Assembly (NCBI RefSeq): GCF_037042905.1 | Contig: NC_087250.1 | Coordinates: 16,928,001 to 16,992,000, forward strand | Reading direction: 5' to 3' | From: Lytechinus pictus | Taxonomy: Eukaryota | DNA: 64,000 nucleotides | Shown: piece by piece, positions 1 to 64,000 of the stretch | Numbering within the stretch: the stretch's first letter is position 1 | How the letters are laid out: every line of letters starts with the position of its first letter | The notes under the pieces: generated by a model | Told to the model about the DNA's origin: nothing | What the model saw: the letters and a program-made list of their open reading frames with translations, nothing else | Databases searched by the model: none | Program-made: the position numbers and the translations under genes

Positions 1-165
1 AGGCAAATCACTAGAGCTCTAAATAATCCCGAATACGACAACAGCATCTCTTATGATTTAAATACAAACTCAGAAGAGTTTCCCCTTAACTTTGATGACA
101 ATGACCCAGTACAACAGTTTGCTTCATCTAAATACTGTACGGTAAATGAATACAAATCGAATAGT

Positions 166-1950
166 TTGAACAATATAAATGAAAACACGTTTCTTTTACA
201 TTTAAATATAAAGAGCCTGAACAAGAATGTTGATCAGCTTGATCTACTTCTAGAACATTTTAATTCACATGATAGCCCTATTATTGGTCTGACTGAAACG
301 TGGCTCCAACACTCTAGTAACTCTCTTTTGAATATTGATGATTATTATTTACTCACAAACAACAGACATAATAGACCAGGAGGTGGTGTTGGTATGTATA
401 TACCGAACCGACTAGATTACTCTTGTTTAAACAATCTTACCCACATGACTGAAAGTCTTGAATCACTTTTTATAGAGGTTAAAAATAAACACAGTAGGAA
501 TGTTATAATGGGGGTGATTTACCGCCCTCCACAATGTCCCCATGATGATTTCCTAAGAGATATCCAAAACATTTTACAAAGTCCAATAATTCAAAATAAA
601 CACTGTTTCTTAATAGGTGACTTCAATGCCAATTTGTTGCAGTCCAATGCTCAAGGATTTCCTCACGATTTTCTTGAAATGATTCTTTCGGCTTCTTTTT
701 TACCTACCATAACTAAACCTACGAGAGTAACAGACCGATCTTCCACATTAATTGATAACATTTTTACTAATATGCAAGATATGCCTTTAGAATCAGGAAT
801 CGTTATTTCTGATATATCTGACCATTACCCTATTTTTTTGTACTAGTAGAACTACTCTTTTAAACACCGAGATGAAAGTCGTAATTCTAAAATAAAAACT
901 CGATGTTTAAATGCCAGAAATTTAGAACGCCTCAATAAAAATTTAAGTACAGTTGACTGGCAACAAATTTTTAATTCTGAATATGTGAATGAGGCTTACG
1001 ATAATTTTATTGATATTTTAAAGGATGAATTTGATATTTGTGTACCATTTAGAGAACGAGTGAGTAACTATAAAACATACCCTAGATCTTCATGGGTAAC
1101 TAAATCTATCTTAAGATCGATTAACCGGAAAAATAATCTGTTTTATAAATACAAAACTAATCCAAATAATAAGAATCGTGAAAAATACACTCGATATAAA
1201 AATGTTTTGACCAATTTACTACGACAAGCGAAAAAACATTATTATGCTATGCAATTTGAGCTTAATAAAAATAACATGAGAAACACATGGAAAATAATTA
1301 ACAGAACATTAAACAGAAACAGTAAAACGCAAAAAATATCAAAACTAAATCAGAGACTAACGATCTAATTGAAGAACCTCAACCGATAGCTGAGACTTTT
1401 AACTCGTACTTCTCTCAAATTGGAGAAAAACTTGCAGAAAATATTCCGCAGCTGGCAGTAAATTTGATAATTATCTGGGGAATAATAACACATCTTCTTT
1501 GTTTTTTGTCCCTACTGACCGTGCGGAAATTTTCGGTATAGTGAATAGGTTAGAAGGAAAGAAACGTTCAGGACACGACGAGATTGATAACTGTCTCCTC
1601 AAATCCATAATCTTCACAATAGCGACTCCGCTGGCCCACATTTTTAACCTATCACTCATTAGTGGCATTGTACCAAATAACATTAAAATTGCGAAAGTAA
1701 TCCCACTATTTAAAAAAGGAGACACATCTGAAACAAAAAAATTACAGACCAATATCACTGTCACCATCATTATCCAAAGTTTGGGAAAGGGTCGTATTTA
1801 TTTGAGTGACAGACTTCTTAAACAAACATAATATTTTTTGCGAATCACAGTTTGGCTTTCGAGCAAATCACAATACAACTCAAGCGGTATTAAAATGCAT
1901 CGATACATTATCACATGCCGTTGATCAACATTTACATACAATTGCAATAT
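166..1950 (+). mobile_element. Decayed CR1/L2-group LINE ORF2 (APE endonuclease plus start of RT), 3'-truncated
   Basis: ORF 166-846 has APE motifs (HLNIKSL, GLTETWL, YRPP, GDFN, IDNIF, SDHYP). Fragments 985-1368 and 1499-1831 continue ORF2 (KIAKVIPLFKKG) across stops and frameshifts. Homology ends just before the expected LDLSKAFD. Confidence 0.92.
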
Positions 1951-2975
1951 TCCACATTTACTCTTAATGAAACATTTATAAATTCACATACGATGTAAAT
2001 AAATGGATTGAAATGAGAAACCACGATAAAACTAATGATGACAGAATTCATGGGTTACACATCCATAACTGGAAACTAATGAAGTTAGTGCAAGTTAGTA
2101 TGCCGTACTTATAACAACAAATTAAAACAAACATTAAAATGAATATTAACACAAAATCACCAAATGCTTGGAAGAGTAGGCCTAATAGTATGCGAAATAA
2201 ACATAGGGCCTTTTCACACGAGAATCTTGAATCATCATTGTAATGATGATTGCAATTCGTCTTCACACGCTCACTCGAAAACTGTGATTTGAATTCGAAT
2301 TCCCGAGCAAATGCAGTATTGTCCTTGGTGACTTGCCGATCAAAGCACTGCATCCCAATACGATGAGTACATAGCAATTGTATTACATACGGCAGTGCTT
2401 GAAAGGTCACGTAAGCTCAGCCCCCAAAAGATGTTTTGGACGTCAAGCCTTTCAGACGTAAAATTGTTACCGTAATTTGAAAGAAACTTAACGGGAATTC
2501 ACATCTCGAGTAGAATTTGAATTCGTAATTGTGATTAGCGTTCGTGATTCTGGTTTGGTTTCACAAGTGCTAAAAATTCGTCATTAGAATTATTTTTCAC
2601 TGGAATCATCATTCAAATTACAGTGTACGATTTTGGTACCGTGACTGTGAAAGTGCGGCTAGTGATGTTAGGTTGATTATTAGAATTAAACAGAATGAAA
2701 ATGCGTTCTTTCATTGTCGTTAATATAATTAAAAAAATACGAAACAAGTTAATTAATTATCTATTTATTTCTTCTTGTACGAAGAGGAGGTGCATCATTG
2801 CTAAAGTTAACTTGTTCATTGAATGGGTTAAATGGAAGAGGTAATAATTATATAGGCCTACACTTCGTCGGCGGTAAGCCGAACCGTGGTATCAAACATT
2901 ACGACAATGCAAACCCATTTCAGAGAAAATCGACTTCAAAGTTTAGTCTAATTTTCAACGTTAGTTCCCCTGCCT

Positions 2976-3836
2976 CAGAGGCGTCGATCCGGGGGGGGGC
3001 AGGGGGGAGGCGATCGCCCCACGTATGAAAATATTGGGAGCAAACTTATCGTTTTGCCCCCCCCCCCCCCCCATAATTCTGCATGTGCAAAAATAAAATG
3101 AGATTGTAATGTTACACATAAATCAGCAAGCGAGATCTAGATATAAAAGTCGTTCTTTATTTAAAATCGTGCTCAAAATGTCCGCTTTTCAGATTGGAAT
3201 ATGAAAAATTTCAGCTCGCGCTTCGCGCTCGCATAATTTCTGTAGCAAAAACCCATAGATTTTATTATTAAATACATGTAGGTTAATAGAATGTCCCGTT
3301 TTCAGTTCTAAACCTCAAAAGAAATCCCGCTTCAATTTGCAATAATCTTTTGTTGGATATATATCTTGTTCTTCATTAAAAATGTCCATTAAACTGTCAT
3401 TTCTTTTCAGATCGAAATATCAAATTCTATCGTTCTTTTAGGTACCCATCTTAATCATTGGTACCAAAAATGCTTAGAATATCAAGCTTTCAGGTCAGAA
3501 TATAAAGAAATTTCTGCTCGCTCTCAGCACTCGCATTATCTGTGTAGTGACATATGTATCCTCCTCATGAGTTACTATAAATAGGTACCTCTTTCCTGTT
3601 TTCAGGTCATTATATTAAAACATTTCAGCTCGCGCTTCGCGCTTGCATTAATTTATTGGTGAGATATGTGTCTCTTTCTCACGAGTCATATATAATAGAG
3701 AGAGAGGGGGTGCCTATGTGTGTGAGGGTGTGTGTGGGTGAGTTTGTTTGTTCTGTGTGACCGAGCACCTTTGGAACGTTGATTCATGATTTTGCCCCCC
3801 CCCCCCCCCCATCTGAAAAATGGATCGACGCCCTTG
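2976..3836. mobile_element. Non-autonomous hAT-like element with internal CTCGCGCTTCGCGCTCGCA repeats
   Basis: TIRs CAGAGGCGTCGATCC / GGATCGACGCCCTTG; 8-bp flanks CCCTGCCT and CCCAGCCT (7/8 match). Confidence 0.7.
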
Positions 3837-4039
3837 CCCAGCCTTACAACATATTCATTGCCAGAAAAAAATGCAAGGTTGGAAAGACCAAGACAATTGC
3901 TTGACATTGGTTATTATTATTTTTCTACACAAGACCAAGGATAGGAGAAAACATCGCAAAAGAGCTACATGCTTGTAATTTTGGTTTGATCGGCTTAGAT
4001 TTTCCCTGTACAAAAACGCCATAGGGAAAAAGCGATACG

Positions 4040-4525
4040 ACATTTTTCACAAAATAGTTAATATATGCACAACTCAGTGAAATGCAAATGAGAGATTCGG
4101 TGATGTCCATCACTCGCTATTCCTTTTGTTTTTTATTGGTGAACTATACATTATTTCAATTTTTAGACATTTGACAATAAGGACCCACTTGACTGAATCG
4201 TAAATTGCTGAAACAATGGTAATTCCACATGTTCAGAGAGGAATAAAACTCTGTTCACGGGACAGTTGGGAAAACACTAGAATGTTTCATATTTCATTTA
4301 ATAACTACAAAAGATATAGTGAGTGGGTGACGTCATCAGTTCTCTCATTTGCTTACCGACCAGGATGCTGTGCATATAACTGTTTTGTGAAATTAAGCAA
4401 AAGTTTAAAATATCATAACTTTCTTATTTTACATCCGATATTGATCAAATTTCAGTGTTATGCTTGTTTGATTTTTCTCTTTTCATTCAAATTAACTTTT
4501 TTATTGGGGTGGACTTGTCCTTTAA
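4040..4525. mobile_element. Partial TTAA-type (Kolobok/piggyBac-like) MITE
   Basis: Ends GGGGTGGACTTGTCCTTTAA; body resembles the copy at 34900-35460. Confidence 0.55.
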
Positions 4526-5000
4526 TAGGCCAATAATGGCTACTTGCTTTTCGCTCACATCTCTTTCATTACTTGATGTGTTTTGTTATTTTGTCTAAGT
4601 TTTACAATTACCACTGTTATTTTTCTTTCATTGGTTTCATTTTAATGGATCATATCCTGCTCTTAAAAAAATGTGGAAACAAATGAATTTTAATTTGAAA
4701 ACCCCCACTACACACCACCCCTTGGGTCATTGATCAGCGGTAGCGGAACGGTTTTGAAAGTGAGGGCTGAGTAAAAAGGAGGGGCGCTGACCATTTAAAA
4801 AAATCACCTTCACATAGCAATTTTAACGTTTTGTACACTAATTTTGGGGAAAAAAGTGTGTGTGTGGAGGCGGGGGGGGGGGGGGGCTAATTCCACGGCC
4901 TTTGGTGATATCAACTCACAAGGTACTTCATGAAGAACTGCACACTACCTCCCCCGTTACCAGTTTGATTTGCTGGCGAAACATAGGTTTTCAACAAATG

Positions 5001-5682
5001 AAAGGGGAAGTTCGAGGCGCGGTAGCTCAGTCGGTAGAGCGGGGGATTCGTATTCCGGTGACCCGGGTTCGATTCCCACTTGGTGCGCTAGTGCCCTTTA
5101 GTAAGGCATTAATCCTCAGTACCAGGTCCTTCGGAGAGGACCTTAAGCCGTCGGTCCTCTGGTTGCTTGCTTACAAGCATTCATGCTTTCTTAGCAATCA
5201 GGTAAAAAATCACCACCACCACTTTGACAAAAATTTGTTGTAAAAATAGCCAAAAAAAATCTAAGAAAGAATTCATTTATTAGAATTTCAATTATTGGAT
5301 TTGTGACGTCATTTTACAAACAACATTCATACATAGCGTATGGTAAGAAAATCAGTGAAATGTTATTTTCTCAGAAAATGAAAATGGTTTTCGCTGTACC
5401 TTTTGTATATTAATAGACAAATCATTTCATGCCCGATCATGAATAGAAAACAAATATATGTCATCTATAATAATAAAAAAAAAGAAATTCATGCATTTTA
5501 TATCACATAAGATGATGTTATATTACATAACGTCAAAAATCCGAAATTTAACATTCTAATAACTTTTTTCAATTTTTACGGGAATTTCCTAAAACCTTCA
5601 CCAAGTTTTTTTTTTATCATTTATTAGCATTATTTCTGCTATTTATAATACAAATTTTTCTTCAGGATGAACCTCCCCTTTA
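5001..5682. mobile_element. TTAA-type MITE interrupted by a SINE
   Basis: Left end AAAGGGGAAGTTC, right end GAACCTCCCCTTTAA. A related right end lies at ~8500-8518. Confidence 0.55.
5014..5220 (+). mobile_element. tRNA-derived SINE with Meta-like central core and (CAC)n tail
   Basis: Pol III A box TAGCTCAGTCGG, B box GGTTCGATTCC, then non-tRNA body including CCTTCGGAGAGGACCTTAAGCCGTCGGTCC and a CACCACCACC tail. Confidence 0.85.
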
Positions 5683-7080
5683 AAGAGCTGTTTTTAGAGG
5701 GAAAAGGAAAAAAAAAAGATAGGTGAAAATTTGAAAAACATGGGGCAAACAATAAGAAAGTAGTGAATTTTAAAAAAATGTACAAATTGGTAATCACTCT
5801 ACCCATGAAGACATCAAATTGGCCACATTGGTCATGCCATGGTGATACACCACAGGGACTACTCTTCCATTTACTCCAATACATAAATTGGCTAAAAATG
5901 TATTTTTGGGGTTTTAATTTAAATTATTTTTTCCTTTCATGAGGACAACAAAAACTTCAAACCTTGGTTATATTTGAATTATGCCCCGTGGAATAGTCTT
6001 GTCCTCCTCGGTACACTGTCTTAGTTTTGTTTTTTTCTCTGTTAGATATTCCCTCTTGTTTTGTTAAATTTATCTTACATATAATATTTGAATCGTTATC
6101 TTGTGTATATATATTTGTGTATACCATGGGTATGAATATATTGGCTTGATTGTGTTAATTTTTGTATAGTGCATAAATATACGAAGCTTGACCCCATTAG
6201 TACTCTTCAAATATTCTATTGAACATTGTTAATTTCTATTTGTATTAGATAAATTTTAATCAGTTATTTATTTCACGGCACTCACATAAACAAGCGAAGC
6301 TTTCCAGTGAGTTCCCTTTTTTCATATCTGTTATTCATATTCTGTTTTGTTCCTACTTACTTTGTTAATTTGTTTGAAATGAAGAAAAAAAAAATTCAAT
6401 CAATCAATAGGTACTCCGGATAAAATCTTCTATATAAGAAGCCCTTTTTCAAAAGCTCTGCTTCTATTGGGTTCCAAACCTATCATGTATTATTTGTTGT
6501 CAAACTGTGTAATAAATATCTTGTTTGATTGATTTTGAATAAACTCGAACTTGAACTAAATCCCTATCCCTGATACAATAATTTCATGGCAAATTGAAAA
6601 GTTGTCCTTACCACTTGTCATCATTTACTTACCCAGCTGCCAATGTGACATTTATATTATATAGTCCCAGGGATCTCAATTTTTAAAACAGCGCCAGCCC
6701 ATAACTTTCTTATTGTTTTGTCAAATTTCTTTAAAACTTTAACGGTTCTGTTTTATTTATTTTTCTCCTCTTCCACATAACATTTTATATTGAAGGTTGG
6801 ATTCCCCTTTCAGCCATATATGCATAAATGATAAATTACAAAGATTTGAACAAATTCACTAGGTGCAGATGGGGCTGCATTCACCCACTTTTTTCCGTTG
6901 ACTTGTACAAAAAAAAGAGCATCTGAATGTGATTTTTTGGAAGGTTTAGCCCCCCCCCCCCTCCATTTCAAAACAGTTCCGTGGCCACAAGATAGTAATT
7001 TTAGAGATGATTGGAGTCTTGGGGAAAAAAGGAGGTCGAGAAAAGGAGATAAGAAGAGGAACGGGTAGAGAAAAGAGAGA

Positions 7081-7082
7081 AA

Positions 7083-7130
<48 letters not shown>
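7081..7130. repeat. (TA)n(GA)n microsatellite
   Basis: Directly visible. Confidence 0.95.
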
Positions 7131-7132
<2 letters not shown>

Positions 7133-8604
7133 CCGTTCTTATCTACGTCCTTAAACTGGCTAGTTTAGTGGAAACCGGTCAAACGTGTATTAGGAACACT
7201 CGAAGCGGTCTTGATGGATGCGACCGGATTTCAAGACCGAATTGCCTGGTTATAGTCGTTTAAGGGAAACCAGTAACAGAAATTTTACTGAGAGAAGGGG
7301 AGAGGGGGTGCAGATGAAGATAGTAAGAGGGAGAAATAATGTAACGAAATAAGGAAAGGGGAGGAAGGAAAGTAGGAAGGGAGGGAAGAGAGGGAGAGAG
7401 TAAAGGAGGAAGAAAGAGAATGGGATAAAAATTAGTGAAGAACGCGAAGAGATTAAAACATATACATAATACACTCTAAACAAGATTTACCCAATATTGG
7501 GTAAAATGGGAACATGCATGAAGGCTGGGTAAAAAAATGATATATTTTGTGAATTTTACGAAACGCCTCGCTGGAATTTACTCTTAAAACATGCATTTAG
7601 CCCAATATGGGGTAAAGCAAAATACCTAGCAAACATGCATGTTCCCTTTCTACCCAATATTGGGTAAAATTATGGACTGACCAATACGCTGGGCCAGCGA
7701 AAGTAGCAAGGCAACGCCGAGAGTTAACATCTTGGAATGGCACGGTGAAATATCCGCTGTATTCGAAGATCAAATGAATTATGATTCTTGATAAAATAGT
7801 AAACGAAGAGCAACACTGGTTATAGATGTGAGGTTAATCAAGCTCAACAGCTTCACTTTCAAGTGATAATATACTGATAGGGTTTTGGTACTCTACAATG
7901 ATAGTTCATTATGAAACCATTTGTATATGACTGTGTTAACTGACTGGGAACAACTACTGTAGTACAAGGACAGTAACAAATACCGTTACTCGGAAGACTT
8001 GGAGAATTGAATTTAAATTGGATTTTAATATTTCACTCGCTGAGTGCTTAATGATTGCTATTTAACCTTCTATAACATGCCACATTCATGCTCGCACGCC
8101 TACTATTGATTACTTTGTGCTTCCCTGTTACGGAATATTACCAGAATGTGCCGTAACATAGTAACGACACATTATAGTAAATTGCACATTTTAGACATTT
8201 TTCCTGGTTCATGATGGGTATTTTTTTTTCTTTCTAGAGCGGATGTGAAATAATTTATTGATATACTTAGAGAACTATAAAAAACATTTTCATTTTTAAG
8301 GATACTAACTAAATTTTTTTAAGGATACTACATTTCATTATTTTTGTTACTATAAAATACAGGGAGGAGCTGCTCCCATCTTACGTCACAAATACGCCAA
8401 TTGAAATTCCTATAGCTTTGTAGATATTTGATGGATTATCCCCGAACCCTTAATATTTTCTATTATTAATTCTCCTATTCTTTCAATACACTTTTTGAAG
8501 GGTGAACTTCCCCTTTAAATTGTTTGACCGCCAAACAGGGACGAAGCAATTCTCTTTTAACGTCTTTTGGTCTGACGCTGTCGGTGCTTGAGCTCCCGAT
8601 CTCC

Positions 8605-9542
8605 TAGCCTCTTGTCGAGGCCCTGTCGGCTGCTTTCCGAGCGAACATGGCCGAATTTCACCGACTTTCTTTTGTTTTTTTATTGTTTTTAACAATATTT
8701 CGACCAAGAACTGGTCGGTGAAAATCATCCAATGAGAGCACGGGCCGCTATGACGTCATATTGAATATTCATGAGCTCATCTTGAATGGCGACCCGTGGA
8801 TTCTTGGCGAAGAGTGACGACGAAATATCAAAGAGCATTGAATATGCCTCTAGAATGCTGAATATTGACCGATTTAAGGATTTGCAAGTCGATGAAATTA
8901 AATCTGCACTGAAAGGACGAGATGTTTTTTGTAAATCTACCCACAGGATATGGAAAAAATGTAATACTTCATGCGATTCCAATATGCGTCGATTACGGGG
9001 TCGATTATCGATCTCCGCTGTGCAGTGAGGGAATGCTGGAGTGAATTGAAGTTGCTTCCCCTTTACTCGAGTCTGACCAGCGGCTGACCAGTATCTCCCG
9101 GGAGGTTTCGGGGCGGTGATGGGTCTGCATGTTACGGCCAGTACTAGTAATACCACTGCTTGTAGCATTTTGCTGTTTATATCCCCTTTAGTGTTCCGCA
9201 ATTAAATGAATCCCCTGCAGAATAGTGGACTACTATAGTATTCCGAACCCCGGACGAAACAGCTTTGACATTTCATTGGTTACTAGGTGACCGGTAATAT
9301 CATGACTCATGTATATTCATTAGGAAGACGTTCCTCATGAATATATAATTCAGCTCAGATGTCAAGAGGCCCTGGCTCGCGCCAGGCCTAATTCGCTTTG
9401 CGAATTAGGAAATCCCTCGCTTCGCTCGTGAAGCAGCCGCCAGGGCCTCGACCTGGCTCGCGCCAGGCCTAATTCGCTTTGCGAATTAGGAAATCCCTCG
9501 CTTCGCTCGTGAAGCAGCCGCCAGGGCTTCGACAAGAGGCTA
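8605..9542 (+). mobile_element. Non-autonomous AcademH-like DNA transposon with a RecQ-type helicase remnant
   Basis: ~41-bp TIRs TAGCCTCTTGTCGA.../...TCGACAAGAGGCTA; perfect 9-bp TSD CCGATCTCC (8596-8604, 9543-9551); frameshifted FKDLQ...ALKGRDVF|VNLPTGYGK (helicase motif I); ~81-bp subterminal tandem duplication at 9371-9531. Confidence 0.8.
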
Positions 9543-9900
9543 CCGATCTCCCGGTTGTGAGGCAAACATGTTCCCATTGTCGAACACACGATGGGTATCC
9601 ATTGAATCGTTCCGAAGTAATGGAGATCTGTAAAATTCAATATCAGCCATCTAGCATATAAATGATTAATAGCAATGAAAAATGGATTGCCATCAGTTAT
9701 ACCATACATGTATTTTGATTTGAGCTAGTTATAGTGCCTTTTTTTCGCTCACAATAATCAATATTTAGAACTAAAGGCAATCATGTCAAATTTGTCATGT
9801 TGCCAGGTCATATTGGAATTTAAAATGGCAGCTATAAAGTGTGTTATATGTTCATTATCCATCCGATATTTGAATATAGCATATAATACAAGTGGTTTGT

Positions 9901-11074
9901 TTTTTTTCTCACATGCATATCAGAGTGAGACTATAGGCGCCACCTTTCCGACAGCGGAGGCGGCGCCGGCGGCGTCAACACCAAATCTTAACCGAAGGTT
10001 AAGTTTTTGAAATGACAGCATAACTTAGAAAGTGTATAGACCTAGTTCATCAAACTTAGCCATACGGTTGATAAAGTATTACTAAACATCCTGCTTGAGT
10101 TTCAGGTCACATGACCAAGGTCAAATGTCATTAGGGTCCCTGAACTTAGACCTAATCAACATCAAAATCTTAACCTAAGGTTAAGTTTTTTAAATGTCGT
10201 CTTAACTTGTAAAATATATGGACCTAGTTCATGAAACTTAAACATAAGGTCAATCAAACACTACTAACCATCCTGCCTGGGTTTCAAGTCACATGACTAA
10301 GGTCAAAGGTCATTTAGGGTTAATGAACTTTGGCCAAATTGTGGGTATCTGTTGAATTACCATAATAACTTTGAAAGTTTATTGGTCTAGTTCATAAAAC
10401 TTGGACATAAGAGTAATCAAGTATCACTGAACATCTTGTGCGAATTACAGGTCACATGACCCAGGTCAAAGGTCAATGAACTTTGGCCATAATCGGGTAT
10501 CTGTTGAATTACCATCATAACTTTAAAAGTCTATGGATCTGATTCATTAAACTTGGACATAAGAGTAATCAAGTATCATTGAAAATCCTGTGCTAATTTC
10601 AGGTTACATGACCAAGGTCAAAGGTCAATGAACTTTGGCCATGTGGGGGGGGGGGGTGGGGGTATCTGTTGAAATACCATCCTAACTTTGAAAGTGTCAT
10701 TGGTCTAGTTCATAAAACGCGGACGTAAGTGTCATCAAGTATAACTGAACACCTAATGCGAGTTTCAGGTCACATGACCAAAGCCAAGGTCATTGGATAT
10801 TGGCTATTTAAAGCTAATTAATTACTATATTAGATTGCTGTCATAGTTTTCAAAGTTTATAGATATAATGTATAAAATTGGGATATAGGGGTAATCAAGT
10901 ATCACTGACAAATTTTAGGTCACATGATCAAGGTCAATGTCAATGAACGTAGTATTGTATCATTATATGAATGGTGTTTTTTGTGAATAATTATTCTATA
11001 GTTTTCAAAGTCAGCACTGCTGCTATATTGAATCGCGTGATGCTGGTGAGATTGCCAGAGGCGCTCCATTTGTT
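9901..11074. repeat. Interspersed repeat with tandem AGGTCACATGACCAAGGTCAAAGGTCA units (possibly a Helentron-associated non-autonomous element)
   Basis: About seven diverged units; short subterminal inverted motifs CTCACATGCAT and ATGCTGGTGAGA; T-rich flanks. Family assignment is inference. Confidence 0.55.
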
Positions 11075-11129
11075 TATAATATAAATTTACAGTGTCACAG
11101 GTAATGTAGAACTCAAGAAAACATTTGGT

Positions 11130-12900
11130 GGAAGATATTCATGGTAGCCATTTAACATTAGCGATCAATTTTAGCTGATCCGGAGGATCAATTACTTGGG
11201 GCGGCAGTATTCTAAAACCAGCAGCCCAAATCCTGCCTGTATGTCTGGAATGCAGTGCTTTATTTTAATGATATTTCAAGGCAGTCCTTTTAGATTTCAA
11301 GATGGTGGCAAATTTGCAGCTGATCCATGGGGTATATTACCGGGGATGGGTTTAATACCCCTAGATGCCAAATTTCAAAATGAAACGCTGTGTAATACTA
11401 TATACATGTAGATAAAGCAATTTTTTATGACGGACATCTTGGATTTCAAGGTGGCTGCCATTTTGCAGCTGACTCGGGGGAACAGATCGTTGACGGCCAG
11501 CAATATTTGAAACAAGCACCCCAAACTGCCCCTATATTTTTAAGCGCGATACCGCATATAAAACTCGAGGAAATAATTGCAATGATACTTCATGGCAGCC
11601 ATCTTGAAATTCAAGTTGCCAGCCATTTTTCCGCCGACCAATTGTAGATTGCTTGGAGCCAGTAATTATTTTAAATGAGCGCCCCAAATACCCATGTACG
11701 CCAAATTCCAGTGCCACATGTCATGTAAGATTGAAGAAAATCAGTTTTAATAATTTTTCATGGCGGTCATGTTGGATTTAAAAATGGTGCACAATCTCGT
11801 GGTCAGATCGCTTGTGGTTAGCAAAATTTGAAATCAGTGCCCCAAACTACCCCTATAGCCCGAATTCCAATACTGCAATTCATATAAAACTCGAGAAAAT
11901 GTTTGCAATGGTATTATATGGCGACCATCTTGAATTTCAGGATGGCGGCCGTTTTGCCGCCGTCCAAATGGTCAAATTGATGGGGGCCGGCAATATTCGA
12001 AATCAGTGCCTCAAAATCCTCCATTACGCAAAATTTCAGTGTCTCATGCCACATAAAACTGAAGAAAGTGATTTTTAAGGATTTTTCACAGCGGCCATCT
12101 TGGATTTCAAGATGGCGGCAAATTTTGCCGCCGACCAGGTGGTTACATTGGTGGGGGGGGGGGGGGGGCGACAATATTTGAATGCAGTCCCTCAAAATAC
12201 CCCTTTATGCCGAATTTCAGTGTCACATGCCATGTAAAATTCAAGAAAATGTTATTTAATGATTTTTATGTCAGCCATCTTGGATTTAAAAATGGCGACG
12301 GACCCGATGGTCAAATTGCTTGGGACCGGCAATATTTCTTAAACAGCGCCCCAAATTATGCCTATATGCCACATTTCAATACGGCAGTTCATAGAAACCG
12401 CAAGAAAATGATTGCAATAATATTTGACGGCGGCCATCTTGGATTTCAAGGTGTCGGCCATAATGTCGCCGACCAAATGGTCAAATCGCTAGGGACCGGC
12501 AAAAACAGCGCCCTAAATTTCACGCCTATATGCCACATTTCAATACCGCAGTTCAGATAAACCTCGAGAAAATGACTGCAATATCATTCATGGCAGCCAT
12601 CTTGGATTTGCCGCCGACCAGGTATTTACATTGCTAGGGGTCAGTAATATTTGAAATCATTGCCTCAAAATACCCCGGAATGCCAAATTCCAGTGTCAAA
12701 TGCCATGTAAAATTTAATGAAATAATATTTAATGATTTTTATGGCGGCCATTTTGGATTTCAAAATGGCGGCCGACCCGATGATCAAACCGCTTACGGGC
12801 GGTATTTTTTTTCAATAAGCTCCCAAAATTACCTCTGAATGCCAAACTTCACATTTTCTGCCAGATCCAAGCATCTTGGTCATTTTTTTCACTAAAGCCC
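11130..12900. repeat. Diverged ~160-bp tandem repeat array with palindromic GGCGGCCATCTTGGATTTCAAGATGGCGGC cores
   Basis: Core recurs about ten times between ~11280 and 12775. Confidence 0.75.
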
Positions 12901-13169
12901 CTTTTACACTTTTAATGGTGCAACACGGATCTCAGTCCGTGGTGATCCGAGGTGCCGAATCGTTATTTTCTCCCATCACCAGAGTGAATACGGATTCAAA
13001 TGGTTATTTAAACGGAAATGTACGGAGAATTGCAGTTTCTACAAGGATATACAAGTTGGCACTAGGGATCAGGTGTTTAATATATTTTTTTATTGAATAG
13101 CGATTGTTGTATTTCACAGAATATCATCGTCATCGTTCATCAATAGGTTGTTTGAGTCAAAGATAACAT

Positions 13170-13175
13170 TTTATT
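13170..13175 (-). promoter_or_regulatory. Candidate poly(A) signal of the P450 gene
   Basis: AATAAA on the minus strand ~175 nt past the stop codon. Confidence 0.4.
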
Positions 13176-13349
13176 ATTAAAGAAAAGAATCATTAAACAA
13201 TAATATAATTTTTAGCATCAATTTTTAATATACCTAGAGAAAAATCACGAAATAAATATTTTCTATTCAGAAATCATTAAGCCCATATCATCAACTCAAA
13301 ATAATAATGAAAAACAACACCGGCACCATCAGATATAGGTTTATATTGT

Positions 13350-13519
13350 TTACATTCTTTTCACAAATTTCACATTATATGGTTCTGCAAAGTCCCCGGA
13401 CTGGCCGAGGTCCGGTTCCGTTCCTTCTGGTAGAACTATCTGGAACTCTTGGATCAGGGCTATCATAGTCTTGAACAGGGTCCTGCGAGCGATCTTCTCC
13501 CCCGGACAGGAGCGCAGGC
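13350..13519 (-). CDS. Cytochrome P450 (clan 2, CYP2-like) exon 7, last; heme-ligating Cys
   Basis: Acceptor ccgatccAG, phase 1; completes PFGVG-LRSCPGE; ends ...KFVKRM-TAA. Confidence 0.93.
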
Positions 13520-13769
13520 CTGGATCGGTTAAAGATAAATTCAAATAGTTGCAATCAACATTAACTGGGGCGTGATTGTGGCTCGACGGTAGGGCCCCAG
13601 CCTCATGAACGGGTGGTTATAGGTTCAATTTTATTCTTTATATTTTTTTTTAAATGGCACCTTCTGCTTTCTTGTTCGGCTTTTAGCGTCATTTGAGAAG
13701 GGTAATAATAGCAATATTGATAATGCATATGGATCGGGAGGGATAACATAAAGAAATACTGTTGGTGGG

Positions 13770-13976
13770 CCAGATTTGACGTTGGTGTACGAAAGCTCCC
13801 TATCCCAAATCGAGCATAGAAGGCATATGAGTCCCACTCTCTAATCAGCACCAATCAACTCATCTTGGTGAGGAGGGAAAATGAGTGGATTGGCGCCGAT
13901 TGGGGAGTGGGGGTCATAATATCCTCTATGTTAGATTTGGAATAGGGAGCTTCCATACGCCAAAGTCTTATCTGGA
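13770..13976. repeat. Imperfect ~200-bp palindrome (hairpin MITE) in the last P450 intron
   Basis: Arms of ~95 bp (CCAGATTTGACG...ACTCATCTT and AAAATGAGTGG...TTATCTGG) are clearly complementary with scattered mismatches. Confidence 0.7.
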
Positions 13977-14039
13977 CTAGGTCAGTGGTTGTGTTGTCTT
14001 CACGCGAGGACAAGTATAACGTTTATTCTGTTTGAACTA

Positions 14040-14365
14040 TCGTTATCTTTTTTGTATTGCTGCTTTTTTGGCCAAGATAGATTTAAGTGTTATACGTTAC
14101 AATTTTTTTTCTTTATGAGTGGTCCACCCTTTACAAGCTTTGATTTTTAGTGGGCCACTCCATTTTCCCAACATATCTTGCATATTATTATCAAATTGGA
14201 AATATTATCTTCTGTATCAAGTGTATATCTTTTATATTTGGTTTATTTGAATATTTATGTCATTTATATTGTCTGATGTTATGTTTTATATATTGTTATT
14301 ATTGCATTGTAAAATTTGTTGGAAAAATGAATAAATAAATGAATGAATGAATGAATGAATGAAAT
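14040..14365 (+). mobile_element. 5'-truncated LINE 3' end with (GAAT)n tail
   Basis: T-rich 3' UTR, short stem-loop, AATAAA, then (TGAA)n. Similar tails at ~6010-6410 and ~27060-27210. Confidence 0.5.
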
Positions 14366-15025
14366 GTTGAAAAAATGACCGTCAAATGACACACGAAAAA
14401 ATGATGAACCGGAAAAGCAGTTTCGTCCGAAGTTTCGGTGCTGACGAAGACAAAACTGCTCTTTTAATTCACCTATTTTCGATGATTCTTCTTGGATGCT
14501 ACTTGCCCCCCCCCCCTCCCTGGCGTAAATCCTAGCGCTGAACCTATTGTTCAAGAGGGATTATCTATTGTTATTGACATCACGGATTTATGCTAAATGC
14601 CCCCTTAAAAATACTGACTCTCTGTTTGACTAGGATTCAACTGTCACGTTTTCTGTTTCTCTCTGGCGAAAAGAATATTCTGTTTTCTGCACACCAAGAC
14701 TAGGGAGTGTTCGCACTGCAACGGAGAACGGATTCATGAACACAGTAAATGTATTGAAAATGCCCGTCAAATGACACAGGACAGCTGGGAGGTCTTTGTC
14801 GGAAATTGGTGAACCGGAACAGCAGTTACGTCCTAAGTTTTAGTACTGACAAAAACTGTAAATAAGTCGTTTGGCCAGATTCCATGATAAAACTGTTTTG
14901 ATTCACCTATTTTCGACAAAGAAATCTTGGTTGTTCTTTGTCATGAAGGGCATTTGACAAAACATTTTCTTGGATCTTGAATCCGCTGTGCGTCGTGTTG
15001 CGAAAACTCCGTATTAAATTCTTAC

Positions 15026-15368
15026 CGACACCAAAAGGCGTGTGGAGTTGAAACTTGTTGGCATCCAGTTGAAAGTGGTCCGAACCGGTTCCATTCAGAA
15101 AAAATCGCTCCGGTCGAAACACACGAGGATCACCCCAAACCTTCGGATCGTTCGACATCTGCCATAGGTTTGAAATGATTGTTGTTCCTGCTTCGATGTG
15201 GTAGTCGTCGACCGTTTCGTTAGCCGTGGCGAAGCGAGGGACACCAAGGGGAGAGTGGTGGTGGATGCGATCGACCTCGGTCAAGAATGCGACGGTTAGA
15301 GGAAGTCGGGTCCGGTTTTCGTAGGTGATATCCGTGTAATGACCGAATGAGTTGATCTCTTCAAAGAT
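15026..15368 (-). CDS. Cytochrome P450 exon 6 (K-helix ExxR, PERF, start of heme loop)
   Basis: IFEEIN...TEVDRIHHHSPLGVPR...FRPERFF...TPFGV-G; acceptor aattaAG; donor G|GTAAG; 343 nt. Confidence 0.92.
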
Positions 15369-15738
15369 CTTAATTTTAAAAACAACGACAAAACATACCA
15401 CTGAATTAAGATAACGAACCAGGATGTAATGTGATGCCTTTTTTCAGGGATGGGATTAAGAAAATCCAAAACGGGGAACGACAGCTGCTCCCCCAAAAAA
15501 GTTGACGGCCTTTTTGCGTGACGGAAAGTTCGAAAGAAGAAATTGCGTCTTCTAACCCCCCCCCCCCCTTGGCCTTCCTCCTTTCAATGTCGCATGATAA
15601 CGCCACAGATAGGACACAAAAGCGGAGCGAACTGACTAACACTATGTGTGGCCTATGAATAGCAAAATAAATCTAAATATATACATTTTGAATAACCATC
15701 AATAACACAGAGAAAGAATTAGCCTTTGATTCTATTCT

Positions 15739-15922
15739 GCTGGGTGTTGTGGCGTGCGCCTGTAATCCAAGCTGTGGGGAGGTTACAAATTGATGCAGAG
15801 GTTCGAGGTTCGAGCCCTGGTCACGTCTTTCGGATGGTGACGTTAAAGGTCGGTCCCAGACGTAAATAATCATATCTGATTGATACACGTCTGACAAAAC
15901 TCAAATACACACACACACACAC
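15739..15922 (+). mobile_element. SINE with 7SL(SRP)-RNA-derived head, B box, Meta-like core and (CA)n tail
   Basis: 5' GCTGGGTGTTGTGGCGTGCGCCTGTAATCCAAGCTGTGGGGAGG aligns with the 7SL Alu-domain 5' end; GGTTCGAGCCC at 15807-15817; core CTTTCGGATGGTGACGTTAAAGGTCGGTCCC. Confidence 0.75.
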
Positions 15923-16703
15923 TCATGTTCAAGATGAAAGTACTTCTTATAGGCTAATTGGTAACATAATCGGTGTGGAATGAACGTACTGAGTCGTGAC
16001 TTAGTGTGTTATCATACAAGTGGGCCTATGCTACAAAACGTAGCTCAAGAGGTTGCATGATGCTGGTCAGATGTCTGTAGTTGAATATTACCTGAGGTGG
16101 CGCTATTAAGGTTAGTTTGTTGCTGCTTTAAAACACCGATCATTGTAGCGCGTTGGGAGTTGTGGTATGTATCAATCATGCTTTTGTGAAACTTGAAAGA
16201 TCTATCCCGCTCAGTTCCTCGTTTCGGCACAGCGCTTGCCATGCATCATATATTTCCTATTTAAATATGAATGAATTTCCACCGTGAAACGAGCTGCGCA
16301 TGGCGGAAATCTCTTCGAGTTGTTTGGATTAGGCTAATCATTCTTTTATGCTTTTATGAGAAGCAAAGGATGCTGCCCACATTCAAGGCCCATGCTAGTC
16401 TTTGATTTGAAATACAGTTATAGAATATACCAGATTTTTAGGGCTCCCATATGAAAACAAAGATGCAAATGAGAACCCTTATGTCTTGTATTATTAGGAA
16501 TCTTCGGAAAAGGGGTTCCCAAAAAGATTCCCTACGTGCTAAAGAACCTCTCATTGTTAAATAAAGAACCTGACATTCTTCAAAAAGGGCTGTTTAATGT
16601 ATTTTGGAACCTTTTAGGTAACCTTTAAAGGTTCGAACTTCCAAATACGGGACAGTTATAGGACATTCTCAGAGGCTTTCTTCTAAAAGTAGATGCTATA
16701 TAC

Positions 16704-16970
16704 CTTGTGTTGATAGTCCTGGTAGGCTGCTAAATACAAACACATCCAGCGTACGATTTGAGGAATGCTACTGTGGCCAGAGAAGAAGAGGTCCACCGAC
16801 AATCTCCAGCCATCGTCGGGATCGCTCTGCGTTGTCATGCCATCGGCACGGAGACCGTTGATATACCGTTCGTACATGACTACAAGACTGTCCGGTTCTT
16901 CAGACGGTGACGATGGCGCGGACAGGGCCTCCGCTGCAAGAAGCTTGGTGTGATTCGCGAATCGATGGAG
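16704..16970 (-). CDS. Cytochrome P450 exon 5 (G-I helices)
   Basis: LHRFANHTK...VDLFFSGHSSIPQIVRWMCLYLAAYQDYQHK; acceptor cttccAG; donor AAG|GTATA; 267 nt; phase 0/0. Confidence 0.9.
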
Positions 16971-17393
16971 CTGGAAGATAAGGTCATAGTAATCAATGTT
17001 GTTCTGATGATGATGGTGATTATGATGACGATGATGATGGTACACTGTTAGAAAAATTGATCCTTAAAATAAAACAAGTTCCTGCAGCAGAGTCTCGAGA
17101 ACACCTGGGGCCTATTTCATAAAGAGTTGCTATCATAACAAGTTGCTATGATAGCAACTCTGGTAGAATAGCAACTTTTACTTGCTATGCTAGCAACTTT
17201 GCATTTCATAAAAGCACATTCGCTGAAAAGTCAGCTTGACTTTCCAGCTATTTATTTGAATAGTCATGTACGAGGCTGATTAGGGGGAAATCCCATTTCT
17301 CTCCAGTTTTTTGTTTTCAATTCAAGTCATAAGTTTAGGTAGAAAGCACTGGCGGATCCAGGGGGGGGGGGCACAGCCGGCCCGTGGCCCCCC

Positions 17394-20300
17394 TGTTACA
17401 CCCACAAATGTAATAATCGCCCACAAATGTAATAACGCCCACAAATGTAATAACACTTTACCCACAAATGTAATAACGCCCACAAATGTAATAACACTTT
17501 ACCCACAAATGTAATAATTTCACCCACAAATGTAATAATGCACTTTACCCACAAATGTAATAATTTTTGATCGCCCACAAATGTAATAATGACTTTACCC
17601 ACAAATGTAATAAATTTGAAGGGATTTTTGGCGAATCTGTTCTAAACTAAAATCCTATAGTAATGCGTTCATATAGCACAAAAGTGCAAAGTCTTTTTTC
17701 CAGACCTGGTTAATAAAACATTATAGTACAATTCCAAAGTCTATTTCCAGACCCGGTTGTTTCAAAATTATAATATACGTCCAAAGTCTTTTTTCCAGAC
17801 CCGGTTAATTTAACAATTATAATGCAAGTCCAAAGTCTTTTTTCCAGACCCGGTTGTTTAAAAAATTATGATATACGTCCAAAGTCTTTTTTCCAGACCC
17901 GGTTAATTCAAAAATTATAACGCAAGTTTAAAGTCTTTTTTTACAGAACCGGTTGTTTCAAAAATTATAATATACGTCCAAAGTTTTTTTTCCAGACCCG
18001 GTTAATTCAAAAATTATAATATATGTCCAAAGTCTTTTTTTCAGACCCGGTTGTTTCAAAAATTGTAATAAACGTCCAAAGTCTTTTTTCCAGACCCGCT
18101 TGTTTCAAAAATTATAATGCAAGTCCAAAGTCTTTTTTTCAGACTCGGTCGTTTCAAACATTAGAATATAAATCCAAAGTATTTTTTCTAGACCCGGTTG
18201 TTTAAAAAATTATGATATACGTCCAAAGTCTTTTGTCCAGACCCGGTTAATTCAAAAATTATAATGCAAGTCCAAAGTCTTTTTTCCAGACCCGGTTAAT
18301 TAAAAAATTATAATATACGTCCAAAGTATTTTTTCCAGACCCTGTTGTTTCAAAAATTATAATTTACGTCCAAAGTCTTTTTTCCAGACCCGGTTGTTTA
18401 AAAAATTGTAATGCAAGTCCAAAGTTTTTTTTTCAGACCCGGTCGTTTCAAACATTAGAATATAAATCCAAAGTCTTTTTTCCAGACCCGGTTGTTTCAA
18501 AAATTATAATATACCTCCAAAGTCTTTTTTCCAAAACCGGTTAATCAAAAATTATAATGCAAGTCCAAAGTCTTTTTTCCAGACCCGGTTGTTAAAAAAA
18601 ATTATAATATAAGTCCAAAGTCTTTTTTCCAGACCCGGTTAATAAAACATTATAGTACAATCCCAAAGTCTTTTTTCCAGACCCGGTTATTTCAAACATT
18701 AGAATATAAGTCCAAAGTCTTTTTTCCAGACCCGGTTGTTTCAAAAATTATACTATACGTCCAAAGTCTTTTTTCCAGACCTGGTAGTTTCAAAATTATT
18801 ATAAGTCCAAACTAAGATAATGATATTTTAGTTGAATAAAATGAGAATCGAGCTCAGTCTTTTCTCCAGACCCAGTCAATTGAAACTGGTGGAAATGTAA
18901 CAAAGACCCCAACTCTTTTGTAAATGTTAAATAACATGGAAATATAGCGTAGTCTTTCATCCAGACCCAGATCTTTCAAATAACAAATGAATAATAATAA
19001 TAATAAATTATTTATAATAAAAAAGCAAACAACGACCCACGATCCTATTTATGTTGAATAACATGGAAATATAGAGTAGTCTTTCCTCCAGACCCAGATC
19101 TTTCAAATAACAAATGAATAATAATAATAAATTCGTAATAATAAAAAAAGCAAACAAAGACCCACGATCCTATTTATGTTGAATAACATGAAAATATAGC
19201 GTAGTCTTTCCTCCAGACCCAGACCTTTCAAATAAAAAATGAATAATAATAATAATAAATTAGTAATAATAAAAAAAGCAAACAAAGACACACGATCCCC
19301 TTTATGTTGAAAACATGGAAATATAACGTAGTCTTTCCTCCAGACCCAGTTATAAAAGTCATTTAAAACACAACAACAACAAAACAAAGACCCTGCAATC
19401 TTATCATCATTGAATAACATGGAAATATGGTGTAGTCTTTCCTCCAGACCCAATCATTTCAAAATAATCAAAATCATTAAAAAAGAATAACAGAATCTAA
19501 GGCCCAACTATCCTTCAAACTAAGAACCTTCAATAAATAAAAGTTTAGAGAGTTTTCTTTATTCCAGACCTTGTCATTTAAAAAATAAGATAAATGAAAT
19601 CCTCATGACTAAGACTCAATCATATTCTTGTGCCTGTTCAACATGAATAAGATGATTGGGGGAGTATTTCATCAACATTTATGTCCGACAAGTTGTCAGA
19701 TCTGACAACTGTTCTTGATGTTGATTGGCTAAGAAGCAGTGCTACCAGTGTCGGATAAAACGTCAGACAACTCCTTTCATGAAATGCTCCCCGGGCTCTA
19801 AGTTTTGATGTTGTTTTTTTATTATAAATTTCTTTGCCTGGAAGAAAAAATGAATGTTTAATTGCATCATTTATTATAGGATGTTGGCTGGAAGAGGGTT
19901 AATTTTTTTTTTTCTGTTTTTTTTTTAACAAACTGGTCTGGTCAAATTAAGTATGCGTTATCACAAGGGTTTATAGTTTGGAAGATGCTGGGGTCTAAGT
20001 TTTAAGATTAATGTTTCGCTTAATTTGTATTTTAAAGAGAACTGGGTGAGGGGTAAACACAACACTCTAAGCCCAAGCATTTTAAGTTGGTTTAATTTTG
20101 AAGATTGGTCTTAGCTGTGAATTTTTTTCAATATTTGTTTATCTTTTAAATAACCGGGTCTAGACGAAAGACTAAGCATAATACTCGTGTTATTCCACAA
20201 GAATAAGAATATGACAAAGTCATATTCTTATTATATTTTATGATTGTTTAAATCATTTTTAAATTACTGGGTCTGGAATAAAGACAACGCTCTAAACATG

Positions 20301-22157
20301 TGCTTTTCTACATGCATGGTCTTAATTTGGAGGATTGTTGGTTCTAAGATTCGTTTTGGGGGTTGGGTTTTATTGATTTTTTATTCTTGAAATAATTGTG
20401 TCTGGAGGAAAGTCGATCTTCGACAATCGGTCTTCATGTTATATCACAATAATTAGATTATTGGGTATTCGTTTTAGAATATTTGTAAAAACTACTTTAT
20501 TTTTTTCAAATAATAACCAAGTCTGGAGAAAGGATGTTTGCTTTACCCATGCATTATTACAATGTTTTGTAGGGGTCGTAGTATTTTTTTTTTTAAATGG
20601 GTGTGGGGTAAAGACATATTTTTTTACTGGGTGAAACTTTGGAAAATTGGTTATAGATTTGAAGTTTTTTAATTCATTTTTTAATAGCCGGGTCTGGAGG
20701 AAAGACTTTGGACTCATATTGTAATTGTTTAATTATCCGGGTCTGGAAAAAAGACTTTGCACTTTGGTGCTATATGAACGCATTGCTATAGGGTTTATTT
20801 TTTAGTTTTAAGTAACCGGGTCTGGAGAAAAGACTACGCTTGATTCTCAATTTACTCTTAGTGCACATATTCAAAATATACGCCGTATAAGTTAAAACAA
20901 CAACAAAGACATTAATTCCGCCAGTTTTGATTAACTGGGTCTGGAGAAAAGACTAAGCTCGATTCTCTTTTTTTTTCCACTGGAATATCATTATCGTATC
21001 TTAGTTTTGACTTATATTATAATTTTTGAAATAACCGGGTCTGGAAAAAAGACTTTGGACTTATATTATAATTTGTGAAATAACCGGGTCTGGAAAAAGA
21101 CTTTGGACTTATATTATAATTTTTTAAACAACCGGGTCTGGAAAAAAGACTGGACTTATATTATAATTTTTTAAACAACCGGGTCTGGAAAAAGACTTTG
21201 GACTTATATTGTAGTTGTTTAATTATCCGGGTCTGGAAAAAAGACTTTGCACTTTTGTGCTGTATGAACGCATTGCTATAGGGTTTATTTTTTAGTTTTA
21301 AGTAACCGGGTCTGGAGAAAAGACTACGCTTGATTCTCAATTTACTCTTAGCGCATATATTCACAATATATATATATATATATATATATTATAATTTTTG
21401 AAATAATCGGGTCTGGAAAAAGACTCTGGACTTATATTAAAATTTTTTAAACAACCGGGTCTGGAAAAAAGACTTTGGACTTGCATTATAATTTTGGAAT
21501 TAACCGGTTCTGAAAAAAAGACTTTGGACTTGCATTATAATTTTTGAAACAACCGGGTCTGAAAAAAAGACTTTGGACTTGCATTATAATTTTTGAATCA
21601 ACCGGGTCTGGAAAAAAGACTTTGGACGTATATTATCATTTTTGAAACAACCGGGTCTGAAAAAAAGACTTTGGACTTGCATTATAATTTTTGAATCAAC
21701 CGGGTCTGAAAAAAAAGACTTTGAACTTGCATTATAAATTTGGAATTAACCGGGTCTGGAAAAAAAGACTTTGGACGTATATTATAATTTTGAAACAACC
21801 GGGTCTGGAAAAAGACTTTGGACTTGTACTATGATGTTTAATTAACGTCTGGAAAAAACACTTTGCACTTTTGTGCTATATGAACGCATTACTATAGGAT
21901 TTTAGTTTAGAACGGATTCGCCAAAAATCCCTTCAAATTTATTACATTTGTGGGTAAAGTCATTATTACATTTGTGGGCGATCAAAAATTATTACATTTG
22001 TGGGTAAAGTGCATTATTACATTTGTGGGTGAAATTATTACATTTGTGGGTAAAGTGTTATTACATTTGTGGGCGTTATTACATTTGTGGGTAAAGTGTT
22101 ATTACATTTGTGGGCGTTATTACATTTGTGGGCGTTATTACATTTGTGGGTGCAACA
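17394..22157. mobile_element. Foldback element with modular inverted arms
   Basis: Termini TGTTACACCCACAAATG... / ...CATTTGTGGGTGCAACA; outer domain of CCCACAAATGTAATAA units, inner domain of ~60-bp AGTCTTTTTTCCAGACCCGGTT units, mirrored on both sides; inserted in a C-run. Confidence 0.9.
19658..19793. mobile_element. Harbinger-type MITE inside the foldback loop
   Basis: GGGGAGTATTTCAT...ATGAAATGCTCCCC; reverse-oriented relative of 29296-29454. Confidence 0.7.
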
Positions 22158-22889
22158 CCCCCCCCCCCCCCCCCACCTTTGAGAAGCAAAATTAGAAGAA
22201 AAAAAATTGAAAGAGAATATGATTTTTTTTTTGTTGCTTAATAATTTTTTCGGGAGCGAAATTATTATTTAGCAGCTGCAAACAGGGTCTGCAGCATAAG
22301 ACTAGCAGTTGAAGCAGAGTGATGGCTACTATGCGTATGGCGATAGTTTGCAATTCTAGAAGAGAGTAAGAAGAAAATATAAATTTGTCACAGGATGGCA
22401 TAGCATTGTTTCTCCATTGTGTAAGTTTTCAGAGAATTGATTTAATTTAGCCCTATGCCAGGGAAAAAATTATTTTAAAAAGGGGGAAAATTTATTATTA
22501 TTGCCGGTCGAAATTTCACCTTCAACAAAGTTTTTACGGTACAATTTTCATCCCAGTCCCACACTTGATTATTTGTGTCGGTAATGCAAGGTTGTATCAA
22601 CAACAAGGCAGGCGCAGGCCACTGCTGGTGCAGTGCTATTAAAAATCTCCCTGAAGCAAGTAAATTTGTAGGCTCTAATGCATGAAACATCGAAAATGAC
22701 CTTAAAAGATTATTTTTGTTCAAAATGGAAATGATTTTTAAGTTATCGGTTTCAACGGTGAATAACCATTCACTATTCAGTAGGCCTAAAATGGATTCAA
22801 CAATGCCATGGCCACAACTTTTTTTTTTGAGAAAAAATCAGAAAGTCAGAAACAGAAAAAAAAAAAGCAATCATTTTTTTATCGCATAC

Positions 22890-23318
22890 ATTCGTAATTC
22901 CGTAGCTTCATTATTCCGAAGGTTCGTTAGTCAGAAAACGAAGTGAGGTTCGTAATTCCGAAGGTTCGTTAATCCGAAAACGAAATGAGGTTCGTAATTC
23001 CGAAGGTTCGTTAGTCCGAAAACGAAATGATTAACGAACGTTATTTCGTTTTCGGACTAACGAACCTTATTTCCTTTTTCGGATTAACGAACCATCGGAA
23101 CAACGAACCTTATTTCGTTCTTGGATTAACGAACCTTCGGAACATCAAACCTTATTTCGTTTTCGGATTGTCGAACCTTCGGAATAACACCACAAATGTT
23201 CGGATTAACGAACCCTTTTACGTTTTCAGATTAACGAACGTCGAGGTATAGGCAATTTACGTGTTTCGGAATTACGGACCGTCGGAATAAAGAACCTTCG
23301 GAATTACGAAGTGTAACC
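22890..23318. repeat. Small foldback-like element of TTCGGA(T/C)TAACGAACC units in opposing orientations
   Basis: Unit orientation switches near 23030; ends TTCGGAATTACGAAGTGTAACC. Confidence 0.7.
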
Positions 23319-24190
23319 TTTTTTATGGCCTAGGGCTTTTTTAATTTAGGCCTTAAATTAAACACTTCCACATAATAGATCTACCTTCCTCTATTTTTTC
23401 CCACAAGAAAAAAAATCCTCTCCATTTTTCTTTTTTTTTTAAAGTCTGTCTATAACCTCCCTTTTTTTCCCTTTGCCTGACCTGAGAAAGACTGAAAAAT
23501 TTGCTGTTTCGGAGGAATTTTTAAACATTTTTTTTTTAGGGGGATAGGTAGAACAAAAAAAAAAGAAACGGCATTTCTACTAGAAAGCATTACCTAAATA
23601 TATTCTTCATTAGCATTATTATCATAGACATTGCTCTAGATATCCGTTCTCTTGTAAGAGCCCTTTGGGCATGCCTGAGCACAACGTATGCCATTCTTCA
23701 CAATGAAAACCTTTTACAGTGTCAACTTGACGCTCCCCCATGACCAGCGTCAAATATGTAACCCTATTTGACGCTCCATTAACCATACTTGACGCTCCAG
23801 TAAAAAGTTGACGCTCCCACTGGAGCGTCAACTTTTTATGAAATGCGCTGCAGCGTCAAATATTAAATTTGACGCTGCAAGTGAAAATTTGACGCTGTTT
23901 TGGGACTTGACGCTGACGCTGTACCTTTATGAAATGGGCCCCTGTAATCTTACCAGATTGCGCAATCTTACATTATATCATGTAATATTACAGGAAATAA
24001 CTATTTGGTGTATGGAACCTTACAAATTTTCTTGAATAAAACACCCGTTTTCCCTTTTTAAACAGACCTGTTCTGTTGAATTACAGAAAAAATCCTGTTT
24101 TATGAATTTACAGAATGATTCTGTTATTGGTTTCTGCAAAATCTTCTTTTTTTCCCCTGTAAAATCAGGGTTTTTCACAGTGTAGCTACG

Positions 24191-24550
24191 ATGGTGGTGG
24201 TTATAGTTGTGGTGATGGTGGTGGTGGTGATGATGGTAGAGGTGATGGTGGCGACCATGGTTGTGGTGTTGGTGACAATGATGTTACTTATGATGATGGT
24301 TTTGATGGTGGCGATGATGGTGGTGGTAATAATGATGGTGGTGGTAATGATGATGGTGACGATTATGATATGGTGGTAGAGATGATGAAGGTAATGATGG
24401 TGGTGGTGATGATGAAGGTAATGATGGTGGTAGTGATGATGAAGGTAATGATGGTGGTAGTGATGATGAAGGTAATGATGGTGGTAGTGATGATGAAGGT
24501 AATGATGGTGGTGGTGATGATGATGATGATGATGGTGATTGTGGTAATGA
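24191..24550. repeat. (GAT/GGT)n simple repeat with 27-bp higher-order units
   Basis: Directly visible; source of spurious M/V- and P/S-rich ORFs. Confidence 0.95.
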
Positions 24551-24577
24551 TATGGAGCGGGTTTCAGTAACGCTTAC

Positions 24578-24942
24578 GTGGTTAAGATAAAGAGGAAGCT
24601 GGGCGCGAAGCACAGGAGAAGTTGGCATCGTCGCATTCGGTTCGAAGGTTATCTTCTGAACACTAAACACGTCGTTCACGAACGCCTCGTCATCGTCGTC
24701 ATCATAGACAAGACCCCGGTCGAAGTAGATGCGGTGGTTGACGTCGACGAAGAAAACGCGAAGCAGCCATTCGGGATCGAACGGAGATCCTTGTCGCGCT
24801 ATCAATGACGTCATAAGGGAGTTCACTGATTGGTCAATACGCGGTTGTACGTAGGTCTGGACGTAAGTTGTTTGTAAGATGGTTTGCCCCGTGAATTGTC
24901 GGATCTCCAGCCACGGCTGTCCACTCGTTTGAAACGTTGAAC
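24578..24942 (-). CDS. Cytochrome P450 exon 4 (C-helix WxxxR to F helix)
   Basis: GSTFQTSGQPWLEIRQF...GSPFDP...LYLNH; acceptor aattacAG; donor CAC|GTAAGC; 365 nt. Confidence 0.9.
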
Positions 24943-25726
24943 CTGTAATTAAAAAAATAAGTAATATTAAAAAGTGTTTTAATGATTATGTTGATTAAGT
25001 AAACTGATGATTCGTTGACCGTTTCATAAAACTTGTTATAATAACAAATAAGCAATAGTAGTTAAAAGCTACTGAAATCCTTCAATCCGATTGGCCGATA
25101 GTAAATTTGTTATAGGAATTGGCAATTTGTTATTTTTTGAACCGGGACCCAGATATGTATTAAACCCAATTAAAGTAATAGCACGGATAGGCTATTCCAT
25201 TAAAAAAAAAAGATATTATATTCCTTAGTCGTGCGTAAAACTTCTTCCTGTCTTCCTGGCAGACTGATTTATTTTTCTTTTATAGTTCATTTTAATTTAA
25301 TAATGCTAAGAATCAAACATTGATGAAGTGCGGTACTTTCCCTGCAAACAAAACATTTCTGACTTGTACAGTGCGTTCCACAAAAAATGAAATCGAGGTC
25401 GAGCGATAATTTATCATAATCGCAAATAATCGAAAATAAAATAGACAAATGACCTATCATTGTAAAGCTTAGAATTTCCTCTTTCATTTGACATAACATA
25501 CAATAATTCTTATCACGCATGAGTGAGTAAAAAAATTTGAAGAAAGGATAGCAAAAAGTCATTTGGCGGGGGGTATTAAATTTCAAAAAAATGAAAATCA
25601 CATGCCTACAAAGTTCAATATCTGCTCTTTAATTTGATAGCTTTATCACAGGAAATGGTCAAGAAATAAAGTTATGTTCCTTCGAAACAATACTTGTATT
25701 TTTATAATTCCATGAAATATTCGTGT

Positions 25727-27060
25727 TCATAGGTGGATCCAGGGGGACCCGAGGGGCCCGCCCCCCCCCCCCCCTATTGGCGAAGCAAAAAAAAGAAAAA
25801 GGGGGAAAGAAAGAAAAAAAAGAAAAAGGAGGGAAAAGAGCGGGAAAAAAGAAGGGGAAACATTAAAGTGGAAGACGAGTAAATAAAGTAAGATTGGGAA
25901 GACTTGGAAAAATAATTTTAGAAATCTTTCATGTCGGGATATAAAATTTTCGCTCGCGCTTCACGCTCGCATTGCCTTTTAGGTGATTTATATATCTTAA
26001 TTGCTCAATATAGAGCTTGAAATTAAAAGTTTTTAAGTCAATATACCAAACATATTTCAGCTCGGAAAACTGAACTTTCATTATATTGTTTGATTAACAA
26101 ATTAATTTTTAAAAAGTGCTCTGTAAAAATCTTTGTTTTATGGCCTGAATATTAACATTTTCTTATTGCGTGCGCGCTCGCAAAATTTGATTTGTCAGGT
26201 ACCCATTATTTTCCTGTATTCCATAAAGTTATCAAAATATCCCTATTTAGGTCAGATTGTCAAAACGTATCAGCTAGCGCTTCACGCTCGCATTTTGATT
26301 GGTGAGTTATGTATATCTCAATATCAATTCTAAAACAAACTACTTAAAATCCCCATTTGACATGTTTGATGACAATTTATAAAAAATTTCGGCTCGCGAT
26401 TTGTGCTCGCATTGATTGTTGAAAGATATTAAGTCATGCATCTTATTCATAATTACAAAAGTGCAGATTTCGCGCTCTCATGCTTAAGAAGAGAAATAGG
26501 AAGACAGTTATCATTTTCATATGATGACACAATGTCCTTATAGATTGTCCTGGTCCTATGTCTAAACTCAAATTAATAATAATGAAACATATCAGCTCTT
26601 TTTTTTTAACTGTGATCCATATCCACCTCCCAATTTTCCCACAAAGTGCTTGAAATACAAAGCTTATATTGATCCTTTTTCAGATCGGAATATCATATAT
26701 CTTTAGCTCGCGCTTTGCGCTCGCTTTATTGATTTTCATGATAAGAAAGATATATAGTATACCCAAATTCTAGTTCGAAATCTGAAACACACGTTTATTC
26801 AGATACGCAGCATGTTATCCAGTTTCAGATCACAATATCAAAAAATTGTCTGCTCGCGCTTTGCGCTCGCATTATTAATGTAGAAAATTTTCCAATCACT
26901 CCTCCTTTTCATGATTTACAAAACATGAATAGAGTGTCCAGGAATTTTCTGCTCGCACTTCGCGCTCGCATCAATAATGTTTAGTTAAATACTTATCCTT
27001 TTCACGATTACAAAAAGTTCCTAGAATTTCCATTCTTCAAGTAAAAATGTTAACATTTTC
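25727..27060 (+). mobile_element. hAT-like non-autonomous repeat with CTCGCGCTTCGCGCTCGCA units
   Basis: Starts ...GGTGGATCCAGGGGG; a reverse-oriented relative flanks the 44486-53229 element. Confidence 0.6.
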
Positions 27061-27838
27061 TTTTTGACGAAATACTATTTTGTTTTTGTTTATTTGCTTA
27101 TATTCCTTGCATTGTATATTTGTTTTGTAACATTTTGTACTTCTTGTTATGAACAAAATATTGGCAATTGCCAGTGAAGTTCTAATAAATTCAATTCAAT
27201 TCAATTCATGATCTACTGATAGATGTGATAAAAGAGGCAGTTTAAGTGAAATGTATAGAAAAATAATGGGAAAGTTGTTCACAAGTGACATCACACATCT
27301 TTGTCGCATTGCCAACTGGAGGATGTGCATTATGATAATTATCTAAACTTCAAATGCTCATAACTTTCCTATTATTTATTCAATTTCCTTTTTTTGTTGT
27401 TGATATGTTTCTTTGATTTTTCAGTTTTAACACGGGTTATCTTGTTTCAAAGGTTTCACTTTCCTTTAAGAACGACTGGTGATCCTTTCTTGTGGTAAAT
27501 GGTATATTCATTGGCGACGGTTTAGTGCGTAAGAAAGGATCACCAGTCGCTCTTAACATACGAACGGCTTTATGAAACGGCCCCCTGACCGACCAAAGCT
27601 AGTACGTTACTACCAAGTGCAAAATGTCTATCGAAATGGGGTCGGTTTCGTTGGTGTAACTATGGTATCATCCAGGGGCGGATTCAGGATTTTTCAAGGG
27701 GGGGGGGACATTCTTCCCGAGTAAAAATTTGACAAGCAAAAAAAATATCTTCAGTTTCAAAAGGGGGCACACTTGTGTCTGAACGTCACTATTACAAATT
27801 TTAATTGCGCCTCTCAAAAAAGGGGGCACGGACCGGCT

Positions 27839-29100
27839 CACAGTGGGCCGGGGCGAAACAAAAGTGCGCCAAAAGTCATTTTGGGCAATTTCAGATTTTT
27901 AATCTTTTTATGCCCAGCTGAAAGACAACACAAGAATACTTCAGCAATATTTTTCATTCCGGAATTTGAATAAAGGTTGTTAATTTCCTACCTCAAATCG
28001 GAAAATGTGACATTTTGCGAAATGTCGCGTATATGACAACCTAGTTGAAAAACAAACCATTTCACATGAGTTTTTTCATGTAGGAATCTGAAATGGCTCC
28101 CACATAATCCTGATATATTCTTTTTTCGTGTGAAAGGGTTCAAAGTAGATAAAAGACACCTTTCACGAGGTTTATAGGATGATTATTCCTCGAAATAGGC
28201 TGAAAATCCATGTTTTTTGCATTTACATTGGAATCGTTTAGATTTCCGTCTTAATTCTATAAGCATCATTTTTCCCGATGTCTAAGCATTAAGTCGATAC
28301 CAAATTTAGCTGCCCGTTTTTGCCCGTTGTCATGTTAGAGCCGATTTTACTTGAGACAACACCCAAAAAACCTGTTAAAAAACGGTCATTTTTATACAGC
28401 GCAGTCATCGTAGCGCACTGTATGGGTGTACATTGCCGTTCGCTTTTGCACGGCGAGGACGATTCCCCTTCCATTCCATGAAAATGACATGAATTCCGGG
28501 CATAATGTAACAAAATAAAGGTTGCTAACGCAAATAAGGGCTATACCCACGAACTCTTTCATAGTTAAAACTTACTTATAGAATAATTTCAGCCAAAAAC
28601 CCTCCTCATACTCATAGTGATATATTCGTGGTTTTATATACTCTGCGTTTTACACAAGTCAACACAGCTTGATAAAGCACGGTTAATATTTTTCAGATTT
28701 TAATTTTTGACATGAACCGGGTATTTTTTGTCTGTTTTACCGTTTTTTACAAAATTAACTCTTTTCTCTCTCTCTATCTGCATAATGGAAATTTAAGCAA
28801 CCTTTTAGACTTCTTTGTTTAAGAAAATCAAACACTTAATTTGCAATTAATTTTTGTATTTGCTTTGACAAAACCGAATATTGAATACCTCCTCGGATTT
28901 TGTATTTTTGTTCTGTTTTGAATTCCCTTTTTACCTTCAAAACAGAAATTAATGACTCCCCTCTATGTTAATTGCTCTGCAAACTAGCTGAGGGCTGCTA
29001 TACGGTACATACAAATGGTTGATAAATGGTCGTTATTTCTGTAAAAAACAATATGTCAAGCTCAATTATATGTTTTTGCTGTGTCTGTTTCCAAATTAGA
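27839..29100 (+). mobile_element. Probable Transib-like element end (one terminus only; right boundary approximate)
   Basis: Abrupt start CACAGTG that interrupts a GGCGGATTCAGG-type MITE; no matching CACTGTG end seen nearby. Confidence 0.4.
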
Positions 29101-29295
29101 AAAAAAAATTATCTGACAGTACCTTGATTATCAGAGGGGACATTTACAGATCTTTTTTTCCTCGTATTTTTAGTAAATATGGCACGTTAGCGATCACTTT
29201 GCAGTCGCTTTCTATAACGCAAAAAAATGCCAACAATCCTTATAACAAAGCAGCCTTTGTCGATCATTGGTGGATCAAAACAGCAGTGTCGTTCA

Positions 29296-29454
29296 GGGGA
29301 GCGTTTCATGGAAGGACTTGCCAGACGTTTTATCCGACAAGTCACGTTATATCCGACAGTTGCTATGGTAACATTGCCTCTTAGCCAATCATAATCAAGG
29401 AAAGTTGTCAGACATGACAACTTGTCGGACGAAAATGTTGATGAAACGCTCCCC
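29296..29454. mobile_element. Harbinger-type MITE
   Basis: TIRs GGGGAGCGTTTCAT / ATGAAACGCTCCCC. Confidence 0.75.
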
Positions 29455-29638
29455 CGTACTCTGTTCAAACGAAATATTGGCAAGTTTTTTTTTCCGGTGT
29501 CCGAATCTCAAAACGATGTTCTATTCTCATCCACCCACTTTCTACAATGACCTCTGAGCTGTCAATCGTAATTTGACGGTCATTTTCTATTCTGAAGAAT
29601 GCGTCTGCGAATATAATGATTTTTCCGTAACAACTTGC

Positions 29639-29812
29639 CTTCATTCTGCAGCGGAGACAGCATTATGTTAACGACTATTCGCCGTGTATTGAAGCTATCC
29701 GTTGAGGTGAATGCGTCCTTCATGATTTCAAGGTCACCGATGACTACTATCCGGGTATTACCAGCACCATATTGAAACACATTCCCGTAATTCAGTGTTT
29801 CATTGTATAGAA
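29639..29812 (-). CDS. Cytochrome P450 exon 3, with GC donor
   Basis: VLYNETLNYGNVFQYGAGNTRIVVIGDLEIMKDAF...FNTRR (typical YGxVF...VVxxD...KxAF beta-1/B region); acceptor ctcttaAG; donor AAG|GCAAGT; 174 nt; phase 1/1. Confidence 0.87.
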
Positions 29813-30607
29813 CTTAAGAGGGTAAGGTAATTCAAAAGGAAAAAAAGAAAAGGAACAAAGTCAGCTCATCACGTTTTTATAACTTTTCACAAATAGTCTC
29901 ATAAATGTCTTTCATATAGGCCTAGTTTTATATTTGAATGTTTTTTTTTGTTCATGTCTTCATGTACAATTTACTCATTGCTTAGTCAAAAAGTTTTTTT
30001 TTTTAAATTTTGTTGTAAATGCCCACCCTTGATAGTCTTGTAATAATTTCCGAAAAAACACACAAACGTGTAAGCACACTCACAATTCTGACATCGAGTC
30101 CTGGCATTATTTGATTCAATTGAGGACGATGTAGCGTGTACGTGTGTGTGTGGGGGGGGGGGGGTTCTGTGGGGGCAGTAAGTAAACACTTCAAATAGGT
30201 ATATGTTGGTACCCACTTTAAAACAAAATACTTATAACACGATTTTAACAAACACGATGCCCCAAAATATATTTAAACATTCGAAACTAATGCATTCAAA
30301 CAAATACAATCACTGAATAAATAAATACATAAATATACTTTCTAAACAATTGATCAATGCAAAAAAATAAAAATATACAGAATGATTAGTGTAGTAGATA
30401 TTTTTTCATTGTTTAGTTATCCAAAACTCACGGAAGACTAAAGATTAATACTATGCAAGTAAAATAACATGCAGAATACGATAAAAAGAATTACAGAAAA
30501 TCATGAAAAAAATGCAAAGAAATAAACAAAGAAATATATAGATAAAGGATTAAACAATAAATTGAAATTAATTACACAAACGAAGAACTATAACAAAAAC
30601 GAGTTAC

Positions 30608-30871
30608 CTTTTGCTAAACCAGTTGGGCCAACTTTAGCTCCCAAACCAAGTAGTTCCAAAGAACGAGCATCACCCGGGCCAGGTGGTCGTTTTATGGCCT
30701 CGACATCATCGACCACGGTGTTAGACTCCCCAGGAGGCAGGAACACCAATAACAACACAACGGAGACGGAGAAGAGTGCGGTGATGATAAGGAGGATGAC
30801 GCCGAGAAAGATGGATCGTTTATTTATCCCAGATCTTATAACACCATTTACATTTTTACCATCAATGTGAG
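30608..30871 (-). CDS. Cytochrome P450 exon 2 (membrane anchor and PPGP hinge); absent from the ORF track
   Basis: HIDGKNVNGVIRSGINKRSIFLGVILLIITALFSVSVVLLLVFLPPGESNTVVDDVEAIKRPPGPG...LAK; acceptor tttacAG; donor AAG|GTAAC; 264 nt; phase 1/1; no in-frame ATG before the anchor. Confidence 0.85.
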
Positions 30872-30921
30872 CTGTAAATTGAAGGCATTCAACAGTGTTA
30901 GCTGCTTATATATAAGTCAAT

Positions 30922-31232
30922 GGCCCGTATTCTGAAGTCAGGTATAAATTAGACCATGGTCTAACTCTGTGCTAAAATTATGGGAAGCCAAAAGTGTCAA
31001 AACTGTTATTAAGTTGTATTATTCTTATGTTTACTGTGCTCTTTCCTGATTATTCAATGGTGAAGACAATCATCTATTAATACTTACTAGACAATAGTGA
31101 ATGATTTGAGAGACAAATCAACTGAAATATGATATCTCTACTGTTAGTGATTTATGTAACAATTGTCTATCCATACTTAAACCACAACTTTAAACCCGAG
31201 TTTAAGTTTAACCCGAATTCAGAATACGGGTC
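30922..31232. mobile_element. Harbinger-type MITE
   Basis: GGCCCGTATTCTGAA / TTCAGAATACGGGTC inverted ends. Confidence 0.65.
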
Positions 31233-32477
31233 AAGGTATTTCGCATGATGATGAAATAAGAAAAACGTTTGAAGGCATTTGGCACTTAATTAGCTTTTCA
31301 CGAATGTGAGCTGGATGTGTATAATGCAGCAAGATTGACTGTTTATTAGTCTTCTTCATGTTGATCATGTTGATGAAACAAGTAAAAAGTTTGAAGAAAT
31401 TTATTTTAGTACCTTTTCGCTATACTTTACCACCATTTTGAGCTGCACACATGTACGTATAAAGGATCATTTCTTTGTCCGCTTTAAAAGTACATGAAAC
31501 TATCAAACAAATTAGATAAACAAGCTGTTTTTGATTGGTTGGATATCACTAAATCATCTTTCCTTGTATATTTATATCATAAATCAAAGTCTGCCTTAAG
31601 TCTCTGGAAGAGGGTTGAATGTTAATTGCATTCAGGTATCAAATAAATACCCATACCTTACGGCAGTTCAGCGAACGATTATTTTGTTTATCCAATAATC
31701 ACGATGTCACATTTGAGAACAGTAAGTGCCTATTAAACGAGCCATTAAATCACCTTTATTTATGATTTTGAATCAAAATACGTTAAAATCAATCATGTTT
31801 GATCACATCTTTGATTATCTCCTTGAACATCCGGTGTACGGTTTTATTGTTTGGATCCATAAAACCACTAAACAAAATGTGGGGTATGAAAGCATATTCC
31901 TTTCTTTAAAAAAATACTGAAAGAAATATTTTGTCAGTTACAATTTACAAACATATTTTTTTTTGCGAATTCCTGTTTTGACAGTCGACTTATACTATAT
32001 TATATTACTCATATATATATATATATACTACAACCTTTACTACTGGGAAGAGCAATGTTCTACGGTGCGTGCTGCAGTGTTTTCTCAAGTGTGTGAAATC
32101 ACCTTCACACTTTTGAATTCGAGCATTTTAACAGTGTGAATCACATATTCACATATTCACGGCCATGTGAACACGCCGTTAACAGTCACACTGTCCAGGT
32201 GTCCACAGTGTGAAGCAGTGTCTTTTCCAGTCAACTACTTCAAATAATAAAAATTAGCAATAACAATAATAATGAAAACAATCATAATGATGATGATGTT
32301 ATTAATGATAATTGTGATAATAATAATGATGATAAAATAACAATGGTAATAATGATAATAAAGGTAATAACTATTATGAATGACTACGAAATTTATCATA
32401 ATAATAATCAGGATAATAATAACTATCAAATATTAGTCATCATGACAACAATTATTATGGAAAACTGTTTTACTCAC

Positions 32478-32493
32478 ATTTAGTATTCGCCAT
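32478..32493 (-). CDS. Cytochrome P450 candidate coding exon 1 (MANTK-S)
   Basis: cacaATGG start context; strong donor T|GTGAGT; phase 1 matches exon 2, giving a 1599-nt CDS (532 aa). Confidence 0.6.
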
Positions 32494-32534
32494 TGTGAAT
32501 ATTTGTATTGCCAATGGCACTATACTTAGAAGGC

Positions 32535-32570
32535 TACTGGATCAGCTGTGTGATATGAACTTGTTTATAG
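32535..32570 (-). promoter_or_regulatory. Candidate TATA box plus initiator of the P450 gene
   Basis: TATAAA at 32569-32564, Inr-like CCAGT ~31 nt downstream (A at 32538), ATG 45 nt further. Confidence 0.5.
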
Positions 32571-32817
32571 TTGAATAATGATAAAAGTACCCTTAGAAAA
32601 TTTCGGGTAAGGTTCAGCAATGACTCTCATATTTGCCATCCGCTCGAACTTCTGTAAATATTTGTTTTCAAATTCACAATAGAATGTTTTGCGGAATAAA
32701 GCAGTATTGCAGGAATAAAACCAATATTCAATTTGCTTGCAAGTAAAAAAAAAGATGACTGTCAACGTTTTGTTGGATGTTGTTTTTGAAGGACAGCCTT
32801 ACGCTCTCAAAGTCTAA

Positions 32818-33056
32818 GGCCCGAATTCACAAAGGTGGTTTTGAAAAACCCACGGTTAAGTCCATGGTTTATGTAGATTTCCTGTATTAATTACGCTTAA
32901 TTTAGCGCGTCAGTGTCGGGCGCTTGTGTATAAAAATGTCCAATGGTGATGCACGCGTTTGTCATGGTTAGATGGTTACCATGGTTAGATATGCTATTTT
33001 ATTCATGAGTCCACTGTTTGAAGAGGTTTTCAAAACCACCTTTGAGAATTCGGGCC
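32818..33056. mobile_element. PIF/Harbinger MITE
   Basis: TIRs GGCCCGAATTCACAAAGGTGGTTTTGAAAA / TTTTCAAAACCACCTTTGAGAATTCGGGCC; TAA TSD. Confidence 0.85.
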
Positions 33057-33085
33057 TAAATGGTTATTCCTTTCCATAACTGGTA

Positions 33086-33387
33086 CACTGTTAGAAAATT
33101 TATCCTTTAAATAAAAGAAGTTCCTGCAGCAGAGTCTCGAGAACACCTGTAATCTTACCAGATTGCGTAATCTTACATTATATCATGTAAAATTACAGGA
33201 AATTTGTATTTGGTGTATGGAACTTTACAAATTTCTTTAAATAAAACAAAATTTTCCCCTTTTTAAACAGACCTGTTCTGTTAAATTGTAGAAAAATTCA
33301 TGTTTTATGAATTTACAGAATGATTCTGTTATTGCTTTCTGCAAAATCTTGTTTTTTCCTGTAAAATCAGGGTTTTTTTTTATAGTG
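33086..33387. mobile_element. Intact CACTG-terminal MITE (empty-site copy for the intron-4 nest)
   Basis: TA-CACTGTTAGAAAA...TTTTTATAGTG-TA; high similarity to 17043-17107 plus 23942-24182. Confidence 0.8.
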
Positions 33388-33439
33388 TAGATCTGTAAAA
33401 CGATTCATTTGTAATTATTAGTCATTACTACTCTCATCT

Positions 33440-33580
33440 CTCGATCAGAAGGACATGGAATCGAATCCAAGGCATGGCGTGCTTTCCTTCAGCAAGCAAT
33501 TTACCCACCTTGTGTTGCACTCGACCCAGGTGAAGGGCCTGGGTACCCGGCAGGATCAATTCCTTGAATGCACCATGCGC
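33440..33580 (+). mobile_element. Degraded SINE fragment with Deu-like core
   Basis: GCACTCGACCCAGGTGA...GGGTACCCGGCAGG core with a degenerate B box upstream. Confidence 0.5.
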
Positions 33581-33911
33581 TTTAAAGGGATGGTCCGGGC
33601 TGAATGTATTTATAGCTAAATAAATAGAGTAGAATTCATTGAGCAAAATGCCGAAAATCTCATCAAAATCGGATAACAAATAACAAAGTTATTGAATTTT
33701 ATAGTTTAGCAATATTTTTGTGAAAACAGTCGTCGTGAATATTTATTATGTGGGCCTAAACTTTAAACTTCAATAACTTTATTATTGCTTATCCGATTTT
33801 GATGAAATTTTCGGCATTTTGCTCAGTGAACTCTACTCTATGTATTACAATATAAATATGTTGACACAGGCTAGCTTCACTCATCTTTATCAAGGGCATG
33901 TCAATGATTAA

Positions 33912-34482
33912 TGGGATGGTCCAGGCTGGAGATTTTGATATTTCAATAGATATAATAAACTTCATAAAGCAAAATACTGAAAATTTGATCAAAATCGGAT
34001 AACAAATAAGGAAGTTATTGCAAGTTTAAGATTTGCATTAATCCGGTGAAACATCTGTTTTAGGCATGTCTTTCTGAATATTCATTAGGTGGGCTGATGA
34101 TGTCACATCCCCACTTTCCTTTTTCTTATGTTATTACATGGTATTTGAAATCATAAATGTTTCATTTTGTCATACATGTGGAAATGATGTGTCTCCATTA
34201 TGATGAAATAAGTTGCGGCAGTAAATAACTATAATGCACTAACCTCTTAATCAGTTGTCAATCCGATTGTTTTAGTTCCTAGTAGAACAAGTGGGAATAT
34301 GACATAATCAGCCCACCTAATAAATATTCATAAAGACATGCCTAGAACTGTTTCACCGGAATAATGCAAATCTTTTCTCAATAACTTCCTTATTAGTTAT
34401 CCGATTTTGATCAAATTTTCAGCATTCTGCTTTGTGAATTTTATTATATTTAATGAAATATAATCCAGCCTGGACCATCCCT
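33912..34482. mobile_element. TTAA-TSD MITE (Kolobok/piggyBac-like)
   Basis: TTAA|TGGGATGGTCCAGGCTGGA ... TCCAGCCTGGACCATCCCT|TTAA; related copy at ~33582-33870. Confidence 0.8.
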
Positions 34483-34899
34483 TTAATGGATTGGTTCAAT
34501 AACAAAGAAGCTGTAGCCCGCCACATCAATTGGTTCCTGAATCCAAAGTCGCAAAATGGCGAAGGACAGTTCAATGAACATAAGATGGGATTAAACCAAG
34601 TGGTCATTCTTTGCTTGACTGCTGTTGAGTCCATTCATATGCTTCTTTGACCTCAATATGTGTGTTTAATTAAAATGTTAATTTTGATTTCTGTAACTGA
34701 GGCAATCAATTAAGCATGCCGATGGTCTTACTGCGAACTTTAATAAACTGGTAAGTTTGTTTAATCCCATTTCATTTTCTTTGGTCTTTCTTTTGCCATT
34801 TTGTGACTTTGAAATCCGGAACCAATTGATTTGAGGGGCTACAACCTCTGTCTTATAAAAAAAAACTCTTAATTATTGAGATGTGCTTAGTAAAGATTA

Positions 34900-35460
34900 T
34901 TAAAGGACAAGTCCACCCCAACAAAAATTTGATTTGAATAAAAAGAGAAAAATCCAACAAACATAACACTGAAAATTTTATCAAAATCGGATGTAAAATA
35001 AGAAAGTTATGACATTTTAAAATTTCGCTTAATTAAAATGAGGAGACTATGACGTCATCCACTCACCATTTATTTTGTATTTTATTATATAAAATATAAA
35101 AATATTTTTATGTTCTCCTCATTGTCATATGATACAACGATTAATTCCTCCCTGAACATGTGGAATTAGCATTGTTTAATACTATATGATTCAGTCAAGT
35201 TGGTCCTTATTGTCAAATCTATAAAAAATGAAATATTGTATAATTCAAACAATAAAAAACAGAAGAAATAGAGAGTGATTGACCTCATCGACTGACTCAC
35301 CTAGTTGTGCATATCACTGTTTTGTGAAAAATAAGCGAAATATTATAATACCATAACTTTATTATTTTACATCTGATTTTGGTAAAATTTTCAGCAGCAC
35401 TATGCTAGTTTGATTTTTCTCTATTTATTCAAGTCAACATTTCCCTGGTATGGACTTAAA
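34900..35460. mobile_element. TTAA-type MITE
   Basis: TTAAAGGACAAGTCCACCCC left end; degenerate right end TGGACTT. Confidence 0.6.
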
Positions 35461-36009
35461 TTTGCGATGTTGTATTCGAGGAGCTTCACCATGTATCATG
35501 TAGTATAAAGTCTATAAGCTCCATTTTCAATGGGATATTAAAAAAAAATTATGGGAGAAGTGTGAAGTGATGTGTCTGATGATATATCCATGACACAATT
35601 AAAATCCCTTCCAATTTTTTTTGAAGAGTTTATACATGTACATGTACTTATGGAGAGGCTGCTCATCTGTTATGCCATAAAATAGAACTTCAAAAATGCG
35701 TATAAATGGTAACCAATTATATTTTGCCCTATTTTTGCTGCTTTTATTATAAAAAAAAAAACCCAGTGTTATCAGGGTAGACTTCCCCTCTAAGCATAGA
35801 ATATGTACATGTAATGCTAATTAATTTGACTGAGTGGAATGTGTGTAGTGCTCTTGTGAAGTTTTGATAAGTTTCTTTTGGAACCCAGTTTATACATGTA
35901 TAGTGCGCCATTGAATAGTCAACTAGATGAATCGGCGCCTCATAAAATTCAGGACGGCATTATGGGTATCCCATATAGGTAATACACGCGTTTTGAATTC
36001 CTTAAGTAC

Positions 36010-36290
36010 ACAAGTGAATGGGGAAACTTTTATTAGGAGATAGGTAGCCTGGACTTAGAAAAATTATTAGGGTATTTTTTGTACACGAGTGAATGGGACA
36101 GCGTTTATAAGGACAAAGGTATTGCGGACTTAGAAAAATTAGGAGGGTATTTTTGGGACAGCGTTTATTAGGAGAAAGGTATTGCGGACTTAGAAAAATT
36201 AGGAGGGTATTTTTGGGACAGCGTTTATTAGGAGAAAGGTAATGCGGACTTAGAAAAATTAGGAGGGTATTCTTTGTACACGAGCGAATG
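36010..36290. repeat. ~60-bp minisatellite, about 4 copies
   Basis: GGGACAGCGTTTATTAGGAGAAAGGTATTGCGGACTTAGAAAAATTAGGAGGGTATTTTT repeated. Confidence 0.9.
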
Positions 36291-36439
36291 ATATGTTCTT
36301 AAATAGGTTTGATCGTCTATAGACTTCGAAAAAAATGTCCAGTGCTTTGACTCTGAGGTGAGGGTCAGATGAATTGCTGGTCATAGAAAACTAGGAATTT
36401 ACCCTAACGGTTAACCCAAAGGATTGCGATATTTTAAAG

Positions 36440-38795
36440 ACCCCTTTACATAGTGATACCAAGAGATTGATGCAAATACATGATATTTATTCTCTTGACT
36501 ATATAAATCGCACAACTGGCACTCGTATTACTGAAACTTCATCGAGTTTGATAGACCTAATGGTTACCAACAGGACTGACCAAGTAAAGGTGTCTGGTGT
36601 CGTTGATATAGGGTTGAGTGACCATGCGATGAATTATGTTGTCTGGGGATCATCTTACACTAACCATACTCCACGTACTATAACGTATAGAAAAATGAAA
36701 GGTGTCGACATTGACAAATTCTGTGAACAACTTGAAAAGCAACCATGGGAAAATGCATACTTAGCGAAGGATGTTGATGATGCTGTTCAACTGTGGGAAA
36801 ATTATTTGATGGATGTTGTCAATTCTATTATGCCTGTCAAATCAAGAAAAATGAAAAAGAAGCTGTCTCCATGGATAACTCCAGACATTACAAATCTGAT
36901 AAAAGAACGTGATAAAGCTAAAAGAAAGGTATGGAAAAGCAAAACTAGTGATGCTACAAATTTTTACCGAAAATTAAGAAATAAAGTAACCTCAAAGATA
37001 AGGAAGGCAAAAAAAACAATACTATGTTGATAAATTGTCCTCTGCAATGGGGAGATCTACTGAGGTGTGGAAGGTTTTTAGATCTGTCCTGCCAACGTCA
37101 CGTTCCAGCTGCAGCAGTTGTGAATCTAGTGTAACTGATTCTGTATACAAAGCTAATGAATTTCATACTTTTTTTTCTTCAATTGGCACAGAACTAGCCT
37201 CTAGTTTTAATGATGTTCAACATTCTACAAACGATAGGCCTACTGTCAGCGATACCATTAATACTAACTTTACTTTTCAGATGGTTGCTGACGAGGACGT
37301 TCGGAAGGAAATATTAAAACTAAGAGACAACATTTCTGTCGGTTTAGATGAGATTTCATCCAAGATCCTGAAGATGTGTGCTCCCATTATTGTTCCATAT
37401 CTTACCCACATAATAAACAGATCTTTTATCGAAAATAAATTTCCAAACCATTGGAAAAAATCTAAAGTCATTCCTATTCATAAATCAGGTAACAGAAAAA
37501 TCTCCAAATAACTTCCGTCCTATTTCAATTCTACCCACTGTATCGAAATTACTTGAAAGATTCGCTCAGCGGCAATTGATCTCATTTTTAGAAAATAATA
37601 AACTCTTATCTGAAGTTCAGTTTGGGTTTAGGAGTAAACACTCCACCTTAACTTCTTTAGTTAGAATTACATATCAGTTGATGCACGCTCCTGATCAGGG
37701 GAAATATACCGGGGCAGTGTTTATTGACTTAAAAAAAGCTTTCGACTGTGTTGACCCTTATTTACTTCTTAAAAAATTACGCAATATTGGTGTTTCTGAT
37801 GAATGTTTGCCATGGTTTAAAGATTATTTGCATAACATATTTATTTCTACTTGTCGTGGTTCTACTCTTTCTAGTCCTTTATCTATTTCTCTCGGTGTCC
37901 CACAAGGTTCTATTCTGGGACCTTTGCTATCTATTATTTTTATCAATGATATAACTTTATCTGTACATTTTTCTTCTGTTCAACTTTATGCGGACGATAC
38001 TGTTATTTATTTTTCTGATTTTAATGTTCAAAGTGTCGAAAATAAGCTAAATTATGATTTGTCGTTTATTTATAAATGGATGTGCAATAATAAGTTGACG
38101 TTAAATTTAGATAAAACTGTATCTTTACTTATAGGCTCGAGACATAGTTAAATAAATGTAATGTTTTAAATGTAAATATCAATATCAATAACATTGCATT
38201 TCAACAGTCTACTAATGTTAAATATCTCAGATGTGTCATTGACAATAAACTGAAGTGGGATGTCCATTTTGAAAACCTATGTAGAAAGGTCGGCAAGTTA
38301 GTCAAATATTTGGGTAGACTCCGCTATTTTATTAATGAGACAAATCTAAATTTGATTCACAAAGCCATTATCTTGCCCCTTTTCGACTATGCGGATATTT
38401 TAATTGATTCCTCTAATAAAAAACTTACCAAACAATTGCAAACCCTCCAGAATCGTGCAAGCAGAATAATAATGAAAGTCAACCCATATGATCATATCTC
38501 TAATGTGCAAATTCATTCAGTTTTAAATTGGTCTTCTCTTGAATCTAGACGTAAGAAAAATCTTAACATATTTGTTTATAAATCAGTCCATGACATGTTG
38601 TCTCCAATCATGTCCGATATGTTTCAACCCTCTTCTCATCATTATTCAATACGTAATTCTCATAACTTTGCTTTACCCAAACCCAAAACAGAATACTCTC
38701 GTCGCACTATCCAATACAGAAATGCATCTCATTATAATACTCTTCCCCATCACATGAAATAGTTAGAAAATATCGATGCCTTAGGCGTCTTGTCA
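36440..38795 (+). mobile_element. Decayed CR1/L2-group LINE ORF2 (C-terminal APE plus full RT), 5'-truncated
   Basis: TRITETSSSLIDL..SDH, WKKSKVIPIHK, QFGFR, FIDLKKAFD, GVPQGSILGPLL, YADD; broken by stops and frameshifts. Confidence 0.93.
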
Positions 38796-40236
38796 AAAGT
38801 GTGTGTGCGTCTTTACCTTTATATTCTACGGCGAACCCGCTGAGCGTGCCATTGTTCATTTTTCTTTCCTACGGGTCAGTGCTCTTGCCATTCAAGACGC
38901 CAGCGTGCCCTTTTGCAGCGAAAACGGAAGCGTCCGCTTTTATCTTTTCTTTTGACACCCCCCGGTTGGCTCTCCGAAGATATGTTTTTGCATGAGCGCC
39001 CTCTATGTCCACGATATCGGTGTTTTAGGCCCGATCTCTAGTCACTGATCTGAATATCGTTGTGTCCTTGTATCGGTGTGCCTAGTCCAGTGGGGTATAT
39101 ATTTTCCAAAGTTACGCTTTCACAATTTCTTTTGATAATTTTTCGTTTCGGGTTTAAGTATATGACAAAGTTCAATTAGATTTAGATTTCATTTCTTTAA
39201 TAGAACAATTAAGCTTTAGCCCTTTAGCACGAGCATTTTGTTTTATTTTGAAGAATATACCGTTAAGATATTGACTTTCTAAAAGTAAGTGTTCAAGCGC
39301 GGGTGAGATTTTATTTTATCACACTGAGCCCACACAGTCAGCATTGTCGGGTGAAAAGGAAAAATATGGAGTTGTCCTTAACATCTTTGTAAACGAAATG
39401 CAAAGCCCCTCACAAAAGATGCAATATAAATCATACCTGGGTCCAAAAATGATGGCATTTAAATTTATACATTGAAACGCTACTGTGACAAAAAAAAAAT
39501 AAATACATAAGATGCAAGCTTTTTTGTGTGTGTGGAAAAAAGATGAACACTAAGGGCATCGTTGAAATTCAGATTTGAGCTAAACATAGGCCTATATCTA
39601 ATTTAGCCGAAGTGCACATCAATTTTACTCTTATTATACATGTTTAAAAATTGCCATGTTAGAAACTAATATATTCACACAGATGCCGTGCAAAACAAAC
39701 GAATAAAATATCATTAATTTGAATGTTAAATATAAAATTGGATGCTCAAGCAGTCATATCGGTCATTGTAGATTAAATGCACAATTCTTGAATTTCATTG
39801 CCCGAAATTCAGAACAAAAAGTACTTTCGTTACTTTGTAAGACCATTACAAACATCTTTACCTTCGAACGAAATCAAAAGCACTTAACAAATAAATATTG
39901 AAATTATCAAAGTTGAGGTAGTCTTGACCGTGAATTGAGTTGAGTGTTAATAAAGGAATCATAGCGTCTTCTAATGAATCCATTCTAAACTTTGAATGAC
40001 CGATGAAAAATATCGCGTGAATTAAAATGCAAATTAACACATTTAAGTGACTCCGACATGATATTGAACAGGAAAACCTATATTATCTTTTTACCTGGGA
40101 TCCGTCTTTATTCTCTTATATAAATTTCCCCTGTGATCTACTATGTGACCTAGTGTTTTTTATTACCATCCTGGAGCCACAGAACCGAAGGGGGTCTGGG
40201 GCTGAGGCCTCCACAAGTACCATGATTTTATGCATG

Positions 40237-41118
40237 ATGTAGTGAATCGGGGGGGGGGGGGGTTATCCGGCCCGTGCGCCCCCCCCCCTTGAGAGCCATT
40301 ATCAATTTTGTTAATGTAAATATGCCATTTTTACACAAGACTAGTGTGCCCCCTTTGAAACTCACAGCATGTATTTTAATGAGAATATGTCGTTCATACA
40401 CAAGTGAAGACCTTCACTTTAGCTTGGTAAACACCCCTTTTCCAAATATATTTGGTTATTAAAATGCACAGAGAGATGGTAGGCAAAGAATATAACTCGA
40501 ATGTTCATATTAAGAGTCAACCTATCAAGAGGGAAGTTACATGGTTAATTAAAAATGTGTTGATAAAATATCACTCGAACGTTATGTTATAATCTGCTTC
40601 GCCAAACAGTTTTTATGTAATATTGCTCTTTATAAAGGCAAGTATTAAACTACATTAAATGTCGAAATGTTGATAAATATAATGGAAACCATATTAAAAT
40701 GCACATTACGAAAAGAAACAAAATCAAGGTTCTAGAATGGGACAAAAAGAGAACAAGAAAACTACCAATTTGATGCTCATTTTAATTTCCCGAAAGCCGG
40801 ACGTTGAAAATGACATGGGCCAGCGCATTGCAAGCTGTATTTAACGGCTTACCCCATTGTCAAGGTAGATTTAAATGACCCCATTCTTGATTGGGGAGAT
40901 TACCCTATATTCTTGAACATAGAGGTGGTCTGACTGGTGGCGGATTTCAATAGAAATGACCCCTTGATTGGTGGGGGTATTTCAATGGGAGATTACCACT
41001 TTGTCAGCGCGGGTGACTGTCTTGATACTTTGATGTTCCCCGATGTGTCTTCTATTCGAAAATCGTGTTTGCAACTAATCCCAATTATGAGACTATTTGG
41101 CATCAAAATGAAAGCCTA
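40237..41118 (+). repeat. ~880-bp segment, copy 1 of a direct duplication
   Basis: Colinear with 43051-43939, with scattered substitutions. Confidence 0.9.
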
Positions 41119-43050
41119 ACAAAAAGAAAAAAAAGAAGGGAAAAAAGAGAGGAGAAAAGGAATAGGGAAGGGAGGAAAGGGAAAAAGGTAGCTTTGTGTT
41201 TGTTTGTTTGTTTGTTTTTTTTTTTCTCAAAAGAGAATCTCCTTCACTCTTGCTCTAAATTTATATATGGATTTTGCTTCCGCGCTGCGCGCAGTTAAAT
41301 GATAATATTGAAGTTCTCCATTGTTTCCCCCACCCTTTCTCTTACCCTGTTTTTCCACCTCAGCTATATGTGTTTCTTGCCAGTTAAAGTTCAAATGTAT
41401 ACATTAGGGCATGGAATTAGAGTAAGGTTAGGCCGAAGTATATGAAGTTATCTTTTTTTTTTATTGATTGCGCAACTTCTGGACGGGTCGGCCCTGGGCG
41501 GGTAAAATCTTTATATCAATTTCTGCCGTCACCTCCATAAAGTAAACTTCTCCTGCTTTTCAGCTCATCACTAAACAACCATATTTTGGGGCAAACAGGT
41601 CCCTAATTTAAAAAGAGGAAGGTATAAAATTCGTGTCGTATTAGATAGAAAAGTACAATATTTATTATCAATTTCTATTAAACTTCATGTCATTTCCCTG
41701 CACATTCATCTCCTGTCCTGTTTTGCGCACTCGTTTGAAATTTTGAATGACACTTAGGGTTCTTTATAATTCAAAATGAAGCGCTCCAGGATAAGTCAAA
41801 GAAATAAGGCATTCTTTTTTATATAATTTCAATGAATCACAGAAGTTTCAACTTTTTGCGCACTATTTTCCTTGTAATGAAGTTCAATAATCCTATTGAA
41901 TTAGACCTGATGGGGTATTAGAGATTTCTGCATTTGATGAAACGTCCGCCATTTGATACTTCAGAGTTTCATTGCTCTGCGCGGGGAGGAATATCTTCCT
42001 CCCGGCATATACACTTCTTCTCCTCTGTTTTGCGAGTTACGCACTATCGCTAAATTGTTTGTAATCAAATCTGATCTTTCCAAGAGAAGTATTCAATATG
42101 TCTTTGACAATACCCTTTTATCGGGACCCTTTTCATGGCAGAAACAAATTGAAAAAAAACGCTTAAGCCTCCGCGCTTCGCGCGGGGTTATTATTATTTT
42201 AATTTCCTCCATTGTATTCCTTTTTTATGCGTTCGCTCACAATCACTTTTGAAAACAAGGTTCATGAAAAAAGGTTCAAAATCACAATATTGTCAACTGA
42301 ATTGGAGCTGATACTAGAGAGACGGCTCCTTTTCATTTTAATTTATGAAACACCAAAAGCTTCGCGCTTCGCAAAGGGAGGGGGAAACTCCCCCTCCCTG
42401 CACCCACCCCCTAGGGAGCGCGCTTCGCGCGCTCAGTAGGTGTTGGCACGCTTCGCGTGCGATTACCTCCCCCTCCAAAATGAAATCCTGGCTACGCGGT
42501 TGTCTTCTTCCTATCAAAATTAATCTGCAATGTGTGTGTGTCAAATATTGCAAATTAGATTTCCAGTGTCTAAGGTAAACATAATTTACCGACGTAAAGT
42601 TAGTAATACAAAAGCCTCTTTGGCCTATAGTTTTCCTTCCAACTTTTTATTTCACCTCTTAATCGTATAGCTGCATTCTGTATAGCTTGCATATTTAAAT
42701 ATACAAAATAAAAATCAATAAACGTACAGGAAATGGTAATACCTCGGTCACATTTGCTCTTCGGCGGCCATACGGCGAGTCGAAAACAGAAACCTCCTAT
42801 ATTTAGCTGGTACAAAAACTTAAAACGACTGTTTTCGACTCGCCTTAGAACAAATGTGACCGAGGTATTTGGCATACTAGGTCAACAAGGATGGAGTGCA
42901 TGCGGGTGCGGATCCTGCCGGAGTAACACAATACAATCCAATAGGCGCCGAATAAACAATAGTTGGGCTGTCAATAGTATTGTAGTCTATTTTTTTACCT
43001 CTATAAAAAGAAGTCAGTGGGTCTATATTCTGCACCTGGAGGGTACAGAT

Positions 43051-43939
43051 ATGTAGTGAATCCGGGGGGGGGGGGAGCATCCGACCGGTGCGCCCCCCCC
43101 CCCCCCATTTGAAAGCCATTATCAATTTTGTTAATATAAATATGCCATTTCTATACAAGTGTGCCCCCTTTGAAACTCACCGCATGTATTTTAATGAGAA
43201 TATGTCGTTCATACACAAGTAATGACGTTCACTTTTGCCTGGTAAACACCCATTTTCCAAATATATTTGGTTATTAAAATACACAGAGAGATGGTAGGCA
43301 AAGAATATAACTCGAATGTTCATATTAAGCGTATACCTATAAAGAGGGAAGTTACATGCTTAATTAAAAATGTGTTGATAAAATATCAGTCGGAAGTTAT
43401 GTTATAATCTGCTTAGCCAAACAGGTTTTTTAATATGTAATATTGCTCTTTATAAAGCCAAGTATCAAACTACATTAAATGTCGAAATGTTGAGAAACAT
43501 AATGGAAACAATATTAAAATGCACATAACGAAAAGAAACAAAATCAAGGTTCTAGTATGGGGACAAAACGAGCACAAGAAAACTACCCATTTGATGCTCA
43601 TTTTAATTCCCCGAAAGCTGGACGTTGAAAATAAAATGGGTCAACGTATTGCAAGCTGTATTTAACGGCTTACCCCATTGTCAAGGTAGATTTAAATTAC
43701 CCCATTCTTGATTGGGGAGACTACCCTATATTCTTGAACACAGAGGTGGTCCGACTGGTGGCGGATTTTAATAGAAAGATGACCTCTTGATTGGTTGGGG
43801 TATTTCAATAGGAGATTATCACTTTGTCAGCGCGGGTGACTGTCTTGATACTTTGATGTTCCCCGATGTGTCTTCTACTCGAAAACCGTGTTTGCTGCTA
43901 ATCCTAATTATGAGACTATTTGGCATCAAAATGAAAGCC
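43051..43939 (+). repeat. ~880-bp segment, copy 2
   Basis: ATGTAGTGAATC...GGCATCAAAATGAAAGCCT shared with 40237-41118. Confidence 0.9.
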
Positions 43940-44485
43940 TCACTGCACCCTTTTCATAGATTTCGTTTGAAAATAAAATACTTACGTTCTAGGTAAAATT
44001 GGAATATGAGAAGGCGCTTTATGATATGTAAACCAAATGTGGTTTGTTCATAAGCATCTTTATAATAAATGTTACAAAATCAATTTTCATAGAACAAATG
44101 TTATACTCGATTTAGTTACAGCCAAAATATTTCAAAGTCATCGAGAGGGTAAGTATCAGACTAAATAATTCAAGCGTGAATTGCGAGCTTGAAAAGGGAT
44201 CATTTTATTAGGGCGGATCCAGCTTTCGTCAATACAGAGAGAGGACGCAAAATGTCCCCCCCCCCCCCTACAGCGCAAAGCTTAATTTTGTTGGTTTCTT
44301 TCAAGGGGGAGTCCAAACAGTGAAAATTAAATTAATTTATTCATCTAATAAGCCTAATCAGAGCACGAAATCTGTCAATATTATATATAATATATTTAAG
44401 GCACTTTTGTAATTATGAATAAGATGCATGAGCAATATATTTTCAACAATCAATGTGCGCGCAAATTGCCAGCTGAAAATTGTCG

Positions 44486-44771
44486 ATAATGTATTTTAAA
44501 GACGACTCGGCGATTTAAAATGATTTATAGGTCGGCGAACAAAGCCAGGTCATGAAGGTGTTTGTAATTTGGAATGGCGCGGTTGACGAGGTGATACGTC
44601 ACAATGGTGCGCCAGACGGTATTGTTTATGCGCACAATGACAATAATTTATACTGGGCACAAGGAGCGTCCATATTTTGGCGCGCGCGCCTAGGCGAAGG
44701 CGCGAAAAATCCTTCATTTTAGTCTTGGCTTTCAACGGAGATGAACGTCCAAAATATTCGCTTGTAATTTT
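44486..44771 (+). repeat. Split direct repeat A1 (286 bp)
   Basis: No differences seen versus 51750-52035. Confidence 0.95.
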
Positions 44772-45672
44772 TCTACAAAGTACAACGAGATCTACAAGAA
44801 TTTTTGTTGAAACCATCATCGATCGGGAATCATCTTAATTTTGCTTAATGCAGCTGTAAATGCTGTCCGAATTACTTGAGGATTCTCTATTTCTTGCCTG
44901 GCCTAACGATTAACCGTCTGCTTTGAACCGAGTTTTATACGACGGTACGAGGTCGAGGAGCTACGCCTACGCTACGACTACGTGTTGTCGCTATAACTAG
45001 TACCGTATAAGTAACACTAGTAGCAGATCGGCTGGGTCCTAGAACTTTTTGGTTTCCGCAACGATGAGAAATTGACTCGAGCTGCTAGATGGAATTCCGT
45101 TCAACGACATACGGTCGACTGGGATTCATCAGGATTATGAGTATTGAATGTTACGGTAGTCAGAGCCCGAGTCAGAGGTCCTACTACTAGTACTACTAGC
45201 TCCCGAGATCGAGTATGATGTGAAGCCTGTGGCTGAGCAGAGGCAACGGTCTGGACTCTGGATTAGCAGACGGAACGGGGTCGGTACCAGACAATTTACA
45301 AGTTCCAGTCTCTGCAAGACCTAGCCTATCCGGTGAGTACGGAAGCAGGAATAGATCTAGGCCTAGGCTAGACTCAGTCTGGATTAGTGTAGTAGTACTA
45401 GTGGGTGCTAGTACTACTACTACTACTACTAGTACTAGTACTAGTAGTAGTAGGCCTAGGCCTAAGTTAGGCCTAACTTAAGCCTATTGTTAATTAGGCT
45501 TGTTGAATGATCGAGGCCTGCTACAGTCTTAGTAACTCTTAGTCTTACAGAGTAACAGAGTACAGTGATACTGCTAGTACAAGTAGTAGGAGTATCGGGG
45601 TGATTTGTAACTTGTGGAGTTTTCTTTAGACTAGCGCAGGTAGGCCTGCCTAGGCCCTAGTCTGACTCTGAG

Positions 45673-45725
<53 letters not shown>

Positions 45726-48700
45726 ACACAAATCTCTTTCAAATTCAATTTCATGGCCCTTCAATACCCCCCCCCCGGTTTTTACGTTAGCACGCGAAGA
45801 TCCCATTCCCATGTGCTAGGCAAATTAAATGCCTAGGCCCTAGTTAATGTAGTCAGGCAAACAGGGGGGGGGGGGTCTATTTGCCATTTGGCTTGCTAAC
45901 GCTATTTAGTATTGGGGTCTGTAGGTCCTAGGTCAAATGTCAAGCCATAGTCGATCCTAGACATAACTTGGACTTGGCCTGGAATTAATTTTAAACTTGG
46001 TCCAAGTGTTTTAATTACGATCATGATGGAATTGGAAAAGGGAGGGGTTAGCTTCAAAATTTAAGCACAGGCCTAGCCTGGCATAGACCTGGTCCTACTT
46101 GACTACTTGTTTTGGTGTCTGAACCAGGTACAGGTGTGTCATGATGGAGATTGGAGGTTTTGAGAATGAGTTCAACAATTTTAATCTAACGTTGGTTACC
46201 GTAGCGTATTTATAGGCGTGGGCCCTAGTGCATCTGCATGACTAGATCTAGGGCCTATGGTTATACGGTTGTAATATACAATTTCGAAGCCGGTGGTTTG
46301 GACTTGGCCCAGTGAATGCCAACATTGCGGTTCTAAAATTTCTGCTAGTATCGATAATATGTATACGATGGAAAATCAAAAGGAAATTGTAGTCTATATT
46401 GGCGCTAACACTAACAGCTTATTTTAAAACTTTAAAGGCCTAGTTTATGGACTAGGCTAAGATCTATTTAGGACCATGATTAATTTTAAGCCACCGTTTT
46501 TGAAAAATGGTGAGAATAATAAAATAAATAGAGGGTATACTAATGATTGGCGAAGAGTTCAAACTTTTCGGTATTATTGATAAATAATTGAGTGGGAGAT
46601 GTCACTTTGTTATAAATTTACAAGTAGTCTACTGCACTGCAGCAGTGCATGGTGACACCACAGAGTGAAACTAGGCTCGGCCTAACGTTAGATCTACTTA
46701 CAGTAGACGCGGTTTTACATGTCTGTTTGGGGATAGACCCTATTATCAGATGGTTCAGTTAGGCCTATAATTTGACCTCTATGACGTTTTCTGGATTATG
46801 GGCCAGCGATAGACCGGTAGCGGTAATAATTATAGATTCTACTCAGCTTTCAAATGTTATTATTGAATCAGTCATTATTTTGGAAAGTAGCAGATGATGC
46901 TTATCATTATGATTATGTCATTAGCATTTTGTAATAATACACTTTGATAAGCATTATAAATATAAATACCTCCACTTGCACCAAGCAGTTCTGTTTAAAC
47001 ATGTACGCCTTGAAAGGAGGTTGGTTTTGGGAATTCACTTTGCATGAATTAAATGCCGATGCTTGGTAGAACTGTGAGCTCGAAGTTTCGAGGAAACACG
47101 GTACATGTAAAAGTAAACTGACCATGCACATGATAATCGGATGTAATTTCGAATTAGCTTGGAATCCCCAATTTAGTTTAGATTGAAGTCAAGGGGTTCA
47201 ACGAGCAGTTATTATAATAGTATGGGCCTCCTAACAAGGAACCTTGATTTTTATGATTTTGTATGGTTTATATCTTGTGGAAATGAAACTGAAAGAATGG
47301 AAATGCTTAGGCCCTATTGGAATTGAATTACTTGTTTTTATATAGCGCTTTATCAACCTCTAACCGCTCAAAGCGCTTCAGAATTGAACCTTACACCTCA
47401 TGGTTCAAGATATATATCAAATAGGCCTATTTGGCTGATCAATGATTTGAACTGAGATAATATCGATAGTATCATTTAAAATAATGATAATATATTATAG
47501 ATTTGGTATACATGATCAAGGCGGCAAATAAAATAATAAATAATGATGATGAGCTTATAATTATGAGCTAATTTCTTGAAGGCATTCAGTAGAAATTGAT
47601 GTAGTCGATTGACATGGGCCTGTGTTGCATGGGCCTGTGTTGGAAAGTGTCTGAAATATTGTACCATACTGTCATTTCCCCTTTGTTGCTTCGGGGGACA
47701 CAATATACGGATGCCTTAATAATGCAATAAGCCATATAGGTATATGGCCAATCAAACGAAATTTACCGATTGCTCAATCAGAAACCAGGTTCCAAAAAGT
47801 ATATCTTCTTCTTGGAATTGGACAGCGTGTGAAATATTCGTGCTGGTGGCCCGTTGATTATGAAAATGTATCTAATGGGCTGGATGCAGTTATTTGGCTT
47901 GATTATTTCTGCAGTGGTGTAGAGGTAAAACCGAATACTGAAATAAGAATAATAAATAATAAAAATGATAAGAGAAGTTATAGTCTAAAATGGAACAGAT
48001 TATTTGAAGCTTATTGAATCTGGTTTTGAAATATTGTCGAAGTTGCAACACGCACATATATGCATATGATTTGCATCGCTGGTTGGGGTTATACTGTAAG
48101 GAATTTGAAAATAGCAGTTATAAATGAAACATAAGGAGCAGGACTAATGATTACTCTGTGAAGGCGGTTTCAGATGTTTCGGGAAGCTGCTCGTTTCGTA
48201 TAAAGCAAAAAATTTAAGTACGCGTATATTGGAAGCTATGATAAAGAGGGCGAAGGATATACATGTATATATTTTATTTGTTATTTCTGAATAAATGGTA
48301 CAACTCCATAGGCATTTAGGGGGTTCAATTGAGCCCCCTCCCCAATACTGGTGAGGATTGTAATATTCCAAATTGTTTAATATGCTTTTCACTAATGCTT
48401 GTGTGTTTGCAGTAGATGAAGAAATGTTCATAACCTCTGTTATATACGTCCTTCGGTTTTCGGGCCGACAAGAGTGATAAATCGAAAAGGATAGCAGAGG
48501 GACAGACCCGTTTTGGTACTAGATATAGAATTTGGTGTTCTGCCCAGGCTTTTTTCTTCTTTTCTTTTGCAGTGCCGGATCTTTGGATGAAAGGGATTCA
48601 AGTGGGCTACTGCGAGGCAAGGTAGGCTGGCAGGAAAGTCTGATGACAATTAGACGGTAGACCTACTATAGTATGATCTAGAACGCTCCAAGTCTGGCTG

Positions 48701-49500
48701 CCAAAGAGTTCCCCTTTGGTTGGATCTATTTCCTGACCAGTTAGCTTAGAGTCCATAGTAAAGGATGTCATTTTGGGGCGTTAATACGCTCTTATAATAA
48801 ATAGAACTGAACTGGGTATTGTTGCCAGCAATGACACTAATTGGAGCAGTGGTCAACTTCTTCATCTTCATAGAACTAATTTACCGACAAGGTGGTTTTG
48901 ATACGTATTCCAAGGAATAGAGGTTTTTCTTCAGTCAAAAAACTGGTGAACAAACATTTTAGCCTTCAAGCAACAGGGAAAGATCATATTTGAAACATCA
49001 TGATACAGTGGGCTGTCTTGAAGGATAAGTTCATATAATATGAGGATGAATTCGTCATGATTTCAGTTTCAGACTTTTTATGAGGTCCCCCATATTGTTC
49101 ACTTGGATGGGATTGGAACTTGAACATGTTTGAACATATGAAGAAAGCCCTTTGTACGTATGCTTTTGCCAACAAGAATGGAACATATTGTTCAGGATAA
49201 GCATATATGAATGTATCAATGTATAAGGCACTTCAAATTTTATTCATTATCGTTTGAAGGACTACTTGTTCGGATGTTATTTAATTTTTTTTTTAAATAA
49301 TTATTTCATGGATGTGGTGAGGATGATAAAACAATAAAAAGGCAGTCATGTTTTACGTTGATATGTGAAAACATTATCGAAATTATTCATCCCGGGTAAA
49401 GTTCCAGTTGATGTTAACTGGCTCTTAGTTTAACAGCATATTTAATTGAGGAGTGTTGCTCTAACCGAGTAGTCCTGATCGGGAAGGTTTCATATTCAAA

Positions 49501-50236
49501 TTAGTTTTAGTGCCTTCAATTATCATGATTATACTCCATGTGTTATATGGGGTTATTCTGTGGATGTTACGCAAGCTTTCAGTTTTTATTTTATCTCATT
49601 TCAACAGAACAATTTACAAAATCCATTATAACTCAGGAATGGTATAATTATGTATTTGTTGGAATTAAGTGTGAGGTGACTAACTAAATGCTGTGGTTGG
49701 ATTTTAATTGAACGATTGTCTACAATTGAATTATATTTGTGCATAGGGTTAAATCATGCACTGTTATAAATGGCAAATGGGGCAACAAGAAAATGGCAGT
49801 ACCTCAGTGCGGCATGCATTGCTGGTTTAGCAATGTTGGGATGCTTCTATTAGTTTTAGTGCCTTCAGTTATCATGGTTATACCCCATTATCCAATGGGG
49901 TTATTTTGTGGATGTTAATCAAGTTTTCAGTTTCAGATTTTATTTTATCTCATTTCCAACAGAACAGTATACAAAATCCATGAAAATACAATTAAAACTC
50001 AGGAATTGTATGATATGTATTTGTTGGAATTAAGTGTGAGGTGACTACGGTAGCTAAATGCTACCTAAATGCTAAATGCTAAATGTTGGATTTTATTGAT
50101 CGATTGTCCACAATTGAATTATTTGTGTGCATAGGGTTAAATCATGCACTGTTATAAATGTATGGCAAATGGGGCAACAAGAAAGTGGCAGTACCTCAGT
50201 GCGGCATGCATTGCTAGTTTAGCAATGTTGGGATGC
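49501..50236 (+). repeat. Internal tandem duplication (~350 and ~385 bp) in the split-repeat element
   Basis: TTAGTTTTAGTGCCTTCA...TTGGGATGCT occurs twice with moderate divergence. Confidence 0.85.
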
Positions 50237-50668
50237 TAGGATTTGTTAATTATATTAAGGTCAAACCGATGACGTTCAGCCACCATTGATAACTTATCAA
50301 AATTAGTGATGCAATGAATTTCAATTTTGAAGCTTGCAATAGGTTTGTATCAAAACCATGATACTTAAAATTGCATATTATCTTGTCTTCCTTCATATGT
50401 TTTGTTTAGTTTTGTGCATGGTAATCAGATCTTAATTGTGAAGGAAGTTCTGACACGGTTTATGTTTAATGTATTTCAATTGGGAGATTGTTTCCAACAA
50501 CTGAATACATAGAAGTGTTTTCCATGCTCTCATTAAACTTGAGATGGATATTTTTTCATATACTTGTATTGAATATTTCTATCTGGTTTTTAAATGTCAT
50601 TTCATGCTGGTTTAAAAGGGGGCTGGTATGTTGGTCAAGGATAGAAAGCAGGTATTCTGAAGAAGAAG

Positions 50669-50717
<49 letters not shown>

Positions 50718-51015
50718 AGAGGCAAATAATGCAAGCCTTCAGGTAATTGTGTCATGAAAGACAGCGACGTCAAAGGTTGTACAAAGATGTATATTTTTGA
50801 TTCATTTAATTTATTGATGGAGGGCTTGGAGGCCTTCTTGATTATGCATGATAACTGATTTAGCTTGGCCAGCTAACACAAAACTGGAGTAAATTATGAA
50901 CGAAGGCTTAAAAATGAATGAAGTGTTTTGGCGGCCGATCATATATATAAAATATATTCTCGTTTGGCGGTAATTTGTCAAATTATGCCGCCTAAACACT
51001 GTTGTCATAAGATAG

Positions 51016-52035
51016 ATTGGCATGGAATATGTTCTTTAATCCACAATGGTCACTTTTGCAAGGTGTGTAAAGCAGTGAATTATATTTTAGCCTCTAGTTA
51101 TTAGATTTTCCACTTTGATGCCATGTACGTTGATTAATATTTCATATTGAATCGGGTCCTCATTCGGTACCTAGACGAAGGGGATTTATTTATAACTTTA
51201 CATAGTACTTTAGGAACGCAATTGTAATTTGAATGTAAGGGTGTCACGCTCGAACTTTCAGTTTAGGCCTCACCTGATCTCATAGGCGGGGAGGCTGGTA
51301 TTCTGTATACATTTATATTTTTCGTGAAATTTTGGCCTCACCCAAGTTCTCATGCGGGAAGGCTGGTATATATATTTATATTATATGATATAAGTATGCC
51401 ATCTGTAATCCACCGATTTGCCGATAGCTCATACATGTAGTTAATAGCTGTGCTGGTATTCCTGTCCGGCTAGCAGAGAACCAGTGGGAAAGCAGCCGTG
51501 AAATTTAACGTTGAATTTTCTGGGAGGGGGGCCTTCTAGCCGGGGGTTTAACCCCCCTTCGGGGAGCTAAACAAAGGCTATCGGTTGGTTCCAGACATAC
51601 ATGAATGTAAGTCTCTAATCTGAGGTATTCATATCCATGTTTTATACTTATGTGATTGTGACACCGGATTCGGAAAAGTGTTCATCTCTATTGAATAAAG
51701 CCACGACATAATCGCATATTATTTTGTATTGTCATTTTGTTTGCCGAGTATAATGTATTTTAAAGACGACTCGGCGATTTAAAATGATTTATAGGTCGGC
51801 GAACAAAGCCAGGTCATGAAGGTGTTTGTAATTTGGAATGGCGCGGTTGACGAGGTGATACGTCACAATGGTGCGCCAGACGGTATTGTTTATGCGCACA
51901 ATGACAATAATTTATACTGGGCACAAGGAGCGTCCATATTTTGGCGCGCGCGCCTAGGCGAAGGCGCGAAAAATCCTTCATTTTAGTCTTGGCTTTCAAC
52001 GGAGATGAACGTCCAAAATATTCGCTTGTAATTTT
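51016..52035 (+). repeat. Split direct repeats B1 + A2 (circle-junction copy)
   Basis: B1 51016-51753 overlaps A2 51750-52035 through ATAA. Confidence 0.95.
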
Positions 52036-52491
52036 CCCACCTCCTCCCCAACAACCATCCATGTAAATGTTACGTTTGGGTCAAACAATGTTGGAATGTT
52101 TAAACACATGCAATGGGGAAGGTCGAGAATGAAGATACTCTAGGTATCATTCAGAGTTGATTTGTGTTTTATTGGAGTGTATAGCTCGTTATGAATGGAA
52201 TAACGGATGTAGGATTGTTATATAATAATTTGGAAATTTGAATTATTTTACTTACATGAATTTAATGTTGATTTATATAACGAAACACGAATTCAAATCC
52301 GGGGGTAGTTTGCCTGGTCGCACATCAAAACAATATGAAGATCGTCGTGTAATTAGAAATGTGGGCCGTAAGGGAATTTTATCCTTCTGATCTATTTTGG
52401 TCTGTGGTCAGGTGGGTTTTCGCCCTTACCCGTTTTTGGGACTGGGTGTTCGTTATATTTTGGTAATTCACATGAATTGAGTTCTCATATT

Positions 52492-53229
52492 ATTGGCATG
52501 GCATATGTTCTTTAATCCACAATGGTCACTTTTGCAAGGTGTGTAAAGCAGTGAATTATATTTTAGCCTCTAGTTATTAGATTTTCCACTTTGATGCCAT
52601 GTACGTTGATTAATATTTCATATTGAATCGGGTCCTCATTCGGTACCTAGACGAAGGGGATTTATTTATAACTTTACATAGTACTTTAGGAACGCAATTG
52701 TAATTTGAATGTAAGGGTGTCACGCTCGAACTTTCAGTTTAGGCCTCACCTGATCTCATAGGCGGGGAGGCTGGTATTCTGTATACATTTATATTTTTCG
52801 TGAAATTTTGGCCTCACCCAAGTTCTCATGCGGGAAGGCTGGTATATATATTTATATTATATGATATAAGTATGCCATCTGTAATCCACCGATTTGCCGA
52901 TAGCTCATACATGTAGTTAATAGCTGTGCTGGTATTCCTGTCCGGCTAGCAGAGAACCAGTGGGAAAGCAGCCGTGAAATTTAACGTTGAATTTTCTGGG
53001 AGGGGGGCCTTCTAGCCGGGGGTTTAACCCCCCTTCGGGGAGCTAAACAAAGGCTATCGGTTGGTTCCAGACATACATGAATGTAAGTCTCTAATCTGAG
53101 GTATTCATATCCATGTTTTATACTTATGTGATTGTGACACCGGATTCGGAAAAGTGTTCATCTCTATTGAATAAAGCCACGACATAATCGCATATTATTT
53201 TGTATTGTCATTTTGTTTGCCGAGTATAA
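52492..53229 (+). repeat. Split direct repeat B2 (738 bp)
   Basis: Constant 1476-bp offset from B1; one mismatch seen near its start. Confidence 0.95.
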
Positions 53230-53719
53230 ACTGTAATAAAATGGAGATATTGATTAGTTTGTAATAGAATTGATATTGAAATTTTCATAACTCACCAATC
53301 AAAATGCGAGCATGCAGCGCTAGCTAATACGTTTATACAATCTGACATGGATAGGGATATTTTGATAGCTAAAATGGAATACAGGAAAATAATAGGTACC
53401 TGATACACAAAATTTTGCGCAGCGGGAGCACAAAATGTTAATAATCAGACAATAAAAAAATAAATCTTTACAGAACACTTTTTTAAAAATGATTTCAATT
53501 TCCGAGCTGAAATATGTTATGTGTATTGACTTCAAAATTTGATATTTTAAGTTCCATAGGTGTAAATCACCTAAAAGGCAATGCGAGCGCGAAGCTTGAG
53601 CGAAAATGTTATATAATGACATGAAATAATTTTAAAAAATTGTTTTCGAAGTCTTTCCCTCCTCTTATTTATTCAATAGTTTTCCTCCTATGTTTTTTTT
53701 CTCTCCTCTCCTCTCATTT

Positions 53720-53753
<34 letters not shown>

Positions 53754-54688
53754 TCTTTCTTTCCCCCGGCTTTTTTGCTCCGCCAATAGAGGAAGGAGGG
53801 TGGGGGCAAGCCCCTTGCCCCCCATGATCCAACTCTGGAAAAATCTACCAGAAAGTTATAAACAGGCAGATTCAAAAGAGAAATTAAAATCCGTGTTAAA
53901 ACTTTTTTTTTTGGGGGGGGGGGTTAAATAGCCTTTCCCGCCGCATTTGAAGCCCCTCTACGTTTTTCAGCCTACTGTGAACTGTGCAATTACTTTAATT
54001 TTTAGTGAAAATTAGATGGCCATCCATTCTCTCTCTTTTTAATCGAAATATAATCTTTGTATTTCAGGATCATGATTATGAAAACCTTTTATAACAAAAA
54101 TGATAAAGGAAAAACGCGTCTCAAGTTGTACATGGTTCATTGCTGCATAATATACCAATCATCTTCATTTGTTAATATTCAATCATCAACATTATCACTG
54201 ATATTATTATTCGCATTATCATGTCCGTTAATATCACTTCAAAGTTATGATTATCACTATCATCATCATCACCATCATCATTCATTCATTATATATTTCC
54301 AATCGTTCTCCAATATCAATTTTATATTTTATATAATTAAAAATATATGAAAGATAATGGTAATGACTATGGTGATGCTGGTAATCATGAATATTAGATC
54401 CGTTACGTGAGATAATTTATGCGATTTTACACGCTAATCGCTACTCGATGATGGTGAAAGAAATCTTTTAAATAGCACAAAAGAAGTCGGGACGGTAGTT
54501 ACTACACGTACTTTAATACACTATATTATTACAAAAGATTCCCCATCGGACGGGCCAACGGTCTTTTGAAGTAGGTTCATCTAATCACGACAGCGGATAT
54601 AGGGAATTAAAGTCTGTGAGCGTCTCCCATTGTTTTCTGTGGCGAACCCGCTGAGCATGCTATTGTCAATGATTCTCTACTATACGGG

Positions 54689-55788
54689 TGTGAGGGGATG
54701 AGAAATAACCCTTTCTTTATAATGCAGATTAGTCAGGTACAAAAGGAATGTAGCTAAAGAGGAGCAATATGCTCCAGTGGACATACACTCACTGCATGCA
54801 GGAAAAAGCTCAAACATGCAGTGAGCAGATGAGACTGGCTGTAGCTGCATGTGCCTACATGAAGCGGTAATCGATGTCTCATCCTGATATTCTTGATGTA
54901 TATAGTTGATTTTGGACACCTTAATATGTGAGTACAGTATATAATTTACTCTCTGATGTTAAGATTTGCTGAGGAGCTAAACTAGACAGATTATGATTTG
55001 TGTGAAGAAGAGGGAGATAACTTCGATTTACATGAAGGAGGCATGCTGGTATAGTAACCGAGTTATGCCTATTAATGCTAGAAAGGCGTGTCATTAAGAC
55101 ATAATACTATATATAACTGCCTTTTGGTAAGCCTTGTATTCATAAAGACAGGGCCTGTTGGTTTTCTTTTGGAATTCACGTTGGTAAGCAAATGTGTTAA
55201 TAACTAATTACAGATAGCAAATATTGAAATCTTTTCTAGAGTTGAGGTGACTTAAAAATTGGTAGATGTCATGCCCCACTGATTTGTATTGTGATTAGTT
55301 TGAGTATGTTTCTATTTTGCTTAAGACTGATAGAATGATTATGATAGCTCACTCATTTGCAGAATTGTGTTACCGGTATATATATCTATGTGAAAGTAAT
55401 AAATAGGGAATGGCCTTCTTTGCAGATCTATTTACTACATGCATTTCATAGGCTGAGGTAAACTCAATATATACAATGTACATGTATGAACTAAATTGCA
55501 TACAGTGTATATGGAAGACGATATATTTGCAATTACGGACCTTTAGTTTTTCTGCTCTGCTCTGAAAGCAGCTGTAGCAAGTAATTATTTGTGATCATAA
55601 TGATGCAATACTTACTGTAATTTTGTGTCTTTTAATTGTCTACAGCAACTGAAGTGACCTCAGTCAAGGGTCTTCTACCCTCTTTTGTTTGATTTGAACA
55701 TGATGAAATAAAGATTGGCCTCATACCCAATAGACCCGCAAAAACAACTGCTTCGCCTGATTTATGAATTTCAACCCTTATCCTCACA
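54689..55788 (+). repeat. 5' LTR
   Basis: TGTGAGG...CCTCACA; matches 61498-62597. Confidence 0.97.
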
Positions 55789-55893
55789 TTTGGTAGTACG
55801 GATGGGGTGCGGTTTCTCTTCAGATAACTGAGAACTATTGGCTTGGCCAGGTGTGTAACGATCAAGGAGTAAAAGACAAAAGAGGGTAGGAAG

Positions 55894-56838
55894 ATGACGA
55901 CCATGGAAGAGATGAGGGAGGAGCTGGAAAAGCTGTCATTGGAGCTGAAAAGTAGGGAAGTGTATTTCCCGCCCAAGGAAAAGAAAATCAGGCCCTTTAG
56001 TGGCACTGAAAACATGCTGGTCTCAGATTTTGCGGAGGACATTAAGGCAGGAATTAAACTTCGAAAGCTGACGGGTGAGAGTGCTATTGACTACGTGCTA
56101 GCTCACCTGGAAGGATCTGCAAGGCAGGAGGTGCAACATCGCCCAGATAGAGAAAAGAAGGATGCTGATTCAATAATGAACATCTTATTGGAAGCCTTTG
56201 GGGACAAGCTGAATGCTAGTCAACTAATGCGGCAGATATATAACCGAGTACAAAATGAAGATGAGTCTGTGGCACAGTACGCATATGCCTTACTTGCATT
56301 GGCGACTCGATTGCAACGCAAACCAGGAGCTCCGGAGTCGAAGAATATCATCAAAGAACAGTTTAAAGATGGGTTGAGTGACCCAGTACTCAGGAGGGAA
56401 GTGAAGCGGTTGTTTAAAGAAAAGCCAGAATTGTCTTTTCTAGAGGCACGAGACTGGGCGGTGGAGATGGATGAGGAAGAACTTAAGGGCACCAACCCAC
56501 GCAAAAAGAAATGCACCACCTACCAGGCCGAAGCCACAGCCGAGATGGGAAAGATGGTAGAGGGGCTCACTGCAGCGATCAAAGGCCAAACAGAGCTACT
56601 TGACAAGATGATAGTACAGCAGGGCATTTTCAATTCTCGTCTAAGTCAGTTAGAGGAGACGCAGGACAATGCCAGGAGATTCAGGAGACCTCCTCTAGAC
56701 AAGAATAAGATTGAGTGCCATCGATGCCACCGCATGGGTCATTATGCAAGGGAGTGTGAGAGTCCTCATCCTGGGGGCAATCCACGTACACAGAGGGCTG
56801 GACAGTCAAACAGTCGGCAACAGCAACAGGGAAACTGA
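55894..56838 (+). CDS. gag: Gag with CCHC zinc knuckle
   Basis: 314 aa; Q..DESV..Y major-homology-like segment; CHRCHRMGHYAREC. Confidence 0.95.
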   Translation: MTTMEEMREELEKLSLELKSREVYFPPKEKKIRPFSGTENMLVSDFAEDIKAGIKLRKLTGESAIDYVLAHLEGSARQEVQHRPDREKKDADSIMNILLEAFGDKLNASQLMRQIYNRVQNEDESVAQYAYALLALATRLQRKPGAPESKNIIKEQFKDGLSDPVLRREVKRLFKEKPELSFLEARDWAVEMDEEELKGTNPRKKKCTTYQAEATAEMGKMVEGLTAAIKGQTELLDKMIVQQGIFNSRLSQLEETQDNARRFRRPPLDKNKIECHRCHRMGHYARECESPHPGGNPRTQRAGQSNSRQQQQGN

Positions 56839-56906
56839 ATACACCCAGGGCTGAGAGCCAAGCCCTGGGTGTCTCTTCAGAGTCAGAGAGTTTTGAAAGG
56901 GGCTCT
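56829..56906 (+). promoter_or_regulatory. Programmed -1 ribosomal frameshift signal
   Basis: G_GGA_AAC heptamer directly before the gag TGA, 5-nt spacer, perfect 12-bp stem (56841-56852 / 56861-56872); loop AGAGCC can pair with GGCTCT at 56901-56906; -1 frame open into pol. Confidence 0.85.
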
Positions 56907-59900
56907 GGAAATGGAGAACGAAACATGCTCATTGGTATTTGCCCCACAAGCATCATATTTATTAATGGGGTGGAACTCACTAGTGTGGTAGACTGTGGGT
57001 CTCAAGTCACAACCATCACTTCCAATTGCTTCCAGCGATCATTTTCGCCGTCGACCCTAAATAAATTAAACTGGATTTCTCTTAGTGCAGCAAATGGGAC
57101 AGATATTCCTTACTCTGGATATTTTGAGGCTGATGTGACTATTGCTGGCATTACAGTTCCGAAAAGAGGTATTCTAGTAACAAATACATCACATAAACCA
57201 AAACATCCCATTTTGCTCGGAATGAATGTTCTGCAAGGTTTGCCAGGTGAGACCTTAGCAGCCGTAATTGGAGCTGATGCGTCAGTAGTCACAAGCAAGA
57301 ACTGGATCGACAAGAAAAGTACTGTGGGCCTTGTTCGTGTTGCTGGAAGAGGGAAGGTGAGAGTCCCAGCTCGATCAATACAAGCCATAGAGGTGACAGG
57401 ACCCACTTGTCCTACCCAAACCGCGGTAATTGTGGACCAAATTGTGCAAACTCCGAAGGGAATCATCCTCAGTCCGACTCTGGCTCATTCGTGTAGGGGG
57501 AGAATAACTGTACAATTATACAATACCACAGATGAGGACATCTTCTTAAATCCCAGAACTCCAATTGGATCTCTTCAACTTGCATCGATGATCGATGACA
57601 ATAGTGTCGTGTGTCAAAGAATGGTTGCAAGTGGGGACCAACAAACTGATACAGGTAGAATGAAGCTGCTAGAGACACCTGGACTACTATGGAAAGGACT
57701 GAGTGAGGAGCAGAGACAACAAGCAGAAGCCCTGTTGTTACGAAATAGTGATGTCTTTGCTGCCTCGGAAGAGGACTTGGGCCATACGGAAACGGTAACC
57801 CACCAAGTCAGAACAGTAGATGAGGAGCCTGTTAAGCTTCCATACAGGCGTATCCCCCCATCCCAGCTGGAAGAAGTTAGAGAGCATATCCGAAAGCTAC
57901 TGGAGAAAAAGGTTATCAAGGAAAGTACAAGTCCTTATGCATCACCAATTGTATTGGTTCGCAAAAAAGATGGTTCATTGAGGCTATGTGTGGACTACCG
58001 CAAATTGAATCAGAAAACTAGGAAAGATGCCTATCCAATACCAAGGATTGACGAATCAATGGATGCGTTACATGGCGCACAATGGTTTTCGACACTTGAT
58101 CTCTTGTCGGGCTATCACCAAGTGGCTATGGATGAGAGGGACCAACACAAGACAAGCTTTACAACACCCTTTGGCTTATACGAATATGTACGTATGCCTT
58201 TTGGATTGTGTAATGCGCCAGGAACGTTCCAGCGTCTAATGCAAATTTGCTTAGGGGACCAGTTCTTCTCGTCTGTCTTGTGCTATCTGGACGACATTTT
58301 AGTGTATTCGACTACCTTTGAAGAACAGCTTGAAAGACTAGACCGTGTATTTGACAGACTTCGCAAGCATGGACTAAAGATCAAGCCCTCAAAATGTGAA
58401 CTGTTCCGTCCAGAAGTGAGGTATTTGGGCCATAAAGTTTCAAGAGAGGGCGTGCAGACAGATCCGGACAAGATCGAGGTGGTGAGGAGCTGGCCAACAC
58501 CAAGGAATCTGAAAGAGCTACGCTCTTTTCTGGGGTTCTGCTCCTTCTATCGACGATTTGTGAAAGGATTTTCACAGATTGCTGGCCCCCTGCACAGTCT
58601 GGTTGCCATCCAAGTTAAGAAGAGGAAAGAAAGAAAAACAACACCCTTTACGTGGGAACCAGAACACCAGGCGGCATTTGAGGAGCTCAAAGAGAAACTA
58701 TGTCAACCGCCAGTGCTTGGATATGCAGACTTCACAAGACCATTTGAGCTCGAGGTTGATGCAAGTCTACAGGGACTAGGAGCTGTTCTTTTCCAGAGGC
58801 AAGGTGGTAAGCGTCTGGTAATCGCTTATGCCAGTCGAACGCTCAGAGGTGCAGAGAAGAACATGGAAAGGTACTCCAGTATGAAGCTTGAACTACTGGG
58901 GATGAAATGGGCAATTTCAGAGAAATTCAGAGATTATCTTATCGGGAGTACATTTACAGTGTTCACAGACAATAACCCTCTGGCTCATCTTAACTCGGCG
59001 AAACTTGGGGCTGTAGAACAGCGATGGGTTGGCGCTCTCTCCGCATTCAACTTTGATGTACAATACAAACCTGGAGCGTCAAACATGGTAGCGGATGGAT
59101 TATCTCGTCGCCCCCATGCATCACCCGACACTGCAGAAGAGGCGATATATACTTCTGATGGATGTTGTATGGTAGTGGGAGCTACTCGGTTGCCAGAGGA
59201 ACTCCAGCACACTCATGTCTATTCCCAATTTATCCAAGACAAGGGAGAAATGCAGGATAATGAGGAACCTTCTCCTACGCCTGCCCCATTCCCGAACTAT
59301 TCAAGGGAACAGTTGGAAGAATTTCAGCTTCGAGATCCAACTATCAGCAAATTCCGATACTACTGGGAGAGGAAAGAAAAGCCAAACAGAGAACAGAGGG
59401 CTATAGAAGACGAAAGTGTAATACTTCTCTTGCGGCAGATGGAGAAGATAAGAGAAAAGGGTGGTCTCTTATACAGAGTCTGTGACTTGGAAAATGTTTG
59501 GCAGTTACTTCTACCCAGAGTACTCATCAAGGATGTACTAAAGGCTTGCCATGACCAGACAGGACATCAAGCTGTGAAAAGAACTACAAGCCTAGTTAGG
59601 AGTCGATGTTACTGGCCAAGGATGACGATGCACATCAAAGATTGGTGTAATCAATGTGATCGATGTACCAAGGCGAAAAATCCACCAAGGATCAGAGAAC
59701 CCATGAGGGGATTGACAGCTTCTCGCCCAAATGAATTGCTGGCTGTTGACTTCACTCTACTAGAACCAGACTCAACAGGCAAGGAAAATGTTCTTGTCAT
59801 GACTGATGCATTTTCCAAATATTCATTGGCAGTCGCAACTAGGAATCAAACAGCTGAAACCACAGCGAAGGTACTTGTAAGAGAATGGTTCAGCAAGTTT

Positions 59901-61034
59901 GGGGTGCCGCATCGACTCCATTCAGACCAGGGGCGTAATTTTGAGTCGTCGCTTATCCAATCCTTGTGTCGACAGTACGGAATCTACAAATCACATACAA
60001 CACCCTACCACCCAGAGGGTAACGGTCAAGCCGAGAGGTTTAACAGAACATTGCATGATTTACTAAAAACACTCCCTCCTGAAAAGAAACGTAGATGGTC
60101 AGAATTTCTTCCAGAAGTTATCTATGCCTACAATGCAACCCAGCATGCCTCAACTGGTTTCGCCCCTTTCTACATCATGTTTGGGAGGGATCCCAAACTT
60201 CCAGTTGACTTCCTACTGGGTGAAGAGTCGCAACACGACACTTCTAATGTGAATGACTGGCTGGCTAACCACACCAAGGTTCTACAATGGGCTTACCAAA
60301 AAGCAGGGGAGAGACTTGATCATGAAGCAGCTTATCGCAAGGCACACTACGACAAATCTGCCAAAGAGAGGCCACTGACTGTTGGCACCAGAGTGTACCT
60401 AAGGAGCCATCCTCAAGGTAGACATAAAATTGCTGATGGGTGGCAATCAACAGTATACAAGGTTGTATCCCGACCAGGAGAGGGAGCAGTCTATGCTATT
60501 GAGAAAGCAGATGGCAGTGGTGGTCCAAGGACTGTCAACCGAAGGGAGCTAAAGGTGTGCCCAGTCAGGGAACAATCGGACCCTGTCATTCCCAAAACCA
60601 GACAGGGGAGAACACGCAATACCCCCCAAGAGCAGACTGATAGCATTTCTGATGACTCCAGCTCAGCCATTGAAATAGTGGTGAGGGATCTACCAGCCGA
60701 GTCCACTGACGAACAGCCTGAATTACATGTCCGGACTCCTGAACCAGAATCCAGTGATGAGGACGACCCCCCCTCCCCGTCTACACCAGAAATTAGTGAA
60801 GAGGATGACCCCCTTTCCCCACCTCCACGTCTACGTCGAAGCCTGAGGCTGACGAAAGGGAAACACCGCAATCCTCTCCATCTACCTCGGTCTGCAGCGA
60901 CAGCTAACGTCATTAATGGTAATGCCAGAGTAAAGCCCAGAGCACAGAACGAACATAGTGGAGTTTTGATTGACAGACTCCAAAGTGGTATTAATCGCCA
61001 GTTACATTGGGATGAAACCTCTACGTCATATTAA
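56829..61034 (+). CDS. pol: Pol polyprotein (PR, RT, RNase H, integrase), probably made as Gag-Pol by -1 frameshift; first ATG at 56925
   Basis: VVDCGSQ protease, LCVDYRKLN, MPFGLCNAP, YLDD, VDAS and TDNNPL (RNase H), H..H..C..C plus D-D-E integrase. Confidence 0.96.
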   Translation, partial: GKLNTPRAESQALGVSSESESFERGSGNGERNMLIGICPTSIIFINGVELTSVVDCGSQVTTITSNCFQRSFSPSTLNKLNWISLSAANGTDIPYSGYFEADVTIAGITVPKRGILVTNTSHKPKHPILLGMNVLQGLPGETLAAVIGADASVVTSKNWIDKKSTVGLVRVAGRGKVRVPARSIQAIEVTGPTCPTQTAVIVDQIVQTPKGIILSPTLAHSCRGRITVQLYNTTDEDIFLNPRTPIGSLQLASMIDDNSVVCQRMVASGDQQTDTGRMKLLETPGLLWKGLSEEQRQQAEALLLRNSDVFAASEEDLGHTETVTHQVRTVDEEPVKLPYRRIPPSQLEEVREHIRKLLEKKVIKESTSPYASPIVLVRKKDGSLRLCVDYRKLNQKTRKDAYPIPRIDESMDALHGAQWFSTLDLLSGYHQVAMDERDQHKTSFTTPFGLYEYVRMPFGLCNAPGTFQRLMQICLGDQFFSSVLCYLDDILVYSTTFEEQLERLDRVFDRLRKHGLKIKPSKCELFRPEVRYLGHKVSREGVQTDPDKIEVVRSWPTPRNLKELRSFLGFCSFYRRFVKGFSQIAGPLHSLVAIQVKKRKERKTTPFTWEPEHQAAFEELKEKLCQPPVLGYADFTRPFELEVDASLQGLGAVLFQRQGGKRLVIAYASRTLRGAEKNMERYSSMKLELLGMKWAISEKFRDYLIGSTFTVFTDNNPLAHLNSAKLGAVEQRWVGALSAFNFDVQYKPGASNMVADGLSRRPHASPDTAEEAIYTSDGCCMVVGATRLPEELQHTHVYSQFIQDKGEMQDNEEPSPTPAPFPNYSREQLEEFQLRDPTISKFRYYWERKEKPNREQRAIEDESVILLLRQMEKIREKGGLLYRVCDLENVWQLLLPRVLIKDVLKACHDQTGHQAVKRTTSLVRSRCYWPRMTMHIKDWCNQCDRCTKAKNPPRIREPMRGLTASRPNELLAVDFTLLEPDSTGKENVLVMTDAFSKYSLAVATRNQTAETTAKVLVREWFSKFGVPHRLHSDQGRNFESSLIQSLCRQYGIYKSHTTPYHPEGNGQAERFNRTLHDLLKTLPPEKKRRWSEFLPEVIYAYNATQHASTGFAPFYIMFGRDPKLPVDFLLGEESQHDTSNVNDWLANHTKVLQWAYQKAGERLDHEAAYRKAHYDKSAKERPLTVGTRVYLRSHPQGRHKIADGWQSTVYKVVSRPGEGAVYAIEKADGSGGPRTVNRRELKVCPVREQSDPVIPKTRQGRTRNTPQEQTDSISDDSSSAIEIVVRDLPAESTDEQPELHVRTPEPESSDEDDPPSPSTPEISEEDDPLSPPPRLRRSLRLTKGKHRNPLHLPRSAATANVINGNARVKPRAQNEHSGVLIDRLQSGINRQLHWDETSTSY

Positions 61035-61497
61035 TAGCAACTCTTACTACCTGATATGGAACTATTATTGGAGAAAGTGGTTGGAATCTTGTGGACGATA
61101 TCAGCGTTTGCGAACAAAACTTTAATCAATGTTATTGAAGAAAACAGTGGTAGTGGGAATATTGATTGATAAGATGTGTTTGTGAACACACACACATTAA
61201 TTATAGTTTTGTTGTTTTCATACAGGTTTAGGAAAGAAATGTATTTAAAGTTGGGATTTGGGGAGGAGAATAAGTTTGGATGTATATCTGAAGAAGTATA
61301 TGTTTACTTTGAGACAAGGACAAAGTTATACTGTACATGTATTTTGGTACCTATTATGCAACTATATGGAAAGCAAAAAAAAAAAAAAAAAAAATAAATA
61401 AAAAAATTGTTAGTGCTCATGAGTTTTGTTTAAGTTAAATATTATTATTAGAATTATGCCAAGTTTGAGGACAAACTTGAATTTTAGCAGGGGAGAT

Positions 61498-62597
61498 TGT
61501 GAGGGGATGAGAAATAACCCTTTCTTTATAATGCAGATTAGTCAGGTACAAAAGGAATGTAGCTAAAGAGGAGCAATATGCTCCAGTGGACATACACTCA
61601 CTGCATGCAGGAAAAAGCTCAAACATGCAGTGAGCAGATGAGACTGGCTGTAGCTGCATGTGCCTACATGAAGCGGTAATCGATGTCTCATCCTGATATT
61701 CTTGATGTATATAGTTGATTTTGGACACCTTAATATGTGAGTACAGTATATAATTTACTCTCTGATGTTAAGATTTGCTGAGGAGCTAAACTAGACAGAT
61801 TATGATTTGTGTGAAGAAGAGGGAGATAACTTCGATTTACATGAAGGAGGCATGCTGGTATAGTAACCGAGTTATGCCTATTAATGCTAGAAAGGCGTGT
61901 CATTAAGACATAATACTATATATAACTGCCTTTTGGTAAGCCTTGTATTCATAAAGACAGGGCCTGTTGGTTTTCTTTTGGAATTCACGTTGGTAAGCAA
62001 ATGTGTTAATAACTAATTACAGATAGCAAATATTGAAATCTTTTCTAGAGTTGAGGTGACTTAAAAATTGGTAGATGTCATGCCCCACTGATTTGTATTG
62101 TGATTAGTTTGAGTATGTTTCTATTTTGCTTAAGACTGATAGAATGATTATGATAGCTCACTCATTTGCAGAATTGTGTTACCGGTATATATATCTATGT
62201 GAAAGTAATAAATAGGGAATGGCCTTCTTTGCAGATCTATTTACTACATGCATTTCATAGGCTGAGGTAAACTCAATATATACAATGTACATGTATGAAC
62301 TAAATTGCATACAGTGTATATGGAAGACGATATATTTGCAATTACGGACCTTTAGTTTTTCTGCTCTGCTCTGAAAGCAGCTGTAGCAAGTAATTATTTG
62401 TGATCATAATGATGCAATACTTACTGTAATTTTGTGTCTTTTAATTGTCTACAGCAACTGAAGTGACCTCAGTCAAGGGTCTTCTACCCTCTTTTGTTTG
62501 ATTTGAACATGATGAAATAAAGATTGGCCTCATACCCAATAGACCCGCAAAAACAACTGCTTCGCCTGATTTATGAATTTCAACCCTTATCCTCACA
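61498..62597 (+). repeat. 3' LTR
   Basis: Same length as the 5' LTR, no differences seen; preceded by PPT AGCAGGGGAGA. Confidence 0.97.
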
Positions 62598-64000
62598 CGG
62601 GTGAGTGATCTTGCTTTTTCATGATCATAGGCCTGGGCAAAAAAATATGAACAGTTCTATGAGTATCAATGCCAAGCAATCCTGAAAGGTCAATAATGTT
62701 CAATTCTCTTGATGGAGAAGACTATAATTTATCATGGCCCTATTTGCTTTTGCTTTTAGGCCAGTAAGTGTACTAACTAATATAAATAATAATTACATTC
62801 CATTTATTTTAGAGTAATGATCTAATGTTGATGTTACCTATTCTACATTATCTCCCTGCAGCTTTTTGTTACCATTTTGTCATCTTTTAATTTATTTCCC
62901 ACCGTGCTTTTGCATTACATAGGCCTAGTTCGGAATGATTTGTTCTTTCTCAAATGTTCTTCTTTCGTACATTTTCCCGCTTTCCTTCCTTTTCCATTAA
63001 AAATGTTTTTTTCTTCGTTTCTTTTCCCTTTCCCTTTCCTTTTCCTCCTTTCCTTTTCCCCTTTCCTTCCCCTTTCCCTTTCTTTCTACCTCCCTTTTTT
63101 CTTTTTCCCGTTTTTCTTTTATTTTCCCGGTGAAATCCGCCAGGGGGGGGGGGGGCAACTTGCCCCCCCTGCCCCCCCCCCCCCCCCGCCTGTTACGCCA
63201 CTGGCTACGGCATGGTCTTCTGATTCGTGTGAAATTAAATCGACGGGTTGGCTCCCCCACAGTCATTCCAATCGGGCGGAACGGGTAATTATCATAGGTC
63301 CAAGAACTCATGGGCAATGGCAGAGCTAGGGAAGCGATCTGCAGATGTAAGAGGGTTTCCTGTTTGCAATTCTCCCTCTCGATTTTTGTCACTTGTATTT
63401 CTTATTAATCTTTTTACCTCCTCATTTCTTTATTTCCTTGCATTAATTCTTCTTCCTTTTATCTTTGAATCTTTAATCCATTTTTTCCGTCGCCGCAAAT
63501 AGGAGCCCGCTTCAACCCCTATAATCATGTTGCTTTTGTTATCTTTCCTATCCTGATAATTACTGATGTGGTATAAGTGCTTTAGGTTCGTACATTAGCA
63601 ATTCGATAACTATATTTCTTCGGTACACGATTTTCCCTTTCTCTTTCTCATGTTTTTCTTAAATCTTAGTAGTTATTTTTTTTTTCTTCTCTAAATTTCT
63701 TTTCACTCATTTTCCTTTTTTATTCACTTATTTTGCTCTGTATATCTTTTCATGAAATATTGCTAGAAGGGGTTCGCAATCAGATTAAAGTTGCGGCCAA
63801 TTTAACTCCGAGCTTTTATGCTTCATTTTTCTTCATTCTCTTCTTGTTACCTGAATGAACAAAGAATAAAGAACCGTTTCAGCATGGCCACTCCATGTCT
63901 AATTCCCCTCTGTTCCCCTTTCACTCTTTCCCTTCCCCCCTTTATTTTTCCCCCATCGTCCACCAGCTCTCTTTACTTCTTTCCCCTTATTTTCTGTCTC

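Follow-up and report, generated by a model that had tools for sequence, protein, structure and literature searches.

The 64-kb window, i.e. the whole stretch of DNA that was analysed, harbours one intact, single-copy, expressed-looking P450 gene of clan 2 (CYP2-like fold). The gene is located on the minus strand (32493–13350), and its seven exons, rebuilt from the window, yield a coding sequence of 1599 nt and a product of 532 aa. This product matches XP_063956637.1 (P0165), a RefSeq predicted model of Lytechinus pictus labelled "cytochrome P450 2J4-like", in 100% of its letters. The gene had hence already been predicted in RefSeq, and its reversed anchor charges are known by sequence comparison. 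Five introns are of the GT-AG type, while intron 3 is of the GC-AG type (donor GCAAGT). The identity of the gene and the following sequence features are near certain.

32478..32493, minus strand: exon 1, ATG plus 13 nt, encoding MANTK and base 1 of codon 6; donor GTGAGT
30608..30871, minus strand: exon 2, encoding the basic N-flank, the anchor, the acidic linker and KRPPGP
30813..30857, minus strand: basic N-flank KNVNGVIRSGINKRS, net charge +4
30738..30812, minus strand: hydrophobic signal-anchor IFLGVILLIITALFSVSVVLLLVFL, 25 aa, mean Kyte-Doolittle hydrophobicity 3.14, predicted helix at residues 23–49
30693..30737, minus strand: acidic linker PPGESNTVVDDVEAI, net charge -4, directly followed by KRPPGP
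30675..30692, minus strand: proline-rich hinge motif KRPPGP; P68–P71 hardly vary across the 85 aligned sequences
29639..29812, minus strand: exon 3, sequon N97 at 29796–29804; followed by the GC-AG intron
24578..24942, minus strand: exon 4, DDDDDE run; sequon N254 at 24629–24637, in the predicted F-G loop
16704..16970, minus strand: exon 5, sequon N279 at 16947–16955; S340-S341 of the I-helix at 16767–16772; C350
15026..15368, minus strand: exon 6, ExxR motif E393-R396; PERF motif at residues 448–451; sequons N380, N412 and N454
13350..13519, minus strand: exon 7, heme-ligand C481 (13506–13508) in FGVGLRSCPG; stop codon included

The product matches the profile PF00067 over residues 76–513 with 199.2 bits (cut-off 22.8). 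Its AlphaFold2 model (mean pLDDT 86.5, pTM 0.85) predicts a canonical CYP2-type fold, with CYP2D6, CYP2R1 and CYP2B as best Foldseek matches (probability 1.00). The predicted fold is the same as in the microsomal clan-2 P450s CYP2R1, CYP2D6, CYP2B, CYP17A1 and CYP1A (TM 0.82–0.86 on target length), with which the PPGP hinge and the motifs WxxxR, ExxR, PERF and FxxGxRxCxG are also shared. Among solved structures, these enzymes were also the best matches by sequence (CYP2R1, E=1.2e-32), and the solved relatives among the matches listed are either CYP2/17/1 types or plant CYP73/76-type enzymes. Residues E393, R396, P448, R450, F474, G477, R479, C481 and G483 fall into invariant or nearly invariant columns (85 sequences), and the heme-binding machinery is intact. 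However, identity to the microsomal enzymes in structural alignments is only 21–23%, and the L. pictus protein differs from them in its reversed anchor charges, 25-aa anchor, missing I-helix acid, two Cys, six sequons and net charge of -14.

Comparison with other proteins yielded a best identity of 33% outside Lytechinus (Diadema), while matches named CYP2 were 23–28% identical. P450 nomenclature requires at least 40% identity within a family, so that the L. pictus P450 falls outside the family CYP2 and would, by this rule, represent a separate family of clan 2. The search for orthologs outside Lytechinus, on which the echinoderm comparison proposed in the preliminary description depends, found none. 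The gene is known only from Lytechinus and has diverged far from all other P450s. Its nearest relatives are an L. pictus paralog on another contig of the same genome (G000:C5:3.456–3.462 Mb, the C5 paralog) and the Diadema 'CYP2U1-like' proteins P0015, P0163 and P0164. Among the compared proteins, the L. pictus P450 and these relatives are mutual best matches (E ~1e-80, next match 1e-55) and have EP(E/D)DGW, SCPGE and other motifs in common. Nevertheless, the relatives are only 32–33% identical to it and have anchors with the usual charges, a complete D-T pair, eight Cys and one to three sequons. The C5 paralog carries NANRRRS after the anchor and AAADT in the I-helix, and the Diadema proteins have an acidic N-tail, SDT and eight Cys. 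The latter match the C5 paralog (~50% identity per exon) better than the reversed-anchor gene, indicating that they are orthologs of the former and not of the latter. Four P450 genes without introns, also located in the L. pictus genome, encode acidic or neutral N-tails, 0–3 sequons and 3–8 Cys. Since the anchor is normal and the acid-Thr pair intact in the nearest relatives, the deviating traits are derived and lineage-specific. Compared to these relatives, the Lytechinus P450 has gained sequons, only one of the six being shared with the Diadema proteins, and has lost Cys.

As had been stated in the preliminary description, the protein begins with a 25-residue N-tail (MANTKSHIDGKNVNGVIRSGINKRS), followed by the 25-aa anchor and an acidic linker ahead of KRPPGP. 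The related statement that the charge asymmetry lies wholly in exon 2 holds except for K5, which is encoded outside of it. For comparison with 83 anchored clan-2 P450 relatives, the boundaries of flanks and anchor were set by a home-made rule; flank charges were taken over 15 aa and their difference as C-terminal minus N-terminal flank. By this rule the N-flank charge is +4 (maximum among the relatives +2) and the C-flank charge -2 (minimum -1). The resulting difference is -6 in L. pictus and -3 in L. variegatus, while the values of the relatives span -2 to +6 (median +2). With flanks of 10 aa, a negative difference was observed in just two of the 83. The basic residues K11, R18, K23 and R24 as well as the acidic residues E54, D60, D61 and E63 are retained in all four Lytechinus sequences. 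The reversed flank charge is a strong outlier, unmatched in the 83 relatives. The anchor is also long (25 aa, median 19), a length reached or exceeded in four relatives. A type I signal-anchor combines a neutral or acidic N-flank, a basic C-flank and an anchor of less than 20 aa, a combination that was not found here.

According to the signal-anchor rule, the positively charged flank stays in the cytosol, and natural type II proteins in the published series differ by -2 to -4.5 (PMC2139883). For human single-pass signal-anchor families, the mean values given in PMC13220792 are -0.13 for the exoplasmic and +2.51 for the cytosolic side. The microsomal P450 type anchor is described as shorter than 20 residues in PMC2175286, where synaptotagmin II is reported to have inverted once the basic cluster after its anchor was removed.

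The catalytic domain deviates in several further respects. The six N-X-T sequons and two Cys, one of them the heme ligand, that had been counted earlier were recovered in the rebuilt protein: it contains exactly six sequons, all N-X-T (N97, N254, N279, N380, N412 and N454) and all more than 40 residues away from the anchor, and exactly two Cys (C350 and C481). N454 is absent from the L. variegatus sequence. At least six sequons (median 2) occur in one and at most two Cys (median 5) in five of the 83 anchored relatives; the Cys content is 0.4%, and one of 96 relatives has as little or less. None of the 83 combines any two of the three oddities, i.e. flank charge, sequon count and Cys count. Composition-preserving shuffles yielded 2.94 ± 1.56 N-X-S/T sequons, with P=0.058 for at least six, whereas 1.59 were expected for N-X-T alone (P=0.0034). 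The sequon excess is hence just modest, and marginal for total sequons. The net charge of the domain is -14, with two of 96 relatives at or below this value. The protein as a whole is rich in N and T.

In the I-helix, the sequence S-G-H-S-S takes the place of the canonical acid-alcohol pair (A/G-G-x-D/E-T). Of the 96 relatives, 86 have E or D in the acid column, where the L. pictus P450 has Ser; in the Thr column, 85 have T and seven have S, and the L. pictus P450 again has Ser. Replacement of the acid, which is required in reductase-driven O2 activation, by Ser fits a reductase-independent enzyme. Loss of the I-helix acid/Thr that serves O2 activation is a known trait of reductase-independent P450s such as CYP74 (allene oxide synthase), CYP8A1 (prostacyclin synthase) and CYP5A1 (thromboxane synthase). 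The likeness of S340-S341 to these enzymes is a functional analogy alone. Membership in CYP74, CYP8A or CYP5A was rejected, as neither the 43 solved sequences with E<=1e-20 nor the Foldseek matches listed include any of them.

The reversed charges around the anchor raise the possibility that the enzyme resides within the secretory pathway and not in the cytosol. The anchor would insert mainly with its N-terminus in the cytosol (type II), and the P450 domain would end up in the lumen of the ER or in later secretory or surface compartments. There, the domain would be N-glycosylated and cut off from NADPH-P450 reductase; working without a reductase, it could use peroxide or hydroperoxide, catalyse an isomerisation or serve to bind a ligand. 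Two sequence traits of a lumen-facing glycosylated P450, domain sequons (six N-X-T) and an anchor predicted to be N-in (difference -6), were found. We assign a probability of roughly 0.45 to the lumen-facing type II anchor, which is slightly short of even odds. The inverted P450 of the preliminary description is therefore retained in part: the in-silico checks proposed there all agree with it (flank charge, kept in all four Lytechinus sequences and unique against the 83 relatives, sequons and Cys), as does the I-helix Ser, but the length of the anchor, the unremarkable charge of the docking face, the translocatability of N-terminal extensions and the sharing of just one sequon with the Diadema proteins cut against it. 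A fuller scenario is that, within one sea urchin lineage, the P450 moved from the cytosolic ER face to the secretory lumen or surface by a flip of the anchor charges, followed by Cys purge, sequon gain, acidification and loss of the proton-relay acid. In this scenario, which taken as a whole we consider doubtful, the enzyme would be glycosylated and driven by peroxide or hydroperoxide without NADPH-P450 reductase. If true, it would be a natural animal glycosylated heme-thiolate enzyme relocated to the lumen by evolution.

A precedent is human CYP2W1, a clan-2 P450 that has been proposed to face the ER lumen, to be N-glycosylated and to lack access to the reductase. Judged by this description, the L. 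pictus P450, known from sequence, differs from it in its 25-residue basic N-tail and its six sequons. It also resembles a charge-reversed construct among the engineered P450 and signal-anchor proteins of the Sakaguchi, Sato, Kemper and Spiess laboratories; those constructs are artificial, whereas here a natural gene carries a reversal conserved in two species. In the reported constructs, an altered flank charge or anchor length flips the signal-anchor and exposes the C-terminal domain to glycosylation (PMC2139883, PMC2175286).

Alternatively, the protein may be an ordinary microsomal P450 that faces the cytosol. The anchor would draw the tail of 25 unstructured residues into the lumen (N-out/C-in) and the sequons would remain unused, while the odd charges, the low Cys number and the I-helix change would reflect drift in a fast-evolving, lineage-specific P450 of the detoxification type. 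The long, very hydrophobic anchor favours this orientation: long hydrophobic anchors are reported to favour N-out insertion against the charge rule (PMC2139883, PMC2175286), and for long, very hydrophobic N-terminal anchors the published series gives up to ~80% N-out insertion despite a difference of -3 (PMC2139883). Translocation of P450 N-terminal extensions is possible, as a 29-aa extension on P450 2C1 and the N-terminus of CYP79B3 were described as lumenal and glycosylated with normal orientation of the enzyme (PMC9118167), and P450s were reported not to need the basic residues behind their anchors for normal orientation (PMC2175286). The charge of the proximal face does not depart from what is seen across the family: it is 0 in the reductase-facing C-D region (as low or lower in 25 of 96 relatives) and 0 between meander and Cys (34 of 96), and the start of the L-helix (+3) is the most basic among the 96, so that the reductase-docking face is not clearly lost. 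The KRPPGP hinge and every heme motif are normal, the excess of total sequons is marginal, and ten of the 96 relatives also lack the I-helix acid. However, the N-flank charge and the flank difference lie beyond all 83 relatives, the flank charges are conserved across two species, and three independent oddities coincide here but in none of the 83. In the published series, moreover, even a Leu25 anchor kept the type II orientation when combined with a sizeable N-domain and a difference of -4.5 (PMC2139883). On balance, we regard an ordinary orientation as unlikely, albeit far from negligible.

A mixed topology, in which flank charges and anchor length compete and give rise to a lumenal glycosylated and a cytosolic population, is improbable. 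Engineered anchors with conflicting determinants divided between the two orientations in the series reported in PMC2139883, and both determinants are strong in the L. pictus P450, but the Cys purge and sequon gain suggest selection in one main compartment.

There is only a slight chance that the gene model has a wrong 5' end and that the basic tail is missing from the real protein. P0166, an older L. pictus model, starts with another first exon, which was searched for in the 64-kb window and not found. Against a wrong 5' end, the exon-2 acceptor is common to all four RefSeq models from the two species, and each of them includes the basic flank in its product. No in-frame ATG occurs in exon 2 and M1 is followed by no other Met until M124; therefore any mRNA with the exon-2 acceptor translates this flank. 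The acceptor (TTTACAG) and the donor (GTGAGT) are both canonical, and an in-frame stop lies 17 codons 5' of the exon-1 ATG, with no ATG in the intervening codons. The start M-x-N-x-K occurs in RefSeq models of L. pictus as well as of L. variegatus, and exon 2 is 94% identical to P0002.

Other targeting, i.e. a monotopic hairpin or a mitochondrial or organelle signal with both ends in the cytosol or matrix, is inferred solely from the basic tail and the 25–29 uncharged residues and is highly improbable, as the tail contains Asp and is followed by no cleavable-looking site, residues 23–49 are predicted as a single continuous helix, and ER signal-anchors of this family typically have a mean hydrophobicity like the 3.14 observed here.

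The P450 gene was delimited on the minus strand of the window by tblastn, and its exon borders were set from the splice signals in the genomic sequence. With the L. pictus RefSeq protein P0002 as query, six exons were hit in collinear order (87-100% identity), and together with a tiny first exon the following structure was obtained.

Exons of the window gene
32493-32478, minus, exon 1
30871-30608, minus, exon 2
29812-29639, minus, exon 3
24942-24578, minus, exon 4
16970-16704, minus, exon 5
15368-15026, minus, exon 6
13519-13350, minus, exon 7

Five introns are of the GT-AG type and one is GC-AG with a consensus GCAAGT donor. The latter is intron 3, whose donor at 29633-29638 (AAG/GCAAGT) agrees with the GC-AG consensus at every position. 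The coding sequence of 1599 nt translates into 532 aa identical to XP_063956637.1, which RefSeq labels 'cytochrome P450 2J4-like [Lytechinus pictus]'. The gene was therefore already predicted, and what is new here is the reading of its N-terminus. It lies on contig C6 of the 812-Mb assembly and is single-copy, the runner-up genomic match being about 32% identical. No paper pairing 'Lytechinus' with 'cytochrome P450 2J4' was found.

The protein is a real P450. It scores 199 bits against Pfam PF00067, and the closest solved structures by sequence are CYP2R1, CYP17A1, CYP1A2 and CYP2B/2D/2C. An AlphaFold2 model based on an 85-sequence alignment, in which the ExxR, PERF and FxxGxRxCxG residues are invariant columns, reached a mean pLDDT of 86.5 and was matched by Foldseek to CYP2D6, CYP2R1 and CYP2B (TM 0.82-0.86 on target length). 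Family membership in P450 nomenclature follows a 40% identity rule, and by this rule the protein, judged from its sequence, is placed outside CYP2 despite its label, as an orphan within clan 2.

The start of the protein was examined at exons 1 and 2. Exon 2 contains no in-frame ATG, and the first methionine after M1 is M124. An in-frame stop is located 17 codons 5' of the exon-1 ATG, with no ATG in between. The exon-2 acceptor is common to all four RefSeq models of L. pictus and L. variegatus. One of them, the older L. pictus model P0166, starts with another first exon, for which no convincing match was obtained within the 64-kb window. A search of sequencing runs with exon 2 returned no RNA run containing the exon; one run of guessed kind matched 0.16 of the words, and three raw-read RNA runs dated 2026 were listed under the L. 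pictus label.

In the rebuilt protein, all details listed in the preliminary description were found to be correct: the tail (MANTKSHIDGKNVNGVIRSGINKRS) and the apolar anchor have 25 residues each, the linker PPGESNTVVDDVEAI is followed by KRPPGP, all six sequons are N-X-T, and there are only two cysteines (C350 and the heme ligand C481). Residues 23-49 form a single long helix in the AlphaFold2 model. According to its secondary structure, the sequons N97, N279 and N380 lie within helices 91-102, 261-290 and 378-383, respectively. N254 is in a low-confidence loop following helix 234-251, N412 is immediately ahead of strand 413-415, and N454 is in the loop following 448-451.

For comparison, the 150 best matches of one exhaustive HMMER search were restricted to single-domain proteins of 460-560 aa, resulting in 96 representatives, 83 of which have a recognisable N-terminal anchor. 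Anchor and flank boundaries (15 aa on either side) were set by a simple rule written for this analysis.

Window protein compared with clan-2 relatives
Flank charge difference, C minus N: -6 (L. variegatus -3); relatives -2 to +6, median +2 (n = 83)
N-flank charge: +4; maximum of relatives +2 (n = 83)
C-flank charge: -2; minimum of relatives -1 (n = 83)
Anchor core length: 25 aa; median 19, at least 25 in 4/83
Sequons: 6; median 2, at least 6 in 1/83
Cysteines: 2; median 5, at most 2 in 5/83
Net charge of the catalytic domain: -14; median -1, 2/96 at or below
I-helix acid column: Ser; E/D in 86/96
I-helix Thr column: Ser; T in 85, S in 7 (n = 96)

When flank charge, sequons and cysteines were tallied jointly, the window protein showed all three oddities, while none of the 83 relatives combined any two. 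The sequon signal taken alone is weak, because shuffling of the domain gave 2.94 ± 1.56 sequons (P = 0.058 for six or more) and an expectation of 1.59 for N-X-T (P = 0.0034); N and T are also abundant in this protein. Loss of a basic reductase-docking patch is not supported: in the C-D and meander regions, which face the reductase, the charge is inside the range of the 96 relatives, and the start of the L-helix is the most basic among all proteins compared.

Microsomal P450s have a fixed textbook topology, in which the catalytic domain is cytosolic beside its reductase. The preliminary description had proposed that this P450 may instead face the ER/Golgi lumen or the cell surface, cut off from its reductase, and act as a peroxide-driven enzyme, isomerase or heme-based ligand binder, an interpretation that is partly supported. 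The more positive flank of signal-anchors remains cytosolic, and natural type II proteins (N-in/C-out) have charge differences of about -2 to -4.5, according to PMC2139883. In the same study, a difference of -3 could be overridden by a long apolar segment close to the N-terminus, but one of -4.5 combined with a sizeable N-domain could not. According to PMC2175286, P450 anchors are shorter than 20 residues, basic clusters are not essential for them, and synaptotagmin II was fully inverted once the basic cluster after its anchor was removed. For unambiguous single-pass signal-anchor families of human, P450s among them, the census in PMC13220792 lists -0.13 outside and +2.51 inside. Charge-engineered P450 and asialoglycoprotein-receptor anchors are the closest experiments to the window protein (PMC2139883, PMC2175286).

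With flanks of +4 before and -4 after the anchor and a tail of 25 residues, the window protein would be expected to favour N-in/C-out insertion. Type II insertion is thus tentatively predicted as the most likely single outcome, with a probability of roughly 0.45. Second in likelihood, and on balance improbable, is the ordinary orientation with a cytosolic catalytic domain. It would be favoured by the 25-residue anchor and by the main counter-example, described in PMC9118167, that N-terminal extensions on P450s can end up lumenal while the enzyme is normally oriented; the +4/-4 flanks and the tail argue against it. In that case, the gene would simply be a divergent orphan P450. A mixed population of both orientations is given only a small chance. 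If type II insertion applies, the lumenal P450 would have no contact with NADPH-P450 reductase. An enzyme that may no longer activate O2 via the reductase-coupled route would be in keeping with the missing I-helix acid, and such an enzyme might run on peroxide or hydroperoxide, or catalyse the rearrangement of a substrate.

The closest known situation to the proposed lumenal P450 is human CYP2W1, which is reportedly lumen-facing and glycosylated. Its membrane topology is the subject of titles in reference lists, and no open paper whose text states it was found. A lumenal window protein would be a second, evolutionarily independent case, bearing on how such a P450 obtains electrons or oxidant. 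It would also illustrate how an enzyme family can change compartment through a handful of altered charges in its signal-anchor, and which adaptations ensue. Since L. pictus is used as a laboratory genetic model, tests are practical.

Word-indexed protein searches for orthologs beyond Lytechinus, one with a possibly too strict cut-off of 1e-40, returned Lytechinus proteins and distant P450s only, and a full HMMER search gave nothing above 33% identity outside the genus; among eukaryote genomes, the search covered that of L. pictus. The best non-Lytechinus matches were 'CYP2U1-like' proteins of Diadema antillarum and D. setosum. These were rejected as orthologs because they match far better a gene on contig C5 (G000:C5:3456000-3462000, loci L009 and L010), with about 50% identity per exon at 3.456-3.462 Mb versus 27-44% at the window gene. 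The window gene has its closest paralog in this C5 gene, which, from these identities, is likely the ortholog of the Diadema proteins. One tblastn segment at this locus runs through a stop just 5' of an exon and is probably intronic. S. purpuratus P0013 is merely another clan-2 P450 (31% identity over the C-terminal part).

Unlike the window protein, the C5 paralog has a normal anchor followed by NANRRRS (…VLVIANANRRRS…PGP), and its I-helix motif AAADT retains the D-T pair that the window protein has lost. In the Diadema proteins, the N-tail is acidic, SDT is present, and there are eight cysteines and 1-3 sequons, of which N279 is the only one in common with the window protein. Four further P450 genes of L. 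pictus, all lacking introns, encode proteins whose tails are acidic or neutral, with 0-3 sequons and 3-8 cysteines. Because all these relatives look ordinary, the reversed anchor, the loss of cysteines and of the acid, and the gain of sequons are, by this comparison, derived traits that arose jointly on the branch of this Lytechinus gene. The L. pictus and L. variegatus proteins are 93.6% identical and have the flank charges and all but one of the six sequons in common.

Intron 4 is rich in repeats. A 12/15/27-bp microsatellite (24190-24551) lies just 3' of the exon 4 donor, and its open frames continuous with exon 4 read poly-His/Tyr or Ser-Pro-Leu runs. A kindred His-rich stretch just 5' of the exon 5 acceptor is part of isoform P0002 (18 extra residues), with no AG acceptor directly 5' of it in the window. 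Two blocks (17401-18811 and 21005-22151) carry the same repeats in opposite orientation, namely 18/23/41-bp units (CCCACAAATGTAATAA...) and a 48-49-bp satellite in up to 23 copies. Together with about 2 kb of a 127-bp repeat between them, they look like a large foldback or inverted-repeat element. Elsewhere in the window, non-LTR (LINE-like) retrotransposon remnants occur at 850-1831 (+) and 36395-38762 (+); the frame 37417-38151 matches RVT_1 (E = 6e-32) and the frames next to it are split into several ORFs. An LTR retroelement of the Ty3/gypsy type is represented by long open frames at 55873-61034 (+), with a G + C content of 0.46-0.47, above the surroundings. Its 1424-aa frame, which has domains for aspartyl protease, reverse transcriptase, RNase H and integrase, follows a gag-like frame of 321 aa that contains a zinc-knuckle-like CHRCHRMGHYAREC.

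Follow-up and report, generated by a model that had tools for sequence, protein, structure and literature searches.

The 64,000-nucleotide window of Lytechinus pictus DNA analysed here contains a large element in which two long direct repeats, A and B, are split around a non-coding interior and a short spacer (Table 1). The two copies of A are identical at 286 of 286 positions and those of B at 737 of 738, the single mismatch falling at B position 11. The order A1-interior-B1-A2-456-bp spacer-B2 and the near-identity of the repeats, first described from the letters alone in an earlier note, are thereby confirmed. B1 and A2 share a 4-bp overlap, ATAA (51750–51753, + strand), and this tetranucleotide occurs at three places: the start of A1, the B1|A2 joint and the end of B2. 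As the same note stated, there are no TG..CA ends; true terminal inverted repeats are likewise absent, but its denial of them overlooked an asymmetric inverted match of 12 bp linking the end of B to A positions 47–58. The + strand is likely the transcribed one because of its G-over-C skew (0.157 in the element; 0.01 and −0.05 in the flanks) and an AATAAA signal near the end of B, and A1 may act as a promoter. The possibility that the spacer is a deletion product of the interior was rejected; the two sequences are unrelated.

Table 1. Features of the element and its insertion site, in window coordinates.
Feature	Position	Strand	Remarks
Interrupted host repeat, left part	44401–44485	+	85% to reverse complement of 26384–26464
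Whole element, A1-interior-B1-A2-spacer-B2	44486–53229	+ (likely transcribed)	8,744 bp
ATAA core, left end	44486–44489	+	first 4 bp of A1
Repeat A1	44486–44771	+	286 bp; CpG-rich, CpG observed/expected 1.66
Interior, non-coding	44772–51015	+	6,244 bp
Short-palindrome-rich stretch	44950–46500		CTAG 20.6 per kb vs 1.7 outside the element
Perfect palindrome	45420–45453		34 bp; within the palindrome-rich stretch
A run	45676–45723	+	48 nt
Internal tandem duplication	49500–50237	+	about 350–390 bp, 81% alike
A run	50669–50714	+	46 nt
Branched hairpin, predicted	50921–51004		ends about 11 nt before B1
Repeat B1	51016–51753	+	738 bp; AATAAA at 51694, then GT-rich tract
Imperfect hairpin across B1|A2 joint, predicted	51736–51807		28 pairs
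Repeat A2	51750–52035	+
Spacer	52036–52491	+	456 bp; C-rich tract at its start; unrelated to interior
Repeat B2	52492–53229	+	AATAAA at 53170; ATAA core 53226–53229 at its end
Interrupted host repeat, right part	53230–53837	+	72% to reverse complement of 25728–26358

The element interrupts a host repeat, and its removal restores that repeat, as had been claimed: aligned to the host repeat at 26150–26560 in reverse complement, the joined flanks agree at 238 of 290 columns. The uninterrupted copy of the host repeat carries ATAA at the insertion site.

Open reading frames in the interior are of chance length. The earlier claim of no open reading frame above ~100 codons fails for stop-to-stop frames, two of which reach 124 and 120 codons, and holds for ATG-started frames, the longest of which has 95; both values were attained by shuffles (40/200 and 55/200). 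No Pfam match to RT, RNase H, YR or Gag was obtained over the whole element in any of the six frames read through stops, so that the remnants of RT or YR for which a sensitive profile search of the interior had been suggested were not found. The six-frame scan returned a single match, weak and unrelated (TPR_NAA35, E 0.007, over an A run), and none for the 120-codon frame; it does recover RT from the frames of the adjacent Gypsy and LINE elements. Querying by tblastn with seven RT-bearing proteins of the window's own retroelements gave no match under E 1 (best E 1.2). ARAGORN found no tRNA gene within the element, and the single Rfam match lies below the gathering score. A hammerhead ribozyme, a criterion for Penelope-like elements or retrozymes, is absent by Rfam and by a core-motif scan of the element. 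Exact-pattern scans gave no hits in metagenome contigs or viral contigs, and the interior has no match among phages. Since no match to Gag, RT/RNase H or YR was obtained, the element can be at most a non-autonomous member of the DIRS order.

Public sequencing runs (X1, X9, X17 and X18) reveal a second locus and diverged relatives; the small shares of X10–X16 did not enter the analysis. At the second locus, seen in RNA runs, the ends are exactly the same and lie at another ATAA site, and the copy behaves as a solo A-spacer-B. Among the loose ends listed, with 43 more outside the listing, those of this locus begin at two exact points: just before 51750, in 7 reads of X17 and 9 of X18, and just after 51754, in 6 reads of X17 and 10 of X18. 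Position 51728 is covered by 10 and 11 reads. Joined, the two flanks form a stretch of repeated TAA units, again an ATAA site. Diverged relatives of the interior appear as variant contigs in X1 and X9, whose contig depths do not represent copy numbers and were not read that way. The B-A-spacer joint is present in a DNA-type run filed under another organism label, and contig 14 of X9 covers it with 736 letters, 27 other letters and 2 gaps. Spacer-to-B joints occur in all four runs, the A-spacer joint is also found in public runs, and the interior-to-B1 joint is covered in X1, X17 and X18. No single public read or contig spans the whole element. The second locus, the diverged interior relatives and the B-A-spacer joint in public reads together indicate that the element belongs to a family and is no assembly artefact. 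ATAA is thus found at 2/2 known insertion sites, and a variable target duplication is absent. The ATAA core rule rests on thin numbers, because only two insertion sites are known and one lies inside a TAA run; if a TT target suffices, the other core letters at the window site may be there by chance, at a rough estimate of 1 in 10.

The RNA data do not support the earlier suggestion of a mobile lncRNA gene. Over B-A-spacer, first mates map mainly to the + strand, with a mean depth of 14.6 vs 2.2 in X17 and 21.0 vs 0.7 in X18, which in most stranded libraries denotes antisense RNA, likely host read-through of the solo copy. Interior depth in these two runs is about 1 or less per strand, with the strands mixed, and a sense full-length transcript was not seen. 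In the portion covered, about 6 in 100 of the two runs, RNA showed no start or end pile-up over the element, and none of the 15 joints listed (of 19) has GT..AG or CT..AC ends.

Sequence differences between the window and the public runs bear on how the repeats were made. The difference table comprises 314 rows, 40 of which are listed, and 20 of these fall in A or B. A rare-letter site was defined as one at which another letter stands in no less than 85% of X17 and X18 reads, in no less than 75% of the depth in X1, and in the X9 contig; 9 of the 20 listed A-or-B rows qualify. At all nine, the two copies in the window, whether of A or of B, agree in having the rare letter, which implies that each repeat pair was copied from one template, as Ngaro/PAT-type split-repeat retrotransposition predicts. 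For copies drawn at 1% divergence, the chance of at most one difference in 1,024 bp is 4e-4. The two copies may instead have been collapsed when the assembly was polished, although that would tend to yield the common letters and not the rare ones present in the window.

Two structures stand out when the element is folded. The imperfect hairpin predicted across the B1|A2 joint has a 12-bp outer arm, in which 51736–51747 pairs with 51796–51807 (12 pairs, one G-T), and a 9-bp inner arm, with the core paired with its mirror at 51789–51793. None of the 40 listed difference rows (of 314) falls within 51736–51807. The predicted structure could serve as a signal for a borrowed recombinase, and it also fits Helitron2-type ends. 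The branched hairpin predicted before B1 ranks first of 434 windows (z −5.2 as DNA, −4.4 as RNA; 0/200 shuffles) and is a candidate stop or switch signal for reverse transcription. Folding of the whole A, B and spacer is weak or no better than that of shuffles (z −1.5, −2.0 and −0.3), the spacer not rising above them. In a search for exact complementarity among A, B, the spacer and the interior ends, the longest A-B match is 10 nt, a length reached by 20% of shuffles, so this test gives no long-range A-B pairing beyond chance.

We consider the element to be probably a young, gene-less, non-autonomous retrotransposon of the DIRS order (Ngaro/PAT-type), which would be RNA-copied by a borrowed RT and inserted by a borrowed tyrosine recombinase at ATAA. 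It has the split-direct-repeat layout, with the spacer added between A2 and B2, the expected A1=A2 and B1=B2 identities, and a short core common to both ends, the internal joint and the target, with no variable target duplication. The earlier reading as a young non-autonomous split-direct-repeat element is supported by the second locus with identical ends at ATAA and by the homogenised repeats. Ngaro and PAT-like elements are told apart by a methyltransferase domain and by RT phylogeny, for which this element offers no coding sequence. According to the available text of PMC4157794, split repeats have more than one origin and do not suffice by themselves to classify an element; other repeat configurations exist among DIRS-order elements (PMC8969392, in part).

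The proposed cycle would begin with a + strand RNA starting in A1 and ending at the AATAAA in B2, from which both true ends would be absent. The internal B1|A2 joint would then be the template that restores both ends, and template switches during copying would make A1 equal to A2 and B1 equal to B2. In B the switch would fall somewhere from position 12 to position 360, given that the copies differ at position 11 and have rare letters in common from position 361 on. Recombination of the restored joint with a genomic ATAA would leave the core at each end without a variable target duplication, and later recombination between A1 and A2 would yield solo A-spacer-B copies like the one in the RNA runs. 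The short-core integration model extends from DIRS1 to split-repeat elements. In the portions available, the literature records the A1-ORFs-B1A2B2 layout and solo AB repeats (PMC8547959), integration of DIRS1 at a short core without target duplication (PMC3266345, PMC7192593), and a suggestion that the DIRS-1 RT acts in trans (PMC7192593).

A further mechanistic reading, rather unlikely in our judgement, supposes that the restored B|A joint is recognised as DNA in folded, single-stranded form. The modelled ATAA core between 12-bp and 9-bp arms has the geometry of a tyrosine-recombinase site, on which ground we propose that single-stranded cDNA may be integrated directly, as integron cassettes are via folded attC; the built-in mirror of the joint in A would then play the role of the internal complementary region of DIRS1.

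Several known elements resemble the one described here. TOC1 of Chlamydomonas reinhardtii also has split repeats, those on the right being separated by a short unique segment, and is shorter than the window element. It is likewise a non-autonomous DIRS-order element and depends on TOC3 (PMC5613634, PMC9940879, in part), but differs in that its helper is known and its mobility observed. Similar in length are two non-autonomous DIRS-order families of Ectocarpus, Ngaro-N1_Ec32 (7,756 bp) and PAT-N1_Ec32 (9,475 bp), so that the claim of unusual length is weaker than first put. In the part of PMC12477816 available, both share with the window element A-int-BAB split repeats, no target duplication and interior tandem repeats; unlike the window element, neither is noted there as having a spacer. 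Ngaro-N1_Ec32 is tied to an autonomous family via its B repeat and PAT-N1_Ec32 keeps a pol fragment, whereas the window element so far has no helper tie. The spacer, said in the earlier note to depart from the usual layout, is also less exceptional than claimed: unknown2-N1a_Ec32 in the same Ectocarpus library has the layout 'A-gap-BA-gap-B', no ORFs and low exonless expression, and was left unclassified by its curators as a 'possible nonautonomous DIRS?' (PMC12477816, in part). It differs in size (4,243 bp), termini and host, a brown alga. Autonomous Ngaro, PAT-like (including sea-urchin SpPat1) and VIPER elements have the same A1...B1A2B2 order, identical repeat pairs and solo AB remnants, but encode Gag, RT/RH and YR and are drawn with A2 and B2 adjacent; the accessible sections describing them contain no hairpin across the B|A joint (PMC9210276, PMC4157794, PMC6681497, PMC8547959).

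Among the alternatives, the element could represent two non-autonomous Helitron2/Helentron-type rolling-circle units head to tail, a short one (B-spacer-A, minus strand) and a long one, the solo copy being an independent transposition of the short unit. We regard this as improbable. A minus-strand parse that starts with T and inserts upstream of T is possible at both sites, although it is one of several, as the cut could lie at any point of the 4-bp core. The asymmetric inverted repeat of 12 bp, with one copy at the 5' end and the other 47–58 nt from the 3' end, and the small hairpin after it near one end match the second Helitron type as described in the available part of PMC8969392. Hairpins would be expected at each end, however, and the A end folds at −5.2 and the last 60 nt of B at only −1.6 kcal/mol; long homogenised direct repeats, moreover, fall outside that description. 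Rolling-circle copying gives no reason for nine of nine shared rare letters with spacer and interior unrelated, and the poly(A) signal and strand skew point to the opposite strand. Slightly less probable still is a passenger of a DNA-only, Crypton-type tyrosine recombinase, whose ATAA-bounded units would excise as circles and re-insert at ATAA, including their own ends, to give a long-plus-short tandem. A constant 4-bp terminal direct repeat is a Crypton hallmark (PMC8969392, PMC13465315, in part), in keeping with ATAA at both sites, yet this route offers no mechanism for homogenising 286- and 738-bp repeats, and Pfam finds no YR remnant in the element.

That B+A is an ordinary LTR or Penelope pseudo-LTR in a rearranged or tandem insertion is very improbable and already largely refuted. 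B1A2 is indeed continuous over 1,020 bp, B supplying a poly(A) signal and A a CpG-rich stretch, but it has neither TG..CA ends nor a variable target duplication and in this differs from the Gypsy element nearby; an LTR retrotransposon would show two full LTRs with such ends and a target duplication of 4–6 bp. Penelope copies are 5'-truncated (PMC8969392, in part), whereas both ends recur to the base at the second locus, and the missing hammerhead argues against a Penelope-like element or retrozyme. Least credible of all is mis-assembly of one copy: assemblers can create close identical repeats and no read spans the element, but independent public runs contain the B-A-spacer, spacer-B and interior-B joints as well, and joining the flanks re-forms the host repeat.

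The finding of a probable gene-less DIRS-order element is modest in itself, the kind being already on record in algae. Reports of gene-less split-repeat elements in echinoderms, or of a hairpin at a split-repeat joint, were not found in a mostly open-access literature without the Goodwin and Poulter papers or Repbase. For DIRS-1, the primer is unknown, cDNA was found mostly as linear single strands, and the circle joint was not amplifiable, according to the available part of PMC7192593; priming, end restoration and integration in the DIRS order are largely untested. A gene-less passenger keeps cis signals only, and the present family thus provides three candidate signals open to mutation one at a time: the joint hairpin, the hairpin before B1 and the spacer. 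If the folded-joint reading were true, split-repeat retroelements would integrate single-stranded cDNA directly.

The split direct repeats proposed in the earlier note are confirmed by comparison of the window with itself: A1 and A2 are identical (286/286), and B1 and B2 agree at 737 of 738 positions, the sole mismatch falling at B position 11. One of 1,024 repeated bases differs, and in that sense the copy is young. The tetranucleotide ATAA is the overlap of B1 and A2 and also supplies the first letters of A1 and the last of B2. Fused through a single ATAA, the flanks match the reverse complement of a host repeat elsewhere in the window (238 of 290 columns). This uninterrupted copy has ATAA at the position equivalent to the insertion site; the element is therefore an insertion whose removal restores host sequence, as had been claimed. 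No variable target duplication was found at the element. Elsewhere, the repeat-rich animal DNA of the window holds an intact Gypsy element, remnants of LINEs and an exon of a cytochrome P450 gene.

Positions in the window of the split-repeat element, its parts and other features
Feature	Position	Remarks
Split-repeat element	44486-53229	8,744 bp
A1	44486-44771
B1	51016-51753
A2	51750-52035
Spacer		456 bp
B2	52492-53229
Rare-letter sites in A	A positions 123, 174, 184, 210	both window copies alike
Rare-letter sites in B	B positions 361, 558, 606, 651, 713	both window copies alike
Predicted joint fold, outer pairing	51736-51747 with 51796-51807
Predicted joint fold, ATAA core	mirror at 51789-51793
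Predicted joint fold, inner pairing	51756-51764 with 51778-51786	28 pairs in total
Second predicted hairpin	50921-51004	immediately before B1
Dispersed-repeat motif	47336-47385	short; the common repeat begins with AAT runs
Host repeat	~26,150-26,560	aligned as reverse complement
Gypsy-type LTR retrotransposon	54689-62597	intact; LTRs 1,100 bp (1,100/1,100 identical), TG..CA ends; 4-bp CGGG duplication at or close to each side; gag frame 321 aa; protease, RT, RNase H and integrase in a pol frame of 1,424 aa; 1.5 kb from split-repeat element, no common sequence
Foldback-like element	17418-22134	inverted arms of 288 bp (99% complementary) on either side of inverted arrays of a 49-bp unit and a 127-bp tandem repeat
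Direct repeat, ~890 bp	40237-41120, 43051-43943	91% alike, 2.8 kb apart; may be ancient LTRs, or a dispersed repeat present twice
LINE remnants	1-1828, 36395-38759	frameshifted; RT match in the latter
Cytochrome P450 exon	14910-15443, minus strand	Pfam p450, E 7e-24; likely upstream exon near 16686-17063 without match
Degenerate tandem arrays	9975-12780	units 150-180 bp
tRNA-Thr(CGT)-like gene	5017-5088	ARAGORN; may be a SINE head

Public sequencing sets were placed on a reference in which each element part is present once (44772-52491): two raw RNA runs, X17 and X18 (~6 in 100 of each used; 281 and 271 reads placed), a contig set whose kind is not on record, X1 (135 placed), and a DNA-type contig set with another organism label, X9 (34 placed). 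Reads diverge from the reference precisely at the A start (7 in X17, 9 in X18) and precisely at the B end (6 and 10, with 10 and 11 reads over 51728), each time with a single flank consensus, and the two flanks fuse into consecutive TAA units. These reads mark a second insertion with identical ends at a different ATAA; the fit and read numbers of the flanks suggest one locus. Its site lies at the head of a repeat similar to the AAT-headed dispersed repeat whose motif occurs in the interior. First-mate-plus depth over B-A-spacer (14.6 in X17, 21.0 in X18) far exceeds that of the interior (0.05-1.0 per strand), and spacer-to-B joints (10 and 11 reads) accompany an A-to-spacer joint from which 76 bp are deleted (10 and 7 reads); the second locus therefore consists of A-spacer-B and nothing else, resembling the isolated AB repeats described for Ngaro elements of Cafeteria (PMC8547959).

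The layout is no artefact of the present assembly, and the family predates the window copy, since X9 contig 14 covers B, the B|A joint, A and the spacer start with 27 other letters and two gaps in 736, and diverged interior pieces give depth in 27 of 30 bins in X1 and 19 of 30 in X9. Mis-assembly, one of the refutations the earlier note had named, is countered by the B|A joint in X9 and the spacer-to-B joints in the RNA runs; no piece in the four sets spans the whole stretch. Loose ends in X18 and X1 also suggest a sister subfamily with an apparently different stretch of at least 50 letters between A and interior (at 52035 and 44796), a copy in which the spacer start is joined to B position 401, and another with 73 bp missing inside A.

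Among the 40 differences shown out of 314, 20 lie inside A or B. A rare-letter site was one with a non-window letter in at least 85% of reads of X17 and X18 and at least 75% of X1 depth, and also in the X9 contig; nine of the 20 qualify, in a comparison with few independent copies because the RNA runs represent mostly one solo copy (A-spacer-B), and both window copies hold the rare letter at all nine. The other 11 comprise B position 11 and sites split among other copies. The window letters are likely derived, because X9 agrees with the RNA runs. Two repeats with common derived letters would have been copied from one template after the changes arose, which is what regeneration of the ends from an internal joint predicts and is difficult to obtain from two separately moving units.

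The reported lack of coding capacity holds: the longest interior frames are of chance length, and the interior encodes nothing recognisable. Six frames read through stops gave no match to RT, RNase H or tyrosine recombinase (YR), tblastn with seven proteins of the window's own retroelements gave none, and no Rfam family reached its gathering score in the element. G-over-C skew is 0.157 across the element versus 0.01 in the 20 kb on its left, A is rich in CpG, and 60 nt before the end of B stands an AATAAA with a GT-rich tract behind it; we infer that the plus strand is transcribed. The strand pattern suggests that the RNA over B-A-spacer is antisense, library orientation not being on record, and it is likely host read-through. 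The suggestion of a mobile lncRNA gene is unsupported in these samples, although not refuted: the interior is barely covered, no canonical splice joint occurs among 15 of 19 joints shown, and the sampled X17 and X18 reads have no start or end pile-up.

Exact A-B complementarity is no more than chance. The B1|A2 joint is predicted to fold with its ATAA core paired; as DNA, an 80-nt segment, picked post hoc, reaches -16.8 kcal/mol (z -5.5, 0/300 shuffles), a fold that further calculations confirmed. In a blind scan headed by the second predicted hairpin, the joint ranks 4 of 434. Next to host DNA, the A start gives -7.9 kcal/mol (reached by 66/300 shuffles) and the B end -3.3 kcal/mol (113/300); a competing fold, in which 51769-51787 is the partner of the B end, scores as well. 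The hairpin may be a recombination site that folds as a single strand; its arms may instead be inverted motifs for binding in the DNA duplex; or the sequence may represent ends of the Helitron2 type. Published excerpts describe folding attC bottom strands in integrons (PMC8876359) and DIRS-1 cDNA that is mainly linear and single-stranded (PMC7192593). Because the hairpin would fit Helitron2-type ends, a rolling-circle origin stays alive as a rival, albeit an improbable one.

With its observed layout, core, second site and homogenised repeats, the element is probably a non-autonomous retrotransposon of the DIRS order. An RNA running from A1 to the B2 poly(A) signal would be reverse transcribed in trans, template switches would restore the ends from the B1|A2 joint, and a borrowed YR would recombine the regenerated joint with an ATAA in the genome; the RNA, primer, intermediate and helper of this cycle we infer. 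Ngaro, PAT-like and VIPER elements are defined by split repeats in the excerpted literature (PMC9210276, PMC4157794, PMC6681497, PMC3783388), which do not tell the three apart (PMC4157794, in part). TOC1 is a known non-autonomous member of the DIRS order. Size and spacer, earlier thought unusually long and a departure from the usual layout, are not new: the Ectocarpus annotation table lists non-autonomous Ngaro-N1 (7,756 bp) and PAT-N1 (9,475 bp), and, as a precedent for the spacer, a family of 4,243 bp that lacks ORFs, has its repeats given as 'A-gap-BA-gap-B' and is entered as possible non-autonomous DIRS (PMC12477816). The element appears to work like a split-repeat YR retroelement, its repeat layout alone fitting Ngaro and PAT-like equally, and its worth lies mainly in its testable signals.
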